From an uncultured Fibrobacteria bacterium (GTDB lineage Bacteria; Fibrobacterota; Fibrobacteria; UBA11236): DNA of 64,000 bases. The stretch covers positions 1,312,001-1,376,000 of the forward strand of contig OY970309.1 of assembly GCA_963716395.1 (NCBI GenBank), given 5' to 3'. Below, piece by piece: positions 1-64,000 of the stretch. The notes under the pieces are model-generated. The model saw nothing but the letters and a program-made list of their open reading frames with translations, did no database searches and was not told where the DNA came from. Position 1 is the first letter of the stretch. Every line of letters begins with the position of its first letter. The position numbers and the translations under genes are program-made.

Positions 1-646
1 ATGTTGCCCCACCGCCCCGAGTTGGGGTTACGATGATTTGCAATCGAAAATCGTGCACGGCGATGCGCAATTGCATGTGGAATGGATTTCCATGGGCCGC
101 TACGACAGCGGCGGCACGGCCGGCACCGCGGGCGAAAATCCCGACACCAGCTCCGATTGCTTTCCCGGTCAAAACCCCGAGCCGCCCTGTTATTTCAACA
201 GCGGGGTGTATGTGCAAAGCCGGCATGAAATCCAGTTGGAGTCGAATGCGCTTCCGCCGGCGCCCATCCGGGATCCCGCGAGTGGAGCCCTGCATGCGCT
301 GGGGGCCATCGTGGGCGAGGAGACCCCGGGTTCAAATCAATTCAAGGGCAACGGGCAATGGGAGGCTTATGACATCACCTTCCGCACGGCCCGTTACCTA
401 CCCGGCCATCACAGTGGTCCGGGCGACACCTTGGGTCTTATATCAGTTTGGTGGAACGGGGTGCAAATCCACCGGAACCATCGCGTGACCGGGGCCGCCA
501 CCGGCATTGCCAATCACAGCGGCGAAGAAATGAACGACACTTTGTACGGTTTGAAATTGCAAAACGAGAGCGGCGATGTCCGCTTCCGCAATATCTGGCT
601 GAAGCAGTTGCACATCGATTCGCTGGGAACGAATTTCGGGTATTAA
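1..646 (+). CDS. DUF1080 (3-keto-disaccharide hydrolase-like) domain protein, 5'-partial
   Basis: Frame is open from the window start. Motifs HGDAQLHVEW, NSGVYVQSRHEIQ, GQWEAYDITF, WNGVQIH and LQNESGDVRFRNIW are typical of DUF1080. Confidence 0.8.
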   Translation, partial: CCPTAPSWGYDDLQSKIVHGDAQLHVEWISMGRYDSGGTAGTAGENPDTSSDCFPGQNPEPPCYFNSGVYVQSRHEIQLESNALPPAPIRDPASGALHALGAIVGEETPGSNQFKGNGQWEAYDITFRTARYLPGHHSGPGDTLGLISVWWNGVQIHRNHRVTGAATGIANHSGEEMNDTLYGLKLQNESGDVRFRNIWLKQLHIDSLGTNFGY

Positions 647-733
647 CGGCCTCAGGTTTTTCGAATCCTGGATTCACCGCTCGCAACCAGCCGCCCCCCG
701 CAACCGATTTTATGTCTTCCTAGTTTTGCGACA

Positions 734-1630
734 ATGAAGTTTCGCGAGTTTCTGCGACTGGTGCGTATTCCCACCGTGTTCAGCGCGTTCAGCAACGCGT
801 ATGCCGGGTTTTGGATCGGCGGAGGTCACGCCGGTGTTACCACCTTGCTGCTGGGGATGGGCGCTGCGGGTCTTTATCTCATGGCCGGAATGGCCTTGAA
901 TGACATCGCCGATTACAAAGTCGATTTTTTGGAACGCCCCGATCGGCCTTTGCCGTCCGGCGCCATTCGCCTTTCAACCGCCTGGCTTTGGTGCCTGGGC
1001 ATGCTGGCCTTGGCCTTCGCCTTGCAATGGTTCGCCAATCCGGTCAGCGCCGTAACTGGTGTGTTTCTCATGCTGTCGATCTTTCTCTACAACTTCTGGC
1101 TCAAGCAAACCTTTTTGGGTCCCGCGGCCATGGGCCTGTGCCGTTTGCTGAACCTTCTCTGCGGCCTCGCGCTGTGCGCCGACGGTTTGTCGGATTTGTT
1201 GTTCCTTCCCCGGCAGGCGAATTGGGCCTTGCTTTCGTTGTGGCTTTACATCGCCGTGGTCACCTTTCTGGCGCGTGACGAAGTAGGCGGAAATGCGCCG
1301 CGCCGCGTGCGCCTTTTCTTTTGGGGCCTGGCTTTGTGGTGTGGATTATGGATGGGCTTTGCCATCCGCGAATTTTCCTGGACATCGATTCTTCTGCTGG
1401 TCGTCTTGCTGCTACATCTTTTCTGGTTGCACCGTCCTCTGCGCAACCTCTGGGGCGATCCGTCCTCACCCTCTGCGACCGGCCGCTGCGTGGGCGCCTT
1501 GTTACGATCCCTGCCGCTCACCGATGTAACCGGCATGCTGGCCGTGGGCGTTGCTTGGCCGTGGGCCCTGTTGGGGGCCGTTTGGATGGCGGGAGGTTTC
1601 TTGTTGCCCAAACGTTTTTACAGCACGTGA
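734..1630 (+). CDS. UbiA-family prenyltransferase (EboC-like)
   Basis: Multi-TM protein with LVRIPTVFSA, LYLMAGMALNDIADYKVDFLERPDRPLPSG and MGLCRLLNLL, the UbiA/EboC-subfamily signature. Confidence 0.8.
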   Translation: MKFREFLRLVRIPTVFSAFSNAYAGFWIGGGHAGVTTLLLGMGAAGLYLMAGMALNDIADYKVDFLERPDRPLPSGAIRLSTAWLWCLGMLALAFALQWFANPVSAVTGVFLMLSIFLYNFWLKQTFLGPAAMGLCRLLNLLCGLALCADGLSDLLFLPRQANWALLSLWLYIAVVTFLARDEVGGNAPRRVRLFFWGLALWCGLWMGFAIREFSWTSILLLVVLLLHLFWLHRPLRNLWGDPSSPSATGRCVGALLRSLPLTDVTGMLAVGVAWPWALLGAVWMAGGFLLPKRFYST

Positions 1631-1690
1631 CGCGCGCGAGTCGGGCGGGCGACTGTGTATATTAAGGCGAACTTTGCAAGGAGTCGCTTT

Positions 1691-2272
1691 ATGCGTTTGC
1701 ACGCCATCGCAGCCGTTTCGATCGCATGCTCCTGTCTCGGCCTGGCCCGCGCCGAAGACGTGAACCTCAACGAAAAACCCGATACGGTCACGACTTATCT
1801 GCTGCCGTACTCCATCGGTCCCGGCCTCGGCGCCATTGCCCCCATCAATCAGCAATTGACGGATCAAAGCGGCATGTTCCTGGATATGTCCCTGGCGCAA
1901 ACCTTTCGCTTCCAGCCCAACTGGGAAGTGGGCCTGGACTTGAATTGGTGGGCGCCCGGACCCAACCTTGGCGGCACGTTGAACCTCGATTACATCTTCG
2001 GCGCGGGCGTGTTCCGGCCTTTTCTCGGCGTCGGCGGCGGCATGCAATATATCGACGACAACGACTACCACCGCTTCGGCGAAGGGTTCGGCACTGCCGG
2101 CACCGTGCATGCCGGACTGTACTTCGACATTCTCGACGAATTGCAATTACGCGTGCGCGTTCCCTTTTACCAAATCGCCAACGACCACATGGATCGCGCC
2201 GCCGGACTCGACATTGCGCTTTTGTTCTCGGCCCCGCAGCGCACGACCGAGGTCAAGAAATTAAAGTATTGA
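1691..2272 (+). CDS. Outer-membrane beta-barrel protein (OmpA/OmpW-like small barrel)
   Basis: Signal peptide followed by alternating amphipathic strands (FRPFLGVGGGMQY, GTVHAGLYFDI). ATG at 1691. Confidence 0.6.
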   Translation: MRLHAIAAVSIACSCLGLARAEDVNLNEKPDTVTTYLLPYSIGPGLGAIAPINQQLTDQSGMFLDMSLAQTFRFQPNWEVGLDLNWWAPGPNLGGTLNLDYIFGAGVFRPFLGVGGGMQYIDDNDYHRFGEGFGTAGTVHAGLYFDILDELQLRVRVPFYQIANDHMDRAAGLDIALLFSAPQRTTEVKKLKY

Positions 2273-2281
2273 TCGCGGGGG

Positions 2282-2845
2282 CTACTTCTCCGGACACACC
2301 ACCGGCGCCTGCTGTTCGATCCACACGCGGGCGCGTTCGCGTACGTCTTTGATGGCGCCTTCGGCCGAGGTGAAATAATACTGGCGGTCGCTGCGGCCCG
2401 CGTAGGTGTCGCCCTGGGTGGGATTGGAAGTGAAGGTTTCGGTGCGCCGCAGTTTCTTTTCCACATCCTTGATGACGGGCTCCTGGCCCTGCACCGAGCG
2501 CGTGGTGATGATCAGCAGTTCTTTCTGATAATTCAGGTAGTTCACGTCGAGCCGGGCGGTGTACACCTTGGTCCAGGCGTCATGGTGCTCTTCGCCGTTG
2601 ATGCCGCGCAAATACATGGCTTCCGAGGTGACTTGGGGGTCCAATTTATCGGGCGACGGCAGCGACATGATGCAATCCTGCACCATTTCGCGGCGCACTT
2701 CCGAACCGCCGTCGGCGGAACTTTGGGCCGCGATCACCGTGATGTCTTTTTTCTCCACCCGATCCGCCGTTTTGGGGTCGGCGTGCAGAATTCCCCACCC
2801 CGCCCCCGCGGCCAAAATGACAACTGCTTTCGTGGTAACCGACAT
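2282..2845 (-). CDS. Hypothetical exported protein
   Basis: ATG at 2845 preceded by AAGGAGGGA RBS. N-terminal hydrophobic segment; no recognised family. Confidence 0.65.
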   Translation of the reverse strand: MSVTTKAVVILAAGAGWGILHADPKTADRVEKKDITVIAAQSSADGGSEVRREMVQDCIMSLPSPDKLDPQVTSEAMYLRGINGEEHHDAWTKVYTARLDVNYLNYQKELLIITTRSVQGQEPVIKDVEKKLRRTETFTSNPTQGDTYAGRSDRQYYFTSAEGAIKDVRERARVWIEQQAPVVCPEK

Positions 2846-2997
2846 AGCTTCCCTCCTTACCGCAGTTGGGGTAAAGTACAAAGGCGAAATGAAGTTCCGG
2901 CCCGCGTTACTGCGCGTGTTACGCGGGCAGAAGGCTAGAGACGCCGCTTTCCGCCCCGGATCGGTTTAAGTACAATATTCAGCCTCAGGAGGCCCCC

Positions 2998-3597
2998 ATG
3001 ACGAACCTGTATACCCGAATGACCAGTGTGGCCACGGCGGTCTTGCTGCTTACCGCCTGCGGCACCAAGGTCACGCGCATTGCGGCCAACAGCACGGTGG
3101 ACTTGTCGGGGTCGTGGAACGACACCGATTCGCGCTTGGTGGCCGAGCAAATGCTCAACGATTGCCTCAACGCGGCTTGGCTGAAAAATTACCAGGCGCA
3201 AAATAAGTTGCCGCGCGTGGTGGTGGGCGACATCCGCAACAAAACGCACGAACATATCAGCACCGAAACCTTCATCAACGACATCGAGCGCTATCTCGTG
3301 AACTCGGGCAAGGTGGAATTCGTGGCCAACAAGGCCGAGCGCCAGCAACTGCGGTCCGAAACCGCGGATCAGGCGGAGAACGCCTCGGTGGAGACGCGGC
3401 AGCAGGCCGGCGAAGAAAGCGGCGCGGAGTTGATGATGCTGGGCAGCATCAACTCCATCGTCGACCAGGAAGGCGGCAAGTCGGTGATTTTTTATCAAGT
3501 CAACCTGGAACTCGTGAACATTGAAACCCACCAAAAAGTCTGGATCGGCGACAAGAAAATCAAGAAGTTCGTGGAGAAGAGCTCGGCTTCGCTCTGA
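2998..3597 (+). CDS. lpoB: Penicillin-binding protein activator LpoB family lipoprotein
   Basis: Lipobox LTAC. DLSGSWNDTDSRLVA, IRNKTHEHI and YQVNLELVNIETHQKVWIG are LpoB-family motifs. AGGAGG RBS. Confidence 0.8.
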   Translation: MTNLYTRMTSVATAVLLLTACGTKVTRIAANSTVDLSGSWNDTDSRLVAEQMLNDCLNAAWLKNYQAQNKLPRVVVGDIRNKTHEHISTETFINDIERYLVNSGKVEFVANKAERQQLRSETADQAENASVETRQQAGEESGAELMMLGSINSIVDQEGGKSVIFYQVNLELVNIETHQKVWIGDKKIKKFVEKSSASL

Positions 3598-3613
3598 CGC
3601 CCGCGGCCGTGTC

Positions 3614-5029
3614 ATGCGCCGATGGGCCTTCCTTTGCTGCGGACCGCTGTTGCTGGGCTGCGCCAACCGGGGTTTGCTGCGCTATGACACTTTAGCCAAG
3701 CGGACGCGCGATCAGGATTTTCTCGCGGCCGCCGACTTCATCCACAAAAACCGATCCAAGCTGTACGGCCATGAAAGCGATTTGCTCTACGACATGGATC
3801 TCGGCCTGCTCTACAACTATGCCGGCCGCTACGACAGCAGCATCGTCTATCTGGAAAATGCCGTCAAGCTGCATGACGAACTTTACACCCATTCGGTGAC
3901 GAATGAGGCGGTGTCGCTGCTCACCAACGACAACATGCGCCCCTACCGCGGACACGATTATGAAATCACCTGGCTGCACCTGTTTCTGGCCTTCGATTAT
4001 CTGGCCCTGAACCGCGAAGACGACGCCCGGGTCGAAGCGCGTCAGGCCCAGCTATTGCTCGACCAGGTGAAACGCGACGCCGGTTCCGATCCGCACGACT
4101 ACCGCGACGACGGCTTGATGCGCACCATCTCCGCCTTCGTCTACGCGTCGCTGGGTGAGAACGACGACGCCCTGATCGCGCTGTACCAGGCGGTGAAGGC
4201 TTATCGCGATGCCCATGAGACCGTGCCGCCCGAATTGGAGCGCGCAGCCGCCGCGGCGTTGTGGGCCAACGGCCGCCAAGATGACGTGCGTACGCTCGGC
4301 CTCGATTCAACGGCGGCGGCGCCGTCACTCGACAGCAGCGAAATCGTCGTGGTGGGTTTGCTGGGGCGTTCGCCCACCCTGGGGCAAACCGTATTCTGGG
4401 GCACCTGGGAACGCGACGGCGTACTGGTCTACCATTACCAAGACGCCGACGGCCACGAAATCACCAACGCCCTGCCGGCTCCCGGTCTGCCGCCGAAGGA
4501 ATACGAAAAAAGCCGGCGCGGCGGGCGCACGCTTTCGGGCACCACTCTGCATATAAAATGGGCCATGCCGGAGCTGCGCGAGGTGCCTTCGCGATCGCGC
4601 GTGCTGCGCGTGGCGCATGGCGACACCGTGATCACCGGCGAACCTTTTGCCGACACCCGCGCCCTGCTGCAGCAAGCTCTCGACCAGCATCAAGCGGCGA
4701 CCTTGGCCCGTACCGTGACGCGCGTGGTACTGCGCACCATCGCGTCGCAGGAAACCAAATCCAAGCTCAACTCCGACAATCCCCTGGTGAACCTCCTGGT
4801 CAATCTCGGCATCGATTTTTTCGGCGATCAATTGGAACAGGCCGACACGCGCGTGTGGTTTCTGCTCCCGCGCACCGTGCAGTTGGCCTACATTCCCGCC
4901 GCGCCGGGCCGATACACTTTGGACCTTTCCGCGCAGGGCCGCGATGGAACCTTGATCCGCGAAGAAACCGTCACCGTCGACGTCAAGGCCGGGCAGAAAA
5001 AATTCGTGTTCTTCACCTCGTTGCGCTGA
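3614..5029 (+). CDS. COG3014-family TPR-like lipoprotein
   Basis: Lipobox LLGC. LLYDMDLGLL, PYRGHDYE, ARVEARQ and EQADTRVWFLLP are family hallmarks; the family usually neighbours lpoB. Confidence 0.75.
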   Translation: MRRWAFLCCGPLLLGCANRGLLRYDTLAKRTRDQDFLAAADFIHKNRSKLYGHESDLLYDMDLGLLYNYAGRYDSSIVYLENAVKLHDELYTHSVTNEAVSLLTNDNMRPYRGHDYEITWLHLFLAFDYLALNREDDARVEARQAQLLLDQVKRDAGSDPHDYRDDGLMRTISAFVYASLGENDDALIALYQAVKAYRDAHETVPPELERAAAAALWANGRQDDVRTLGLDSTAAAPSLDSSEIVVVGLLGRSPTLGQTVFWGTWERDGVLVYHYQDADGHEITNALPAPGLPPKEYEKSRRGGRTLSGTTLHIKWAMPELREVPSRSRVLRVAHGDTVITGEPFADTRALLQQALDQHQAATLARTVTRVVLRTIASQETKSKLNSDNPLVNLLVNLGIDFFGDQLEQADTRVWFLLPRTVQLAYIPAAPGRYTLDLSAQGRDGTLIREETVTVDVKAGQKKFVFFTSLR

Positions 5030-5080
5030 GCCGGTTATTTTAATATCACCTCGTTATCGTTCGAACACGACGGAGTCACC

Positions 5081-5239
5081 GTGAGCAAGTTGTCGGTTCT
5101 CAAAGAAATGGGTGGATTTTTGGCCACCCGGAAGAAATGGTGGCTGTTGCCCATTTTGATCGCGCTGCTGTTGATGGCCGGCCTCCTGCTCGTCACCGAA
5201 GGATCGGCCATCGCGCCCTTCATTTACGCTTTGTTTTAA
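5081..5239 (+). CDS. DUF5989 / SxtK-like small membrane protein (52 aa, absent from the ORF track)
   Basis: My translation: MSKLSVLKEMGGFLATRKKWWLLPILIALLLMAGLLLVTEGSAIAPFIYALF*. RKKWWLLP...SAIAPFIY.LF is the family signature. GGAG RBS before the GTG. Confidence 0.85.
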   Translation: MSKLSVLKEMGGFLATRKKWWLLPILIALLLMAGLLLVTEGSAIAPFIYALF

Positions 5240-5240
5240 C

Positions 5241-5354
5241 GGGCGCCTCTAATCATCGCATTCCGGCTGCGACTCCGCCTGCGGCGGACGAAGGTCTCCG
5301 GCTTTGTTGTCCGCCGTAGGCGGACCTTCGGCGGACCGATTATTAGAAGCGCCC
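5241..5354. mobile_element. 114-bp MITE/REP-like element with 18-bp imperfect terminal inverted repeats and internal palindromes
   Basis: GGGCGCCTCTAATCATCG (5241-5258) matches the reverse complement of 5337-5354 (GGGCGCTTCTAATAATCG) at 16/18. Internal hairpins TCCGCC-TGC-GGCGGA and GTCCGCC-GTA-GGCGGAC. Confidence 0.55.
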
Positions 5355-5391
5355 TAAACCGGACCGGCCAGGTTCGCGGATGTTACCCCGT

Positions 5392-5796
5392 TCAATATTG
5401 TCGTTCGCGGGAAGAGGAAGCGTCTGTGTTTTTGGGCGTCCAGTAGGTGCGCAGCCGGGCGTCGGGCCGCATGGTAATGAATTGCTTGCCGAAGCGGCGG
5501 GCTATCAAGCCGAGCGGAATCATCACAGCGACATACACCACGGCCAAAAGGCCAATCGTGGCGGTCGTGCCGAGGGCGTGCGCGATTTTTTGCAGCCCAT
5601 GCCGCGGCCGCGCATAGACTGATGGAAAAAGCAGCGAAGGGACGAGAATCAGCAGGCATCCGGCCACCCAGTATCCGAAGACCTGCCAGTGCCGGTGCAG
5701 CCACACCAGTCCCCACACCAATAGAAACAGCTCGCACCGCAGCACGAATTTCCGCAGGTCGGTCTTGGTCGGAACGGGGGAAGAATCCTGCGTCAT
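5392..5796 (-). CDS. SxtJ-family membrane protein
   Basis: DLRKF start, TM segments, P.GLI.R..G and a C-terminal YW...RQY; directly downstream of the carbamoyltransferase. Confidence 0.75.
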   Translation of the reverse strand: MTQDSSPVPTKTDLRKFVLRCELFLLVWGLVWLHRHWQVFGYWVAGCLLILVPSLLFPSVYARPRHGLQKIAHALGTTATIGLLAVVYVAVMIPLGLIARRFGKQFITMRPDARLRTYWTPKNTDASSSRERQY

Positions 5797-5799
5797 GTT

Positions 5800-7557
5800 T
5801 CAATCCAATTCAAAGGCTACGCCCGCATCGTCTTGCCATCCCGGTGGCACGGAATCTTTTTGTTCGAGCAAAAAGTTTTCGAGAAACAGGCAATCGAGAC
5901 GCGCGCGCCGGAAGCAGGCGTAGGCTTGGGCCGGAGTGCACACCATGGGTTCGCCGCGCACGTTGAATGAGGTGTTAATTACGGCCGCGCAGCCGTATTT
6001 CGCGTCCATGACGCGCAGCAAATCCCGGTAGGCGGGATGGCTTTCTTCGCCCACGGTTTGAATGCGCGCCGATCCGTCGACATGGCGCACGGCCGGTAAG
6101 GCCGTGGGAGCGTCGTCGCGCACCTGGGCCACCAACAGCATATAGGGGCTGTCGGCGTCGAGTTCGAAATAGCGGGAAACCTGTTCGCGCAACACCGAAG
6201 CGGCGAAAGGGCGGAAGCGTTCGCGCATCTTAACCTTTTCGTTGAGAATATCGCGCATGGCGCCGTTGCGCGCATCGGCCAGAATCGATCGTCCGCCCAA
6301 AGCGCGCGGTCCGAATTCCATGCGCCCTTGAAACCAGCCCACCACTTGTTGCGCGGCGATGCGGTCGGCTGCGGTTTCGGCCACCCGTTCCGGCGGCAAT
6401 TCCTGAAAAGGAATTTTTTCCCTTTCCAGAAATTCCCGAATCTCCGCGCGCGAAAATCCGGGGCCCAAACGCGATCCGGCCTGCGCGTCCCGCACACCGT
6501 CGGCAGCGCGCGGCTGGTCGAGATGTTGGTGCCAGGCAAATAGCGCCGCGCCCACGGCGCCGCCCGCGTCGCCGGCTGCGGGCTGAATCCACAAACCCCG
6601 GAAGGGGCCTTCGCGCAACAACCGGCCGTTGGCCACGCAATTCAAGGCCACGCCGCCGCCCAGGCAAAGGTGCGCCATGCCGGTTTCGCGTTGCACGTGG
6701 CGGCCCAGGCGCAGCACGGCTTCTTCGAGCACTTCTTGAATCGAACGCGCCACGTCCATCACATGCTGATCCAGGGGGCTTTCGGGCGCGCGCGGCGGCG
6801 CGCCGAACAATTCGTAAAAGCGCGGGTTCGTCATGGTCAGGCCGGCTGCGAAGTTGAAGTACTCCATGTTCAGCCGGAACGATCCGTCGTCGCGCAAATC
6901 GATGAGGTGATCGCGGATGCGCGCCACGTACACGGACTGGCCGTAGGGCGCGAGCCCCATCAATTTGTATTCGCCCGAATTGACCTTGAAGCCCGCGTAA
7001 GAGGTGAAGGCCGAATACAGAAGACCCAACGAATGGGGAAAGCGCAGTTCGGCTTGCAGCGCGAGGCGGTTTCCCGACCCGACACCATAACTCGTGGTTG
7101 CCCATTCCCCTACGCCGTCCAAAGTCAGCACGGCCGCTTGGGCGAAGGGCGAAGGATAAAAGGCCGCGGCGGCATGCGCTTCGTGATGCTCGGGAAAAAT
7201 GATTTGGCCGCGATAACCCAGCCGGTGGGCGATGGTGTCCTTGATCCACAGGTTCCCTTTCATCCAGCGCGGCATGGCCTTGACGAAGGCCCCGAAACCC
7301 TTGGGCACGCAGGCCAGATGGCTTTCGAGAATGCGCTCGAATTTGATCAGGGGCTTTTCGTAGAACGCCACGACATCCAGATCGGCGGCCGAGGCGCGGC
7401 CGGCGCGCAGGCAATACGCGATGGCCTTTTCGGGAAAGGACGCATCGTGCTTTTTGCGGGTGAAGCGCTCTTCTTCGGCGGCGGCGACGAGGCGGCCGTC
7501 TTCGACCAAGCAGGCGGCGCTGTCATGGTACAAGGCGGAAATGCCGAGCACGCGCAT
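5800..7557 (-). CDS. O-carbamoyltransferase (NodU/CmcH/SxtI family)
   Basis: LGISALYHDSAA, EEERFTRKKHD, EHHEAHAAAAF, GEYKLMGLAPYG, GGVALNCVANG, MEFGPRALG and NTSFNVRGEP motifs. Confidence 0.95.
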   Translation of the reverse strand: MRVLGISALYHDSAACLVEDGRLVAAAEEERFTRKKHDASFPEKAIAYCLRAGRASAADLDVVAFYEKPLIKFERILESHLACVPKGFGAFVKAMPRWMKGNLWIKDTIAHRLGYRGQIIFPEHHEAHAAAAFYPSPFAQAAVLTLDGVGEWATTSYGVGSGNRLALQAELRFPHSLGLLYSAFTSYAGFKVNSGEYKLMGLAPYGQSVYVARIRDHLIDLRDDGSFRLNMEYFNFAAGLTMTNPRFYELFGAPPRAPESPLDQHVMDVARSIQEVLEEAVLRLGRHVQRETGMAHLCLGGGVALNCVANGRLLREGPFRGLWIQPAAGDAGGAVGAALFAWHQHLDQPRAADGVRDAQAGSRLGPGFSRAEIREFLEREKIPFQELPPERVAETAADRIAAQQVVGWFQGRMEFGPRALGGRSILADARNGAMRDILNEKVKMRERFRPFAASVLREQVSRYFELDADSPYMLLVAQVRDDAPTALPAVRHVDGSARIQTVGEESHPAYRDLLRVMDAKYGCAAVINTSFNVRGEPMVCTPAQAYACFRRARLDCLFLENFLLEQKDSVPPGWQDDAGVAFELD

Positions 7558-7561
7558 CGCT

Positions 7562-9661
7562 TCAGTGTCGGGCGTCGGGCATTTGGGAAAGATCGCGGCT
7601 CAGCGCCACCCGGGCTTCGGTAAGATCGGGATTGATCGCCAGGGCCTGGGTGAAATATTGAATGGCGGCGGAGCGTTGGTTGCGGGCGTCGGAGACATAG
7701 CCCAAACCCACATAGGCCCAGGCTTCGCGCGGATTCAATTCCAGCGCGTGCCGAAAGCTGACTTCGGCTTCGTCGGCCAGCCCGCTTTGGTACTGGGCGA
7801 TGCCGAGCATGGTGCTGAGTTCGGTTTGATGGGGGTTGCCGGCCTCCGCCCTCTGCAAATAGGGCAGGGCCTGGCGCGGCCGGCCCAGCCGCAAATACAA
7901 ACCGCCCAGATTGGCCTGGGCGCTGGTGTCGGTCGAATCCAATTGCAGGCAGGTGTCGTATTGGGCCGCGGCTTCGGCGAGCCGGCCCAGGCGCATCCAG
8001 GCGCCGGCCAGGTAATGCCGGGACAGCGCGTTGTTGGGATCCATGCGCACTGCGCGGAGGTAATAGGGAATGGCCTCGCTTTCTTTGCCTTCGCGCTCGC
8101 GTGCCGCCCCGACGAACAGAGAACTCCAGATGGTTTCGAGGCTGGTGGTATCGATTTTCAAGGCGCGCTCGGCGATGCGCGCCGCGTCATCATGCTTGCC
8201 GGCCCAATTCAAGACTTTGGCGATGTTATCCAGCCCCAAGGCTTCCATTTTGCGGTCGACCGAAGCCAGCACCTTCTGCTGAAGCGGGGCCAGGTCCGAA
8301 TCTTTCCAGCCGGGCCGCGGATGTACGACGCCGATGGCGATGAGCTTGTCGAGAATCGCTTGCGCCAACAGGGCGTAACCGGAGATGCTGAGATGCACGT
8401 GATCCACGAAATCGGGCTCGCCCAATATGTCGTACCCGTAGGTAGCCTGGGTTTTGCGTTCGAGAATTCCCGTGAAGTCGACAAAGGGTGCGTGGTTGGC
8501 GGCGGCCACCTCGCGCACGATGCCGCGCATGGGCGTGAGCGCGCGCAAGGGACAAATGTCCTGGTCGGAAGCCGCCTGGAACAGGCGTTTGGCTTCGGGG
8601 TAGCGCTTCAAGGCGAACGCCGCCTGGCCCGCGCGGTACAGGGCATCGGCGTCGCGGGGATCGAGACGCGCGGCCGAATCGTAGACCGGCCAGGCCGAGT
8701 CGGGACGCTGCACCTGCATCCAGGCATCCCCGCGTTGCATCCAGGCGTCGACCCGCACGGTGTCTTGGGCCGAAAGTCCCGGTGTGTGCTCGCTTTTGAA
8801 CGGCGAGCAATCCTTTTCATTCACGGGCGTCGACAGAAAAAGAATCTGCGCGCCCGCCGCTTGCGCCAGCCGGGCCATGCGGTCCAGCGAGTTGCGGTAA
8901 TGCGCCAAGACCTCGCGCTGCAAGGCGTCGTCGCGGGTATACGAGGTGGGGCCGATGGTTTTGGCCAGCACGTCGTCGACTTCGCCGGCCATCTCGAATT
9001 TTCCCGCCGGGTTCTTGGCCGCGTCGATTTTCACCGGCGAGGCGAACTTGCGAACCAGCAGGCGCATGGCCGTATAGGTACGGGTGCGATCCAACAGGTC
9101 GCTGGCCGTGCGCACGAAGGCCGGTAATTGCCGGGCCTTGCGGTAGGTGCGTTCTTCGAGAAATTCGTTATGGCCCGAATAGACGATGAACAAATCGGGT
9201 TGATCGTGGATCAGCTCGTTCATCAATTTGGCGGCGCGGTAGCTGGCGTAGCTGATGCCGCCGGCATTGATCACTTCCCAGGGGTGGCTCGAATCGACGT
9301 CGGGCAGCATGCGGCGCAGCCATCCGCTGAAGGCGTAGGTGTCGGTCCAGGGGCGGCCATAGGTGGCCGATCCCCCCAGGCAGAATATGCGGTAGGTGCC
9401 GGGGGGTTTGACCTGGGGGAAAGACTGGCGGTTGAAATGGGAATATTTGGCGGGATTAGTGACCATCATCACTTTTCCATCCGCCGACTTTTTTTCGATG
9501 AACAAGGGCTGGACTGAAGTGAACCCCACGAAGGGATCTTCGGTGAGCGACAGCGGCTGCACCCCCGCCAAACGCAGCGCGGTTTCGCTGAAAGCGAAAA
9601 ACAGACTCAGCGAGGCCGCGGCCACGGCCAGATTGATCGCGAGTTTCTTCAGGGGCGGCAT
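7562..9661 (-). CDS. SGNH/GDSL-hydrolase-like domain protein with multiple TPR repeats
   Basis: N-terminal TM anchor. SGNH blocks CLGGSATYG, INAGGISYAS, YSGHNEF and DHVH; C-terminal TPR array. Confidence 0.8.
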   Translation of the reverse strand: MPPLKKLAINLAVAAASLSLFFAFSETALRLAGVQPLSLTEDPFVGFTSVQPLFIEKKSADGKVMMVTNPAKYSHFNRQSFPQVKPPGTYRIFCLGGSATYGRPWTDTYAFSGWLRRMLPDVDSSHPWEVINAGGISYASYRAAKLMNELIHDQPDLFIVYSGHNEFLEERTYRKARQLPAFVRTASDLLDRTRTYTAMRLLVRKFASPVKIDAAKNPAGKFEMAGEVDDVLAKTIGPTSYTRDDALQREVLAHYRNSLDRMARLAQAAGAQILFLSTPVNEKDCSPFKSEHTPGLSAQDTVRVDAWMQRGDAWMQVQRPDSAWPVYDSAARLDPRDADALYRAGQAAFALKRYPEAKRLFQAASDQDICPLRALTPMRGIVREVAAANHAPFVDFTGILERKTQATYGYDILGEPDFVDHVHLSISGYALLAQAILDKLIAIGVVHPRPGWKDSDLAPLQQKVLASVDRKMEALGLDNIAKVLNWAGKHDDAARIAERALKIDTTSLETIWSSLFVGAAREREGKESEAIPYYLRAVRMDPNNALSRHYLAGAWMRLGRLAEAAAQYDTCLQLDSTDTSAQANLGGLYLRLGRPRQALPYLQRAEAGNPHQTELSTMLGIAQYQSGLADEAEVSFRHALELNPREAWAYVGLGYVSDARNQRSAAIQYFTQALAINPDLTEARVALSRDLSQMPDARH

Positions 9662-9723
9662 GCGGGATTAAAGTAAACGACCGGGCGGCAATTCGCGATG
9701 CGCCCACCGGATTCTCCGCCGCT

Positions 9724-10740
9724 TCAGTCGGTGAACCAGCGCAGGTCTTCGGGATCGACCGAAAGGAGCACTTTTTCTCCCAGGCGCATGCGCAGGGTGG
9801 GCGGCACCACGGCGCGCAGAAACTGGCCCGCAGCCTCCAACACCAGCACCGAGGTCGCGCCCATGTTTTCCACGGCCTTAACCACGGCGCCTTCGCCGGC
9901 GGATCGGCGCACGCGCAGGCTTTCGGGGCGGATGCCCAGCCAGCGTCCGGACCCCGGCGGCAGGCCCCACTCCAGAGCCGTGTCGGCGGGAATCAAATTG
10001 ATGGGAGGCCGCCCGAGCAGGCGCGCCACGCGGCTGTTGCGCGGCCGGCGGTACACCTCTTCGGGGGCGCCCACCTGCAAAACGCGGCCTTCTTCCAGTG
10101 CCAGAATGCGATCGGCCATGCCCATGGCCTCTTCGTGATCATGGGTCACGTAAATCATCGATACGCCCAAGGTGCGCTGCCATTGCCGAATTTCGGTGCG
10201 CATGCGGCCGCGCAATTGCGCGTCGAGATGGGTCAGCGGTTCGTCGAGCAGAATCAGGCTGGGGCGCCGCACCAGGGCGCGGCCGATGGCGACCCGTTGC
10301 ATTTCGCCCCCCGACAATTGCCCGGGCTTGCGGTTCAGCTTGTCGAACAAACCGAGCATCGAGGCGACGTCGGCGACCCGTGCTGCGATCTCGGCGTCAT
10401 CGAGCTTGACGCCGGGGGCGCGCAGCGGCATTTCCAGGTTCTGGCTGACGGTGAAGCGCGGATACAAAGAGAAATTCTGGAAGACCATGGCGATGTCGCG
10501 GCGATGGGGCGGGGTACGAAGCAAACTTTGATCACCGGCGCGCACGTCGCCGGAATCGGCGGTTTCCAATCCCGACAGGATGCGTAGCAAAGTGGTTTTG
10601 CCCGCACCGTTGGGCCCGAGCACCACCAGGATTTCTCCGGATTGTACCGTGAAGCGGATGTCGTCGAGGGCCCGGCATGGTGGCGTGCCGCGGCGGCCGG
10701 GAAAAGTTTTGCCCAGCCGATCTACCGTGTAGACGGACAT
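9724..10740 (-). CDS. Sugar ABC transporter ATP-binding protein (MalK-like)
   Basis: Walker A GPNGAGKTT, LSGGEMQR, LLDEP, YVTHD. ATG at 10740 after GGAGG. Confidence 0.9.
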   Translation of the reverse strand: MSVYTVDRLGKTFPGRRGTPPCRALDDIRFTVQSGEILVVLGPNGAGKTTLLRILSGLETADSGDVRAGDQSLLRTPPHRRDIAMVFQNFSLYPRFTVSQNLEMPLRAPGVKLDDAEIAARVADVASMLGLFDKLNRKPGQLSGGEMQRVAIGRALVRRPSLILLDEPLTHLDAQLRGRMRTEIRQWQRTLGVSMIYVTHDHEEAMGMADRILALEEGRVLQVGAPEEVYRRPRNSRVARLLGRPPINLIPADTALEWGLPPGSGRWLGIRPESLRVRRSAGEGAVVKAVENMGATSVLVLEAAGQFLRAVVPPTLRMRLGEKVLLSVDPEDLRWFTD

Positions 10741-11837
10741 ACCGCCTCCAGGGTTTTCCACGGCAACGCCACGCCGGTTTCGCCGTCGAACCAGCGGCAG
10801 CCGGCGGGGATGAAGGTTAGACGCACCGCTTCGCCGCCGTGAATGCGGCGGTTGCCGGGCAGCCAGACGCGCACACGCGCCGCCCCGGCCTTGGCTTCGA
10901 GTTGATTCGACGATCCCAGAATTTCGAGATGTTCGGCCGTGCAGGGTGCGCCTTCTTCGGAGAGCAGCACGTGTTCGGGGCGCACGCCCACATAATACGT
11001 GGCTTCGCCCGGGCCTTTGCGGCCGCCGCTTTGGTAAAAGCCGGCCACGCGCAGCCGTAGCGGCAGGTCGTTGAGCGTCACCCATTCGCCGCGGCGGATG
11101 CCGCGCAAGAGATTCATGCCCCGGCCACCCACGAAGCCGGCCACGAACAGATCGGCCGGATCTTCATACACCTCGCGCGGCGTGCCGGCTTGCAGGAGCC
11201 GGCCCTCGCGCATGACCGCGAGGTAATCGGCCAGGGCCATGGCTTCGCCTTGATCATGGGTGACCAGCACCGTGGTGCTGCCGCGTTCGTTGTGCAGCAC
11301 GCGCAGGGTTTCGCGCAGCTCTTCGCGCAGCGCGCCGTCGAGATTGCCGAGCGGCTCGTCGAGCAGATACGCCTTGGGGGCCCGGATCAGGGCCCGCGCC
11401 AGACTGATGCGCTGCTGATCGCCCCCCGACAAGACGCCGGGTTTGCGGCGCGCCGCGTCCCCGACCCCGAGTCGTTGCAGCAGATCGCGCGCCCGTTCGC
11501 GCGCCGTCGCGGCCGAAAGACCCTGCGCGCGCAGGGGAAAGGCCACGTTTTCTTCGGCGGTCAAATGCGGATAGAGCGCGTACAGTTGGAAGGCGAAGGC
11601 GACATCGCGGCGCGACGGGGGCTTACGGGTTACCTCTTCACCGCCCAGGAAAACGCGGCCGCGGGTGGGCGTTTCCAGGCCCGCGATGAGGCGCAGCAAG
11701 GTGGTTTTTCCCGAGCCGCTGGGGCCGAGAATGACTACGAACTGCCCGGGCAAAACCGACAGGTTCAACGGTTGCACGGCCACCATGTCTTCGAAGCGTT
11801 TGGCCACCTCTTCCAGCCGGATGCGGGGTTCTTCCAT
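10722..11837 (-). CDS. Sugar ABC transporter ATP-binding protein (MalK-like)
   Basis: GPSGSGKTT, LSGGDQQR, LLDEPL, VTHDQGEA. Confidence 0.9.
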   Translation of the reverse strand: MEEPRIRLEEVAKRFEDMVAVQPLNLSVLPGQFVVILGPSGSGKTTLLRLIAGLETPTRGRVFLGGEEVTRKPPSRRDVAFAFQLYALYPHLTAEENVAFPLRAQGLSAATARERARDLLQRLGVGDAARRKPGVLSGGDQQRISLARALIRAPKAYLLDEPLGNLDGALREELRETLRVLHNERGSTTVLVTHDQGEAMALADYLAVMREGRLLQAGTPREVYEDPADLFVAGFVGGRGMNLLRGIRRGEWVTLNDLPLRLRVAGFYQSGGRKGPGEATYYVGVRPEHVLLSEEGAPCTAEHLEILGSSNQLEAKAGAARVRVWLPGNRRIHGGEAVRLTFIPAGCRWFDGETGVALPWKTLEAVCPSTR

Positions 11838-11842
11838 CGGCG

Positions 11843-12697
11843 TCAGCCCTTGACGGCCCCGAAGGTGATGCCCCGCACCAGGTGCCGGCGCATGAGCATT
11901 CCGAACGCGGCCACGGGCAGAAGGAATAAGGTGGCCGCCGCGGCCAAAGGTCCCCAGGGCAGCCGGCTCAAGTCGCCGATGATGGCGTTGATGCGCACCG
12001 GCATGGTCACGGCCTCGACCGCCGTGAGCGTGAGGGCGTAGGCGTATTCGTTCCAGGAGCTGATGAAGCAGAACACCGCCGTGGCCGCCAAACCCGGCCC
12101 CGAATGGGGCAGCACGATGCGCAGAAAGGCCCGCACGCGCGAATAGCCGTCGAGGCGGGCGGCGTCGTCGTAGGCCGTGGGAATTTCGTCGAAGAAGGCT
12201 TTCATCATCCAGGTGCTGAAGGAAAGGTTGCAGCAGGTATACAGCAGAATCAAGCCGGTGCGGGTGTCGAACAATCCCGTGCGGCTATACAGAAAGCTGA
12301 GCGGCAGGGCCACGGCCATCGGCGGCACCATGCGCGTCAGCAAAATGAAGAGCTGGGCCAGGCGCGATCCGCGGAAGCGGAAACGGCTGAACCCGTAGCC
12401 GGCCAGGGCGCCCACCGCCACCGAAGCCGCGGTGCTGACCAGCGACACGATCACCGAGTTCAGGAAGTAGCGCAAGGTGTCGGCTTCGGAAAGAATGCGC
12501 CGGTAATTGATCCAGGTAAAGCGGAACCAGAAGCTGTTATCGGGCGCCGACGATCCCGGAAAAATGCGCGGAGGCAGCAAGGTGGTGTCGGCCGGCGACT
12601 TGAAGCTCGTCAGCACCAGCCAAAGCACGGGCGCCAGACTGAGGGCGGCGTAGGCGGCGAGCACCACCAGGCCGGGTCGGGAAGCGCGCTGCTTCAC
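11843..12697 (-). CDS. Carbohydrate ABC transporter permease (MalG-like)
   Basis: EAA-like loop YDDAARLDG and SWNEY. The GTG start overlaps the upstream TGA. Confidence 0.9.
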   Translation of the reverse strand: MKQRASRPGLVVLAAYAALSLAPVLWLVLTSFKSPADTTLLPPRIFPGSSAPDNSFWFRFTWINYRRILSEADTLRYFLNSVIVSLVSTAASVAVGALAGYGFSRFRFRGSRLAQLFILLTRMVPPMAVALPLSFLYSRTGLFDTRTGLILLYTCCNLSFSTWMMKAFFDEIPTAYDDAARLDGYSRVRAFLRIVLPHSGPGLAATAVFCFISSWNEYAYALTLTAVEAVTMPVRINAIIGDLSRLPWGPLAAAATLFLLPVAAFGMLMRRHLVRGITFGAVKG

Positions 12698-13572
12698 GCC
12701 GTCCTCCGCACGCGGTCCAGCAGATGCAACACCAGCGCCGCCAGGGCCAGGGCCAGCACCAGCATCAGGCAGGCGATGGCCGCAGGCTGCCCCAACGAAC
12801 TGCTGCCGCCGAAAGCCCGGCCGTAAATCAGCACGCTCAAAAAGGTGGTGGGCTGGCCTTCCAGGCTGCCGTTCAGCACCATGGCCGTATCGAACATGCG
12901 AAAGGCGTCGATGGCGCGAAAGGCGATGCCCAGCAACAGCAAGGGCGCGGCCAGCGGCAAGGTGATGCGTCGTAGCCGGAACCAGGCGCCGGCCCGATCG
13001 ATTTCGGCGGCCTCGTACAGCGAGGCCGGAATCGAATTCAGGGCCGCCAGGGAAAGCAGCATCATGAACGGCGTCCAGGTCCACACGTCGACGATCACCA
13101 CGGCCAGGAAGGACCGGGGTTGCGACCCGTCCCAACTCCAGCGCTGGTTGAGCAGCCAGTTGAGCGCCCCGTAATTGGTGTTGAACAGGTAACGCCAAAA
13201 GGACCCCACTACGGCCGGCGACAGCATCATGGGCAAAAGCAGCAGGGCGGTCACCCAGCCGCGGTGGCGGAACGGGTGGCGCAATAGCAGCGCCAGCATA
13301 AAACCCAGCGCGGTTTCCAGCGCCACGCTGAGGACGGTGAAGGCCGCGGTGCGTCCGAACGAAAACCACACCTCTTCGTTGCCGCTCTGGAATAAAGCCG
13401 CGTAATTGCGATGGCCCACCCAGGTGGGAACGTCGCTCAGAATGGGATTGTAATTGGTGAAGCTGACCGCGAAGCTGACGAGAATGGGAACCAGGTTGAA
13501 CACCAGGAGCAACACGAGGGCCGGAGCGACAAACCAGAACCAAATCCGTTCCCGCCCCGGCGCCGCCGTCAT
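12694..13572 (-). CDS. Carbohydrate ABC transporter permease (MalF-like)
   Basis: LYEAAEIDRAG loop, VDVWTWTPF, multi-TM. Confidence 0.9.
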   Translation of the reverse strand: MTAAPGRERIWFWFVAPALVLLLVFNLVPILVSFAVSFTNYNPILSDVPTWVGHRNYAALFQSGNEEVWFSFGRTAAFTVLSVALETALGFMLALLLRHPFRHRGWVTALLLLPMMLSPAVVGSFWRYLFNTNYGALNWLLNQRWSWDGSQPRSFLAVVIVDVWTWTPFMMLLSLAALNSIPASLYEAAEIDRAGAWFRLRRITLPLAAPLLLLGIAFRAIDAFRMFDTAMVLNGSLEGQPTTFLSVLIYGRAFGGSSSLGQPAAIACLMLVLALALAALVLHLLDRVRRTA

Positions 13573-14951
13573 AAACCGCTCCGCACAGCCAGGGCGCGGC
13601 GCGGCGCCAGGATGCGTTCATGCGCCTCCTGGACGCGGCGGGCGGCGACTTCCGGCGACTCGCCGTTCTGAATCACCGCGCAGATCTCCCGCTGCGTCAC
13701 CGACAGCAGTTGATCGTATTCAGGCACGTTCCAGAAATCGCGCATCATGCCGAAGGCCTCTTCGAATAAGGGGTTGTAGGGTGTGGCGCGCAGGAATTCG
13801 GGCGAGCGCATCACCGCCAGGTTCAAGGTGAACCCCCCTTTGGCCGCCCATAGGCGCTGCACCTCGGTGCTGGAAAACCATTTCAGGTAGTCCAACGCCA
13901 ATTGCCGGCGCGCCGGGGGGATATGGGCGTTGATGCTCATTCCCTGCCCGCCCAGCGAGGTGGCCCGACGGCGCACGCCGTCCGAGTCGACAAAGGCCGG
14001 GCTGTTGAAGAATCCGGTTTTATCGTGGTAATCGGGATCTTCGAGGGGGTTCATCAGGGAAGGCATGAAGGCGAAAAAGTCGCACATCATGGCCGCGCGG
14101 CCCGCGATGAATTCGGCGGTCGCCGCGCCGTAATCCAGATTGCGCCCGCCCGGCGAAGTCGTGTTCAGCAAGGTGTCGAAGAACTGCAAAGCCCGCACCG
14201 TCTGGGGCGAATCGAAATCGACGGTGTAATTTTGATAATTGCCGAAGTCTCCCCCCATGGACCACAGCAATTGCTCGAAGCTCATGGTCACATTGTCGTA
14301 GCTGCGCGAAGTCACCATGGCCACGCCGGCCATGCCGGGAACGGCCTGGTGGAAGTAGCGCGCAATCCACAGCAACTGGGTCCAGGTTTGCGGCGGCGCC
14401 AGCGGAAAGGAATCGACGCCGTTGCGGACCAGAAAATCGGCGAAGGCTTGGCGATGACCCGGATCCTGGAACAAATCCTTGCGATAGGCCCAGGCCATGG
14501 CGTCGCCTTCGCAGGGCACGGCGTAAAGGCGGCCCGAGCCTTTGGGGTATTCGCTGTACCATTTCAAAGCATTCGGCGCGAGCTCGGCCACGGGAATGTT
14601 TTGTGGAATCCAGGAGGTGAGCTCGAGGTAATGTCCGCCCACGGCGCCGAGGCCCAGCCATTGGCTGTCGCCGATGATGATGTCGTAATTGGCGCTGCGG
14701 TTGCGGAATTCGGAAAAGGTCGCGGCCGAGAAAGCGCCGTCCCAAGACTTTTTCACCACCTCGACAGGCACGCCGCTTTGGCCCGTATACAGCTTGCTGA
14801 GATCGGCCAACGCATCCGAAGGCGGCCAGTCGGCCCATAGAATTTTAAGCGGTTCCACGCTTTGCTTTTGCGCGCACCCCGCAAGTCCGGCGGCGCCGAG
14901 AAGCGCCAGGCCGGCCCCGCAGAAAAAAAGTCGTCCAAACCAAGACTTCAC
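13569..14951 (-). CDS. Sugar ABC transporter substrate-binding lipoprotein
   Basis: Lipobox LAGC; YDIIIGDSQWLG, YRKDLF and PQTWTQL of SBP family 1. Probable GTG start at 14951. Confidence 0.9.
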   Translation of the reverse strand: MKSWFGRLFFCGAGLALLGAAGLAGCAQKQSVEPLKILWADWPPSDALADLSKLYTGQSGVPVEVVKKSWDGAFSAATFSEFRNRSANYDIIIGDSQWLGLGAVGGHYLELTSWIPQNIPVAELAPNALKWYSEYPKGSGRLYAVPCEGDAMAWAYRKDLFQDPGHRQAFADFLVRNGVDSFPLAPPQTWTQLLWIARYFHQAVPGMAGVAMVTSRSYDNVTMSFEQLLWSMGGDFGNYQNYTVDFDSPQTVRALQFFDTLLNTTSPGGRNLDYGAATAEFIAGRAAMMCDFFAFMPSLMNPLEDPDYHDKTGFFNSPAFVDSDGVRRRATSLGGQGMSINAHIPPARRQLALDYLKWFSSTEVQRLWAAKGGFTLNLAVMRSPEFLRATPYNPLFEEAFGMMRDFWNVPEYDQLLSVTQREICAVIQNGESPEVAARRVQEAHERILAPRRALAVRSGL

Positions 14952-15346
14952 CGGATCACCGGACGTTTCTCTGCCATCAAGGGATTTTCCCAAGCCAACC
15001 GAATCGCACGCGTGCCGCTTAAATTTTCGGTGCAATTTGGGTCATCCTTGCAGCGGCATTTATTAAATCCGTGACAGTATTGATAACATTGAGAGATCCA
15101 AAATAAACATCCGAGCCGCGTGGGCGGTAAAGATTCACGGCGCCCAGTCGGCGCGGCCGGTTTCTCATCGGGCGCGGATTCAAAGTCGAAGTTTGGGTTC
15201 CGGTTGAGTGGGGGCCAACCCTCGTAAGCGGCGGTGAGTGATCCACGGCGGTTCCTTGCGTCAAGCCTTATTATAATGGTCTACCTCGTCCGCCGCTGGT
15301 GGAGGCCGGTGTTCGCGTTCGGGGGCGGGCAAGGATCGGTTTGGCA

Positions 15347-16819
15347 ATGAAAGTTTTTATTTCACGTCTAGTCTTAGCCGGATTTCTGACGGGGTTGGAA
15401 GCCCCCGCCGCCGTTTATTATGTCGCTCCCTCGGGCCATGACGGCGCGGCCGGCACCCTGGACGCGCCGCTGCAAACCATGGCGCAGGCGCAGACTTTGG
15501 CCCTGCCCGGCGATACGGTTTATTTCCGGGGCGGCACCTATGCCTTTGTCAGTTCCTCCGACTCCAACGGGGTGACGCTCGACAAAAGCGGAACATCGGG
15601 AAATCCCATCCGCTACTGGGCTTACGCCGGTGAAATCCCGGTGTTCGATTTCGTCGGCATGACGGCCCCCAAACGCATCAAAGGGGTGAATGTAACCGGG
15701 AGTTGGCTGCACCTGCGGGGGTTGGAAATGAAGAACGTGCCCCAAACCGACGCGCTCAAGGCCCATGAAGACTGGTGCATCTACGTCAACGGCGGCAGCC
15801 ACAACATTTTCGAACGGCTCAACCTGCACAACAACATGGGGCCCGGTTTGTTCATCGTCGCCGGCGGGGCCAACTTGATATTGAATTGTGATTCACATGA
15901 CAATTACGATCCGTATTCCTATACCAACGGGGTTCTCGATCCCGGGCAGAACGCGGATGGATTCGGGTTTCACAGCCGCAACGTGGCGGACTCGGGCACG
16001 GTTTTCCGCGGCTGCCGCGCCTGGTGGAATTCGGATGATGGCTTCGATTTCATCGATGCCGCGACTTCGGTGACGGTGGAAAGTTGTTGGTCGTGGAATA
16101 ACGGGTATAAGCCCGAAACCACGCAATCCACCGGAAACGGGAACGGCTTCAAGGTCGGCGGCTATGGGCTGCCGCCTGCCGATTATCCGTCCACCCTGCC
16201 CCGGCACGTCGTGCGGTTAAGTCTGGCTTTCGACAACCTGGCGGCGGGGTTTTATCAGAACCATCACCCCATCGCGAATTATTACTACAACAACACTTCG
16301 TTCAACAACAAATCCTCCAACTTCAATTTGCTGGGCTACGACCTCGGCAGCAGCAGCGGTGTCAGCTTGGGCATCTTGCGAAACAATATCGCCTTAACCG
16401 GAACCGCCCTCGCCAACGCCACCACCGGAAACGGGGTGGATGCCGCGTACAATTCCTGGAACCTGAACGTCGCTGTCTCGGCCGCGGATTTTCACAGCAC
16501 GGACACCGCCGGTGTCGGAGGCCCCCGACAATCCGACGGGAGTCTCCCCAATATCCCGTTTATGCAATTGAAAAGCGGAAGCCCTTTGATCGATGCCGGA
16601 ACAAACGTGGGTTTGCCCTACGCGGGAGCGGCCCCGGATTTAGGGGCCTTCGAATTTCAATTGGCGACGGGCATTTTTCCGGGCGACAAAATGCTCCGCG
16701 CCGCCACAGTCCTGGATCCGAACGGGAATGCCCATGTTCGGGTCTTCGACGTGTCGGGACGAAAGCTTCCGCAGGCTTGGCTCCGCCCCCAAACCCCGAT
16801 TTTGTGGATAAACCGATAG
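15347..16819 (+). CDS. Polysaccharide lyase family 9 (Pel9A/DUF4990-like beta-helix) with a short C-terminal secretion-like tag
   Basis: Signal peptide; YYVAPSG, GQNADGFG, RAWWNSDDGFD, GNGNGFKVGG and APDLGAFE; C-terminal VRVFDVSGR. Confidence 0.85.
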   Translation: MKVFISRLVLAGFLTGLEAPAAVYYVAPSGHDGAAGTLDAPLQTMAQAQTLALPGDTVYFRGGTYAFVSSSDSNGVTLDKSGTSGNPIRYWAYAGEIPVFDFVGMTAPKRIKGVNVTGSWLHLRGLEMKNVPQTDALKAHEDWCIYVNGGSHNIFERLNLHNNMGPGLFIVAGGANLILNCDSHDNYDPYSYTNGVLDPGQNADGFGFHSRNVADSGTVFRGCRAWWNSDDGFDFIDAATSVTVESCWSWNNGYKPETTQSTGNGNGFKVGGYGLPPADYPSTLPRHVVRLSLAFDNLAAGFYQNHHPIANYYYNNTSFNNKSSNFNLLGYDLGSSSGVSLGILRNNIALTGTALANATTGNGVDAAYNSWNLNVAVSAADFHSTDTAGVGGPRQSDGSLPNIPFMQLKSGSPLIDAGTNVGLPYAGAAPDLGAFEFQLATGIFPGDKMLRAATVLDPNGNAHVRVFDVSGRKLPQAWLRPQTPILWINR

Positions 16820-16859
16820 AGCCTGGGGGCGCCGTTCCTCAACCTCTGTTTACCGCGGA

Positions 16860-17954
16860 TTAAAATGCGACCCGTTTCACCCGTGTAACGAAGAGGTTGC
16901 CGGAATAAGCGGCCACCACGGCAAAACCCGCATGCTCGCCCGCGGGCACGAAGTCGGTCACGTTGCCGCCCAAAGTTTGCGCGGAAACCACGACGCCGGC
17001 ATCGACACGTTGGTTCAAATCGATTTTCTCCACCCCGCCGTCGTTGCCCGCATAATTGGCCGCGCAGGCGAGATACCACATGGTTCCCTCCACATGCGCC
17101 GAAACCGGATTCTTGAATTGCAGCGGAATGGTCGATACGACCTGCTTGGAAGCGGCGTCGATGACCACCACCAGCGACGTGTCTCGCGCCGCGTAGTTGT
17201 AATTGAGACGCTGCAAAGCCACGAAGACGTATCCGTTGTAGGCTGTCGCAAAAGCCATGCGGGGCGTGCCGGCCGCGCTATCGGGCGGGGTTTGGGAATC
17301 ATAGGCGCTGAGATCGAGGGAGTCGAGCGCACCGCCGCCGAGTTGCGCAGGATCGGCCAGCAGCAATGAAGGTTGATTATAACGCGGGATGAACGCGGTT
17401 GCGTTGGCGACGGCGATGTCATAGGGATTGCTGTTGGCGCCGGTTTGCAGATTGAAGACCACGTTCTGACCGGGCGCATGTCCGGTGAACCCGGTGATGA
17501 CGCCGGTGGTGTGATCGAAGAGGTACACCATGCCGCCGGCCGTATCGACGAAGTTGTCGCTGCCGAAGGTCAGCACCGAAGACTGCAAAGATTTTCCTGT
17601 CAAATCCAGCACGCTAATCGACCCTTCGGAATAATCCGTTTCGGTGATCACGACATAGCGGTCTTCGGCCACAGCCATGGAAGAAGCTGGGAGTTTTTCA
17701 GTGTAATACGCCGTGATAAGGCCGGTGCCGGTGTCGGCCACCGCGATGCCGGGATCGCTGGAGTCGCGGTTGGCGACGAGCAACTGGCCGCCGTGCACCA
17801 GCAGTTGCGCCGGTTCCGACAAGCTGTCGACGTTCCTTCCCACCCACGACGCCGCGGGCGGCTGCGAAGCGCCGTCGAAAATGCAGCCGGCCGCGAACAG
17901 GGCGCAACCTGCGACGGCCATCAGGCGCGTTAATAAAGAACTTGTGCTGTTCAT
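16860..17954 (-). CDS. Beta-propeller lipoprotein, BtuG/YncE-like putative cobalamin-binding surface protein
   Basis: Lipobox AAGC; propeller-type repeats (NPYDIAV, VFVALQRL, VVVIDA); directly downstream of the riboswitch-controlled TonB receptor. Confidence 0.65.
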   Translation of the reverse strand: MNSTSSLLTRLMAVAGCALFAAGCIFDGASQPPAASWVGRNVDSLSEPAQLLVHGGQLLVANRDSSDPGIAVADTGTGLITAYYTEKLPASSMAVAEDRYVVITETDYSEGSISVLDLTGKSLQSSVLTFGSDNFVDTAGGMVYLFDHTTGVITGFTGHAPGQNVVFNLQTGANSNPYDIAVANATAFIPRYNQPSLLLADPAQLGGGALDSLDLSAYDSQTPPDSAAGTPRMAFATAYNGYVFVALQRLNYNYAARDTSLVVVIDAASKQVVSTIPLQFKNPVSAHVEGTMWYLACAANYAGNDGGVEKIDLNQRVDAGVVVSAQTLGGNVTDFVPAGEHAGFAVVAAYSGNLFVTRVKRVAF

Positions 17955-17972
17955 GGAATCTCCTGGCAAAGG

Positions 17973-19916
17973 TTAGAGGTTGAGGGAAAGGGTCAAATCG
18001 AAACTGCGTCCGCTTTGCACGCTGTAGGCGAAATCCTGCGCGCGCTCATCGCCGAGGTTGCGGGCGTCGAAAGCCAGGCGCATGGGGCCGCGGCGGGCTT
18101 CGGCCTGCGCACCCCAGCGCCACGAAGGCGGACGGTGCGTGCCCGGCAAGTCGAGGTCGCCCGGATAATACGGGCCGAGAAGATCCAGCGTCGGACCGGC
18201 CGCCAGGCCGGATAGCGGCTTCCAGAAAAATTCCGCATGGCCCTCCAACGGCGTTTGATAGGCCGGCCAGAGGCCTTGCGCCGGGCCCGACAATACCGAC
18301 AGGTCTTGCCAAGTCAACGCGAACGAGATTTCAAAGCGCCGAGTCTGCACATGGGCTTCGTTTTCCCAACCAGCCGCGCGATACGCCGGGCCATTGGCGT
18401 AATGCAGAAATTGCGTGGAGCCGTAGGCTTCGAGGCGGATGGGGTTGTGATATTCGTTCCAGAACAGCGAAGTTTGCACGCGCAGGCCGCCGCGCCGCCA
18501 CGTGCCCGTGGCTTCGCCGGAACGGGTTTGCTGGGACTGCAAACCGAGATCGGGACGGATGCCGAGATTGTCGCCCAACAATTCCTGCGCCGAAGGCGCC
18601 CGCTCTTCCCACCGGCCGAGAAAAACCACCAAGCCCCAGGGGTTTTCCCATTCGCCCGCGGCGCGCGCGGCCAAGGGAGTGCTGCGTTGTGACGCCGGAG
18701 CGGTCGAATCGCCGACGGGAAAAGCGAGCACATGCGCCGCGTCGAATTGCATCCCTTCGCCGCGCGCCTCTCCGGTCACCGAAAGGTTACGGGTGAACCG
18801 GCGGCGCAGCGTGAGGCCGAGGCCGGCGTTCAGGCGTTCGGCTGCGGGCGAGGCGAAGGCCTGATCAAAAGGCGTGGCCGTAGGCTGCACGCTTTCCCAG
18901 CGCGCGCGGGATTCGCTTTCCACTTCCCAGCGCGATCCCAGTGGGAGGTGCACGCGCGCGTCGGCTTCCACCGCCGTGGAAACGCGCGCCTCGGCATAGG
19001 AGAGATAACCGAGCGTCTGGGCGGGATCGCGGTAGTCGTCTTCAAAGCGGCGGGCCTGAATCCCGGCTTCCAGCCAGGCGCCGCCATCGAAAAAAGCCCG
19101 ATCGCGCCAGGCCCCGAGCCATTCCTGGTGTCGGGTGTAGGCTTGCGCCTGGGCCGGAAAAAGTCCCGGATATTGCTTGAGATATTCGATTCCAATCAGC
19201 GACAGGGTTTGCGATCCGGCCTCCGAGGCGCGTTGCAGCGACGCGCGGGCGCCCCGGCTCCAGTAGGCGTTGTTGGCCAGACGCGTTGCGGCATCGTCGC
19301 CGGCGTTGTAAACGGTGTAATTATCGGTGGAATAGGGATAGTCGTTCCGGCTGTCCTGGCCTTCGAGGCCTACCGTCCACTTCCAGGCGGATCCGCCGCT
19401 CACCGCAGCGGCGGCCTCGGCCGTGGAAAAGCTGCCGAGCCGCGCGGCCGCTTCGGCGCGGTGCGGCGACGCGGTGGAAAGATCGATGCGCGCCAGCGTT
19501 CCCGGAGCGCCGGCGCCGAAGGCGTCGAACCCGCTGCGGGCGGTGAGCCCCGAAAACCAAAGCAGGGGCCATTTGGAAAGGTCGGGCGCGGATTCGCCTT
19601 CCTGGTTGAGCCGAATGCCGTCGAGATCGATTTCGACCGCACCCGCGTCGGCTCCGCGGAAACTGAGCTCGGAATAACCGCCCAATCCGCCGGCTTGGCG
19701 CATGCGAAAGCCGGGGATCGAAGCCAGGGCGTCGGCCAGGGACGCGAAGCGCAACAACTGCTCTTGGTTCAGGCGATGCACCGACGCTGCGGCCGAATCG
19801 ACGGGTCGGCCGGCGACGCCTACCGCGGACAGTTCCAAGGTATCGGGCGCATCGGCCGCAACGGCCACTGCCGCCAGGGCCAGAAGCAATCCCGCCCGCC
19901 ATTTCCGGGGCAGCAT
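17973..19916 (-). CDS. TonB-dependent receptor, probable cobalamin importer (BtuB-like)
   Basis: Plug motif LADALASIPGFRMRQAGGLGGYSELSFRG...IDLDGIRLN; C-terminal RNLGD...GRSFDLTLSLNL; cobalamin riboswitch upstream. Confidence 0.8.
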   Translation of the reverse strand: MLPRKWRAGLLLALAAVAVAADAPDTLELSAVGVAGRPVDSAAASVHRLNQEQLLRFASLADALASIPGFRMRQAGGLGGYSELSFRGADAGAVEIDLDGIRLNQEGESAPDLSKWPLLWFSGLTARSGFDAFGAGAPGTLARIDLSTASPHRAEAAARLGSFSTAEAAAAVSGGSAWKWTVGLEGQDSRNDYPYSTDNYTVYNAGDDAATRLANNAYWSRGARASLQRASEAGSQTLSLIGIEYLKQYPGLFPAQAQAYTRHQEWLGAWRDRAFFDGGAWLEAGIQARRFEDDYRDPAQTLGYLSYAEARVSTAVEADARVHLPLGSRWEVESESRARWESVQPTATPFDQAFASPAAERLNAGLGLTLRRRFTRNLSVTGEARGEGMQFDAAHVLAFPVGDSTAPASQRSTPLAARAAGEWENPWGLVVFLGRWEERAPSAQELLGDNLGIRPDLGLQSQQTRSGEATGTWRRGGLRVQTSLFWNEYHNPIRLEAYGSTQFLHYANGPAYRAAGWENEAHVQTRRFEISFALTWQDLSVLSGPAQGLWPAYQTPLEGHAEFFWKPLSGLAAGPTLDLLGPYYPGDLDLPGTHRPPSWRWGAQAEARRGPMRLAFDARNLGDERAQDFAYSVQSGRSFDLTLSLNL

Positions 19917-20049
19917 ACAGCCTTTCTCCGCGGGATCGCGCCGCGGGAAATCTGCGCCTACGGAACAAACGGGTAACGGTAACGGCTGAGATACGGCGGA
20001 AAAATGCCGCCGGCTCGCCTGCCCCCGCGCCCGTAGAGCAGTCGTCAGC

Positions 20050-20290
20050 CTGTAGGTGAGTCTTCTGGCTCGCGGTTTGGAGCGGAACGCTCCCCTCCTC
20101 TTTGGCCTTCCCGGCGGACGAACCTGCGGATGGCCGCACCTTGGGGCCGTTCCGTGGTCGCCTCTCCAGTGGCCGGCGCGCCGGGGGCGCGCCGCAAAAG
20201 GAGTTCAACCGCTTACAGCGACGAGCTCGCTCCCGATTCGCACGGGATTCCTCGTTATGTCCCCGCCTGAGGCGGGGACTCCCTGCAAGC
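20050..20290 (-). promoter_or_regulatory. Cobalamin (B12) riboswitch
   Basis: The minus strand reads AGGAATCCCGTGCGAATCGGGAGCGAGCTCGTCGCTGTAA...GCCACTGG...CCGGGAAGGC...GCGAGCCAGAAGACTCACC. These are the conserved cobalamin riboswitch blocks in the correct order, upstream of a TonB receptor. Confidence 0.85.
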
Positions 20291-20368
20291 GGGCAGGAAG
20301 GTATATCGGCGCAATATCGGCGGCAAGGGAAGGGCCGGCGAATTATTTTGCGAAGAAGGTTTATCCCT

Positions 20369-21463
20369 ATGATTTCCGGAAACAGCGGGCGGCACCCAGG
20401 TTTAAGAGCGGGTATCGGAGTCGGCGTTTGGGCGTTGCTCGGCGCCTGTTCGGGATCGCATGCGCCTGCCGTACACCGCTGGTACGGCATGGACACCGAT
20501 TTCTCGGCCGCGCTGTACGGCCGGGGATCGGTGCCGGCCGACACGGCCTTTGCCGACCTCGAGCATGAAAGCCAGCGCCTCGAACGCGTGTTCAGCGACT
20601 TCATGCCCAACTCCGATTTGAGTCGCCTGTTGGGAAAAGCGGGCGACACCATCACCACCGATCCGGAAATCATCCAGGTGTTCCGCAGCGCCCAGGAAAT
20701 GGCGGTGGCCTCGCGGGGCCGTTTCGATATCACCTTGCACCGTTTGAAAATCGCCTGGGGACTGGCCAGCGGCGACTCGGGGCGCATCCCCACTGAAGCC
20801 GAAATCGCGAATGCCATGCGCGGCGATCCGGCTTACCACGTCGCGCCCGGCGTCAATCCGGCCCTGCAACCGCCCTACCGCATTCTCTCCGATCGCCGCC
20901 TGCTCCTGCTGCGCGACAGCGCGGTTTTCGACCTGGGCGGAATCGCCAAAGGTTATACCGTGGATCGGTTGCATGATTTACTGGATTCGCTCGGCTTTCC
21001 CGATCACATCGTGCAGGCCGGAGGCGATTTACGCTTGGGCGGCCGCAAGCCCGACGGCCGGCCGTGGAATGTCGGCATCCGCCATCCGCGTCATTCCGAC
21101 TCGCTGGCGGGAGACTTGACGTTGAAACATCCTTACGCCGTCTCGACCTCGGGCGATTACGAACGCTATTTCATCCGCGACGGAATCCGCTATCACCACA
21201 TCTTCGATCCCTATACCGGCCGGCCGGCCCGGCCCTATTGTTCGGTTACGGTGCTGGCCGCGACCAGCGAAGAGGCCGACCGGTTGAGCAAACCCTTGTT
21301 CATCCTGGGTCCGGCGCAAAGCGGCGATTTGCTGCAAAGCTTTCACGCCGAAGCGGTCTGGATTCGCGCCGACCCCGCGGGCCTTTGTTACACGGCTTCG
21401 GCGGGAATGCTGGACAAGTTGTCCATCCCACACATTCCCCCATGCCCGCCGGACGGGCTCTGA
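20369..21463 (+). CDS. apbE: FAD:protein FMN transferase (ApbE), lipoprotein
   Basis: Lipobox LGAC; GMDT, FDIT, DLGGIAKGY, AGGDL, VGIRHPR, STSGDYERY and YHHIFDPYTG motifs. Confidence 0.95.
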   Translation: MISGNSGRHPGLRAGIGVGVWALLGACSGSHAPAVHRWYGMDTDFSAALYGRGSVPADTAFADLEHESQRLERVFSDFMPNSDLSRLLGKAGDTITTDPEIIQVFRSAQEMAVASRGRFDITLHRLKIAWGLASGDSGRIPTEAEIANAMRGDPAYHVAPGVNPALQPPYRILSDRRLLLLRDSAVFDLGGIAKGYTVDRLHDLLDSLGFPDHIVQAGGDLRLGGRKPDGRPWNVGIRHPRHSDSLAGDLTLKHPYAVSTSGDYERYFIRDGIRYHHIFDPYTGRPARPYCSVTVLAATSEEADRLSKPLFILGPAQSGDLLQSFHAEAVWIRADPAGLCYTASAGMLDKLSIPHIPPCPPDGL

Positions 21464-21689
21464 GCGGAAGGTTCCCATGCGCCCGCGTGTTGGGAACGGA
21501 TCCGGCCCGCCTGGGCAACGACTCCACGTTGTAACGATGATTTCAAAATAACCGGTTCGGATACTTTCGTTTTCGCTTCGAATCAAACCTGATTCGATAA
21601 GTGGGGGCGGGTCGAAAATACTTCCTGCGCGATTAAAAGTTCGGCTTTACATCAAATAACGGCCAAAAAATTGTCTTTCACGGGTGAAA

Positions 21690-22475
21690 ATGAAATTCTC
21701 GGAGCGAAGTGCGAAAGCCAAAGGTTTCGGATTGTCCAAAGCCTTTTTCCGGTATTTGCCCTTCACCGTTTTGGGGTTTACCGCCTGCGATCTGGTTCCC
21801 GGTTTTACCCCCAGCGCCTCGCTCAAGGCGGGGAGCGGCCCGGCTCCGCTGATAGGCCCCAACTGTGCAAGTTGCCATCAATATCCACTGACCGACGTGC
21901 ATCACATTTATCACCTCGTGTCCAACAATGTCAACAGCGACAACCTGGGCCGGCCCCAGCTCAACGGCTACACTACTTGCATGGATTGCCATTTCAATTC
22001 CATCCGCCATTTCAGCTACTTCCATTACGACACGGTCTGGGTGGATGTGAACGGCGACACCCTCTATCAGCACACTTCGCCGACGGATCGCATCGGCGCC
22101 ATTCATGCTTACCACCGCTACCATCCCCTGCCCTACGGCGTGTTTGACACCACCCAGGGCGAAGCCCTGGCCGACAGTATCGACACCCTCATCGTTCAGA
22201 AGTCCCGGGTGGGAAAACTGGTGGAATGGATGACGTCGACCGCCCATGACAACGGCCAGATCGACGTGATCTTCGCCCCCAACGACGTCGATGCGGATTC
22301 GGTGGTGGCCGCCTTTCATCCCAAAGACTTGTCGTGTTCGACCATCGCCTGCCACAATGCGCCCGACGTGTACCGTTGGGCCAACGCTTCCATGGGCTTG
22401 AGCCAATGCCCTTCGGTGGACGGTCTCGACACCACCTGCGCATTGGACACCACCTTGGGAGGCTTGGCGCCGTGA
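21690..22475 (+). CDS. Multiheme c-type cytochrome lipoprotein (2 CxxCH + 1 CxxxxCH)
   Basis: Lipobox FTAC; CASCH, CMDCH, and HDNGQIDVIF...CSTIACH...W resembling the Geobacter CxxxxCH/CxxCH domain. Confidence 0.75.
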   Translation: MKFSERSAKAKGFGLSKAFFRYLPFTVLGFTACDLVPGFTPSASLKAGSGPAPLIGPNCASCHQYPLTDVHHIYHLVSNNVNSDNLGRPQLNGYTTCMDCHFNSIRHFSYFHYDTVWVDVNGDTLYQHTSPTDRIGAIHAYHRYHPLPYGVFDTTQGEALADSIDTLIVQKSRVGKLVEWMTSTAHDNGQIDVIFAPNDVDADSVVAAFHPKDLSCSTIACHNAPDVYRWANASMGLSQCPSVDGLDTTCALDTTLGGLAP

Positions 22476-22699
22476 AACGCATCGTGCTTTCCGCCCTGGC
22501 GACTCTGGCTGCGTTGTCGGCCATGGGGGGTCTCATGCAATGCGCTCCCGTGCCCCAGCGCGAGCGTGAGTATTTGAGCGATCCCATCCTGCAGCGCCAG
22601 GCCGATCCTATGGAAAGCCGCTTGGAAAGCCATGACTTCCCGCGCCGCGAAGGCTCGGTGGGCGGAAGCTCGGGGGCCGGAGGAGGCTGCGGGTGTTGA
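22472..22699 (+). CDS. DUF4266 domain protein
   Basis: CAPVPQREREYLSDP...REGSVGGSSGAGGGCGC* is the DUF4266 pattern. The GTG overlaps the upstream TGA. Confidence 0.85.
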   Translation: MKRIVLSALATLAALSAMGGLMQCAPVPQREREYLSDPILQRQADPMESRLESHDFPRREGSVGGSSGAGGGCGC

Positions 22700-23901
22700 C
22701 CCGCAGACGCACCGCCATGGCGCTGTCACTCGGGGTACTGATGGGTTCCGCGGCGCGCGCGGGAGACGACGGAGGGACCTTGGATTTGAAGTACGAATAC
22801 TTCTGGGATCGCAACCAGGTATGGAATCACACGCCGGCCTTCGATCTCAATCTGCCCCTTTCGCGCAAATGGAATTTCGGCTGGGAGCAGGAGGTCGACG
22901 TGGTGAGCGGCGCCTCGCGTTATCTCGGCGCCAAGCAAGTCGCGCCCTTCGGCGGCCAGCCCATCGACATCGTGTCGGGCGCTTCCAAGGTCGAAGAGCG
23001 CTACTCGGAAAATCCGTCGCTGACCTACTCCCATGCAGGCCTGACCTATTCAGGCGGGGTGTATTACAGCACCGAAGACGATTACACCTCGTTCTCTCCT
23101 TCCGGTTCCTTTTCGGTCGATTTAAACGATCGCAACACCACCGTGGGCGGCAATTACGCCGAGTTCTTCGACAACTTCCATCCCACCGGAGTTTTCGCGG
23201 ATACCGGAATCCGTTCGGATCAAGGTGGGAACAAACGCATCTCGTCGGTGGGGGCCACCTGGGCGCAAACCCTGACCCCGCTCACCTTGGTGGGCATCAC
23301 CGCCGATTACATCTACAGCCGCGGCTATTTGGGGCACCCTTATAATCCGCCCATGGATTCGGCGGGCACGCTGTTCCTCGAAGAGGTGCCGCATCGCAAA
23401 AACGCAGGAGCCCTATCGTTCCAACTCGTGCAGGGTTTTCATCTGGGCGACAATCTCGGTTCGATCAATCTCGACGTGCGCAATTACAAAGACGATTGGG
23501 GCCTGCGTTCCTGGACGGCGGACGCCAAGTTTTTCCAATATCTCACCGACGGGTTCTACCTGCGGCTGCGCGGCCGTTACTACACCCAGACCGGAACTTT
23601 TTTCGCGCAGAAATATTACGGGGGTCACGAGGTTTACCGCACGGCCGACATCCGCTTTTTCCCGTGGAGTTCCTTTTTGGCCGGCCTCAAACTCTCCGGC
23701 CCTTTTCCCGACGCGTGGGACGGGTTTTTGCTTTTGCCGGATCGGTGGGACATTTCTTACGACCAGCTCGTGCGCGGCACCCATGGCGACCTGTTGAACC
23801 CTCCGCAGGGCACGCCGCGCAGCGACTTGTACCAACTCTACGGACCGGATGAGAATTACCTGCAGGGCACGATTCTGGCGGGCCTCATCTTTAATTTGTG
23901 A
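22693..23901 (+). CDS. DUF3570 outer-membrane protein with two putative flavinylation motifs
   Basis: VDVVSGAS and IDIVSGAS, YSTEDDYTS, LNDRNTT, GYLGHPY, YKDDWG and RYYTQT; located between DUF4266 and TlpA. Confidence 0.85.
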   Translation: MLTRRRTAMALSLGVLMGSAARAGDDGGTLDLKYEYFWDRNQVWNHTPAFDLNLPLSRKWNFGWEQEVDVVSGASRYLGAKQVAPFGGQPIDIVSGASKVEERYSENPSLTYSHAGLTYSGGVYYSTEDDYTSFSPSGSFSVDLNDRNTTVGGNYAEFFDNFHPTGVFADTGIRSDQGGNKRISSVGATWAQTLTPLTLVGITADYIYSRGYLGHPYNPPMDSAGTLFLEEVPHRKNAGALSFQLVQGFHLGDNLGSINLDVRNYKDDWGLRSWTADAKFFQYLTDGFYLRLRGRYYTQTGTFFAQKYYGGHEVYRTADIRFFPWSSFLAGLKLSGPFPDAWDGFLLLPDRWDISYDQLVRGTHGDLLNPPQGTPRSDLYQLYGPDENYLQGTILAGLIFNL

Positions 23902-23918
23902 TGGAAAGGAGACGGGGA

Positions 23919-24413
23919 ATGATACACAAATCACTTTTTCGCGCGACGGGAATGGCTTTGGCTTTGACGGCCGCGACCTGGGCCGGGGCGCCGCTCACCC
24001 ATTTGCCGCGCTTTAAACTTTCGGATCTCACCGGTAAAACGTGGTCGAGCGCGCAATTCATGGGACGCCCCCTGGTGATCGATTTTTGGGCCACCTGGTG
24101 CCATACCTGCAAAGAAACCATACCCAAGCTCGTCGAGATCAACGAGAAGTACAAAGACAAGGGGCTGACCATCATCGGCATCAGCGAAGACAAGTCGTCG
24201 GACGAGAAGGTGCAGCGCGAAGCGAAAAAGTTCGGCATCAACTATCTCGTGCTGCACGACAAAGACAATTCTTTTGGCAGCCTGTTCGGATTCTCCGGCA
24301 TTCCCTCGCTCTACGTATTCAACCGCCGCGGCGAACTCAAAACCGCCATGCCGGGATACGATCCCGACGAGGAAAAGCAGTTGGATCAGGCCGTACAACA
24401 AGTCCTGCATTGA
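23919..24413 (+). CDS. TlpA/ResA-family thiol-disulfide oxidoreductase
   Basis: IDFWATWCHTCKETIP and GIPSLYVF; signal peptide; AAAGGAG RBS. Confidence 0.9.
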   Translation: MIHKSLFRATGMALALTAATWAGAPLTHLPRFKLSDLTGKTWSSAQFMGRPLVIDFWATWCHTCKETIPKLVEINEKYKDKGLTIIGISEDKSSDEKVQREAKKFGINYLVLHDKDNSFGSLFGFSGIPSLYVFNRRGELKTAMPGYDPDEEKQLDQAVQQVLH

Positions 24414-24434
24414 CGCCGAAGAAAGGAGGATGCC

Positions 24435-25142
24435 ATGAACCTGTTCAGCACGGATCACATGTCTTCGGCCCTTTCGACCGGGTCGGTGGGCGTGATATTC
24501 CTGTGTTTCGCCGCGGGCGTGGGTTCGAGCTTCACGCCCTGCATTTACCCCTTGATTCCGGTAACGGTGGGCATTCTGGGTTCGCGTCAGGCCGAATCCA
24601 AAATCATGGGCTTTCTGTTGACCCTGGTGTATGTGCTGGGCATCGCCACCACCTACGCGGCTTTGGGTATGGTGGCCGCCTTCACCGGATCGCTGTTCGG
24701 ATCGCTCAGCGCCAATCCCTGGGTACTGATGGGGGTTGCGGTGGTCATCATGGGTTTGGCCTTATCCATGCTCGAAGTGTTCCATCTCAATTTCGCCCTC
24801 CTGACCCCCAACCTCCAGGGCGGAAAGCGCCGACCGGGGCTGCTTTCGAATTTTTTGTACGGCCTCACCTTCGGCCTGGTCGCTTCGCCCTGCACCGCAC
24901 CGCCGCTGGCCGCCATTTTGACCTGGGTGGGTTCGACCAAAAACGCCATCATGGGCCCGGTTCTGCTCTTCTCTTTTGCGCTGGGAATGGGTTCCGTCCT
25001 CATTTTATTGGGAACTTTCTCGTCTTTTCTCACGCGGCTGCCGCGATCGGGAGTGTGGATGGTGCATATCAAAAAAACCATGGGATATCTCATGATCCTC
25101 ATGGCCGGATATTTCGTATTTCAGGCCGGGCGCCAATGGTAG
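24435..25142 (+). CDS. ccdA: CcdA / DsbD transmembrane electron-transport domain
   Basis: SFTPCIYPLIP and ASPCTAPPL catalytic Cys motifs; LPRSGVWM. Confidence 0.9.
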   Translation: MNLFSTDHMSSALSTGSVGVIFLCFAAGVGSSFTPCIYPLIPVTVGILGSRQAESKIMGFLLTLVYVLGIATTYAALGMVAAFTGSLFGSLSANPWVLMGVAVVIMGLALSMLEVFHLNFALLTPNLQGGKRRPGLLSNFLYGLTFGLVASPCTAPPLAAILTWVGSTKNAIMGPVLLFSFALGMGSVLILLGTFSSFLTRLPRSGVWMVHIKKTMGYLMILMAGYFVFQAGRQW

Positions 25143-25187
25143 GCGGCGGCCGGAGCAAGTGATTCATTTAGCCTGGGAGGGGTTGAC

Positions 25188-25709
25188 ATGAACAAGCGAA
25201 TTCTATTTCCCGCCATGGCGGTTTGCGCCTTGCTGCTGCTTTCCCTGCATCGGCGCAGTGATGCCGAACCCGACGTGATCTCAGCGGCCAGCATTGCCGT
25301 GGGCAGCACTTCCATCACACAAACCTCGGCGGTGGTCACCTATTCCAACGACCGCTACAATTACGGCGTGCGCACCATGTGCTATGACCCGGCCCCCTTG
25401 GCGCCCCAGGATAGTTGCCAAGCGCATAATGCCTCGGGCAATTCGGGATCATTCACGATTAATGGGCTCAAACCCGGCACCGCGTACAATTTCGTGGTCA
25501 CGGCCACTGACCCCGGGAACTCGCGTCATCGCCCTTATTCCACCAACGGGACGTTCACGACCCAGGGCCAGCCTTCAGGTCTCACCTTGCCCGTTAACCA
25601 AACGTCGGCGGTTGGGGCGGGTGCCGCCGTGTATGACCTGCGCGGCCGGTTGCTGCCGCGGCCACAGCTCCGGCGGGCGCTCGAAGGGGTCACGCGCCCG
25701 GTACCGTGA
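25188..25709 (+). CDS. Secreted fibronectin type III domain protein with a short C-terminal tag
   Basis: Signal peptide; SITQTSAVVTY...INGLKPGTAYNFVVTATD...FTT FN3 pattern; C-terminal AVYDLRGR; N-terminal DVISAAS. Confidence 0.7.
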   Translation: MNKRILFPAMAVCALLLLSLHRRSDAEPDVISAASIAVGSTSITQTSAVVTYSNDRYNYGVRTMCYDPAPLAPQDSCQAHNASGNSGSFTINGLKPGTAYNFVVTATDPGNSRHRPYSTNGTFTTQGQPSGLTLPVNQTSAVGAGAAVYDLRGRLLPRPQLRRALEGVTRPVP

Positions 25710-25738
25710 CTCAAATGTGACCAGATTCGGGGAAAAGC

Positions 25739-26128
25739 ATGTTTCGCGCCGGCTCTTTTTTCCGCCCCCTGGATGCGGCCGTGTGGGTGGCCATCACCTG
25801 CGCTTCGGCCTGGGGGTTCGCGCATTTCCAAATGGTCAAGGGTTCGCGCGCCGTCATTTACGTGGCCGACAAGAAATACGGCTGGTATGATTTGGCGGGG
25901 CCGCGGCAAGAACTCACCGTCCCCACCCGTATCGGTCCGGTGCGCGTGGAGGTGGGCGGCGGTACGGTCCGCGTGCTGCATTCGCCCTGTCCGAACAAGA
26001 TTTGCATGAAAACCGGAGCCATCCGCATGGTGCATTCCGAAATCGTGTGCATGCCGGCCCGGTTGCTCGTCACAGTGGAAGGCGACGGGGGTGAAGACGC
26101 GGGAGGCACCGATGCCGTCACCTATTGA
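25739..26128 (+). CDS. NusG domain II-like (DUF1312) membrane-anchored protein
   Basis: VRVLHSPCPNKICMKTGAI...IVCMPARLLV and C-terminal DAVTY are the family signature. Confidence 0.85.
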   Translation: MFRAGSFFRPLDAAVWVAITCASAWGFAHFQMVKGSRAVIYVADKKYGWYDLAGPRQELTVPTRIGPVRVEVGGGTVRVLHSPCPNKICMKTGAIRMVHSEIVCMPARLLVTVEGDGGEDAGGTDAVTY

Positions 26129-27263
26129 TCGAGAGCATCGAGAGGAAACGCCGGTCCGGGCCCCGGCGCCGAAACTTACCGCGGGGCAGTTCGCCCTGGC
26201 GCTCCTGGCCGCATCGAGCCTGCAAATCATGGAAAACCTTATTCCGCGTTTTCCGCTTTTCCCCTGGCTGCGCGTGGGACTTTCCTATGTGATCATTCTA
26301 CCGTTTCTTTTGCAATTTGGGCCACGCGCCGCCTTCGCGCTGGTGCTGGGCCGCAACCTGGTGGCGGTGCTGTATGGCGGCCAGCCGTTTTCGACCTTTC
26401 TCATCAGCAGCAGTTCCGGCGTCGTGGCTTTTCTGGGGTTGGGCTGGCCGGTGCGGTGGCTGTATGCGCGCCGCCTGTTGGGACTTTCGGGCGCGGGAGT
26501 GCTGCTGGCCACGGTTTTCAACATTACCCAATTGGTCTTGGTGGAATGCGTCTTGATCCGGCATGCCGGGTTTTTTTTCCAAATCGGCCCGATTCTGGCC
26601 TGGTCGGCGCTGTCGGGCGTGGCGGTAGCGGCCTTCATTCGTTATGCGGAAGGCGATCTGCTGGCTTGGTTTCAGCGCACCGCCCGGGAAACCTCGATGA
26701 CCGCTCCCCGCATGCGCCGCAACGACACCCGCCTCTTCGCCGCCGGCCTGGCCGCCTTGGGGGCGGTATTGCTGCTGCCGTTCTTGTCTCTGCAAATCGC
26801 CGCCCTGCTCATTGTGCTTTTCGCGTCGCGCGGGCAAAGCAAGATTCTGTTTTCCGCCTGGCCATTCTTCTTCTACCTGGCTTGGCTGCATTTGTTCCAC
26901 ACCGCCGGCGAATATTGGATCGGCGACTGGGTCACGCGTCAGGGCGTCGCGGCGTTTTGCTTTTACACGGTGCGTTTGGCCAATCTCATTTTGCTGGGCC
27001 GCTGGATTTCCGGCCGATTTCCCTGGCACTGGGGCGAGCGTTCGGGTTCGGTCTATGCCCAAGGCTTTTTGCTGTCCTTGCCTTTGATGACCGACATTTT
27101 CGAATCCAGCCTGCGCCTCGGCCGCGAAATGGGAAGGCGTTTGTGGTCGGGTAACCGGCGGGGGGCGTTGACGCCGGCTTTCGATGCCTGGCAAGCCAAG
27201 GTGGAGACGGGATCGGAGGCGCCGTCCGTCTTCGGCGGAGCGGCCGCACCGATCACCAACTGA
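26112..27263 (+). CDS. Gx-transporter (heptaprenyl-PP synthase component I-like) domain fused to an EcfT/CbiQ-like membrane domain
   Basis: N-half: ENLIP...PWLRVGLS, TFLISSSSG, GLSGAGVL...FNITQL (Gx family). C-half: LHLFHTAGE...VTRQGV...TVRL resembles EcfT. ATG at 26112 after GGGAGG. Confidence 0.7.
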   Translation: MPSPIDREHREETPVRAPAPKLTAGQFALALLAASSLQIMENLIPRFPLFPWLRVGLSYVIILPFLLQFGPRAAFALVLGRNLVAVLYGGQPFSTFLISSSSGVVAFLGLGWPVRWLYARRLLGLSGAGVLLATVFNITQLVLVECVLIRHAGFFFQIGPILAWSALSGVAVAAFIRYAEGDLLAWFQRTARETSMTAPRMRRNDTRLFAAGLAALGAVLLLPFLSLQIAALLIVLFASRGQSKILFSAWPFFFYLAWLHLFHTAGEYWIGDWVTRQGVAAFCFYTVRLANLILLGRWISGRFPWHWGERSGSVYAQGFLLSLPLMTDIFESSLRLGREMGRRLWSGNRRGALTPAFDAWQAKVETGSEAPSVFGGAAAPITN

Positions 27264-30102
27264 AGTAGCGCACCATGATGGCCAGCGTGTCGGTGATGAG
27301 CGAGGTTCCGTTCGCCGGCATGTGATCGGTATTGGTCACCGGCAACTCGATGCGCCGCACGATTTCCTGTTTCACCAGGTTGGGTGGATTGTAGGTGCTG
27401 ACATCCAGGGCATGAGCCGAATCCAGCTTGGGCAGGCCGCCGCTCAGACCCGCATGGCAGGCGGCGCAGCGGGCGTTGATGATGCCCTGCACCTTGGAAA
27501 ACGGCGGACGCCAAATCGTGAAGGTCGCTGAATCCCGGGGCCCGTCGGCCGATGTGGCCGTAATCGATCCGGTCCCCAAGGCCGTGCCGAAGAATACCGG
27601 CGTGCCGGTATTGCGCACCTGCACGAGGCTCGGAGTTCCCGTACTCAAGGTGTAGGTCTTGAGGGTGGTGTTGGTGGGCGTCCACGCCAAAGCCGGTGTG
27701 TCGGCAACCATGGGGCTGTCGGCATAGATGGGCCCGGTCAAAGTGAGTTTGATGGCCGTGGCGGTCACGTTGCCCACCGTCACTTTGAACTGGGTCACGT
27801 AATCTTTGTCGGTGGCATCGATGGTGACGGTGGCCGTGCCGACGCCGTTGGCCTGGAGCTGCGGCGCGCTGGAGGCGGGATTGACCACGCTCACGATCGA
27901 ATCGGCCGCGCTTTGCAAGGTATAGGCCTTGTTGGTGGCGGTGGACGGGTACCAGGTGATGGCGGGAGAAAACTCCGCGCCCACGGTCACGGTTTGATCC
28001 GCCACCTTGATGCTGTCGACGCGCACCGGCCCCACGGCGAATTGCAGGGTGTCTTTCGCGGCCGCGGTACCGTGGCTGGTCACCAAAATTTGCGCCGTAC
28101 CCTGGGTTTTCCCCACCACAAACACGCCTTGCGACACTACGGCGATGGCCGGGGTCGGCGCAAGATAGGCCAAGCCCCAGGTGGTGTCGGTGGCATTCTG
28201 CGGATAGACCATAACGCGCGGCATCACCGTATCGCCGATGGCGCCGCCCGTATCCACGACCCGGATCGAATCTACGGGAACGGGCGCGACGCTGACGGCG
28301 AAGGCTTTTTGCAGCGAACTCTCCTCGGTTTCGAGAATCACCGTAGTGGGCGACGTGGTCAGCGCCTTGCCGTAGAGGTGCAAGCCGTCGGGGCTGGTGA
28401 CTTTGGTGGTGTCGGTGACGGCCAGCACCAGGTGGTAATTGCGATCCGAGGCGTTGGACGGATAGAAATGCGCGACCGGGCTTTTGGTTTCGCCCACGTG
28501 CAAGGTCAGGCTGTCGACCGCCACGCTGTCGAGCTTGAGGTAAAAGGCGTTGAGCCAGCCCAGCATGGCTTTGAGTTGCCGGGTCGAAAGCTTCAAGGCC
28601 GTGTCGGCCGGCATGTGATCGGGACTGGAAACCGGCAATTGGATGCGCCGCAGCGTTTCGGCGCCGTACTGAACCAGCACCGCCGAGTCTTGCAGGTTGA
28701 AAGTTCGGAGGGGAGAATGGCATTCGCCGCATTCGGCGGTGGTGATGGGTTTGATGCGGGTGGCGAAATCCGGCAGGCCCGCCTTCACTTTGAAGGTTTT
28801 TTGCAAGCCGCCGTCGTCGGAAGTCACGGTGATGTTAACCGTCCCGGTGTCATAAATCAGGAGCGCCCCGCCCGAAACCTGCGCGATGCCCGTATTCGCA
28901 GACAGCAGGGTATAGTTTTTGTCGGTGGCATTGGAGGGCGTCCATTGCAGCGCCGGCACTACCGAATCGCCGAGATCGACGGTCGTATCATTTACGGTTA
29001 ATCCCGTGACGGGTTTGACGTTTTGCAACAGCCAGTACACCAGCATTTGCTTGTCGCGCGGCGGCAGCACGGCTTTGTTGGCGGGCATATAACCCGTGTC
29101 GCTGACGGGAAGGTTGAGGCGGACCAGCGCCTTCGATCCCTTGGACACCAGCACGCTGGAGTCCTGCAGGTTGAACGTCACGTCCGGGCCGTGGCATTGG
29201 CCGCACCATTGTTTGGTGATGGGCTGGATGTCGGAGAAATTCGGCGCCCGCACCGTCACCGCGAAGGTGTCGCGCACCCCGTTGGCCGCGGCCACCGCCA
29301 CCCCGCGGGTGCCGCCGATTTTCCGCGCCAAAAACGCGGTGTCAATTACCGACGCGACGGAAGTGTCGAGGCTGGAAAGGGCGAACCCCTTTTGGGTGGT
29401 ATTGGCCGGCCACCACGTAAGGGCCGGCCGCAAGGTGTCATAGAGCGGGCCGGTGAGATCCGCCACGGTGAGCGAGTCGGACGCCACGACATCGCGCGTG
29501 ATGTGCAGCGCAAAGGATTTGGTGATCTTGGCGTCGCCGGCCGTCACGTGAATGGTCGCGGTTCCCGAATCCAAACCGGCGATGCGATGGCCGAGCACCT
29601 TGGCTTTGGTCGAGTCCGACGAAGTGGCCGAGAACTGGGTGTCGACGGCATCGGGCGGAATGAAAACGGGAATTAGAGTAAACGTATCTCCGGGCGCAAC
29701 CGAGGCGTCGGCCACGGTGATGTCGCGCAGCAATGTGGCGGGAGTCACGGTGGAGTCCAAATGTCCATCCAGGTATTGGAATTGTTTTTTATACGAGGCG
29801 CTACCGCCGGAAAAGCCCGTAATCACCACGGTGAATTGCGAACCCACCACGGTGGGCTTGGTCACGCTTACCGTGGTCTGGGTAGGCGTCAGGGGCAGAC
29901 TTTTCGTCCACACTGCCGAGTCGGCGGTGTCGGAGGGAAAGACCTCAATGCGCAGGCTGTCGAATTTTCCAATCTGGGCCGAGTCGAGCGCAAACACCAA
30001 CTCGGTGGTCGTCGTATCGCTTTGCTGGCAGGACGACCACCACAGCCCCGCCCCCGCCAGGAGCAGCAAAGTCAATAACCGTATGCGGGCGCGGGACATC
30101 AT
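27253..30102 (-). CDS. 949-aa lipoprotein with seven Big_2-type Ig repeats and three monoheme cytochrome c domains
   Basis: Lipobox WSSC. CGQCH, CGECH and CAACH are each followed by a distal MP (GYMPA, DHMPA, DHMPA). Ig repeats carry P-x-[N/D/T]-[A/T]-like cores such as PSNAT and PQNAT. Confidence 0.85.
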   Translation of the reverse strand: MMSRARIRLLTLLLLAGAGLWWSSCQQSDTTTTELVFALDSAQIGKFDSLRIEVFPSDTADSAVWTKSLPLTPTQTTVSVTKPTVVGSQFTVVITGFSGGSASYKKQFQYLDGHLDSTVTPATLLRDITVADASVAPGDTFTLIPVFIPPDAVDTQFSATSSDSTKAKVLGHRIAGLDSGTATIHVTAGDAKITKSFALHITRDVVASDSLTVADLTGPLYDTLRPALTWWPANTTQKGFALSSLDTSVASVIDTAFLARKIGGTRGVAVAAANGVRDTFAVTVRAPNFSDIQPITKQWCGQCHGPDVTFNLQDSSVLVSKGSKALVRLNLPVSDTGYMPANKAVLPPRDKQMLVYWLLQNVKPVTGLTVNDTTVDLGDSVVPALQWTPSNATDKNYTLLSANTGIAQVSGGALLIYDTGTVNITVTSDDGGLQKTFKVKAGLPDFATRIKPITTAECGECHSPLRTFNLQDSAVLVQYGAETLRRIQLPVSSPDHMPADTALKLSTRQLKAMLGWLNAFYLKLDSVAVDSLTLHVGETKSPVAHFYPSNASDRNYHLVLAVTDTTKVTSPDGLHLYGKALTTSPTTVILETEESSLQKAFAVSVAPVPVDSIRVVDTGGAIGDTVMPRVMVYPQNATDTTWGLAYLAPTPAIAVVSQGVFVVGKTQGTAQILVTSHGTAAAKDTLQFAVGPVRVDSIKVADQTVTVGAEFSPAITWYPSTATNKAYTLQSAADSIVSVVNPASSAPQLQANGVGTATVTIDATDKDYVTQFKVTVGNVTATAIKLTLTGPIYADSPMVADTPALAWTPTNTTLKTYTLSTGTPSLVQVRNTGTPVFFGTALGTGSITATSADGPRDSATFTIWRPPFSKVQGIINARCAACHAGLSGGLPKLDSAHALDVSTYNPPNLVKQEIVRRIELPVTNTDHMPANGTSLITDTLAIMVRYFSW

Positions 30103-30830
30103 CAGAGGTGGGTCAAAACCGTGTCGACTTTATTGTTTGAGCCTCCCGACGCCGCCACAATGACGCCCACCACGGCCACGGCGACGACCCCGCCCGCGGC
30201 CACCCACATCCAGGTGTGATTGCGGCGCTCCGGTTCGGCGGCTGCCGGCGCCGCGGCCGTTGAGCCCGGCGGCGATGTCTTGGCCGCTGCCAGCGACGAT
30301 GCTGCAGAGTTGGCCGACTCCGGATGTGCGGCCAGGGCCCGTCGCACCGAATCGCGGCGCACGCTGTCGGCCGCCCATTGCCGGAGGATGATCTGTTTTT
30401 GTTTGTCGAACGTCGTGTCGTGGTAATTCTGTTCGTAACGCCGGCGCACCTTTTCAAAAATGTTTTCCACGTTCATGCCCACGCCCAAATCCGTAAGATT
30501 GGCGTTGGGATCGAGTTTAAGCAGGTCGTACAAGAAGGATTCAGCCTTTTTGCGGGTGCCTTCGTCGGCGCCGTAAATTACGCCCAGGTATTTGAAAATG
30601 AAAATCGAATCTTCGCGGTCATGCAGGCGATGTTCATAGCGCAGGTTTTCCAGCAGCGCCACCAAGGCTTCAAAGTCGCCGGCCAGATACAGGCCTTGGA
30701 TTTCCGATTTGTTGAAACTCGAAACTGCAGGAGCCGCGGCAGGTTCGGGTGCGGGAGGTGGGGAATTGCCCGAAAGCGCCAGCACCGGAAGCAGGAACAA
30801 GGCCGAACCCAACCACCAAATTTTTCCCAT
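30102..30830 (-). CDS. Exported TPR-like protein with a C-terminal hydrophobic/Gly-rich segment
   Basis: Signal peptide; YLAGDF...FKYLGVIY...YDLLKLDPN helical repeat; WMWVAAGGVVAVAVVGVIV. Its stop overlaps the cytochrome gene start (TGATG). Confidence 0.7.
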   Translation of the reverse strand: MGKIWWLGSALFLLPVLALSGNSPPPAPEPAAAPAVSSFNKSEIQGLYLAGDFEALVALLENLRYEHRLHDREDSIFIFKYLGVIYGADEGTRKKAESFLYDLLKLDPNANLTDLGVGMNVENIFEKVRRRYEQNYHDTTFDKQKQIILRQWAADSVRRDSVRRALAAHPESANSAASSLAAAKTSPPGSTAAAPAAAEPERRNHTWMWVAAGGVVAVAVVGVIVAASGGSNNKVDTVLTHL

Positions 30831-31162
30831 GGCCCTTCTCGCGCCGACGTTCAGAATTATAGCCGGACCGCCAGCAAGTTAAGCCGGACCCCTGGTTTTT
30901 GGCAAGCGTTCGGCCGGTTGCATTGGGGAATTCGAGGTTAAATGCAGCTCGAATCCATTCCGAAAGGGCATGAGGCGACCCGTCAAATTCGGATTTCAAT
31001 AGTGCAAAAGAACCCTTCTTTTCAATTTTTTCCAAAAGCCTAAGCTGGATTTCGTCTCCTCAAAGCCAAGGCAGAGGTCCGTTGCTTCCAGACGGGACCA
31101 TAAATTCAATACTGATTGCTAAAGCTATCTTTCCCGGCGGCAAAGAGTAATAAGGAGGTATT

Positions 31163-31906
31163 ATGAAATTGCCCGCATTCATTTTGATTATATCCGCATC
31201 CTTCGCATGCGCCAATCCTTTTGCATCGATAAAAAGCCTTTCCGAATTAATGAAATCCCATGGTTCCGAGCCCTTGATGAAAGTCTCGGCCACGTCGGCG
31301 ACAGCGCTATCCGGCTCGCAAGATCCGGATTTGGTGGGCTTTTGGGTTTTAGACTCGACGATTTCGAGCATCGACACGATAAGCGATTCGCTCATCTTTA
31401 CCTATGACTTCCATATTCGCGAAGAAGCCTACTTGGCGTCGGATGGATCGTTCGAGGTGCGAAGTCAAGACATCGTCACCAGCTCCACCCTCATGGATAC
31501 GATTGAGGGTCGCTCCCTCGGCCAATGGGCCACCGCCGGCGGAAAGATGTTCACGCAAGCCACCTCCAGCGTTTCGTGGAGCAGCCTGAACCATACCACG
31601 ACCAACGACAGTTTGGGTGGAGCCGACACGGGCAGTTATTCGTTTGTGGATGGGGGGAAAACCAAGGTCGAATTCCTCGGCAGCAGTTTGGATTCCTCTT
31701 CTTCCGATACCATTTTCTTCACGAAATCCGGAGCTTCGGCGAATTTCACCGTGCCCGAATTGACGTCAAGCCCCATTCTGGCACAACTACCCGCCGCCAG
31801 AAAATCGATCTCTTATTTGCCGGCGACCCCGATGCCCTTGTTCCGGTATCAGAACGGGTATTACCGCATCAGCGGCACCAGGGATAGAATTCCCGGAAGC
31901 CCCTAA
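31163..31906 (+). CDS. Secreted lipocalin-like beta-barrel protein
   Basis: AAGGAGG RBS and signal peptide; LVGFW, GQW and GSYSF motifs; visibly more AT-rich than its neighbours. Confidence 0.55.
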   Translation: MKLPAFILIISASFACANPFASIKSLSELMKSHGSEPLMKVSATSATALSGSQDPDLVGFWVLDSTISSIDTISDSLIFTYDFHIREEAYLASDGSFEVRSQDIVTSSTLMDTIEGRSLGQWATAGGKMFTQATSSVSWSSLNHTTTNDSLGGADTGSYSFVDGGKTKVEFLGSSLDSSSSDTIFFTKSGASANFTVPELTSSPILAQLPAARKSISYLPATPMPLFRYQNGYYRISGTRDRIPGSP

Positions 31907-31910
31907 GCCT

Positions 31911-32891
31911 TCAGGCTCCAGTTTCCAAAAACCGGCAGGCCAGATTCCAGGCCTCGATCATCGAGGCCGGGTCGGCCTGGCCGAGGCCGGCAATTTCAAA
32001 GGCCGTGCCGTGATCGGGTGAAGTCCGCACAAAGGGAAGGCCCAGGGTGCAGTTGACGCCGTGGGCGAAATCCAAGGTTTTCATGGGGCCGAAGCCCTGA
32101 TCGTGATACATGGCCAGCACGGCGTCGAAACGGCCCTGCAACCCTTGCAGAAAAACCGTGTCGCCTGGAAACGGGCCCAAGGTGGGAATGCCGTCCCGCC
32201 GCAACGCCGCCATGGCCGGTTGCAGAATGTCGATTTCTTCGCGGCCGAGCAAACCGTTTTCGCCGGCATGCGGATTTACGCCGGCCAGGGCCAGGCGCGG
32301 CGTTGTGACGCCCGCATGCTGCAAAGCTCGCCAAGTCAAGGCGGCCACTTGGCGGATGCGCGGAACCGTGATGGCGTCGAGGGCGGCGCGCAAAGAAAGA
32401 TGATCCGTGACGTGACTTACAACCAGTTTCGGCGACCACAGCGCCATGACCGGTCCCGCCACGCCGGTCTTTTTTTCCAGGATGTCGGTATGGCCCATGA
32501 AATGGTGCCCGGCCGAATTCATGGCTTCTTTGTTCAAGGGTGCGGTGACGATGCCCTCGGCCTTTCCGGCCAGGCAGGCGTCGACGGCGTAGGCGAAATA
32601 GGCGAAGGCGGCGTGGCCGCAAGCCGCGGAAATTTTTCCCGCCTCGAAATCACCCGGCCGTAAGAGCCCGAGCGTATGCACGGCGATGTCGTGGTCGCCC
32701 GCCCGCTCTTCGGGGGCGAAGGTAAGCGGAAGGCCCAAGGCTTGCGCCGTGGATTGCAGGATTTCCAGTTCGCCGATCACCACAGGACGAATACCGGGTG
32801 TGGGCCCAACGCGGTGCAGGCATTTGACCAGCACTTCGGGTCCGATGCCCGCAGCGTCGCCCAGGGTCAACAGCAAGGTCTTGGTAGGCAT
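31911..32891 (-). CDS. pdxA: 4-hydroxythreonine-4-phosphate dehydrogenase
   Basis: GDAAGIGPE, TAPLNKE, GHTD, NPHAGE, AMYHDQG and RTSPDHGTAF. Confidence 0.95.
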   Translation of the reverse strand: MPTKTLLLTLGDAAGIGPEVLVKCLHRVGPTPGIRPVVIGELEILQSTAQALGLPLTFAPEERAGDHDIAVHTLGLLRPGDFEAGKISAACGHAAFAYFAYAVDACLAGKAEGIVTAPLNKEAMNSAGHHFMGHTDILEKKTGVAGPVMALWSPKLVVSHVTDHLSLRAALDAITVPRIRQVAALTWRALQHAGVTTPRLALAGVNPHAGENGLLGREEIDILQPAMAALRRDGIPTLGPFPGDTVFLQGLQGRFDAVLAMYHDQGFGPMKTLDFAHGVNCTLGLPFVRTSPDHGTAFEIAGLGQADPASMIEAWNLACRFLETGA

Positions 32892-33091
32892 GTCAGAAAA
32901 TTAATCGCCGGTTCGAAGGCTTGAATCAGGCCGTTCCGGGGTCAGGGGCCGCCACAAAATAAATGTCCGATGGAACCCAGCGGCTGCGCAGTGAAAAGGG
33001 GAAAACGGGTTGCTATTTGCGGCGGAGGAAAAAAGGGTCGCAGGGAGTTGGGATCTGTCTGGATGGATTGGATACGGGCTTCGATTTACCT

Positions 33092-34600
33092 ATGCTCCTT
33101 TGCGCCTCTTCGGCAGGAGCGATATTGCATAGAATCCGATTCAGCCGAACGCTCGTTTTTTCCGGGCTGGGATGCTTGGGATCCTTCCACGCGCTGATGG
33201 CCGGACCGGCCGTTAAAACCATTCTCCAGGAACTCGCCGCCTCGACAAGACCCCTGGCCATGGTCCGGGGCCCCGAGGGATTTCCAGGGATAGCCTACAC
33301 CGATACGGGCTATGGCGTCGGGTACCTTCGATGCGGCGACGCTTTATGCGACACCATCGCGAGCCTAAGTCGGGTGGATTCGGATTCGAATCAAATCAGC
33401 ACTGTCGTAGCGCTTCGCTTGGATACGGACGGATTTCCCCGCTTTTTGATAGCGCGCACGGGAAGATCGGATGTGGCGAATTCCCGCTCCGTCGTGATTC
33501 TGAAGAAATGCGCGGACGCGGTGTGTTCATCATTTACCGTAGCGCGGACATTGGATACCATTAACGCCTCGCCGGTAGACTTTTCCGCCGCTTTCGATTC
33601 GGCCGGAAGGCCCGCCCTGGCGATTGGGAAGGACGGAGGAATTGAGTTTTTTAATTTCAGCGACACCAACGCCTTCTTTTTCACGTCGACGATTCTTGCC
33701 GATTCGCTGGAGAGCGCTGTAATGCCCTCGCTGATTTTCGGAACGGATGGCTTGCCTTTGGTCGGCTATTCGAAACCGAAGGGGGATACCGACGGTTATT
33801 TCGTTGTCGCGCATTGCGGAGATGCGAATTGCCTGTTCGGAAACACACGCACCGTGATCGATTCGGGTTGTTTCAATGGCGCGCCCAGTTCCGCCGTCAT
33901 CGGATCGGACGGCTTGCCGGTATTCTCCTTCGGCGCCTATTTCGACAATGCCTTAAAATTCGTCCATTGCGGAAACAAGACCTGCACGACGGGGAATTCG
34001 GTGCAAACTTTGGATCAAAATGGAACTCCCGACGCATACCGAAATGCGGTGTCGCTCGGCCCTTCCGGTTTTCCCTTAGTTTTGGATGAAGGCCAATTGG
34101 CCACTCCTTCCGTCGAGTATGAACTTCGGGGAATCGAATGCGGAGACGTGAATTGCTCTTCCCAATCGTCGCAAGTCATCGACACTGCGAAAAACGGTTT
34201 TGTCATATTCCCGCACGCGGCGCTTTCGGACCAAAGCGGGACTTGCTTCGCCCTCGTAGCGGGCGATTCTGATCCCTATCCCATGGAAGTGCTGTCGTTT
34301 CCGGAGTTCGCCGGAGCCATTCTGGCTGAGACCTTAGCCGGGCATCGCGGCGAAGCGAATGGGGTGCTGTCCCATGGGGCGTGGTACGCGGTACGGAATG
34401 GGATATGGTTCGATGTGCGGGGCCGAGCGCGGGGCCCGACCGAGGGCGTTCCATCCGAGGAATTCCATCCCCGTAGCGGGCCTCGGCCCAGTTCGACGCC
34501 CCGGGATCCGTTTCAACCGGTGCCAGCGGGCAAGTTTATATTTGATCGGTGCCACGCATTCGAGGGTTCGGTATTGCGGGAATTTTTCTCGCCTGGGTGA
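33092..34600 (+). CDS. Secreted repeat protein with Cys-paired beta-propeller-like blades
   Basis: About six GxPxx repeats, five ending in CxxxxC (CGDALC, CADAVC, CGDANC, CGNKTC, CGDVNC); WFDVRGR tag. Start uncertain. Confidence 0.6.
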   Translation: MLLCASSAGAILHRIRFSRTLVFSGLGCLGSFHALMAGPAVKTILQELAASTRPLAMVRGPEGFPGIAYTDTGYGVGYLRCGDALCDTIASLSRVDSDSNQISTVVALRLDTDGFPRFLIARTGRSDVANSRSVVILKKCADAVCSSFTVARTLDTINASPVDFSAAFDSAGRPALAIGKDGGIEFFNFSDTNAFFFTSTILADSLESAVMPSLIFGTDGLPLVGYSKPKGDTDGYFVVAHCGDANCLFGNTRTVIDSGCFNGAPSSAVIGSDGLPVFSFGAYFDNALKFVHCGNKTCTTGNSVQTLDQNGTPDAYRNAVSLGPSGFPLVLDEGQLATPSVEYELRGIECGDVNCSSQSSQVIDTAKNGFVIFPHAALSDQSGTCFALVAGDSDPYPMEVLSFPEFAGAILAETLAGHRGEANGVLSHGAWYAVRNGIWFDVRGRARGPTEGVPSEEFHPRSGPRPSSTPRDPFQPVPAGKFIFDRCHAFEGSVLREFFSPG

Positions 34601-35244
34601 GCGGCGCTGGGGCGCAGACAAATTGGACTTTGCGCAACCCCTGGCCTACCAGCAATCAATTGGAATCCGTCCTTTGGGGCGATAGTCTTTTTGTGGCCGC
34701 GGGCGATGCGGGTAACGTACTGACTTCCCCGGATGGCCTGTCGTGGAAGTAGGGAACTTCGGAGAGCGTCTTTTCATTGACCGCCCTGGCATGGAATGGG
34801 AACTGCTTCGTGGCCGTCGGAGACGCGGGCAAGGTGGTGATGTCCACGGACGGAATAGTTTGGAACTCCGAAGCCTCCGGTGTGAAGGCCCGACTGCATG
34901 GCGTGATTTGGGGCGGCAATCAATTCGTCGTCGTGGGGGATTCCGGCATCGTGCTGACTTCGCCCGAAGATCCGCCCAATGCCATTCTTCCCTTTTCTCC
35001 GTCCGCAGATGTTTTTTCACTTCGCTTCACTTCGACCCGGCTCCTTTTCACCCGGCCCTATTCCTCAATGAATCAATCCGCCTGGGCGTGGATCTATGCA
35101 ATCCAGGGAGGCCGGAAAGTTGAAATCCACATGGGACGCAACCAACGCGATCTTTCCCTTCCCATTGGAAATCTTTCGCAGGGCAAATATTTGTTCGTGT
35201 TCAAAACGCCGGACGCCTTGATTTCCCGCGGATTCATCAAATAG
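34549..35244 (+). pseudogene. Secreted BNR/YCF48-like repeat protein with a T9SS-like C-terminus, interrupted by an in-frame TAG (34750-34752)
   Basis: ORFs 34549-34752 and 34777-35244 are in the same frame. FVAxGDxG...TSxDG..W repeats continue across the stop. Confidence 0.7.
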
Positions 35245-35301
35245 GCGGCCACATAAATTGTGGTCGCCGTCGGCGACGGTCCGGTTCGGCCGCCGGGGCT
35301 C

Positions 35302-35907
35302 TTAATGCAGACGGGACAGCGCTTTGGAAACCGAAATCGGATTCTTGGCTTTGACCTGTACGGCGAAGCGCCGGCGCGGATCGGGGTCGCGTGTCAGGGT
35401 AAACTCCCCCGATCCGAACAACGCCGACAACAGGCGGTCAAGCTCGGGCTTCACCGCGGCCAAGGTGTCGTCGTGATTGGGAGCCGCGGCGCGGTTGTTC
35501 ACGATCAAAGCGAGGTCGCCGCCCAGGAACACAGGCCGGGTTGGGAAAGAGGCCTCGCCTTCGAGGCGAAGCGCCGCCCGTAACGCCGCCGTTAATGACT
35601 CGCGCAGCTTGTCGGCGTTGGACCCGGAGGCGGGCTGCCGCCGATCGTACAACAGGCCGAGCCGGCGTCCGGCCCCGTCCAGGGAATAATTGACCTGCAA
35701 GCCGGCCAGCAAGATCACCGGGCCGTCCTCGACATGGCTGTAATCCGCCACGTCGACGAAGACTTCGGGGCTGTCGGGAATCCAGGTGTTGAACACGCGG
35801 AACCACGCTTCCGGTTGCTGCGAAGCCCCGTTTTCCAAGTGGATTTTCCATTGCAGGTTTTGCAAATCCACTGACAATTCCATCGATAAATCCAGCGACG
35901 ATTCCAT
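35302..35907 (-). CDS. Conserved hypothetical protein coupled to the sulfite/nitrite reductase
   Basis: Its start overlaps the reductase stop (TGATG). FNTWI...VDVADYSHVEDGPVILL block looks conserved. Confidence 0.7.
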   Translation of the reverse strand: MESSLDLSMELSVDLQNLQWKIHLENGASQQPEAWFRVFNTWIPDSPEVFVDVADYSHVEDGPVILLAGLQVNYSLDGAGRRLGLLYDRRQPASGSNADKLRESLTAALRAALRLEGEASFPTRPVFLGGDLALIVNNRAAAPNHDDTLAAVKPELDRLLSALFGSGEFTLTRDPDPRRRFAVQVKAKNPISVSKALSRLH

Positions 35908-38177
35908 CACGCCACCGCTTGGGCCGGCGCCAAACTCATACGCGCGTAGCAACTGTGGGCGGCCTCGACGAACAGTTGCGCTTCGTGCAGCAACAGACCG
36001 GTGTTTTCCCGGTCGGGATTTTGGCCGCGCCGGGCATGCGCCTGGAAATAATAATGCGCGAACTTGGGGCCCGCGAACGGGTCGTGGAAAATCCCGGTAT
36101 CATGAAAGCGGCGCGTGAATTCCGTCAGCACCGCATCCGGATCATCGGACATGTCGGGGTTCTGACCCTTGATCAGGCCCTGCGCGGCCAGCACCATGGC
36201 GCGGTAGGCGCGAGCGGCGGCGGTTTCGATTTCGCCGGCTTCGAAATTAAGCTGCGCCTGGAAGAGCTCGCGATCCGCGGCCTTGAGGCCGAAATCGGTG
36301 AGCGTCACGACTTCGCCGGCGCATTCGCCCATGCCCTTGTCTTTCACCGAGTACTCGCGCACGTCGCCCCAATCCACATAGTAGGATTTGTCCTTTTCAT
36401 AAGACGGAACTTCGATGAGGTCTTGCAGGCTTTGCATGAGCGTGGCTTTGCCCTTGCGGTCGACCCAGGCGCGAAAGGTTTCGTCGGGCCGCCGTTCCTG
36501 CACGAACAATTCGGCCACGCGTTCCACCACTGCGGGCACCGACTTCGACGGAACGCCCCCTACGCCGATGCCATAGGCGCCGCCGTTGTGCGAGAATTGG
36601 CCGCCCAGCACCATTTGGAAATGCGGCACCACGTAGCCGCCCACATTGCGCGAAATGCCGTAAAAGCCGATGTCGGCGACGTGGTGCTGCGCGCACGAAT
36701 TGAAGCAGCCCGACACCTTTACGCGCAATTGCCGCGCGGCCGGATCGAGGCGCGCCACCTTGGCCGCCAGGCGGCGGCGCAATTCGCCGGCCAGCCCGCG
36801 CGAAGAGGCAACGCCAAGTTTGCAAGTGTCGGTGCCGGGGCAGGCCGTGATGTCGGCGATGGATCCGGCGCCGGGCGCATGCAGCCCGAGCGCTTTCAGG
36901 TCGCGGTAGAGCGCGGGCACGTCGTCTTCGCCGACCCAGCGCAGCAAAATGTTCTGCTCCACCGTGACCCGCACGGTGTCGTTCACATACCGCCGCACGA
37001 CGCCCGCGAGGTCGCGAATTTGGTTGGAGGTGATGTCGCCCAAGGGTAACGCTACGGTTACAGCGGCGTAGCCGGGTTGCCGCTGCGGCTCCACATTGGT
37101 TTGTATCCAGAAATCGAGATCGGGATCGCCGGTGGGTTTCAGGCCGTGGCCGGCCGGCCGCAGGGGTTTTTCCTCGCCGCGATTCGGCGCGCGCAGAAAC
37201 TCGGTCCAACGCGGGTCGGGCGTGAGTTTGGCCCGTTCTTCCAACACCGCCGCGCGGAATTTTTCCAGACCCATGTCGGCGATCAGGAATTTGATGCGCG
37301 CCCGATGGCGTTTTTTCTTTTCACCCAGGCGCGCGAACACCCGGCACACGGCCTGGGTCAAGGCCAGAAATTCGTCTTCGGGCACGAAATCGTTGAACAG
37401 CTTGGCGTCATAGGGCACGGCGCCGAGTCCGCCGCCCACGTAATATTCGAAACCGCGTTTTCCATCTTGAATCTTGGCGATAAGACCCAGGTCGTGAATG
37501 TTGACTAGGCCCGAGGCCCCTTCTTTATTGCCCGAAAAGGCGATTTTGAATTTGCGGCCGAAGTCCTGCACGTCGGGGTGGCCGAGCAAATATTCGAAGG
37601 CGGCCTGCGCGTAAGGCGTGACGTCGAACACATCGAGCCGCGACACCCCGGCCATGGGATCGGCCGTGACGTTGCGCACCGAGTTGCCGCAGGCTTCGCG
37701 CGTGGTGATTCCCGCCGCGGCCAGCCGCCGGTACAGCGACGGGGAGTTTTCGATGTGCACGTAATGCAGTTGAATGTCCTGACGGGTGGTGATATGGCAG
37801 ATGGCGTCGCTGTATTCCTCGGCCAAATCGGCGAACAAATCCATTTGCGCGGCCGTGATTCCGCCCCAAGGCAGCTTGATACGCTGCATGCCGGGCGCAT
37901 CCCAATAGGTGTCGGGACCTTTGAAGGCTTCGGTGTAGGGAATGGATCGGCTGGCTTGGCCGTCGTGGCGTTTGCCGTTGTCGTAGCGTTGGCCGTAGGC
38001 TCCCATGCGCAGCCGGGTTTCCGCAAACAGCTTGTTTTCGACTTTTCCCAACTTCTTCAAAGCGATGTCGGCTTCGAATTCGTCGATATGCTTTTTCCAC
38101 GCCGCGGGAATGCGGGGGGTCAGGGTTTCCTTCCAATATTGCGCGGCGGAGGCGGTGAATAATTCTGGAACGCTCAT
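35907..38177 (-). CDS. Siroheme-[4Fe-4S] sulfite/nitrite reductase with a C-terminal HEPN-like extension
   Basis: GAYGQRY, ITTRQDIQLH, RKFKIAFSG, CPGTDTCKLG and SGCFNSCAQH cluster ligands. Confidence 0.9.
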   Translation of the reverse strand: MSVPELFTASAAQYWKETLTPRIPAAWKKHIDEFEADIALKKLGKVENKLFAETRLRMGAYGQRYDNGKRHDGQASRSIPYTEAFKGPDTYWDAPGMQRIKLPWGGITAAQMDLFADLAEEYSDAICHITTRQDIQLHYVHIENSPSLYRRLAAAGITTREACGNSVRNVTADPMAGVSRLDVFDVTPYAQAAFEYLLGHPDVQDFGRKFKIAFSGNKEGASGLVNIHDLGLIAKIQDGKRGFEYYVGGGLGAVPYDAKLFNDFVPEDEFLALTQAVCRVFARLGEKKKRHRARIKFLIADMGLEKFRAAVLEERAKLTPDPRWTEFLRAPNRGEEKPLRPAGHGLKPTGDPDLDFWIQTNVEPQRQPGYAAVTVALPLGDITSNQIRDLAGVVRRYVNDTVRVTVEQNILLRWVGEDDVPALYRDLKALGLHAPGAGSIADITACPGTDTCKLGVASSRGLAGELRRRLAAKVARLDPAARQLRVKVSGCFNSCAQHHVADIGFYGISRNVGGYVVPHFQMVLGGQFSHNGGAYGIGVGGVPSKSVPAVVERVAELFVQERRPDETFRAWVDRKGKATLMQSLQDLIEVPSYEKDKSYYVDWGDVREYSVKDKGMGECAGEVVTLTDFGLKAADRELFQAQLNFEAGEIETAAARAYRAMVLAAQGLIKGQNPDMSDDPDAVLTEFTRRFHDTGIFHDPFAGPKFAHYYFQAHARRGQNPDRENTGLLLHEAQLFVEAAHSCYARMSLAPAQAVA

Positions 38178-38195
38178 ACAAAAGCCTCTTGATTT

Positions 38196-38222
38196 TATTC
38201 CTAGTTGATTTAAAGGTTAATA
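38196..38222. promoter_or_regulatory. Candidate Rrf2-family (CymR/IscR-like) operator upstream of the sulfite reductase
   Basis: AT-rich imperfect inverted repeat TATTCCTAGTTGATTTAAAGGTTAATA, about 20 bp upstream of the start codon. Judged by resemblance only. Confidence 0.3.
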
Positions 38223-38538
38223 CCTTCGAGTCAATTTGACAACTCGTAAAAACCCGTTTTTACGGCGTAAAATCGGCAAAAATGAAGATTGTGCTTTTGC
38301 ATTTAATCATATTAAATGAGTATGGTATTGGGTACAGATGCATCCTGCGATTCCGAGGCAAACGCCTCTTCGCCCTGGGCGTCCAGTCCGGTCGTTTTGC
38401 CTGCGCGGTTTGAGAAGTTGCCGGAAAGAACCCCAAACCATCAAACGGCGAAAGCCGGAGTTTGGGACGAAACTTGCATGCCCGGGAGTCTCCGGCCTAA
38501 AATGGTGTGCGGTTGGAAGTGCAACCAAGGCAGAAAGT

Positions 38539-38874
38539 ATGACGACACAATTCTCACTCGAACCCGAAGATTATTCCCGTTATGCAGCTTGGCGTCGTTC
38601 CCGCGGAAAACTGGCCGGACGCCGATCGAAACGCCGCGTCGTGCGCAAATTGCCGCAGACCATCATGGTGGTACCGGTGGTAAAACCCCCCGGTGGCCGA
38701 TTGAGCGACTTCCGCTCGGCCTTAAACCGCCATAAAGCGCTGGCTTACGGCGTGCTCTTGGCGGCCGTAATCGACGCCTACATCTATGCGGGCGATCGGG
38801 ACCAAGTGCATGATTTGCTGGGAACCGTGAACAGCGTGGTGCAAGACGCCCGCTCGTTTTATTTCGGCGCCTAA
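38539..38874 (+). CDS. Hypothetical small basic membrane protein
   Basis: ATG at 38539; Arg-rich N-terminus and one hydrophobic helix. Confidence 0.5.
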   Translation: MTTQFSLEPEDYSRYAAWRRSRGKLAGRRSKRRVVRKLPQTIMVVPVVKPPGGRLSDFRSALNRHKALAYGVLLAAVIDAYIYAGDRDQVHDLLGTVNSVVQDARSFYFGA

Positions 38875-39980
38875 GCGTTGAATTCCCGCAATGCCGCGGC
38901 GATGAGCCCGACGGCTTTTTGCGTGAGTCCCGCATGCAGGGGGAGGGCGATGGCTGTACGTGCCAATTCTTCGGCGGCGGGATAACGGCCCCGGGCGAAA
39001 GCCCGAAAGGGTTTCAGACCCGGCAGCGTGGCGGGATAGTAAACGCGCTGGCCGATGCCGCGCTGATCCAAATATCGCGCGAAGGCCGCGCGCCGGCGCG
39101 CACGGATCACGAAAGCATGCCAGGCCGAAACGCCCTCCGCGCTGGGCCTGAGCGGAATCAAATCCGGACGCAATGACAGGGCGCGCAGATAGCGTCGGGC
39201 GATGGCCGCACGGCGGAGGTTGGCGGCAGCCAAGCCGGGCAGTTTGAGTGACAGAAACAGGGCTTGCACGGCGTCCATGCGCGCGTTGAATCCCAGGGTT
39301 TCGGGGCGAAAGGGTTGCGCCTGCCCGTGATCGCGCAGCAATTGCAGGCGTCGTCTGCTACCGGCGCGGCGGGTCGCCACGGCGCCGGCGTCGCCCATGG
39401 CACCCAGATTTTTGGTGGGGTAGAACGAAAAGCACCCGCAATCGCCGAGAGATCCGAGCGGTCGGCCGCGATAGAAGCCTCCGTGGGCTTGGGCCGCGTC
39501 TTCCACCAGCCAAGCCCCGCAGTCGCGGGCCAAACCTTGCAAGGGTCCGATTGCGGCGGGATGGCCGAACAGATGCACGGCGACGATGGCTTTGGTGCGG
39601 CGGGTCAGCGCGCGGGCCACGGCGCCGGGATCGAGGCATCCGTCCTCCGGCCGCACGTCGGCGAACACCGGCCGGGCCCCCTGATACAACACGCCCCAGG
39701 CCGTGCCGGGAAAGGTGAAGGCCGGCACGATCACTTCATCGCCGCGTCCGATGCCGGCCGCGGCCAAGGCCAAATGCAGCGCCGCCGTGCCGCTGGCAAC
39801 CGCCACGCAATACCGCGCCCCGAGCGCGGCCGCAAACTCGCTTTCGAAGCGTTGCACCCAGGGCCCGCCCACAAAGGCGCTGCGCCGGTACAGATCGCGC
39901 AGACCGCGGAAGCAGGCGTGTTCGTAACGCCGGTTGACGGCGTAAAGATCGGCGAAGGGAATGCGCAAGGTGTGCGGCAA
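38871..39980 (-). CDS. DegT/DnrJ/EryC1/StrS sugar aminotransferase
   Basis: SGTAALHLAL, VHLFGHPA, EDAAQAHG and SFYPTKNLGAMGDAG (PLP Lys). Confidence 0.9.
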   Translation of the reverse strand: MPHTLRIPFADLYAVNRRYEHACFRGLRDLYRRSAFVGGPWVQRFESEFAAALGARYCVAVASGTAALHLALAAAGIGRGDEVIVPAFTFPGTAWGVLYQGARPVFADVRPEDGCLDPGAVARALTRRTKAIVAVHLFGHPAAIGPLQGLARDCGAWLVEDAAQAHGGFYRGRPLGSLGDCGCFSFYPTKNLGAMGDAGAVATRRAGSRRRLQLLRDHGQAQPFRPETLGFNARMDAVQALFLSLKLPGLAAANLRRAAIARRYLRALSLRPDLIPLRPSAEGVSAWHAFVIRARRRAAFARYLDQRGIGQRVYYPATLPGLKPFRAFARGRYPAAEELARTAIALPLHAGLTQKAVGLIAAALREFNA

Positions 39981-40108
39981 GCCGGCCTCGGGGGTGGCGA
40001 AGGAAGTCGGAAAGATAAGCGGCGCAGCGCGGTTATCGCGGGTCGGTATACGCGTGATTTCTACTTTACTCCGCTCGCCGCGGGTCGGCGGAAAGGCGGA
40101 TGCAAAGC

Positions 40109-41389
40109 ATGCCCAATCGCATCATCGTGGGGGCCCAATGGGGCGACGAAGGCAAGGCCAAGGTGGTGGATTACCTCACCGAAGATGCCGATTTCGTGAT
40201 CCGTTTTCAGGGCGGCGCCAATGCCGGACATACCGTGGAGGTCGGCGAACAAAAATTCGTATTCCACCTCATTCCCTCGGGGCTGATGCACCCGGGGAAA
40301 ATTTGCGTGATCGGCAACGGCGTAGTGCTCGACCCCGCGCAATTCCTGAAAGAGGTCGACGAGGTGCGGGAACAAGGCATTGCGGTGGACGGGCGGCTTT
40401 GGGTCTCCGAGGCCGCGCAAGTGGTGTTGCCGACCCACAAGTTTCTGGATCAGTTCCAGGAAATGGCGGCGGGGAAAGACGCCATCGGCACCACGGGCCG
40501 CGGCATCGGACCGGCGTATTACGACAAGGTGAACCGCACCGGCGTGCGCGTGGGGGATTTGCTCGACGATGAGGCGCTGCGCGAGCGGCTCACCCGTTCC
40601 CTGATCACGCACAACGAATTGATCACCCGCGTGCACGGCGGCCAGGAGGTTTCGGTCGACGCCGTATTCGCCGAGTACCGCGCGTTCGGAGAGCGGTTGC
40701 GTCCTTATGTGACCGATTGCGTGGCCTTGCTCAGCGACGCCCTGAAACACGGCAAAAACCTGCTCTTCGAAGGCGCGCAGGGTACGATACTCGATGTCGA
40801 TCACGGTACCTATCCCTTTGTGACCTCCTCCAACACCGTGGCCGGTGCGGCCTGTGTGGGATCGGGCGTCGGGCCCACGGCCATTCAACAGGTGGTGGGC
40901 GTGGTCAAGGCCTACACCACGCGAGTGGGCAACGGCCCCTTTCCCACGGAAATTTCCGGCGCGCTCGGCGCCAAGCTACGGGAGATCGGCCACGAATTCG
41001 GCGCCACCACCGGCCGCGAACGGCGGTGCGGCTGGTTCGACGCCGTAGTGGCGCGCCGCGCGGCCATGCTCAACGGGCTCACGCATCTGGCGGTAACCAA
41101 GCTCGACGTGCTCGATTCCTTCGAGGAGATCAAGCTCTGCGTGGGCTATCAACTCGATGGCCGCTGGGTCGAGCATTTTCCCGCGTCGCTGGCGTCGTTG
41201 GAGCGCGTGCAGCCGGTATACGAAACTTTGACCGGGTGGATGGAGGATACGCGCGGGGTGCGCCGCGCCGAAGACCTGCCGCCGCAGGCGCGGAATTACC
41301 TCCACCGTTTGTCGGAGCTCGTCACCGTGCCGTTGGGGCTGCTTTCGCTGGGGCCCAAGCGCCATCAAACCATCCGGATGGGGCTGTGA
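40109..41389 (+). CDS. purA: Adenylosuccinate synthetase
   Basis: GAQWGDEGK, QGGANAGHT, IGTTGRGIGPAY, EGAQG...DHGTYPFVTSS and GATTGRERRCGW. Confidence 0.98.
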   Translation: MPNRIIVGAQWGDEGKAKVVDYLTEDADFVIRFQGGANAGHTVEVGEQKFVFHLIPSGLMHPGKICVIGNGVVLDPAQFLKEVDEVREQGIAVDGRLWVSEAAQVVLPTHKFLDQFQEMAAGKDAIGTTGRGIGPAYYDKVNRTGVRVGDLLDDEALRERLTRSLITHNELITRVHGGQEVSVDAVFAEYRAFGERLRPYVTDCVALLSDALKHGKNLLFEGAQGTILDVDHGTYPFVTSSNTVAGAACVGSGVGPTAIQQVVGVVKAYTTRVGNGPFPTEISGALGAKLREIGHEFGATTGRERRCGWFDAVVARRAAMLNGLTHLAVTKLDVLDSFEEIKLCVGYQLDGRWVEHFPASLASLERVQPVYETLTGWMEDTRGVRRAEDLPPQARNYLHRLSELVTVPLGLLSLGPKRHQTIRMGL

Positions 41390-41425
41390 CATGACGGCCG
41401 GGCGGACAACGCGGCTCGGGCGAGC

Positions 41426-42130
41426 ATGGAACGGCGCATGACGGCCCAAACCGATTTGCTCAAAGGGGTGGATTTGTTCTCGGCCCTGAGCGATGCGCAA
41501 CTCGGCTTTATCGCCGACATGACCATGGAAAAGACCTATGCACGCGGCGACACCATCCTGATCGAAGACGACGCCTCGAACCAGGCGTTTTTCCTCATCG
41601 CCGAAGGCGCGGTCAAGGTGCTGCTCACCGCCGAAGAAGGCCGCGAAGCCATTCTGGCCACCTTGGGGGCCGGCGATTTCTTCGGGGAAATGTCACTGCT
41701 CGACGGGGAGCCGCGTTCGGCCACGGTGCGTTCGGTGGGCCGCGCGCGGCTTTTGCTGCTGCGCCGCGACGATTTCATGCAATGCCTGCGCCGCCATCCC
41801 GATTTGGCGCTCTCGCTGCTGGCTGAAATGTCACGGCGCCTGCGGCGGTCGAACCGCCAGGTGTCATCGCTGGCGCTGCTGAGCGCCTACGGGCGCGTGG
41901 CGGCCACCTTGTTGCAATTGCTGGAGGAGCGGGGCGTGCGCTCGCGCACCCAGGAGGGCAAGCGTATCACCGTCATCCGCGACCGTCCCACCCACCAAAC
42001 CATCGCCGACATGGCAGGTACCACGCGAGAGACGGTCACGCGCGTGTTTAAAATGCTGCAAGACCGGGGCGCCATCGCCGTGACCGGCAAGGATCTCGTG
42101 ATATTGGAGGAGAATCGCCTGCGCGCGTGA
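41426..42130 (+). CDS. Crp/Fnr-family transcriptional regulator
   Basis: cNMP domain GDFFGEMSLLDGEPRSAT; HTH GTTRETVTR. Confidence 0.92.
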   Translation: MERRMTAQTDLLKGVDLFSALSDAQLGFIADMTMEKTYARGDTILIEDDASNQAFFLIAEGAVKVLLTAEEGREAILATLGAGDFFGEMSLLDGEPRSATVRSVGRARLLLLRRDDFMQCLRRHPDLALSLLAEMSRRLRRSNRQVSSLALLSAYGRVAATLLQLLEERGVRSRTQEGKRITVIRDRPTHQTIADMAGTTRETVTRVFKMLQDRGAIAVTGKDLVILEENRLRA

Positions 42131-42912
42131 ACGCGGCCGATTCTTCCATGGTACGCACCGCGTCGAAGTCCCGTTTTGGCCTGTGGACCAGGCCGCTGAT
42201 CCCGGCATTCCTGGTGTGGATGGCGGTGTTGGCCGGCGGCTTCTATGGCGTGCACCGCTTTCTCATGCCCTGGGTGGCGGGGCGCTTCAAGCCCACGGTG
42301 GCGGTCCCGAATTTGAAGGGGCTGACCCAGGAGGCGGCTGCGTCGGCGGCACGGGCGCAAAGACTGCAAGTCGTGCTGGATTCGGTTTCGGATTTCAACA
42401 ACAAAATTCCCGCCGGGCATATTCTCTACCAGTTCCCCGACGCGGGCACCGTGGTGAAAATCGGGCGCCGGCTATGGGTGCGTTTGAGCAAGGGCCCGCA
42501 GGCCATAGACATGCCCGACCTGCGCGGCCAATCCGAACGCCAGGCCGAGATTTCCTTGGAACAATTGGGCCTGCGATTGGGAGAAGTCCATTATGTCACC
42601 AGCCGCAGCGTGCCTGCCGGCGCCGTGTTGGGCAGCGAGCCCGGCCCGCATACGGCCTTGCAAAAAGGCCGCGTCATCAACATTTCGGTTTCGGCCGGTT
42701 CCGAAGGCGGCCCGAGCATGCCCTCGTTGCTCGGGTTGTCGTTGGACCAGGCCAAAAGCCAGATCGCCGCGTTGCATTTGAGCTTGGGAACGGTGCATCT
42801 GCAGACGGACAAAAAAAATACGGCGCAAACCGTGTTGGCGCAGAACCCGCGGCCGGGCGCGCCGCTGAAGGAGGGAAAAGGAGAAGAGGTTGATTTGGAC
42901 GTGGCGAAATAA
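42127..42912 (+). CDS. PASTA domain-containing membrane protein (3 PASTA repeats)
   Basis: N-terminal TM; VPNLKGLT, MPDLRGQS and MPSLLGLS repeats. Confidence 0.85.
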   Translation: MNAADSSMVRTASKSRFGLWTRPLIPAFLVWMAVLAGGFYGVHRFLMPWVAGRFKPTVAVPNLKGLTQEAAASAARAQRLQVVLDSVSDFNNKIPAGHILYQFPDAGTVVKIGRRLWVRLSKGPQAIDMPDLRGQSERQAEISLEQLGLRLGEVHYVTSRSVPAGAVLGSEPGPHTALQKGRVINISVSAGSEGGPSMPSLLGLSLDQAKSQIAALHLSLGTVHLQTDKKNTAQTVLAQNPRPGAPLKEGKGEEVDLDVAK

Positions 42913-44740
42913 ACGTGTTGCCGCGCTGGCGGTATTCTGTCTTTGCGGTTGCGCCGTCCATCGGCCTGCTCCGGCGGCTGCGGCGAAAAAAGCCCGGGCG
43001 GCTTCGGGGCTTAAGCCGTCCGGCCTGACTTCGGAATCGACCTCCATCGCCCATGACTTTTTCCTGCGCGCCCGGCGTATGGAAATGGACGGCAACGAGG
43101 CCGTGGCCATGGGGTATTACCGCATCGCCTTCGAATATGATCCCGGTAGCCGCGATCTATGCTTTATTCTGACCGATCGCTACAAAGATCAGAATCTTCT
43201 GGATTCAGCCCTGGATCTGGGCCGAAAATGCCTCACTTTGGCGGGTGGGCCCACGAGCGACGAGTATCAATCCCTAGGCGAAATTTATCTGCGCCTCGAC
43301 AGCCTGCCGGCGGCGTTGGACAGCTACCGCCACGCCGTCTCGCTCGATGAAAGCGATAAAGATGCGCTGTATACCTTGGCCACTTTATATGAACGTGATC
43401 GCGATTGGAAGCATTATGCCGCCGCCATGGACAAGCTGCTGCCCGAAATCGATTATCCCGAACATTTGGTGGAAAAGCAGATTCAAACCTACCGCTTGCT
43501 GGACCGAGCCTCCGACGCGCTTCCCCTGTTGCGCGCCGCCTGGGAAAAAACCGGCCGTCCCGCCTACGGCGAAAACCTGGCGGCTTATTACGAAGCCGAA
43601 GGGGATGGCGAAGCATTTCTGAAAATGGCGGAATCCCTGGTTTCTGCCCATCCCGATCATCCGGAATATGCCCTGCTGCGGGCGCGCGCCCTGAACGCCT
43701 GCGGATTGGTGGATTCGGCGCTGGGCATCTATCGCGATCTGCTCAAGGATCATCCGGATGAGCGCGAGGTTTTGTACCCGTACGGCGCGCTGTTGCACGA
43801 CGCCGGCCGCTACCAGGAGGCCTACCCGGTCTTCGAGAAATTGGCGCAGGCCTTTCCCCAGGAACCCATGTACCGGTACTTTCTGGGTTCGACGGGATTG
43901 GAGTTGCACCAACCGAAATCGCTGGAAGCCCTGCGCGACGCCGCCGAAGCCGAACCCGCGGTTCCAGATTACTGGGCGAGCTTGGCCTACGGCGATCTGG
44001 TCTTCGGGCATGACTCGGCTGCGGATTCATGCCTCGCCCACGTTCCCGACAGCTTGAGCGAGGCGTGGCAGGCGCCGTTTTTCCAGGGCCTGGTGCATAC
44101 GTTGCTGGCCCAGTATTTGGAGCAGCGCCGCCCGACCGGCCCGGCATCGCCGCTGTATGACACGGTAGCGGCCCGCCGCTACCGCCGCCGGAGCGTGCAA
44201 TTTCTGCGTGCCGCGCTGGCCCAAAGCCCGCACAATTCGCGCATTCTCTTTGAACTGGGAACCAATCTCGAACGCCTGGGCGAACGCGCCGAATCGATGG
44301 ACTGCTTGCGCCAGGTGGTGCAGGCCGATTCCGACGACGCTATGGCCATGAATTACCTCGGATACATGCTGGTCGAAGACAACCGCGATCTGGATTCGGC
44401 CGGGCATCTCATCGATCACGCCCTGGCCCTGGAACCCGAGAACCCCGCCTACCTGGATTCCAAAGGCTGGTGGGATTACCGCAAAGGCGATTTCGCCGCA
44501 GCCCGCACCTATTTGGAAAAAGCCTCGGTGCGCATTCCCGACGATCCGACCATCTTGCAACACCTGGCCACCGTGCTCGACGCCTTGGGTCAGCGGCAAG
44601 ACGCCCATCAGGTATGGGTAAAATTGCTGCAAGTCGATCCCGACAATATCGAAGCCAAACAGAAAGCCGAAGGAAAAGCCCAAGGAAAAAACGCACAGCC
44701 GGCGCTCGCGCCCAAAGCTGCGAACCGCGACGGTTCCTGA
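42890..44740 (+). CDS. TPR repeat lipoprotein
   Basis: Lipobox-like LCGC; AMNYLGYML...LEPENPAYLDSKGW TPR signature. Confidence 0.8.
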   Translation: MIWTWRNKRVAALAVFCLCGCAVHRPAPAAAAKKARAASGLKPSGLTSESTSIAHDFFLRARRMEMDGNEAVAMGYYRIAFEYDPGSRDLCFILTDRYKDQNLLDSALDLGRKCLTLAGGPTSDEYQSLGEIYLRLDSLPAALDSYRHAVSLDESDKDALYTLATLYERDRDWKHYAAAMDKLLPEIDYPEHLVEKQIQTYRLLDRASDALPLLRAAWEKTGRPAYGENLAAYYEAEGDGEAFLKMAESLVSAHPDHPEYALLRARALNACGLVDSALGIYRDLLKDHPDEREVLYPYGALLHDAGRYQEAYPVFEKLAQAFPQEPMYRYFLGSTGLELHQPKSLEALRDAAEAEPAVPDYWASLAYGDLVFGHDSAADSCLAHVPDSLSEAWQAPFFQGLVHTLLAQYLEQRRPTGPASPLYDTVAARRYRRRSVQFLRAALAQSPHNSRILFELGTNLERLGERAESMDCLRQVVQADSDDAMAMNYLGYMLVEDNRDLDSAGHLIDHALALEPENPAYLDSKGWWDYRKGDFAAARTYLEKASVRIPDDPTILQHLATVLDALGQRQDAHQVWVKLLQVDPDNIEAKQKAEGKAQGKNAQPALAPKAANRDGS

Positions 44741-44747
44741 GACAGGC

Positions 44748-45518
44748 ATGGCCGCCGATCCCCTTCGCACCGAGCGGTTGCGCCGTTCTGCTGCGGCCCA
44801 GATGGGGCGGATCTGTTTGGGCGCCGTACTATGCCTATGCGCCTGCGCGCCGTTGCGCGATCCCGCGGGCCTGGCTTTGGAACAAGGGCGCCCTGCCGCT
44901 CCCCTTCCCAAAGCCTTGCGCGCGGATCTGGAAATCGGCGTTTTGCAGCCGCCGGGCGGGGATTTTACCGCGCGTCTTTATGCCGAACCCCATCGACGCT
45001 ACCGCCTCGACGCCTATGCCTTTCCCGGCGTCGTCGCCGCATCCTTTCTCTGGGACCAGGGGCATTGGACCTTGCTGTTGCCCTCGCGGCATCTGGCGGT
45101 GCAGGGCACGGGGGATACGCTTCGACTCGGCGACGGCAGAAGCCTGCCGGATTTGCCAGCGGCCCTGGGCTTTCTGTGGGGCGAGCCCTTGCCCGATTAT
45201 TCCCCGCGCAGCCAACCGGCTCCGGCTTGGAGCGGCGACACCCTGCGCTGGACGGCGGACGGCACGGCGTGGCTGGCCCGCTTCGATCTCCACACGGGCG
45301 CCTGCCGCGAAGTGATTTCACCGCAGTATCATTTGAGTTACGGTCCCCTGCGCCGCCGGGGGGCGCGGGTGCTTCCGGCGCAGGTGGAAATCGCCGTCGA
45401 CGGCGCGCCCGCATGGGTGGTGCGCGTCCGCGGGCTGGAAGAGGTTTCTGTCTGGGCGAAAGACCCGTTTGCGCTGCCCATCCCGCCGGGGTATACGCGG
45501 CGCGGCCCCGAAGAGTGA
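44748..45518 (+). CDS. LolA/LolB-like (DUF4292-like) lipoprotein
   Basis: Lipobox LCAC; beta-rich; follows the TPR protein as lolB-like genes commonly do. Confidence 0.45.
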   Translation: MAADPLRTERLRRSAAAQMGRICLGAVLCLCACAPLRDPAGLALEQGRPAAPLPKALRADLEIGVLQPPGGDFTARLYAEPHRRYRLDAYAFPGVVAASFLWDQGHWTLLLPSRHLAVQGTGDTLRLGDGRSLPDLPAALGFLWGEPLPDYSPRSQPAPAWSGDTLRWTADGTAWLARFDLHTGACREVISPQYHLSYGPLRRRGARVLPAQVEIAVDGAPAWVVRVRGLEEVSVWAKDPFALPIPPGYTRRGPEE

Positions 45519-45707
45519 AGACCGCCGGGGCGGCGGGCGGCTAGCAAACTGGACAGTGTCAGCATTGCCGGCTGGTTTCGCAGGGGTATCGGGATTTGCG
45601 CCTCTTGAGATGCGATGGGTTTTTGCGGGATAAGTCGTTGATATAAAAGTGGATCGGTATTTCCCGGCCCCCGTACAATGTCTTTTGCCCTTCTTGAGGA
45701 GCCTCGC

Positions 45708-46196
45708 ATGCATTCGATCGATTCTTTTGACGCCGGCCTGGGTCGTGGCACCGACTGGGTGGCCAAAGCGGCCGAACCCGAAGCCTTGGCCGCGCCCGGC
45801 GCCTTCACCACCTTGCGTCAAATGCTGTTACCCCGCACTTTGCCCGAGGCCGAATCCCTTTCCGAAGTCGATCTCATCGCCTGGCTCAACGAATTGGAAA
45901 TTGAATTGCTGCAAAAGCGGTATCGCATCGAATTCCTGGATCGCCTGCCGGCGCGCGTGGCTTTTCGGGGCCTGCGGCAACTGCTCGATTCCCCGGTCGC
46001 GATGCCCGAGCCGTTTGAACTGGTCGAAATCGACGGCTGCGACAGCGCCTGCGAAGTCTGCTTTCAACTGGCCCATTGCCCCGTGGCCCGCGATGTATTG
46101 GGCGCCGCCTGGAACAGCGCGCTGGAACATGCCGGCGCCAATCCGTCTTGGGTGGCGCTGTATGCCGGCGATTTTGATCCGCTCGGCGCGGGTTGA
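45708..46196 (+). CDS. Hypothetical protein with a C-terminal CxxxCxxCxxxxxC cluster
   Basis: GAGGAG RBS before ATG 45708; GCDSACEVCFQLAHC; followed by an intrinsic terminator. Confidence 0.7.
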   Translation: MHSIDSFDAGLGRGTDWVAKAAEPEALAAPGAFTTLRQMLLPRTLPEAESLSEVDLIAWLNELEIELLQKRYRIEFLDRLPARVAFRGLRQLLDSPVAMPEPFELVEIDGCDSACEVCFQLAHCPVARDVLGAAWNSALEHAGANPSWVALYAGDFDPLGAG

Positions 46197-46218
46197 GTCG
46201 AAACTTCAGGTGCTTCCT

Positions 46219-46245
46219 GGCCGGGCCGACCGCCCGGCCTTTTTT
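46219..46245 (+). terminator. Rho-independent terminator
   Basis: GGCCGGGC-CGACC-GCCCGGCC stem followed by TTTTTT. Confidence 0.75.
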
Positions 46246-46250
46246 ATCTG

Positions 46251-47357
46251 CTAAAAAGGATCGCTGGTAATGCGGGTTTGCGGGCCGCCGTGCAACCCGA
46301 TGTCGGCGGTGGTTTGATCCGGGTTGCGCAAATCTTTGGCCGGATGCCCGGCGTGGATCAATTTGGAGTAGCGAGACAGCACGAAGGGGCCCGCCCCCCG
46401 GGGCGCAAAGGGCGGCGCTGTGTGCGGGCCATGCCGCCAGAATAACAGGCGGCTTTTTTTCTCCATGTGCGCGATCTTTGCGTCTTTGACCAGATAACTC
46501 GGGGTGTCGCGGTTGGGATCGGCGGCTTCCAGGGCCCGGACGGCCGGAGTCCCCACGAAGAGTGGGTCGCAATTCAGATTCGAAAAAGCGTCGGTCGTGT
46601 CTCCGTTGGCGTTTTGACCCGAGGGCCTGAGCACTGCATAGGGGCAGTGAAAACAATCCTCTTCGGTGTTCCCGTAAAAGTCGTTGTAGGCGATGGAAAA
46701 AGCGCCGCCGGTTTGCACCCCAATTCCGTCGCCCAGGTTGCGGTAGAAGATATTGTCGACGATGCGCGGCGCGGCTTGATCGATGCGGATGCCGGCGACG
46801 CGGTTGCCCACGAAGTCGCATTGCAGCACGGTTAGATCCGCCTGCGCGCCCAGCCACATCCCCACGTTGTTCCCTTGAAAGAGAACATGGTGCACGAAGA
46901 AGCGGCTGTATTCGGACCAGACGGCCCGATCGGCGCCGTGGAATTCGGTAAAGGCGATTTCCACCGTTCCCGGAGCCATGGCGCCGAGACGAATTCCCTC
47001 CCACTCCACCTGACCGGAGTCTTGCGGCATAAAGCGTACGGGCCGGTTCGGGCTGCCCACGCAATAAAACGAGCCTTGCACCACCAGGCCGATCAAGGCG
47101 CTGTCGGCGTGGTCACCCGCCCGCAAAGAATCGGCGATGGAGTCGCAGGGGCTGGCCCGACGGGCTATGCGCACCTCGACCCCGGGATCGATGCGCAACT
47201 GCGAAGAAGCGGGTACGAACACGTCGCCGGTAATCCGGTAAGGCGAACCTGCCGACGTCCATTCCTGCGGCAAACTCAAGGTGCCGCATACATCGGTATC
47301 GGCTCGGGCGCCGATTCCGGCGACGAGCACACCGCACAGGCCGATTAGAAAACGCAT
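46251..47357 (-). CDS. Secreted right-handed beta-helix (NosD/pectin-lyase-like) protein
   Basis: Signal peptide; WTSAGSPYRITGDV..LRIDPGV, PbH1 repeats, NLNCDPLFV and ADIGLHGGP. Confidence 0.75.
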   Translation of the reverse strand: MRFLIGLCGVLVAGIGARADTDVCGTLSLPQEWTSAGSPYRITGDVFVPASSQLRIDPGVEVRIARRASPCDSIADSLRAGDHADSALIGLVVQGSFYCVGSPNRPVRFMPQDSGQVEWEGIRLGAMAPGTVEIAFTEFHGADRAVWSEYSRFFVHHVLFQGNNVGMWLGAQADLTVLQCDFVGNRVAGIRIDQAAPRIVDNIFYRNLGDGIGVQTGGAFSIAYNDFYGNTEEDCFHCPYAVLRPSGQNANGDTTDAFSNLNCDPLFVGTPAVRALEAADPNRDTPSYLVKDAKIAHMEKKSRLLFWRHGPHTAPPFAPRGAGPFVLSRYSKLIHAGHPAKDLRNPDQTTADIGLHGGPQTRITSDPF

Positions 47358-47637
47358 CGGACCCATTGTATGATGCCCGCCCCGCCGCCGCCAACCTTCG
47401 GCCCGCAATCCGTCCGAATTCGGCCTTCGGCATGAACGTTTGAGCATTTGGAATTCCGGCCGTTTTAGGCGTGAGCCGGGGCGTTTTGATTGTAAAGAAT
47501 ATCCGGGGTAACCGCATTTACTCCAATGCGAACCCCACGGATTTGACAGTGGCAAGTTTACCGGGCCCCGGTTAAAAAAAGCCCCCCGTAGCGGACCAGG
47601 CGCGGTACCTTACAACGAGCAGGCGAATGGAAATCCG

Positions 47638-48660
47638 ATGACTTTAATCGACACGTCTCCGGCGCCCGTTTTCAAAGCGGCGGAAACGCGGCGTGAAGGC
47701 CGCTGGACGAAGCCCGTGGTGGAGTTTTCGGATTTTTCGCTGGAGCATCCGTTGTTTCCCGCCCTGGCCTTCGGAGTGATGCTGCGCTTCTGCCTGTGGG
47801 GGGCGTACGCCTCCACGCATGCTTCCTTTCCGGAATTCTGGCCGCATACCTGGGTTCAAGCCGCCTATTGGCTGCCGGGCTTCGTCGTGCCCTATTTGGC
47901 CCTGCGTTTTTTCGCCGTGGCCCATCGCGCCTCGCATCGCACGTGGAGCCGCAAAGTGGCGGAAGGGTTGGAGCGCAGCCGCGAACTGCAAAAGGTGTCG
48001 ATTCTCGGCTTCGCGAGGATTTCCGAAGTGCGCGATGCCGATACCGGCGATCACATTGTGCGCATGAGTCATTACTCCCGGCTCTTGGCCGAAGAAATGG
48101 GCACGCTGCCCGCCTACCGTGAATACGTCACGCGCCCGTATTGCGAAGAGATCTTTTTGTCGGCGCCTTTGCACGACATCGGTAAGGTGGGAATTCTCGA
48201 CCACATTCTGAAAAAGCGCGGGCCGCTCACCGCCGAAGAATTCGAGATCATGAAAATGCACACCATTCTCGGCGGGGATTTGCTGAATGAAATGGAGCTC
48301 AAGCTGGGGTTCCGATCCTTCTACAGCTTGGGCAAGCAAATCGCCTACCACCACCACCAACGCTTCGACGGCGCCGGCTACCCCAATGTTTTGGGTCCGG
48401 CCAAGGCCATGTTCGTCGACGCGGGTATCGGGAAACCGCTGGCAGGCAAAGACATTCCCCTCTCGGCCCGCATCGTGGCGCTGGCCGACGTGTACGACGC
48501 CTTACTGTCGCGACGCTGCTATAAAGAGCCCATTCCCCATGAAAAGGCGCGCGAAATGATTCTGGACGATTCGGGGCGAAGATTCGATCCCGACGTGGTC
48601 CAGGCGTTTGTCCGGGCGGAGAAGGATTTGCTCCGCATCGCGCGCGAGTTCAGCAAGTAA
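47638..48660 (+). CDS. HD-GYP domain protein (c-di-GMP phosphodiesterase family) with N-terminal TM helices
   Basis: RDADTGDH, LHDIGKVG, HHHQRFDGAGYP, IPLSARIVALADVYDAL and RCYK. Confidence 0.9.
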   Translation: MTLIDTSPAPVFKAAETRREGRWTKPVVEFSDFSLEHPLFPALAFGVMLRFCLWGAYASTHASFPEFWPHTWVQAAYWLPGFVVPYLALRFFAVAHRASHRTWSRKVAEGLERSRELQKVSILGFARISEVRDADTGDHIVRMSHYSRLLAEEMGTLPAYREYVTRPYCEEIFLSAPLHDIGKVGILDHILKKRGPLTAEEFEIMKMHTILGGDLLNEMELKLGFRSFYSLGKQIAYHHHQRFDGAGYPNVLGPAKAMFVDAGIGKPLAGKDIPLSARIVALADVYDALLSRRCYKEPIPHEKAREMILDDSGRRFDPDVVQAFVRAEKDLLRIAREFSK

Positions 48661-48743
48661 ACTATCGCCGGGGGATCCGGCGCGGGAAATTTTGAACCGC
48701 AACCCTAGGGAGACGGCGCGCGGCGATGTAGATATTCTTTTCC

Positions 48744-49709
48744 ATGCACCTGCTCGTCACCGGCGGCTGCGGCTTTATCGGCAGCAATTTCGTGCGACTC
48801 GTGCTGGCCACGCGGCCCGAAGTTCGCATCACCAACGTCGACAAACTCACCTATGCGGGCAATCCCGCCAACCTGGAAGATGTGGCCCAGACGCCCGCCT
48901 ATCGCTTCGTGCACGCCGACATTTGCGACCACGAAGCGTTGCGCGCGGTGTTCGCCGAAAAGCCCGATGCCGTGGTGCATTTCGCGGCCGAGTCGCATGT
49001 CGACCGTTCCATCGCAGGCCCCGACGTATTCATCAAGACCAATGTGCTCGGCACACAGTGGCTGCTCGAATGCGCGCGCGAATTCAAAACGCCCCGGTTT
49101 CTGCACGTTTCCACCGACGAGGTGTACGGATCGCTGGGACCGACGGGGTGGTTCACCGAGGTCACGCCCTATGCCCCGAACTCGCCGTACTCGGCCAGCA
49201 AGGCCGGGTCGGATTTGCTGGTGCGGGCCTACCATCATACCTATGGACTCGATACGGTGATCACTAATTGTTCCAACAATTACGGGCCGTACCAATATCC
49301 CGAAAAACTGATTCCCCTGCTCATCACCAATCTCATCGACGGCCTGCCCATTCCCATCTACGGCGACGGCCAGAACATTCGCGATTGGCTGCATGTCGAA
49401 GACCATTGCCGCGGCATTTTGCTGGCCCTGGAAAAAGGCCGCAGCGGCGAAACCTACAACATCGGCGGCCGCAACGAATGGAAGAACCTCGACATCGCGC
49501 GGCGCCTGGTGGAGCTTTTGGGCCGCGACGATTCGTTCATCCGCTACGTGCCCGACCGCCTAGGCCATGATCGGCGCTACGCCATCGACGCCGCCAAAAT
49601 TCGGCGGGAACTGGGCTGGGAACCGCGGCACGATTTCCCATCCGGGCTGCCGGCCACCGTGGCCTGGTATCGTGACCATGAAAAATGGTGGCGGCCCCTG
49701 AAGAAATGA
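48744..49709 (+). CDS. rfbB: dTDP-glucose 4,6-dehydratase
   Basis: GGCGFIGSNF, DKLTYAGN, AAESHVDRSI, STDEVYG, YSASKA and SNNYGPYQYPEKLIP. Confidence 0.97.
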   Translation: MHLLVTGGCGFIGSNFVRLVLATRPEVRITNVDKLTYAGNPANLEDVAQTPAYRFVHADICDHEALRAVFAEKPDAVVHFAAESHVDRSIAGPDVFIKTNVLGTQWLLECAREFKTPRFLHVSTDEVYGSLGPTGWFTEVTPYAPNSPYSASKAGSDLLVRAYHHTYGLDTVITNCSNNYGPYQYPEKLIPLLITNLIDGLPIPIYGDGQNIRDWLHVEDHCRGILLALEKGRSGETYNIGGRNEWKNLDIARRLVELLGRDDSFIRYVPDRLGHDRRYAIDAAKIRRELGWEPRHDFPSGLPATVAWYRDHEKWWRPLKK

Positions 49710-49710
49710 C

Positions 49711-50637
49711 ATGAAGCTGGTGTTCCTGGGCACGCCGGATTTCGCCGTGCCCGCGCTGGAAGGGCTGGTCGCCGACGGCCACACCGTCTCCCTGGCGGTC
49801 ACCCAGCCCGACAAGCCCAAGGGCCGCGGACAAAAACCCGCCGCGCCGCCGGTCAAGCAGAAAGCCCGGCAACTCGGCATTCCCGTGCTCCAACCCGCCA
49901 CGCTCAAGAGCGGAGAGTTTCATGCCGCCATCGCCGCGCAGGCGGCGGACTTGCTGGTGGTGGTGGCCTTCCGCATCCTGCCCGCCGATTTGTTCGCCTT
50001 GACCCGTCTCGGCGCCGTGAACATCCACGCGTCGCTGCTGCCTAAGTATCGCGGGGCCGCCCCGATCGCATGGGCCATCGCCCAGGGCGAAACCGAGACC
50101 GGCGTCACGGTTTTCCAATTGGATCAAGACGTGGATCACGGAAAAATCCTGGCGCAGTCGACGACGCCCATCGGCCCCGAAGAAACCGCAGGCGACGTAT
50201 CGGAGCGCTTGAGCGCACTGGGCCGCGACCTTTTACGGCGTACCCTGGCCGAATGGGAGCAAGGACAGTTGGCGCCGCAGGAACAGAACCACGAGTTGGC
50301 CACGCCCGCACCCAAGCTGCGCAAAGAAGACGGCCGGCTCGACTGGTCCCGGCCCGCGGCCTGGCTCCACAACCGCATCCGGGCTTTCAACCCGTACCCG
50401 ATTTGTTACACCCGCGAATCCGTTTCCGGCCGCATCTTGCGCATCCACCGGGCGCAGGCGGTTCCGGATGGGGATGGCGCCCCCGGAAGACTGACCGTTG
50501 CCGGCGGGCATCCCGTCGTCGCGGCGGCCGACGGCCGACTGCGACTGCTCGAAGTGCAATGGGAAGGAAAACCGCGGATTTCGGGGCGCGATTTCGTCAA
50601 TGGCCTGCGAGGCGCCGAGGGAGTATCCTTCGCCTAG
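49711..50637 (+). CDS. fmt: Methionyl-tRNA formyltransferase
   Basis: FLGTPDFAV, TQPDKPKGRG and NIHASLLPKYRGAAPI. Confidence 0.97.
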   Translation: MKLVFLGTPDFAVPALEGLVADGHTVSLAVTQPDKPKGRGQKPAAPPVKQKARQLGIPVLQPATLKSGEFHAAIAAQAADLLVVVAFRILPADLFALTRLGAVNIHASLLPKYRGAAPIAWAIAQGETETGVTVFQLDQDVDHGKILAQSTTPIGPEETAGDVSERLSALGRDLLRRTLAEWEQGQLAPQEQNHELATPAPKLRKEDGRLDWSRPAAWLHNRIRAFNPYPICYTRESVSGRILRIHRAQAVPDGDGAPGRLTVAGGHPVVAAADGRLRLLEVQWEGKPRISGRDFVNGLRGAEGVSFA

Positions 50638-50966
50638 CCGGGTTGCTCGGGCACGAGCTTGTTGAACCAGCGGATCAGTTCGAATTTCTGATTGTCGTCC
50701 ATGGGCTGAAAGCTCACGCCGATGCCGCACAGCGGCGGTTCGTTGACCACCCAGACGATTTGCGCGTAGACGCCGTTCAAGTAAGGCTGGTAGGGGCTTT
50801 GCAGATAAATGACCTCACCGGTCTGCCACCCGAAGGCGCCTTCGAGAAAACATCCTCCGAGATTGACGTTGAGCAGGCGGGAATCGGCCTGCATTCCGTT
50901 GGCGGCGGTGAGGCGGATAAAAGCCGCCGCCGGCCAGCGCGTTTCATTACGGCGTTCGGCCTGCAT
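50634..50966 (-). CDS. PilZ domain protein
   Basis: ERRNETR (RxxxR) and NVNLGG (D/NxSxxG-like), plus GIGVSF. Confidence 0.75.
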   Translation of the reverse strand: MQAERRNETRWPAAAFIRLTAANGMQADSRLLNVNLGGCFLEGAFGWQTGEVIYLQSPYQPYLNGVYAQIVWVVNEPPLCGIGVSFQPMDDNQKFELIRWFNKLVPEQPG

Positions 50967-51035
50967 GGAATGCCTCCTGCCGAAGATTGTACCCTTCGGC
51001 GGGCGACAAAATCCAGCCGGATGCCGCGGGGTTGT

Positions 51036-51719
51036 TTAGGCCGCGACTTCCGCTTCGGAAGCCTGTTCCTGCTTGGATTTGCATTCAATGCACATTTTGG
51101 CCGTGGGTACGGCTTCGAGGCGCGCCTTGGGAATCAGCTTGCCGCATTTTTTACAGATGCCGTAGACGCCTTGGCGTACGCGATCGAGTGCTTCTTCGAG
51201 ATAAAACAGGTAACGGCCTTCGCGGCTGGCCATGTGAAAGGCCTGTTCGCGATCCTGGGTTTCGGTGGCGTGATCGGCCAGATGGTAAGCATGGCTGGAA
51301 AGATCGCCCGCACCTTCTTTGGCATTGAGGCGCATGGTGTTGTCTTCGAGATAGCCCAGCTCTTGCAGCAAGGTTTCTTTTTTCTCGTTCAACAGATTTT
51401 CGAAGTATTTCAACTCTTCCCGATTCAAGCGGTTGCGTCCTTTGTTCTCCGGCACTTTGGCTTTTCCTTTGGATGGCGTCGAGGAAGCGGCTTGGGCTCC
51501 GACCTTGGGTTTGACGGGAGCGGGCGGCTTCACGGCTACGGGTTGCGCCGCGGCTTTTTTATCGGCAACGGGTTTCGGTTTCTGAAGAGCGGTGCGTTTG
51601 GCCGCGGGTTTTTTGGCGGCGGCCGGCTTCGGGGCCTTGGGAGCAACCTTGGGGGCGGATTTGGACTTCGGCTTGGAAGCCGGCTTCGAGGGGGTTGCCT
51701 TGCGCTTGGATTTTTTCAT
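51036..51719 (-). CDS. DksA/TraR C4 zinc-finger protein with a Lys/Ala/Pro-rich N-terminal tail
   Basis: YGICKKCG...RLEAVPTAKMCIEC; coiled-coil tip HLADHATE. Confidence 0.9.
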   Translation of the reverse strand: MKKSKRKATPSKPASKPKSKSAPKVAPKAPKPAAAKKPAAKRTALQKPKPVADKKAAAQPVAVKPPAPVKPKVGAQAASSTPSKGKAKVPENKGRNRLNREELKYFENLLNEKKETLLQELGYLEDNTMRLNAKEGAGDLSSHAYHLADHATETQDREQAFHMASREGRYLFYLEEALDRVRQGVYGICKKCGKLIPKARLEAVPTAKMCIECKSKQEQASEAEVAA

Positions 51720-54700
51720 ACAAGGTCCTTTCCTTTGCTTGCGGTGCGGTCCTCCGCCCCTGATGAATTTTCGTGTGACCGGATCGGATGCAGGGAGATC
51801 AGCGCTGTCTCGCCATCCGCCTCCATCGCGCAGAAAACGTTCGGGTCTTCCGTGGCGTCCAGGCGGAAAACTACCGCCAAAACCTCGGCGGAAATATAGG
51901 AAGAATGGGTCATTAGCGCCTTGCGTAAAAGCGGTGTGGGGTTCTGTACACCCACCCGAATGACATCGGTCACGGTCAGTCCGCTTTCTTTGCGCAGCGT
52001 TTGAATACGGTTCACGGTTTCGCGGGCCAGCATTTCCAGGCGCAAGGGTTCGTCAACGGTGGTGTCGAGCGCCACGGTCAAATCTGGCGAAGCGGCCACC
52101 GTCAGGCCCGCGCGCACCGAGCGTATGATTTGCAGGTCTTCGGCCGCCAGTTCGTTTCCCAGCACTGGAAGTTTTCCGGCCTTCAGCGCGGCGACGATAT
52201 CGGCATGGCCCAAGTCGGCCACGGCGTCGGCCACGGCTTTCATCGATTTTCCCAGCCGCGGCCCCAGGGTTTTGAAATTGGCCTTGGCCTGATAGGTCAC
52301 GAAGGCGGATTCGTCGCGAAGAATCACGACCTCTTTTACATTCAACTCTTCGCGGATGAGGTCTTCCAGCGATTGCAATTGACCCATGGCTGTTTCGCCG
52401 CGGGCCACCACCAGCAATTGCCGCAACGGCTGGCGGTGTTTCAAATTCTTTTCGGCCCGCAGCGAACGCCCCAGATTCACGGCCTGGCGCGCCAGCGCCA
52501 TCTTGGCGTTCAGCGCTTCGTCATGCACCGCCGGGTCGAAGGCGGGAAAATCGCAATGGTGCACCGAAACCGGAACCTGGCCGGGCGGCAACACTTCGCG
52601 CACCAACACCTGGTAAATCTCTTCGGACAGAAAAGGCAAAAATGGCGCCAGCACCTGGGAGAAATCGACCAAGACGCGGTACAGCGTGGCATAGGCCGCG
52701 TTCTTATCCTGATCGTTTTCAGATTTCCAAAAGCGACGGCGCGACCGGCGGATGTACCAGTTGGTCAAATCGTCGATAAAAGCGACCAAGGCGGGCACGA
52801 CGTTGTAGAGGCGGTAGCCTTCCATTTCCGCGGCCACGCGTTGCAGCAGCGCTTGCAGATCCGAGAGAATCCAGCGATCCAATTCATGCGGCGAGACGGC
52901 CGCGCCGGCCGTTGGCTTCCAGGTCAACTGGCCTTTGGAAGCGTCGGCATTGGCATAGGTGACGAACAGAGACAGTGCATTCCACAGCGGCAGCAGTACG
53001 GCGCGCACCAGGTTTTTCACCCCGGTTTCCGAGAACTTGAGTTCTTCGCCTTTGACCGCGGCCGAGTCGATCATGAACAGCCGCACCGCGTCGGCGCCCA
53101 CACGTTCGACCAGTTCCAGGGGATCGGGATAATTGCGCAAGCGTTTGCTCATTTTCTGGCCGTCTTCGGCCAGAATGATTCCATTCACGATCACGTTTTT
53201 CATGGCGGGCTTCTGGAACAGGGCCGCGGCCAGCACGGTCAAGGTGTAAAACCAGCCCCGCGTTTGATCCAACCCTTCGGCGATGAAGTCGGCCGGGAAA
53301 CAGGCGTCGAGGCCTGCGGGGTTCTCGAAGGGAAAGTGGTTTTGCGCATAGGGCATCGAACCCGATTCGAACCAGCAGTCGAGCACTTCGGGCGTGCGCC
53401 GGTAGAGCTTGCCGTTGGGGTCGAAGGTTTTTTTGTCGGTGGTGCGAATCGTCACGGAATCGACCACATGCTTGTGCAGGTCGCCGACCGGCGTGCCCGA
53501 CAGGGCTTCGAGCTCGGCGCGGCTGCCGACGCAAATGGCGTCGCCGTCTTCGGCCAGCCAGATGGGAATGCAGGTGCCCCAGAAGCGGTTGCGCGACAGG
53601 TTCCAGTCGCGCGCGCCTTCCAGCCATTTGCCGAAGCGGCCGTCGCGGATATGCTCGGGCACCCAGCGGATTTGCCGGTTGCAGTCGATCATCCACTCCT
53701 TGAGCGTCTTGGTTTCGCCGTCGGCCGAGGTGATCGGCTTGTCCACCGCCAAGAACCAGTTCTTGAGCGCGCGGTACAAAAGCGGAACGTCGGTGCGCCA
53801 GCAATGGGGATAACTGTGTTCCAGCGTTTCGTGGCGGAACACGCGGCCTTCGGATTTCAGCCGGTGCAATATGCTTTTGTCGGCGTCTTTGGCGCCGATG
53901 CCGGTCCATTCGGGCACGAGATGGGTGAAGCGGCCTTCGGCGTCGAGCGGATCGAAAAGCCCCAGGCCTTCGCGCAGGCCGAGCTGAAAATCCTCTTCGC
54001 CGAAACTCGGGGCGATATGCACCGCGCCCGTGCCGTCGGCGTCGCTGACGAAATCGGCGACGAGCAGGGTGTATTGCTTTTCCGACAGATACGGCGCGTA
54101 CTGGAACAAGGGCCGGTAGCGACGGCCGGCCAGGGCCTGGCCTTGCACCTTGTCGAGCACGGGATCGTCGTCGGCGAAATAGGCGGCGCGGCGCGATTCG
54201 GCAATCCAATATTTGCGCCCTTCCCGCGCAACGAGGGAATATTCCAGATTGCCGCGAATGGCCACGGCCAAATTGCTGGGCAAGGTCCAGGGCGTGGTGG
54301 TCCAAGCCAGCAGGGCTTCGTCCGAACCTTCCAGCGGAAAGATCACGGTGACCGAAGGATCCTGCCGCAAGCGGTAGCCCTGGTTGACTTCGAAGTTACT
54401 GAGCGGCGTGGCCAAGGCCGGACTGTAGGGCTGAATGCGGTAGCCCTGGTAGATGAGACCCCGTTCGAAACATTGCTGGAACACCCACCACACCGACTCC
54501 ATGAACGAAAGGTCCATGGTTTTATACTCGTGATCGAAATCAACCCAACGCCCCATGCGCGTCACGGTTTTGCGCCATTCCCGGGTATACTTGAGCACGC
54601 CCGCGCGGCAGGCTTCGTTGAACTTTTCCACACCGAACGTTTCGATGTCGCGCACGGTGTTGAGCCCGAGTTGATCCTGAATCAGGTTTTCAATCGGGAC

Positions 54701-54976
54701 TCCGTGGCAATCCCAGCCGAAGCGGCGTTCGACCCGAAAGCCTTTCATGGTCCAATAGCGCGGCACGATGTCTTTGATGGTGCCGGCCAGAAGATGGCCG
54801 TAATGCGGCAGGCCGGTGGCGAAAGGCGGGCCGTCGAAGAACACGAAGCGGCGATCGGCGGGACGCCGGCGCACGCTTTCCTGAAAGGCCCGATCCTGTT
54901 CCCACAGCGCGAGAATACGCTCTTCCATGGCGCTGAAGCGAACTTCGGGGTCAACGGATCGGAACAGCATCGTCAT
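51716..54976 (-). CDS. ileS: Isoleucine--tRNA ligase, type 2 (eukaryote-like)
   Basis: DGPPFATGLPHYGH, WTTTPWTLPSN, EGLDQTRGWFY, KMSKRLRNYPDP and LTNWYIRRSRRRF. Confidence 0.98.
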   Translation of the reverse strand: MTMLFRSVDPEVRFSAMEERILALWEQDRAFQESVRRRPADRRFVFFDGPPFATGLPHYGHLLAGTIKDIVPRYWTMKGFRVERRFGWDCHGVPIENLIQDQLGLNTVRDIETFGVEKFNEACRAGVLKYTREWRKTVTRMGRWVDFDHEYKTMDLSFMESVWWVFQQCFERGLIYQGYRIQPYSPALATPLSNFEVNQGYRLRQDPSVTVIFPLEGSDEALLAWTTTPWTLPSNLAVAIRGNLEYSLVAREGRKYWIAESRRAAYFADDDPVLDKVQGQALAGRRYRPLFQYAPYLSEKQYTLLVADFVSDADGTGAVHIAPSFGEEDFQLGLREGLGLFDPLDAEGRFTHLVPEWTGIGAKDADKSILHRLKSEGRVFRHETLEHSYPHCWRTDVPLLYRALKNWFLAVDKPITSADGETKTLKEWMIDCNRQIRWVPEHIRDGRFGKWLEGARDWNLSRNRFWGTCIPIWLAEDGDAICVGSRAELEALSGTPVGDLHKHVVDSVTIRTTDKKTFDPNGKLYRRTPEVLDCWFESGSMPYAQNHFPFENPAGLDACFPADFIAEGLDQTRGWFYTLTVLAAALFQKPAMKNVIVNGIILAEDGQKMSKRLRNYPDPLELVERVGADAVRLFMIDSAAVKGEELKFSETGVKNLVRAVLLPLWNALSLFVTYANADASKGQLTWKPTAGAAVSPHELDRWILSDLQALLQRVAAEMEGYRLYNVVPALVAFIDDLTNWYIRRSRRRFWKSENDQDKNAAYATLYRVLVDFSQVLAPFLPFLSEEIYQVLVREVLPPGQVPVSVHHCDFPAFDPAVHDEALNAKMALARQAVNLGRSLRAEKNLKHRQPLRQLLVVARGETAMGQLQSLEDLIREELNVKEVVILRDESAFVTYQAKANFKTLGPRLGKSMKAVADAVADLGHADIVAALKAGKLPVLGNELAAEDLQIIRSVRAGLTVAASPDLTVALDTTVDEPLRLEMLARETVNRIQTLRKESGLTVTDVIRVGVQNPTPLLRKALMTHSSYISAEVLAVVFRLDATEDPNVFCAMEADGETALISLHPIRSHENSSGAEDRTASKGKDLV

Positions 54977-55062
54977 TACCGGGAATCCGCAAATTTAACA
55001 CGGCGGAGAGCGAAGCCGGAGTGCCGGCGGGCCTTTCAACGCGGGATGTCCGGCCGGCCGGG

Positions 55063-56019
55063 TTAGCGTGTGTAAACGAATTTGCCCAAGATGTGATCGG
55101 AACTGCGCACGAAATAGACGCCGGAGGGAGCCGCGCCGCCCGTGCGGCTTTTGCCGTTCCAGGAATAGAGGTAACCGCTGGGATACAAGACCGCGGTTTT
55201 GCGGCCGAACATGTCAAACAAATCCAGCGGTTCGCCGCGGTTGGCCAAATCGGAACCAGTGCGAATCCACACCACTCCATCCTGCTGCCAGGCGGCGAAG
55301 CCATCGCCGGACGCGCGTGCCGCCGGAGAAACCGCCGCGCCGCCTTCGATGCCAAAGGACAGTTTCACAGTTTGAATGTAAAGGTAGGGCCGGTGATTGG
55401 CGTCTACCGGCTTCGACAGCCAGCCGTTGGCGATGAACATGAGCGTGTCGAGTTTGGCCGAGTCGAGCGGCCCTACGGTTTCACCCAAATACCCGATGCT
55501 GTCCGACCAGAGACCCGTGGTCGGACTTTTCACCGAATCGTCGAGGTAGGCGTTGCCGTACCAGTTTTCGAAATCATTGCTGGTCTTGATGCGGCCAAGA
55601 TAAAAGTTCAGCGTCGCAGCATTGTCGGGATAGAAGCCGAACCACTCCCAATACTCGGGATGGTTTTGCAGCGGCGTGGACGAATCGAAGAGTTGAATGC
55701 GGGGGTAATTTTCCGTCACCGTGGCGAAGGCATGGGTGAGTGTGTCGTTTTCCCAATAGGTGATCTTGGCCGGTGTGGTGGTGTCGGTGCAATTGGGTTT
55801 GAAGGCTACGGGATACTTATAGGCCATATAACTGGCATAATTCAGCGTGTCGAGATTGGATAAATCAGTCTTCAAATTCTTCACGGTGCTGGTGAGATTG
55901 CTCGTGGGCCCGGAGCGCATGATTTGCACCGCGGCCTGAAGCGCGAATGTGTCGTTGCAGGTTTGCGCCCGCCCCAGCGCAGCGGCCCCCAAGACCCCGA
56001 TCCAAAGTACGGATTTCAT
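55063..56019 (-). CDS. Secreted hypothetical protein with a T9SS type A / FlgD-Ig-like C-terminal domain
   Basis: AGGAG RBS and signal peptide; C-terminal LFDMFGRK...WNGKS...APSGVYFVR. Confidence 0.75.
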   Translation of the reverse strand: MKSVLWIGVLGAAALGRAQTCNDTFALQAAVQIMRSGPTSNLTSTVKNLKTDLSNLDTLNYASYMAYKYPVAFKPNCTDTTTPAKITYWENDTLTHAFATVTENYPRIQLFDSSTPLQNHPEYWEWFGFYPDNAATLNFYLGRIKTSNDFENWYGNAYLDDSVKSPTTGLWSDSIGYLGETVGPLDSAKLDTLMFIANGWLSKPVDANHRPYLYIQTVKLSFGIEGGAAVSPAARASGDGFAAWQQDGVVWIRTGSDLANRGEPLDLFDMFGRKTAVLYPSGYLYSWNGKSRTGGAAPSGVYFVRSSDHILGKFVYTR

Positions 56020-56341
56020 CGCCGACTCCTGACGCGGGCGAGTTGCCCACTGCCCACTGATAAGGTAAGCAATTCCGCCGGGGCGCGCTTCCGGTGGCTT
56101 TGCGGCTGCGGTAGAGGGAAGAAACATGGGAATGGGTGCGAAAGACGGCGACCTCCATTTAACTTTGCGGCGTGTTGCCAGCCACGCTGCGGAGTCGGTT
56201 GTCCGGTTCGCGCCCGACCACCGCAATTTCCCATCCATTCGTAATTATTTCGTCCTTTCGCCGGGAAAATCCATGCAGTCAATGTGATGGCGGCAGCTGG
56301 AATGAGGTCCTCGCAGCCAGGAGCGGAAGGGGAAATTTGGC

Positions 56342-57460
56342 ATGGGATTGAAGCCGGATTTCAAATCCACCGCGCTTTCGGCCCAGGCGGCGGCCCATGA
56401 AGTCGGTCAAATCCTGGTACTATGCCCCATCGGCTTGGGAAATTTCCTTTTGTGCTTGCCGGCCCTGCGCAGTCTCTCCCAGACGGTGGGCCCACAGAGA
56501 CTTTCTGTGCTGGCTTTGAAACCCGCCATTGCCACCATGGCCCGGGGCAGCGGACTATGCGGCGAAGTTTTGGCCTGGGATCCGGATCGCGAAGGAATCC
56601 TCCGCGGCCTCGCTTTGTTGCGAACCTTGCGCGCTCGGCGTTGCAGCCGAAGTGTGGCGCTTTTTCCCACCGGCCATTGGAAGTTCGCCGCGTTGCAATT
56701 TTTGTCCGGAGCGCGCCGGCGTCTGGGGTTCGCGTATCCGCATCAAAGGGCCTCGGCCTGGGTGCAACACCATTCCCTGCCCGTGCAAGACCAACATGAT
56801 GTGGCCCAGAATCTGCGACTGATCGAGTTTTTTTTGGGCCGGAAATTGGCCGAAGCCGGCTCGCCTTTCTTTCCCCTGCCACCGGAATATCCCGCCGGCT
56901 TGAACCGGGAGGAAAAATTTTTTGCCTGCCATCCCGGGTCGAGCGCGGAGCGCGGCATGGCGGAAAAGCGCCTGCCCGCCCTCGTTTTCGCGGAATTGAT
57001 TCGCCGCATCCACTATGAAACCGGGTGGTCCTGCGTCTTGGTGGGAGGCTCCGAGGAACAAAGCCTGCGTGCCGCCGTCGCCGCGGAATGCCCGGAGGCC
57101 ATCCTGCCCGTGTCTGCGGCCTCGCTGCCGGAAACCGCGGGCCTGCTGCAACGCGCCCGCCTTTTCCTAGGGAACGACAGCGGGCTCATGCATCTCGCCG
57201 CGGCTGTGGGTACGCGCTGCGCGGCTTTTTTCGGACCCACCGACGAACGCCGCACCGGGCCCTTCGGCTATTGGGAAGATCTCGCCGGGCAGCCGCGGCA
57301 TCTCATTCTTCGCCGCGGCGAACTGACGTGCGCCCCCTGTTGGACGGTGCGCACCCTGGGTAACAACCCTCCCTGCATTTACGGGGATACGCGCTGCTTG
57401 CGTGACTTCGGCGCCGAAGGGATTTGGAAACGACTCCGGGATTGGATTGGGAGTCTGTGA
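56342..57460 (+). CDS. Glycosyltransferase family 9 (LPS heptosyltransferase-like)
   Basis: GLGN, HPGS...KR and GNDSGLMHLAAAVG...FFGPT. Confidence 0.9.
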   Translation: MGLKPDFKSTALSAQAAAHEVGQILVLCPIGLGNFLLCLPALRSLSQTVGPQRLSVLALKPAIATMARGSGLCGEVLAWDPDREGILRGLALLRTLRARRCSRSVALFPTGHWKFAALQFLSGARRRLGFAYPHQRASAWVQHHSLPVQDQHDVAQNLRLIEFFLGRKLAEAGSPFFPLPPEYPAGLNREEKFFACHPGSSAERGMAEKRLPALVFAELIRRIHYETGWSCVLVGGSEEQSLRAAVAAECPEAILPVSAASLPETAGLLQRARLFLGNDSGLMHLAAAVGTRCAAFFGPTDERRTGPFGYWEDLAGQPRHLILRRGELTCAPCWTVRTLGNNPPCIYGDTRCLRDFGAEGIWKRLRDWIGSL

Positions 57461-57478
57461 TATACGTCGCGTATACGA

Positions 57479-58042
57479 TTAAATCGGCACGCGGCCCAGC
57501 AAATCCCAAAAGCGAACAGCCAATTTGGTGATAAAGGGATCGAGTTTTGAATCGAAGCGCGCGCCTTTCAGGGTCTGCAACCCTTCGCGGGCATAGAAGG
57601 CGCTTTTCTCCGCCTGCTCCTGTAAGGCGTAAATTTCGGAGAGCACGCGGTTGGTTTCGAGCCAAGCCGGCAGAAAAGAAGCCTGGCCGCGGCTTTCGAC
57701 CAGTTCTTTGGCCACCAAACGCGCTTCTTCGTAATACTCGAGAGCCGCCTGGGGTCGCGACTGCGCGCGCGCCAAGGCGATGTTGTCTTCGAACAAAGCG
57801 GGGCCGAACTCCCATTCGCGATAGTGAAAGAAAAGCCGATGCCGCAGGTCGCGTTGATTCTGCAGCGCTTCCAGATCCGAAGGGGTTTTTGCTTCCTCGC
57901 TTTCTCCCGCCCAATCCTCGCCCAGCCGCGTCATGGCGGTTTGCAAAGACGGAAAGGCGAGGCTGGGTTCGGGGTGGTACGAGAAAGAACCGGGGGCTTC
58001 GACTAAGCTCATCCAAACGGAACGGGAAGAAAAGTAGGACAT
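57479..58042 (-). CDS. Hypothetical helical (TPR-like) protein
   Basis: ATG at 58042 after GGAG; all-alpha pattern; no recognised family. Confidence 0.55.
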   Translation of the reverse strand: MSYFSSRSVWMSLVEAPGSFSYHPEPSLAFPSLQTAMTRLGEDWAGESEEAKTPSDLEALQNQRDLRHRLFFHYREWEFGPALFEDNIALARAQSRPQAALEYYEEARLVAKELVESRGQASFLPAWLETNRVLSEIYALQEQAEKSAFYAREGLQTLKGARFDSKLDPFITKLAVRFWDLLGRVPI

Positions 58043-58207
58043 GATATCTAGTGTCTCCTTGGCAGGAGAATACAACATCTAGTATGCATCTTCATTATAA
58101 AAATTCCCAATTACGCCTTAAAAAACTCATAAACGGCGGAATATTCCGCGGATTGAGTTGGGGAGTTTTGGGAACTTAGGAGTTGTGAGTTTGGCGAAGC
58201 CGAGCCG

Positions 58208-58819
58208 TCAGTCTTTGGCTTTTCGCAAGAGCCAAATCTCTTCTTTACCCGCGCGTTCGGGAACGCTTTTTTTCGGAGGAATGCGCTCTTCGATTTCGAG
58301 CACACCATCCAAGCGCGCCATGAGTTCGCCTTCGGAAGTGGGATGCGGCGGGCCGTCCAACGACGTGGAGCGAATCAGCGGATAGAAGATGGCGATCACC
58401 ACGCCGTTGGGCCGCAGCATTTTGTCCCAAACCTCGAAATATTCGTCGCGCCGTCCCGGGTGAATGGCGCTGAAGCAGCCGTACTCGTAAATGATGTCGA
58501 AAGGTTCGGTGCTCTTGGGGCTGAGTTCGAAAAGATCGATGTTGAGCACCGAGAGCTTGGGGTGCTTTTCGGCCAAGGCCGACAAGGCGCCCACCGCGGT
58601 TTGCGCGAAATCGACGGCCAGGGTTTCATGCCCGCGCTGCGCCCAAGCCGCGGCGTCGAGTCCGCGGCCCGCTCCCGGAACCAGCACGCGTCCCTTTTTG
58701 GGGCATAACGCGTGCTTGAAAAATTCCTGCAAGACGGGATTCACCTTGCCCAGATCCCACAGGTCTTTTTTGGTCTGGTACAGCGATTCCCAATACTCGG
58801 GAAGATTTTGCGTGAGCAT
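58208..58819 (-). CDS. TPMT / halide-thiocyanate-type SAM-dependent methyltransferase
   Basis: YWESLY...WDLG, RVLVPGAGRGLD, FDIIYEYGCFSAI and GPPHP. Confidence 0.85.
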   Translation of the reverse strand: MLTQNLPEYWESLYQTKKDLWDLGKVNPVLQEFFKHALCPKKGRVLVPGAGRGLDAAAWAQRGHETLAVDFAQTAVGALSALAEKHPKLSVLNIDLFELSPKSTEPFDIIYEYGCFSAIHPGRRDEYFEVWDKMLRPNGVVIAIFYPLIRSTSLDGPPHPTSEGELMARLDGVLEIEERIPPKKSVPERAGKEEIWLLRKAKD

Positions 58820-59866
58820 CTAGGCGACCTTTGGAAGGGGGATGGCAAGCTGCCCGCAGGCGGCAAGAATGTCGGGACCGCGCGGGCGGCGGCGTAAAAC
58901 CTCGTAATCGCCTTGGCGCAAGATGGCTTCAAAGGCGCGCATTTCCTCTTCTTCGGGCGGTTGCAGCGCCGCATCGTCGCCGCGATTCAGGGGAATGAGG
59001 TTGATTTTGCAATGCCGGTGGGCCGCGATGCGCTTCAATTCGCGCGCGGCTTCTTCGCTACAGGTGCGTCCGCGAATGAGAATGTATTCGAAGGTCAAGG
59101 TCTGGCCCGTGAGCCGGATGTATTCGTCGGCGGCGGCCAGCAACGCCGCGAGATTCCAGCGGCGGTTCACCGGCATCAGGGCCGAGCGCATGGCGTCGTT
59201 GCTGCCGTTCAAACTGATGGCCAGCTTGTAATCGGGCGCGCGCTGCGCCCACTCCAGAATTTTGGGAACAATGCCCGAGGTGGAAACCGTGATATGGCTT
59301 TTGCCAATGCCGAAGCCGTCTTCGGCCGACAGGGTTTCGCAGGCCCGGGCCACGTTTTCGAGATTGTGCAGCGGCTCGCCCATGCCCATGAAAATCACAT
59401 TGGTGACGCGCGATCCATCGCTTGCGAGGAGAAAGCGGTTGGCCCAATACACCTGTTCGAGAATTTCGCCCAAGGTCAGATTGCGCACGAATCCCATGGA
59501 CGCGGTGCGGCAAAAGGTGCAGCCCATGGCGCAGCCGATTTGCGAGGATACGCAGAGCGAACGCCGGGATTCGGTGGGAATGAGCACGGTTTCGAAAACA
59601 TGTCCGTCTTCGGTTTCCAAGGCCCATTTGCGCGTTCCGTCGAGGCTGACCTGGCAAGCGCGTTCACGTAGAACCGAAACCGCGGCCTCTTGCTGCAAAG
59701 TTTCGATTAATTTCTTGGGGAGGTTGGTCATGCGCGGGAATTCGGATTCCCGACGGCGAAAAACCCAGTCGCGGATTTGGCGCGCGCGATAACGGGGCTC
59801 GCCTTGAGAAACGGCGAAATCAGCGAGTTCTTCGACCCCGATGTTCAACAGGTGTTTTTTTTGCAT
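58820..59866 (-). CDS. rlmN: 23S rRNA (adenine-2503-C2)-methyltransferase, radical SAM
   Basis: SSQIGCAMGCTFC, FMGMGEP, TFEYILI and DILAACGQL. Confidence 0.97.
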   Translation of the reverse strand: MQKKHLLNIGVEELADFAVSQGEPRYRARQIRDWVFRRRESEFPRMTNLPKKLIETLQQEAAVSVLRERACQVSLDGTRKWALETEDGHVFETVLIPTESRRSLCVSSQIGCAMGCTFCRTASMGFVRNLTLGEILEQVYWANRFLLASDGSRVTNVIFMGMGEPLHNLENVARACETLSAEDGFGIGKSHITVSTSGIVPKILEWAQRAPDYKLAISLNGSNDAMRSALMPVNRRWNLAALLAAADEYIRLTGQTLTFEYILIRGRTCSEEAARELKRIAAHRHCKINLIPLNRGDDAALQPPEEEEMRAFEAILRQGDYEVLRRRPRGPDILAACGQLAIPLPKVA

Positions 59867-59918
59867 GCACGTTGAAATGTAATAAATTCAACAGGTTGCA
59901 TAAACTGAACATCGGTGC

Positions 59919-60455
59919 ATGCCGCAACATGATGCTGCGGGCCGCCGGAGATCGAACGTGGTCCGAGAAGCCGCAGTCGCTTTGATCCGCATAGAAGATG
60001 GTGCCGAAGAATATTTGATTCTGCGGCGCGCGTTGGACGAACGCGATCCCTGGTCCGGGCATTTCTCATTGCCCGGCGGCCGACGCGATCCCTCCGACCC
60101 GGATTTGCTGGCCACCTGCCTGCGCGAAACCCGCGAGGAATGCGGGGTGCAACTCGGTCAAGCGAGTTTGTTACGCATTCTGTCCCCGGCCACAGCCGGC
60201 AACGTTTTCGGCCACCCATCGCAGGTGACACCCTTTCTGTTCACATTGCCCCGGCGCCCGACCCTAGTTTTGGATGCGAAGGAGATCGCCGCCGCCCATT
60301 GGGTGACGGTGGATTACCTGCGCGATCCCGCCAACCAGATGCAAGCGGCGACCTTGCCCGAGCAACCCGGGCGCCTGTTTCCCGGAATTCGCCTCGGCGA
60401 CGGATTCATCTGGGGATTCACCTACAAAGTGCTGCAGGGGCTGCTCGGATTTTAA
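59919..60455 (+). CDS. Nudix hydrolase (CoA pyrophosphatase-like)
   Basis: PWSGHFSLPGG...LRETREECG and IWGFTY. Confidence 0.9.
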   Translation: MPQHDAAGRRRSNVVREAAVALIRIEDGAEEYLILRRALDERDPWSGHFSLPGGRRDPSDPDLLATCLRETREECGVQLGQASLLRILSPATAGNVFGHPSQVTPFLFTLPRRPTLVLDAKEIAAAHWVTVDYLRDPANQMQAATLPEQPGRLFPGIRLGDGFIWGFTYKVLQGLLGF

Positions 60456-60485
60456 CCCGACAACCCCCTGCGTTCCGCATTTGCC

Positions 60486-61421
60486 TTAAAACGCTGAGGC
60501 CAAGGAAACCTTGAACAAAACCGGCGCCACGATTTGGTTGCCCTTCACGTTTTGCAGCACCGGCCATTCGGCATCGGCATAGAATTTCACCGGGTGAAAA
60601 TGGAATTCAAGGCCCGGAGACAGCAAAATGCGCTGGTATCCCGAAGCGACGGGATCGGCGGAATTGGGTCCGGTGTCGCGCAGGCGTTCCGACGCGATGA
60701 TTTGCGCCAGGGGTTTGATCTGGACCAAACCCAGCATGAGCGGGTTATAGTGGATTCCCAGGGATTCGTCGAACTCCGATCCGGGCGTGTAACCGTCTTG
60801 AGAAAGAAACGGCACATCCAATTGCGCCATGAACAGCCAGGTCCAACGGTTGCTGGCCGTCAAAGCATGGCGGAAGAATCCGCCGGCCAAGACGTCGGTG
60901 CTGCCGCTGCCGATTTGGGTGTCGCGATCCACGACGTCGGAGTCTTGGGTGTGGCTGCCCGTCGGTAATTTCAATCCCAGGCTGACTCCGGTGGACAGGT
61001 CCTCGGAAAATCCGGTGTACATTCCCTGGATGCGAATGTCGCCGACTCCGCTGAAATTATCCGCAACCAAATTGCCGTCATCATCCTCGGTATTGAAATA
61101 CCGGAACCAGTACGGCGCTTCGACTTTAACGCCCCAACTGCGGTTGAAGAGGTATTGCAGCCCCAGCGTCAGGAAATGCGTGCTGATTTCTTTGTCGTCA
61201 TTGCTGTCGGCCGGGGCGCTGGAGGTCCCGCTCCAGTTTTGGTTTTGATCCTGGTAGTCATAATTCAGATACACCATGCCGCCCGCGCCGGAGGGCAACA
61301 TGGAACTGGTGCCCACATTGAATACGCCGCATCCGCAGGCACAGGCCGCGGCCGGTATCGGCGCCAGCACTATTCCGGCGGATAGCAGGAAAATGAGTTT
61401 AACGTAAAATGAAGATTTCAT
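60486..61421 (-). CDS. Outer-membrane transporter-like beta-barrel (MetA/phenol-degradation family) with N-terminal CACGCG
   Basis: Signal peptide then CACGCG; SGVGDIR, LGLKLPTG and QIGSGSTD; C-terminal Phe. Confidence 0.75.
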   Translation of the reverse strand: MKSSFYVKLIFLLSAGIVLAPIPAAACACGCGVFNVGTSSMLPSGAGGMVYLNYDYQDQNQNWSGTSSAPADSNDDKEISTHFLTLGLQYLFNRSWGVKVEAPYWFRYFNTEDDDGNLVADNFSGVGDIRIQGMYTGFSEDLSTGVSLGLKLPTGSHTQDSDVVDRDTQIGSGSTDVLAGGFFRHALTASNRWTWLFMAQLDVPFLSQDGYTPGSEFDESLGIHYNPLMLGLVQIKPLAQIIASERLRDTGPNSADPVASGYQRILLSPGLEFHFHPVKFYADAEWPVLQNVKGNQIVAPVLFKVSLASAF

Positions 61422-61518
61422 TTTTTTCCTGTTCTGTTATTTGTTTAAAGCCAAATCCATCTAACACAGGCCGCGGAAAAGCGGCTTTTTATCGAGAACG
61501 CCGGAGAAAAAACGGGTT

Positions 61519-61974
61519 TTAAACGATGGGGATTTTAAGCGTCGGCCGTGGATAACCGGTTTGTGTGGCGGCATCGATTCGAAATGACAGAGGCTCGGTG
61601 GATGCGATGGGCCGCCAAAGAAAATTCGGTTCGGGGAGTGGCGACGAAATCATTTCTTGGGCAAAGGCCCGGTGCGAGGTGCAAGTCGCCAGATAAGGCT
61701 GTTCCAGGGTCGGGCGATCCTGCGCGTCATAGGCCCTGCCCACCTCGACATAGGTTTTGGGGCACATGCAGTCTTTGGGACAGCCGTCGGGATGATGGGG
61801 ACAGGTGGCGATGTAAATCCTGCCGTTCACCGTGATGCGCAGCGCGGCCGACAAGGCGCCGTGATTTCCGAAGTCATACGATCCCATGGAGGCCAGGTTT
61901 ACGAGCCAGACGGCGATCCAAGCCACCCCGATGCCGCTCCGCCCCGCCCGGCGCCACCAGCGTACATGCCGCAT
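61519..61974 (-). CDS. Cys/His-rich small membrane protein (DUF2946-like putative metal-sensing leader)
   Basis: N-terminal TM; CPHHPDGCPKDCMCPK; Pro-rich C-terminus GYPRPTLKIPIV; upstream of the Cys-rich barrel. Confidence 0.55.
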   Translation of the reverse strand: MRHVRWWRRAGRSGIGVAWIAVWLVNLASMGSYDFGNHGALSAALRITVNGRIYIATCPHHPDGCPKDCMCPKTYVEVGRAYDAQDRPTLEQPYLATCTSHRAFAQEMISSPLPEPNFLWRPIASTEPLSFRIDAATQTGYPRPTLKIPIV

Positions 61975-62036
61975 GGATAAAATCTACTCACCGGCTTTGT
62001 GCGTTCCGCACGCAGCGGGGAGTTTAGATTTGCAGT

Positions 62037-62696
62037 ATGCGTCCGGAGCGAAAATTGGCGCCCAGCATTTTGAATGCCGACTTCGGGCATTTGTCGCATG
62101 AGGTGCAAACCGTGGAACGCGCCGGCGCCGATTGGATTCACCTCGACGTGATGGATGGGCGCTTCGTGCCCAACCTCACCCTCGGGCCGGTGGTGGTGGA
62201 GGCGGTGCGGCGCCATACCCAACTTCCCCTCGACTGCCATTTGATGGTGGTGGAGCCGGAAAAACTCGTGGCCGATTTCGCCCAAGCCGGCGCCGCTTCG
62301 ATCACCGTGCATGCCGAGGCGACCCATCATCTCGACTCCCTGTTGCATTTCATCAAAGCACAGGGCTGCCGGGCCGGCGTGAGCTTGAACCCGGCCACGC
62401 CGATCGGCGTGCTGGAAAACATCTTGCCCGAGGCCGATCTGGTGTTGCTGATGTCGGTGAATCCCGGCTTCGGGGGCCAGAAGTTCATTCCCTATTGCCT
62501 GGAGAAGGCGCGCGCGCTGCGCTCGCAATGCGACGCCCGCGGACTGCGCACCGATATTCAAATGGACGGCGGCATTTCCCTGGGCAATGCCGGAGAAATT
62601 CTGGACGCGGGCGTGAATGTGCTGGTGGTGGGAACCGCGATTTTCGGTGCGGCCGATCCGGGTTCGGCCACGGCGCAATTCAAGGCGTTGCTGTAA
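62037..62696 (+). CDS. rpe: Ribulose-phosphate 3-epimerase
   Basis: APSILNADF, HLDVMDGRFVPN, DCHLM, MSVNPGFGGQKF and MDGG. Confidence 0.97.
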   Translation: MRPERKLAPSILNADFGHLSHEVQTVERAGADWIHLDVMDGRFVPNLTLGPVVVEAVRRHTQLPLDCHLMVVEPEKLVADFAQAGAASITVHAEATHHLDSLLHFIKAQGCRAGVSLNPATPIGVLENILPEADLVLLMSVNPGFGGQKFIPYCLEKARALRSQCDARGLRTDIQMDGGISLGNAGEILDAGVNVLVVGTAIFGAADPGSATAQFKALL

Positions 62697-62786
62697 GCGG
62701 GCTTTTCGAGCCGGCGCTGTGCCGCCGGCCGCCGTCAAAACGCACCGCCGTATTTAGTTTATACCGGAACCAGGGGAGGACGGTTT

Positions 62787-63956
62787 ATGTTGCGTTACGC
62801 CATTTATTTTCTTGCATCGGCTTTTCCGCTCGCGTTGTGTGCCCAGGATTCCACGAGCGCCACGGCCGCAGCCAAACCCGCCGCGACGGCCGGGTTCGCG
62901 CAGATCACCCATGTGGGTTTCGACACTTTGTCGCTGGGCGGAACTTTCCAAGTCCAGGGCTTTTACCACGACATGGATGATGACAATGATCAAAACAAAC
63001 AACTAAGCCTGTCGGTCAATGAATTCCGCCTGGATCTCAACGGCGTCTACAACGAACATTTCGGCGTGTTGGGGCAATTCCTGGTGCAAGCCAATGCGCA
63101 ACAACTCGGCATCGAAAACGCCTATGGCTTTTTTCACGCCGGCGAATGGGTTTTCAAGGCGGGTAAGCTGGCCAAGCCTTTTTCCATGGAGGCTTTGCAG
63201 GATGATGCGACCCTCCCCACCGTGCAGCGCGGCGAACTCTATAACAACTTTCTGGTCAACACCACCGGTTACGCTCTGTACGACGTAGGCGCCACGATAC
63301 AAGGCGGATTCGTCGACGCCGGTAATGCGTTGACTTATGAAATCGGACTTTTCAACGGCAAGCAAAACAACTCTCCCGACTCGAATTACAGCGGTGCGCA
63401 ATACGTGACGCAAGACGCGGGATTCCGGGCCAAAGACTTCGCGGGTCGCCTGGCATACAAGGGTTTGGGCGGTCTCGAAGCCGATTTGGCCTTTTCGACC
63501 AAGACGGCCGAAGTGTTAAACGGTCCGGGTAATCTCGACGTGAAAGGCATCGCCGCCTATGAGGCCGGCCTGGCTTACGAACGCCAGGGTCTGCGCTTTC
63601 AGGGTGAAATCGCCTGGGGCGACAATCAAAACGGATTGGACTCGAACATCGTCGAGGCGGACAGCAGTTCGGAGTTTCTCGCCTTTTACGCCATGCTCTT
63701 GTGGCGGCATCAATATTCGCATGGCCGCGCCAGCGAAGCCCTGGTGAAAATGCAAGGATTGGATCCGACCATGAGCTTCTCCGGCAGCAGCAAACCCAAC
63801 GATGGAAAATTCCGTTACACCTTAGGCGCGAATTACTTCTTCACCCCGAAAGTTTCCGTATTGCTCGACTACGGCATTTTACAGCCCATCACCAAGGTCG
63901 CGGGGGAGGGCCATTTGGTCTATGATCTCGACGCCCTGTGGCGTCTTAATTTTTGA
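62787..63956 (+). CDS. Porin (OprO/OprP-like anion-selective porin family)
   Basis: Signal peptide; GKLAKPFSMEAL, YEIGLFNG, KDFAGRL and LGANYFF; C-terminal Phe. Confidence 0.7.
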   Translation: MLRYAIYFLASAFPLALCAQDSTSATAAAKPAATAGFAQITHVGFDTLSLGGTFQVQGFYHDMDDDNDQNKQLSLSVNEFRLDLNGVYNEHFGVLGQFLVQANAQQLGIENAYGFFHAGEWVFKAGKLAKPFSMEALQDDATLPTVQRGELYNNFLVNTTGYALYDVGATIQGGFVDAGNALTYEIGLFNGKQNNSPDSNYSGAQYVTQDAGFRAKDFAGRLAYKGLGGLEADLAFSTKTAEVLNGPGNLDVKGIAAYEAGLAYERQGLRFQGEIAWGDNQNGLDSNIVEADSSSEFLAFYAMLLWRHQYSHGRASEALVKMQGLDPTMSFSGSSKPNDGKFRYTLGANYFFTPKVSVLLDYGILQPITKVAGEGHLVYDLDALWRLNF

Positions 63957-64000
63957 AATCGCCGTGCGCAAATTCCCCGTTTCCACGGATTTCGGCACCG

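Follow-up and report, generated by a model that had tools for sequence, protein, structure and literature searches.

A lineage-specific Fibrobacterota version of the DUF3570 system with a predicted three-heme cytochrome and an EetA/EetB pair

Gene Content of the Locus

The window is a stretch of 64,000 nt on the forward strand of contig OY970309.1 (positions 1,312,001–1,376,000; assembly GCA_963716395.1), derived from an uncultured Fibrobacteria bacterium (Fibrobacterota; UBA11236). All coordinates below are window positions, and the stretch under study spans 20369–30830. Nine genes on the + strand between 20369 and 27263 are confirmed as ORFs by their coordinates, and they are met by two genes on the - strand:

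20369..21463, + strand: ApbE flavin transferase (Pfam ApbE PF02424, E 2.7e-66, profile positions 1–265 of 266), with a lipobox-like LLGAC near the N-terminus
21684..22475, + strand: predicted three-heme c-type cytochrome lipoprotein of 263 aa (heme263), assigned by its motifs, with no Pfam match; the database form starts at 21690
22472..22699, + strand: DUF4266 small lipoprotein (Pfam PF14086, E 1.5e-13), with a Gly-rich tail ending in CGC and a putative GTG start
22693..23901, + strand: DUF3570 protein, predicted 16-strand outer-membrane barrel (Pfam PF12094, E 5.4e-29)
23898..24413, + strand: TlpA-like periplasmic thiol-disulfide oxidoreductase with WCHTC (Pfam Redoxin and AhpC-TSA, both E 1.1e-20; Thioredoxin_8), the CHTC being at residue 68
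24435..25142, + strand: CcdA / DsbD-family membrane thiol electron transporter (Pfam DsbD_TM, E 7.2e-46)
25188..25709, + strand: secreted FN3-like protein (Pfam fn3, 22.9 bits, E 9.7e-5, below the cut-off of 25)
25739..26128, + strand: EetA, NusG_II domain membrane protein (Pfam NusG_II PF07009, E 2.2e-20)
26091..27263, + strand: EetB, ECF-S-like flavin transporter subunit (Pfam Hpre_diP_synt_I PF07456, E 3.2e-16, residues 40–184 of 390 aa) fused to a lineage-specific membrane domain; the database form starts at 26112
27253..30102, - strand: Big_2 / three-CxxCH cytochrome c lipoprotein-like protein of 949 aa (Pfam Big_2 and Cytochrome_CBB3), a neighbour outside the system
30102..30830, - strand: secreted/membrane protein of 242 aa, partner of the 949-aa gene and likewise outside the system; no Pfam match at E <= 0.1

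An earlier sequence-only reading of this DNA had proposed a co-oriented run from apbE to a Gx fusion (eetB here), and the ORFs do lie at these places, in a gene order that is retained in related genomes. The gap of ~220 bp that it placed 3' of apbE measures 220 bp, and the ORF coordinates agree with the tight or overlapping junctions that it described for the rest of the run. Since the codon at 22481 is Ile, the DUF4266 start lies upstream of this position, and with GTG at 22472 as the start the heme gene and the DUF4266 gene overlap by 4 bp. The DUF4266/DUF3570 and DUF3570/TlpA junctions are -7 and -4 bp, the subsequent ones are +21 (TlpA/CcdA), +45 (CcdA/FN3-like) and +29 bp (FN3-like/NusG_II), and NusG_II and EetB overlap by 17 to 38 bp, according to the start codon taken. 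The head-on 3' overlap of 11 bp with the convergent genes is present at 27253–27263. A promoter and terminator scan of 19800–31200 gave counts at the shuffle level (3 vs 3.3 and 13 vs 14.6 in shuffled sequence) and is uninformative.

Seven of the gene labels are above the Pfam cut-offs, namely ApbE, DUF4266, DUF3570, TlpA-like, CcdA, NusG_II (EetA) and Hpre_diP_synt_I (EetB). The other labels of the earlier reading fared less well, as FN3 stays below its cut-off, EcfT-like comes down to a weak resemblance and TPR, given to the 242-aa protein, has no Pfam match. As assigned from sequence, the run holds every component of the DsbD-type DUF3570 system (ApbE, DUF4266, DUF3570, a TlpA-like thioredoxin and CcdA), together with the putative FAD-export pair EetA/EetB, the predicted three-heme cytochrome and the FN3-like protein.

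The Three-Heme Lipoprotein

The product of 21684–22475 carries the motifs CASCH, CMDCH and CSTIACH and a lipobox-like FTAC. Across 17 sequences of the heme family, the three motifs are invariant (C59xxC62H63, C97xxC100H101 and C216x4C221H222), as are three further His residues (H72, H75 and H186). A lipobox-like xxC-D/E is found in 15 of the 17, and the remaining two rows begin downstream of the lipobox. The protein has no Pfam match at E <= 0.01, hence no curated cytochrome family is matched, and in the databases the family amounts to only 16 clusters, none of which is named or has a Pfam domain. A language-model lead points to Cytochrome_C7 clusters (0.90, with 155 shared features, where true members typically have 170). 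The protein is predicted to be a three-heme c-type cytochrome of an unannotated family.

A set of loci found via DUF3570 alone comprises 45 loci from Fibrobacterota and 20 outgroup loci. The heme family lies at most 5 kb from DUF4266-DUF3570 in 39 of the 45 Fibrobacterota loci vs none of the 20 loci of other phyla, and by this sequence survey the predicted cytochrome is specific to Fibrobacterota among the loci covered. The heme gene is absent, with no contig edge as explanation, from two Fibrobacterota loci (L018 and L054), and the DUF3570 match of L054 starts at residue 90. The proposal that the upstream heme gene is a partner of the apbE/DUF3570 module is borne out by its conservation beside DUF4266-DUF3570.

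The DUF3570 Barrel and DUF4266

The DUF3570 protein contains two ApbE-type flavin sites, VVSGAS at 72–75 and IVSGAS at 95–98, and both SGAS motifs are conserved in the 12 sequences aligned. Its structural model (pLDDT 77.8) has 16 strands, and the best Foldseek matches are the barrels of BcsC, OccK, FadL, PelB and AlgE (E 1.6e-9 and weaker). In the model, the protein forms an outer-membrane barrel and the two flavin sites share a single long loop, which would run between strands 3 and 4, on a side that we infer from the strand order. Compared with the outgroup loci, in which the Pfam E-values range from 1e-110 to 1e-138, the window protein (E 5.4e-29) belongs to a divergent, shorter subfamily. 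In DUF4266, the lipobox Cys and the terminal GGGCGC are invariant in 8 sequences. Complex prediction for DUF3570, DUF4266 and the heme protein with three hemes gave runs of 0.63, 0.00 and 0.01 against a mark of 0.32, which is evidence neither way.

Fibrobacterota genomes carry up to eight DUF3570 matches each. The paralogous heme-DUF4266-DUF3570 triads adjoin housekeeping genes (recF-like, gyrB, dnaN and DciA) and unannotated proteins, and the genes around them give no functional hint.

EetB and Its Fused Membrane Domain

Residues 28–198 of the EetB model match ECF S-components, TmRibU among them (Z 11.6, rmsd 3.3, 163 residues aligned), and ECF S-components fill 14 of the top 15 places among the structural matches (Z 8.2–11.6). 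With the whole fusion model, a Foldseek search against the PDB returned nothing at E <= 0.001, and the single sensible row was RibU 3p5n.

The C-terminal half (residues 206–318) resembles EcfT 5d3m_D (Z 8.8, 108 residues aligned, a Z that is reachable by chance among helical bundles) and CbiQ 5x41_Q (Z 7.3), the matches covering about 105 residues. In the language-model comparison, its nearest clusters are short proteins, one of them carrying CbiQ on 15% of its members and one auto-named 'Cobalt transport protein family' (0.88). The label 'EcfT-like' is retained for this weak resemblance in structure and language model, but all sequence comparisons are negative: neither the genome search nor the Pfam scan gave a CbiQ match for the half, no PDB sequence matched it, and hhalign against the genome's own CbiQ gave a probability of 0.3%. 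Proteins that match the C-terminal half number 43, of which 41 carry PF07456 and the other two are 237–252 aa long, one being a named partial. The half may be described as a lineage-specific membrane domain, weakly ECF-T-like and possibly a shortened ECF-T. By Pfam, the locus contains no ATPase gene, and no ATPase partner was identified for EetB, because the only CbiQ of the genome belongs to a CbiM-CbiQ-ABC ATPase set.

Comparison With Known Systems

A typical cluster of the "DsbD system" combines ApbE with DUF3570, DUF4266 and a thioredoxin-like protein (Meheust 2021, eLife 10:e66878; PMC8238504), and the set ApbE-DUF4266-DUF3570-thioredoxin-DsbD had rightly been called a recognised module. 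The ApbE of Chlorobium luteolum flavinylates the DUF3570 protein of this species at two [S/T]GA[S/T] sites, and DUF3570 was counted in 227 DsbD-linked clusters and 316 further ones, with no function given in those passages of the source (PMC8238504). The window locus is like this system in having ApbE (PF02424) in the cluster, a DUF3570 protein with two conserved [S/T]GA[S/T] motifs (SGAS at 72 and 95), a small secreted DUF4266 protein with a C-terminal CXC (here CGC), and a thioredoxin-like protein clustered with a membrane protein of the DsbD family. The route proposed from thiols to flavin is likewise common to both, the path CcdA -> TlpA -> DUF4266 -> DUF3570 being a hypothesis already published (Meheust 2021; PMC8238504). 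The window locus differs in the three-heme cytochrome family beside DUF4266-DUF3570 and in the FN3-like gene and EetA/EetB that are built into it, and the thioredoxin-like family of the paper, PF13899, is not among the window matches, which are Redoxin, AhpC-TSA and Thioredoxin_8 instead. The main text of PMC8238504 has no mention of EetA, EetB, FmnA, PF07456, PF07009, heptaprenyl or ECF, and, of its cytochrome passages, those among the matches listed do not concern DUF3570. The locus is a lineage-specific Fibrobacterota version of this published DUF3570 system.

The EetA/EetB pair beside apbE corresponds to the FAD-export pair of Rivera-Lugo 2023 (PMC9973259). EetB binds FAD, and flavinylation in Listeria requires both EetB and FmnA; Data Set S1 of the same paper uses the label EetA for PF07009, and neither DUF3570 nor PF12094 occurs in the portion of this data set that was searched (PMC9973259). 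The description of the locus as three normally separate modules is overstated, since eetB adjoins apbE in 2,169 genomes, eetA in 3,328, and EetB/ECF-T fusions are already named (PMC9973259). The window shares with EetA/EetB/FmnA/FmnB of Listeria monocytogenes a PF07456 protein with the ECF-S fold beside a PF07009 gene and apbE, and an EetB fused to a further membrane module, as reported there for ECF-T. It differs from the Listeria genes in its diderm host, in a locus where neither an ECF-T nor an ECF ATPase is recognisable, and in the client, which is an FMN_bind lipoprotein in Listeria and a predicted outer-membrane barrel here. The Ndh2, demethylmenaquinone/quinone-synthesis and FMN_bind (PplA) genes of the Listeria locus were not found among the 29 window ORFs scanned.

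The pairing of the heme gene with DUF3570, the proximity of EetA/EetB to DUF3570 and the barrel model were not found in the literature searched, where the supplements of PMC8238504 and PMC9973259 could list loci of this kind. The gene arrangement of the window is not described among the matches listed, in the literature on DUF3570/DUF4266 and on flavinylation or electron transfer in Fibrobacterota. Neither the DsbD/DUF3570 module nor the EetA/EetB module is new, both having been published already.

In porin-cytochrome conduits such as MtrAB, an outer-membrane barrel is encoded beside a periplasmic multi-heme protein, and the cytochrome has ten hemes. The window is like them in its barrel gene beside a multi-heme protein gene and in a possible passage of electrons across the outer membrane. 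It differs in that the barrel, with its predicted 16 strands, would itself carry the redox cofactor (two covalent FMN, predicted), and in having three hemes instead of ten; the sequences are unrelated, and the likeness is one of working only, not of membership.

Conservation and Interpretation of the Locus

The + strand run 20369–27263 is read here as a single system for electron transfer in the envelope that supplies its own cofactor, a reading to which we give a probability of about 0.6. In 14 related loci, chosen for DUF3570 and PF07456 lying close together, heme263 is found in 11, TlpA in 13, CcdA in 12 and ApbE in 9. FN3-like homologues were detected by tblastn in 7 of the 14, and L003, L007 and L011 have ORFs at the same position by inspection. 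The upstream TonB-dependent receptor (17973–19916) and a 369-aa ORF were considered as parts of the locus and rejected, neither having a match in the 14 loci, and for a 247-aa ORF with an SGAS motif no usable relatives were found.

Two independent modules could also lie side by side, a general ApbE-EetA-EetB flavin cassette for all extracytoplasmic flavoproteins and the DUF3570 system, their adjacency reflecting a shared need for the cofactor. This reading, which we regard as rather unlikely, agrees with the mobility of apbE within the locus, which is the first gene in the window, the seventh, between the FN3-like gene and eetA, in 9 of the 14 related loci, and missing from L008, L009 and L012. 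ApbE-EetA-EetB are also found apart from the DUF3570 loci in G013 and EetA-EetB alone in G034, genomes with 3–8 DUF3570 matches mostly have one PF07456 match, and eetB beside apbE is common across bacteria, as given above (PMC9973259). Against it, PF07456 is present in 31 of 33 relatives bearing DUF3570 vs 6 of 28 without it (61 relatives, the kin among them not being independent), and in 15 of these 31 genomes the two share a contig, at most ~6 kb apart; the tallies over relatives include G025, an unpublished genome. The join of the DUF3570 module to the NusG_II/Gx module, which the sequence-only reading had pointed out, is thus a conserved one. EetA and EetB are present in 12 of the 45 Fibrobacterota DUF3570 loci vs none of the 20 outgroup loci, and neither of them turned up when 61 ORFs from 7 outgroup loci were scanned with Pfam. 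Furthermore, the second ApbE of the genome adjoins its only FMN_bind gene, ~600 kb from the locus, so that the cassette is not needed for that client and the window ApbE is therefore free to serve DUF3570. Among 11 further genomes of this genus, a single one (1 of 11) has DUF3570, and the system is therefore dispensable.

Another alternative concerns CcdA and the TlpA-like protein, which would mature the neighbouring cytochrome by keeping its CxxCH reduced, as CcdA/ResA do in System II, and would not feed DUF4266/DUF3570. In the textbook picture of cytochrome c maturation, CcdA and a TlpA/ResA-like thioredoxin make up the thioreduction arm. There are three Cytochrom_C_asm genes in the genome but no more than two for DsbD_TM (the window CcdA included), and CcdA is confined to the full loci, being absent beside the paralogous heme-DUF4266-DUF3570 triads. 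Such a role is nevertheless improbable, as a TlpA-like gene flanks DUF4266-DUF3570 in 17 of the 20 outgroup loci, all without the heme gene (Pfam-confirmed in 3 of the 7 outgroup loci scanned), and thioredoxin-like genes are typical of cytochrome-free DUF3570 clusters (PMC8238504).

Proposed Mechanism

If the run is one electron-transfer system, FAD would be exported by EetB, perhaps with help from EetA and from the short ECF-T-like half of EetB itself. The lipoprotein ApbE would attach FMN to both Ser sites of DUF3570 while this protein is still in the periplasm, ahead of its insertion into the outer membrane as a barrel. The two flavins would be located on the long loop that joins strands 3 and 4, at the outer face or in the lumen if the N-terminus is periplasmic. 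For electrons, the way to the barrel may be a thiol route (cytoplasm -> CcdA -> TlpA -> CGC tail of DUF4266), a heme route through the three-heme lipoprotein, or both, and they would leave to, or arrive from, an unnamed partner at the cell surface. That the system has a small cytochrome of its own is an argument for a true exchange of electrons between the barrel flavins and heme proteins, beyond thiol chemistry alone, and the built-in FAD export pair suggests how a diderm may supply a periplasmic ApbE. These two partners narrow the functional options for the widespread DUF3570 system.

A bolder proposal, which we make tentatively and hold to be doubtful, is that the heme lipoprotein-DUF4266-DUF3570 triad is a flavin-based counterpart of the porin-cytochrome conduits, fed by a c7-like cytochrome and a thiol tail and bearing two covalent FMN on a loop at the surface or in the lumen. 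With both sites on one loop, the barrel model suggests a flavoprotein as the means by which electrons may pass the outer membrane. Such a conduit would be of a new kind, and the phylum in which it would be found is known chiefly for degrading polymers. Were the triad such a conduit, Fibrobacterota would gain a so far unrecognised way of exchanging electrons with the outside.

The Convergent Gene Pair

The 949-aa protein has Big_2 and Cytochrome_CBB3 matches and three CxxCH motifs, and the sequence-only reading had counted it and the 'TPR' protein as parts of the locus. One hybrid locus, with this pair as the surface end of the path, is very improbable: the gene sets do abut, with their 3' ends overlapping by 11 bp, and at least two CxxCH occur in only 9 of about 2,701 genome ORFs, two of the nine being in this 10-kb stretch, but neither convergent gene has a homologue in any of the 14 related loci, the 949-aa homologues in 21 of 60 relatives sit on contigs other than that of the DUF3570-EetB locus (C249 vs C337 in G012, C52 vs C90 in G021, C2 vs C47 in G014), the search with the 949-aa protein as query found no homologue in the 11 same-genus genomes, and TPR was not detected by Pfam in the 242-aa protein. 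Of the c-type cytochromes by which the locus was said to be supplemented, the upstream three-heme lipoprotein is kept and the convergent Big_2/cytochrome c protein is removed. Judged by this distribution, the convergent pair is an unrelated neighbour and a separate unit. In L083, the 242-aa homologue is positioned directly upstream of the 949-aa homologue, and the two therefore form a unit of their own.

Gene Content and Known Counterparts

Because the G+C content of the window is ~60%, many spurious ORFs occur in it, and the gene map is clear from long ORFs of high third-position G+C. A co-oriented run of nine genes, tightly joined apart from a ~220-bp gap, had been described in the sequence-only reading and is present at 20369-27263. 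When its labels were checked by Pfam, seven of the nine genes were named above the cut-offs, while the FN3 label fell below.

Genes of the run, in order
20369-27263, +: nine-gene run, defined by long ORFs and third-position G+C
+ strand: ApbE (Pfam E 2.7e-66)
21684-22475, +: predicted heme lipoprotein, 263 aa (no match in the Pfam scan)
+ strand: DUF4266 (Pfam E 1.5e-13)
+ strand: DUF3570 (Pfam E 5.4e-29)
+ strand: TlpA-like protein with WCHTC (Pfam Redoxin/AhpC-TSA/Thioredoxin_8)
+ strand: CcdA (Pfam DsbD_TM, E 7.2e-46)
+ strand: FN3-like protein (Pfam FN3, 22.9 bits, below the cut-off of 25)
+ strand: EetA (Pfam NusG_II, E 2.2e-20)
+ strand: EetB fusion, 390 aa (Pfam Hpre_diP_synt_I, PF07456, residues 40-184)

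The spacings are -4 bp (heme gene/DUF4266), -7 bp (DUF4266/DUF3570), -4 bp (DUF3570/TlpA), +21 bp (TlpA/CcdA), +45 bp (CcdA/FN3-like) and +29 bp (FN3-like/eetA); eetA and eetB overlap by 17-38 bp, and the sole loose junction is the 220 bp behind apbE. The codon at 22481 is Ile, so DUF4266 must start upstream of it, most likely with the GTG at 22472.

The DUF3570 core and the EetA/EetB/ApbE association are both already published, the former in PMC8238504 and the latter in PMC9973259. In Chlorobium luteolum, ApbE attaches flavin to the DUF3570 protein at two [S/T]GA[S/T] sites, and "DsbD systems" typically comprise ApbE, DUF3570, a thioredoxin-like protein and a DUF4266 protein with a C-terminal CXC; 227 clusters with DUF3570 and a further 316 without DsbD were reported, with no function assigned (Meheust et al., 2021; PMC8238504). 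EetB (PF07456), an ECF-S-like subunit that binds FAD, is required for flavinylation in Listeria, and FAD export for ApbE needs EetB together with the ECF-T protein FmnA and EcfA/A' (Rivera-Lugo et al., 2023; PMC9973259). The eetB gene adjoins eetA (PF07009) in 3,328 genomes and apbE in 2,169, and EetB/ECF-T fusion proteins are on record; the eetB neighbour systems named there are Rnf, EET, MsrQ-like and NapH-like, not DsbD/DUF3570 (PMC9973259). No description of a cytochrome fixed to DUF3570, or of EetA/EetB in a DsbD-type cluster, was found among the papers listed by the searches, though the two large supplementary tables, covered in part, may list such loci uncommented.

Linkage of the Two Modules in Related Genomes

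The survey covered 61 related genomes, namely the window's own and 60 others, the unpublished G025 being counted. DUF3570 was matched in 33 and PF07456 in 37 of them, and PF07456 was present in 31 of the 33 DUF3570-positive genomes versus 6 of the 28 DUF3570-negative ones. In 15 of the 31 genomes with both, the two lie at most ~6 kb apart on the same contig, which bears out the proposed joining of the DUF3570 and EetA/EetB modules; in the remainder they are on different contigs, the assemblies being mostly fragmented.

Fourteen of these linked loci were compared with the window proteins. They were chosen for DUF3570 and PF07456, so only the other genes are informative: the heme gene was found in 11, TlpA in 13, CcdA in 12, ApbE in nine and the FN3-like gene in seven (tblastn), and by inspection the FN3-like position is also filled by ORFs in L003, L007 and L011. 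The usual order, shared by two families within the class, runs heme gene, DUF4266, DUF3570, TlpA, CcdA, FN3-like, ApbE, EetA and EetB fusion; unlike this, apbE stands at the front in the window.

Related genomes carry up to eight DUF3570 matches and mostly one PF07456 match. The paralogous DUF3570 copies stand in bare triads of heme gene, DUF4266 and DUF3570, to which TlpA is often added. In one genome (G013) ApbE-EetA-EetB lies away from the DUF3570 loci and in another (G034) EetA-EetB stands by itself, arrangements which show that the putative flavin supply cassette (ApbE/EetA/EetB) is detachable from the DUF3570 system. The window's genome has one PF07456 gene, two DsbD_TM and three Cytochrom_C_asm genes, and a second ApbE directly behind its only FMN_bind gene. 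It is 3.75 Mb in one contig, and the 11 other members of the genus are 1.9-2.7 Mb; DUF3570 occurs in one of these 11 and PF07456 in two, and the locus is therefore patchy within the genus.

In most full relative loci, the heme gene faces a divergent pair encoding a DUF4423 protein and a secreted protein of 269 aa (in L003, 5453-6373 and 4642-5451, both on the - strand), and the DUF4423 cluster is found in 15 of 45 Fibrobacterota loci. This pair, which could be an operon regulator, is absent beside the window locus, its position being taken by apbE and a TonB receptor.

The Predicted Heme Lipoprotein as a Lineage-Specific Partner

The heme protein matches only 16 clusters in a database of 5.8 billion proteins, none of them with a Pfam domain or a name beyond "hypothetical protein". 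In 17 aligned sequences, some of which come from a second family and are 24-27% identical, C59xxC62H63, C97xxC100H101 and C216x4C221H222 are invariant, as are the further histidines H72, H75 and H186 (numbering of the 261-aa database form). Together with the lipobox-like motif ahead of the mature protein, this fits a predicted three-heme, bis-His lipoprotein. The nearest clusters by language-model search are Cytochrome_C7/c3 (score 0.90, 155 shared features), which serves as a lead only. At least two CxxCH motifs occur in ~9 of 2,701 long ORFs of the genome, two of which are in the present stretch.

A wider set of 65 loci was collected by DUF3570 alignment alone, comprising 45 from Fibrobacterota MAGs (11 on the same contigs as among the 14 linked loci, so that the sets overlap) and 20 outgroup loci from Proteobacteria, Zixibacteria and Ignavibacteria. 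When HMMs from the 14-locus set were scanned against all their ORFs, 39 of the 45 Fibrobacterota loci had a heme-family gene no more than 5 kb from DUF3570, in almost every case immediately upstream of DUF4266 and with two CxxCH and one CX4CH in nearly all; the outgroup loci had none (0 of 20). Among the six Fibrobacterota loci without a match, four lie at a contig edge (L034, L056, L059, L060), the DUF3570 match of L054 begins at residue 90, and in L018 the heme gene is truly absent. EetA and EetB were found in 12 of 45 Fibrobacterota versus 0 of 20 outgroup loci. The outgroup pattern is TlpA, DUF4266, DUF3570 and ApbE, and Pfam detected no NusG_II, Hpre_diP_synt_I or adjacent cytochrome c on 61 ORFs of seven outgroup loci.

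In L030, L033, L039 and L053, the heme gene forms a tandem pair, or another heme gene or a complete triad follows a few kb on. Some heme-family ORFs, at 501-611 aa in L035, L033 and L057, are much longer, although calling from the first start codon may have over-extended them. In the proteobacterial locus L069, a long cytochrome b561 ORF (Ni_hydr_CYTB; 10577-12028, +) lies behind DUF3570 in the usual place of ApbE and may be a further membrane electron input.

Predicted Structures and Proposed Working

The DUF3570 model (12-row alignment, pLDDT 77.8) is a 16-strand barrel, and its best structural matches are all outer-membrane barrels, BcsC (E 1.6e-9) followed by OccK, FadL, PelB and AlgE. The flavin motifs at 72-75 and 95-98 share the single long connection between modelled strands 3 and 4. 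All five modelled connections longer than 15 residues run between odd and even strands, an order which, given a periplasmic N-terminus, would place the flavin-motif loop at the outer face. The DUF4266 protein is a small lipoprotein whose mature part, 52 residues long, has a Gly-rich tail terminating in an invariant CGC.

In the model of the EetB fusion (pLDDT 80.6), the N-half adopts an ECF-S fold (TmRibU, Z 11.6, rmsd 3.3, 163 aligned), and S-components make up 14 of the top 15 structural matches. The C-half (residues 206-318), labeled EcfT-like in the sequence-only reading, has structural matches to the folate-transporter EcfT (5d3m_D, Z 8.8 over 108 aligned residues) and to CbiQ (5x41_Q, Z 7.3), values that helical bundles can reach by chance. 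The sequence tests were negative: no CbiQ match in either the genome search or Pfam, 0.3% in hhalign against the genome's own CbiQ, and no sequence match in PDB. Its nearest proteins by language model are short, one cluster carrying CbiQ on 15% of its members and another being auto-named "Cobalt transport protein family" (score 0.88). The C-half matches 43 database proteins, 41 of which have PF07456 as well, the other two being 237-252 aa long and one a named partial; informative names, where given, read "Gx transporter family" and come from MAGs of Fibrobacteria or Fibrobacterota. The C-half is a candidate shortened ECF-T, a reading held to be more probable than not. No ECF ATPase is encoded in the locus, and the genome's only CbiQ sits in a CbiM-CbiQ-ABC ATPase set.

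In the proposed working, FAD export would be the task of EetB, its fused half and EetA, after which ApbE would load FMN onto DUF3570 in the periplasm, and the barrel would carry the flavins at the outer face or in its lumen. Electrons might enter through CcdA, TlpA and the CGC end of DUF4266, and/or through the predicted three-heme lipoprotein. A rival reading, in which CcdA and TlpA serve only to mature the cytochrome, loses weight because TlpA is kept in 17 of the 20 cytochrome-free outgroup loci; for CcdA it may still hold.

Neighboring Genes

Genes flanking the run
16860-17969, -: unannotated 369-aa lipoprotein-like ORF, diverging from apbE
17973-19916, -: TonB-dependent receptor (Plug domain), diverging from apbE
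27253-30102, -: 949-aa protein with Big_2 and Cytochrome_CBB3 matches and three CxxCH motifs
30102-30830, -: 242-aa protein
31163-31906, +: 247-aa lipoprotein-like ORF, 330 bp beyond the 242-aa gene
35907-38177, -: 756-aa nitrite/sulfite reductase (NIR_SIR, ferredoxin-like half domains)

The 949-aa gene and the last + strand gene meet head-on and share 11 bp at their 3' ends, as had been noticed. The 242-aa protein gave no Pfam match, even at E 0.1, so its "TPR" label is unconfirmed. Inclusion of this convergent pair in the system was not upheld, as neither protein has a match in any of the 14 linked loci; the 949-aa protein has homologues in 21 of 60 relatives, in every case on a contig other than that of the DUF3570-EetB locus, and none was found in the same genus with the window protein as query. 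In L083, a 242-aa homologue lies directly upstream of a 949-aa homologue. The two genes therefore make up a unit of their own, whose placement beside the flavin locus in the window is not conserved.

The TonB receptor and the 369-aa protein are likewise without a match in the 14 loci. The 247-aa ORF has no Pfam match; it contains an SGAS motif (TKSGASA at residue 189), which may be due to chance, and its one marginal match in 60 relatives is too few to judge conservation of the motif. The nitrite/sulfite reductase gene lies 5 kb beyond the locus.
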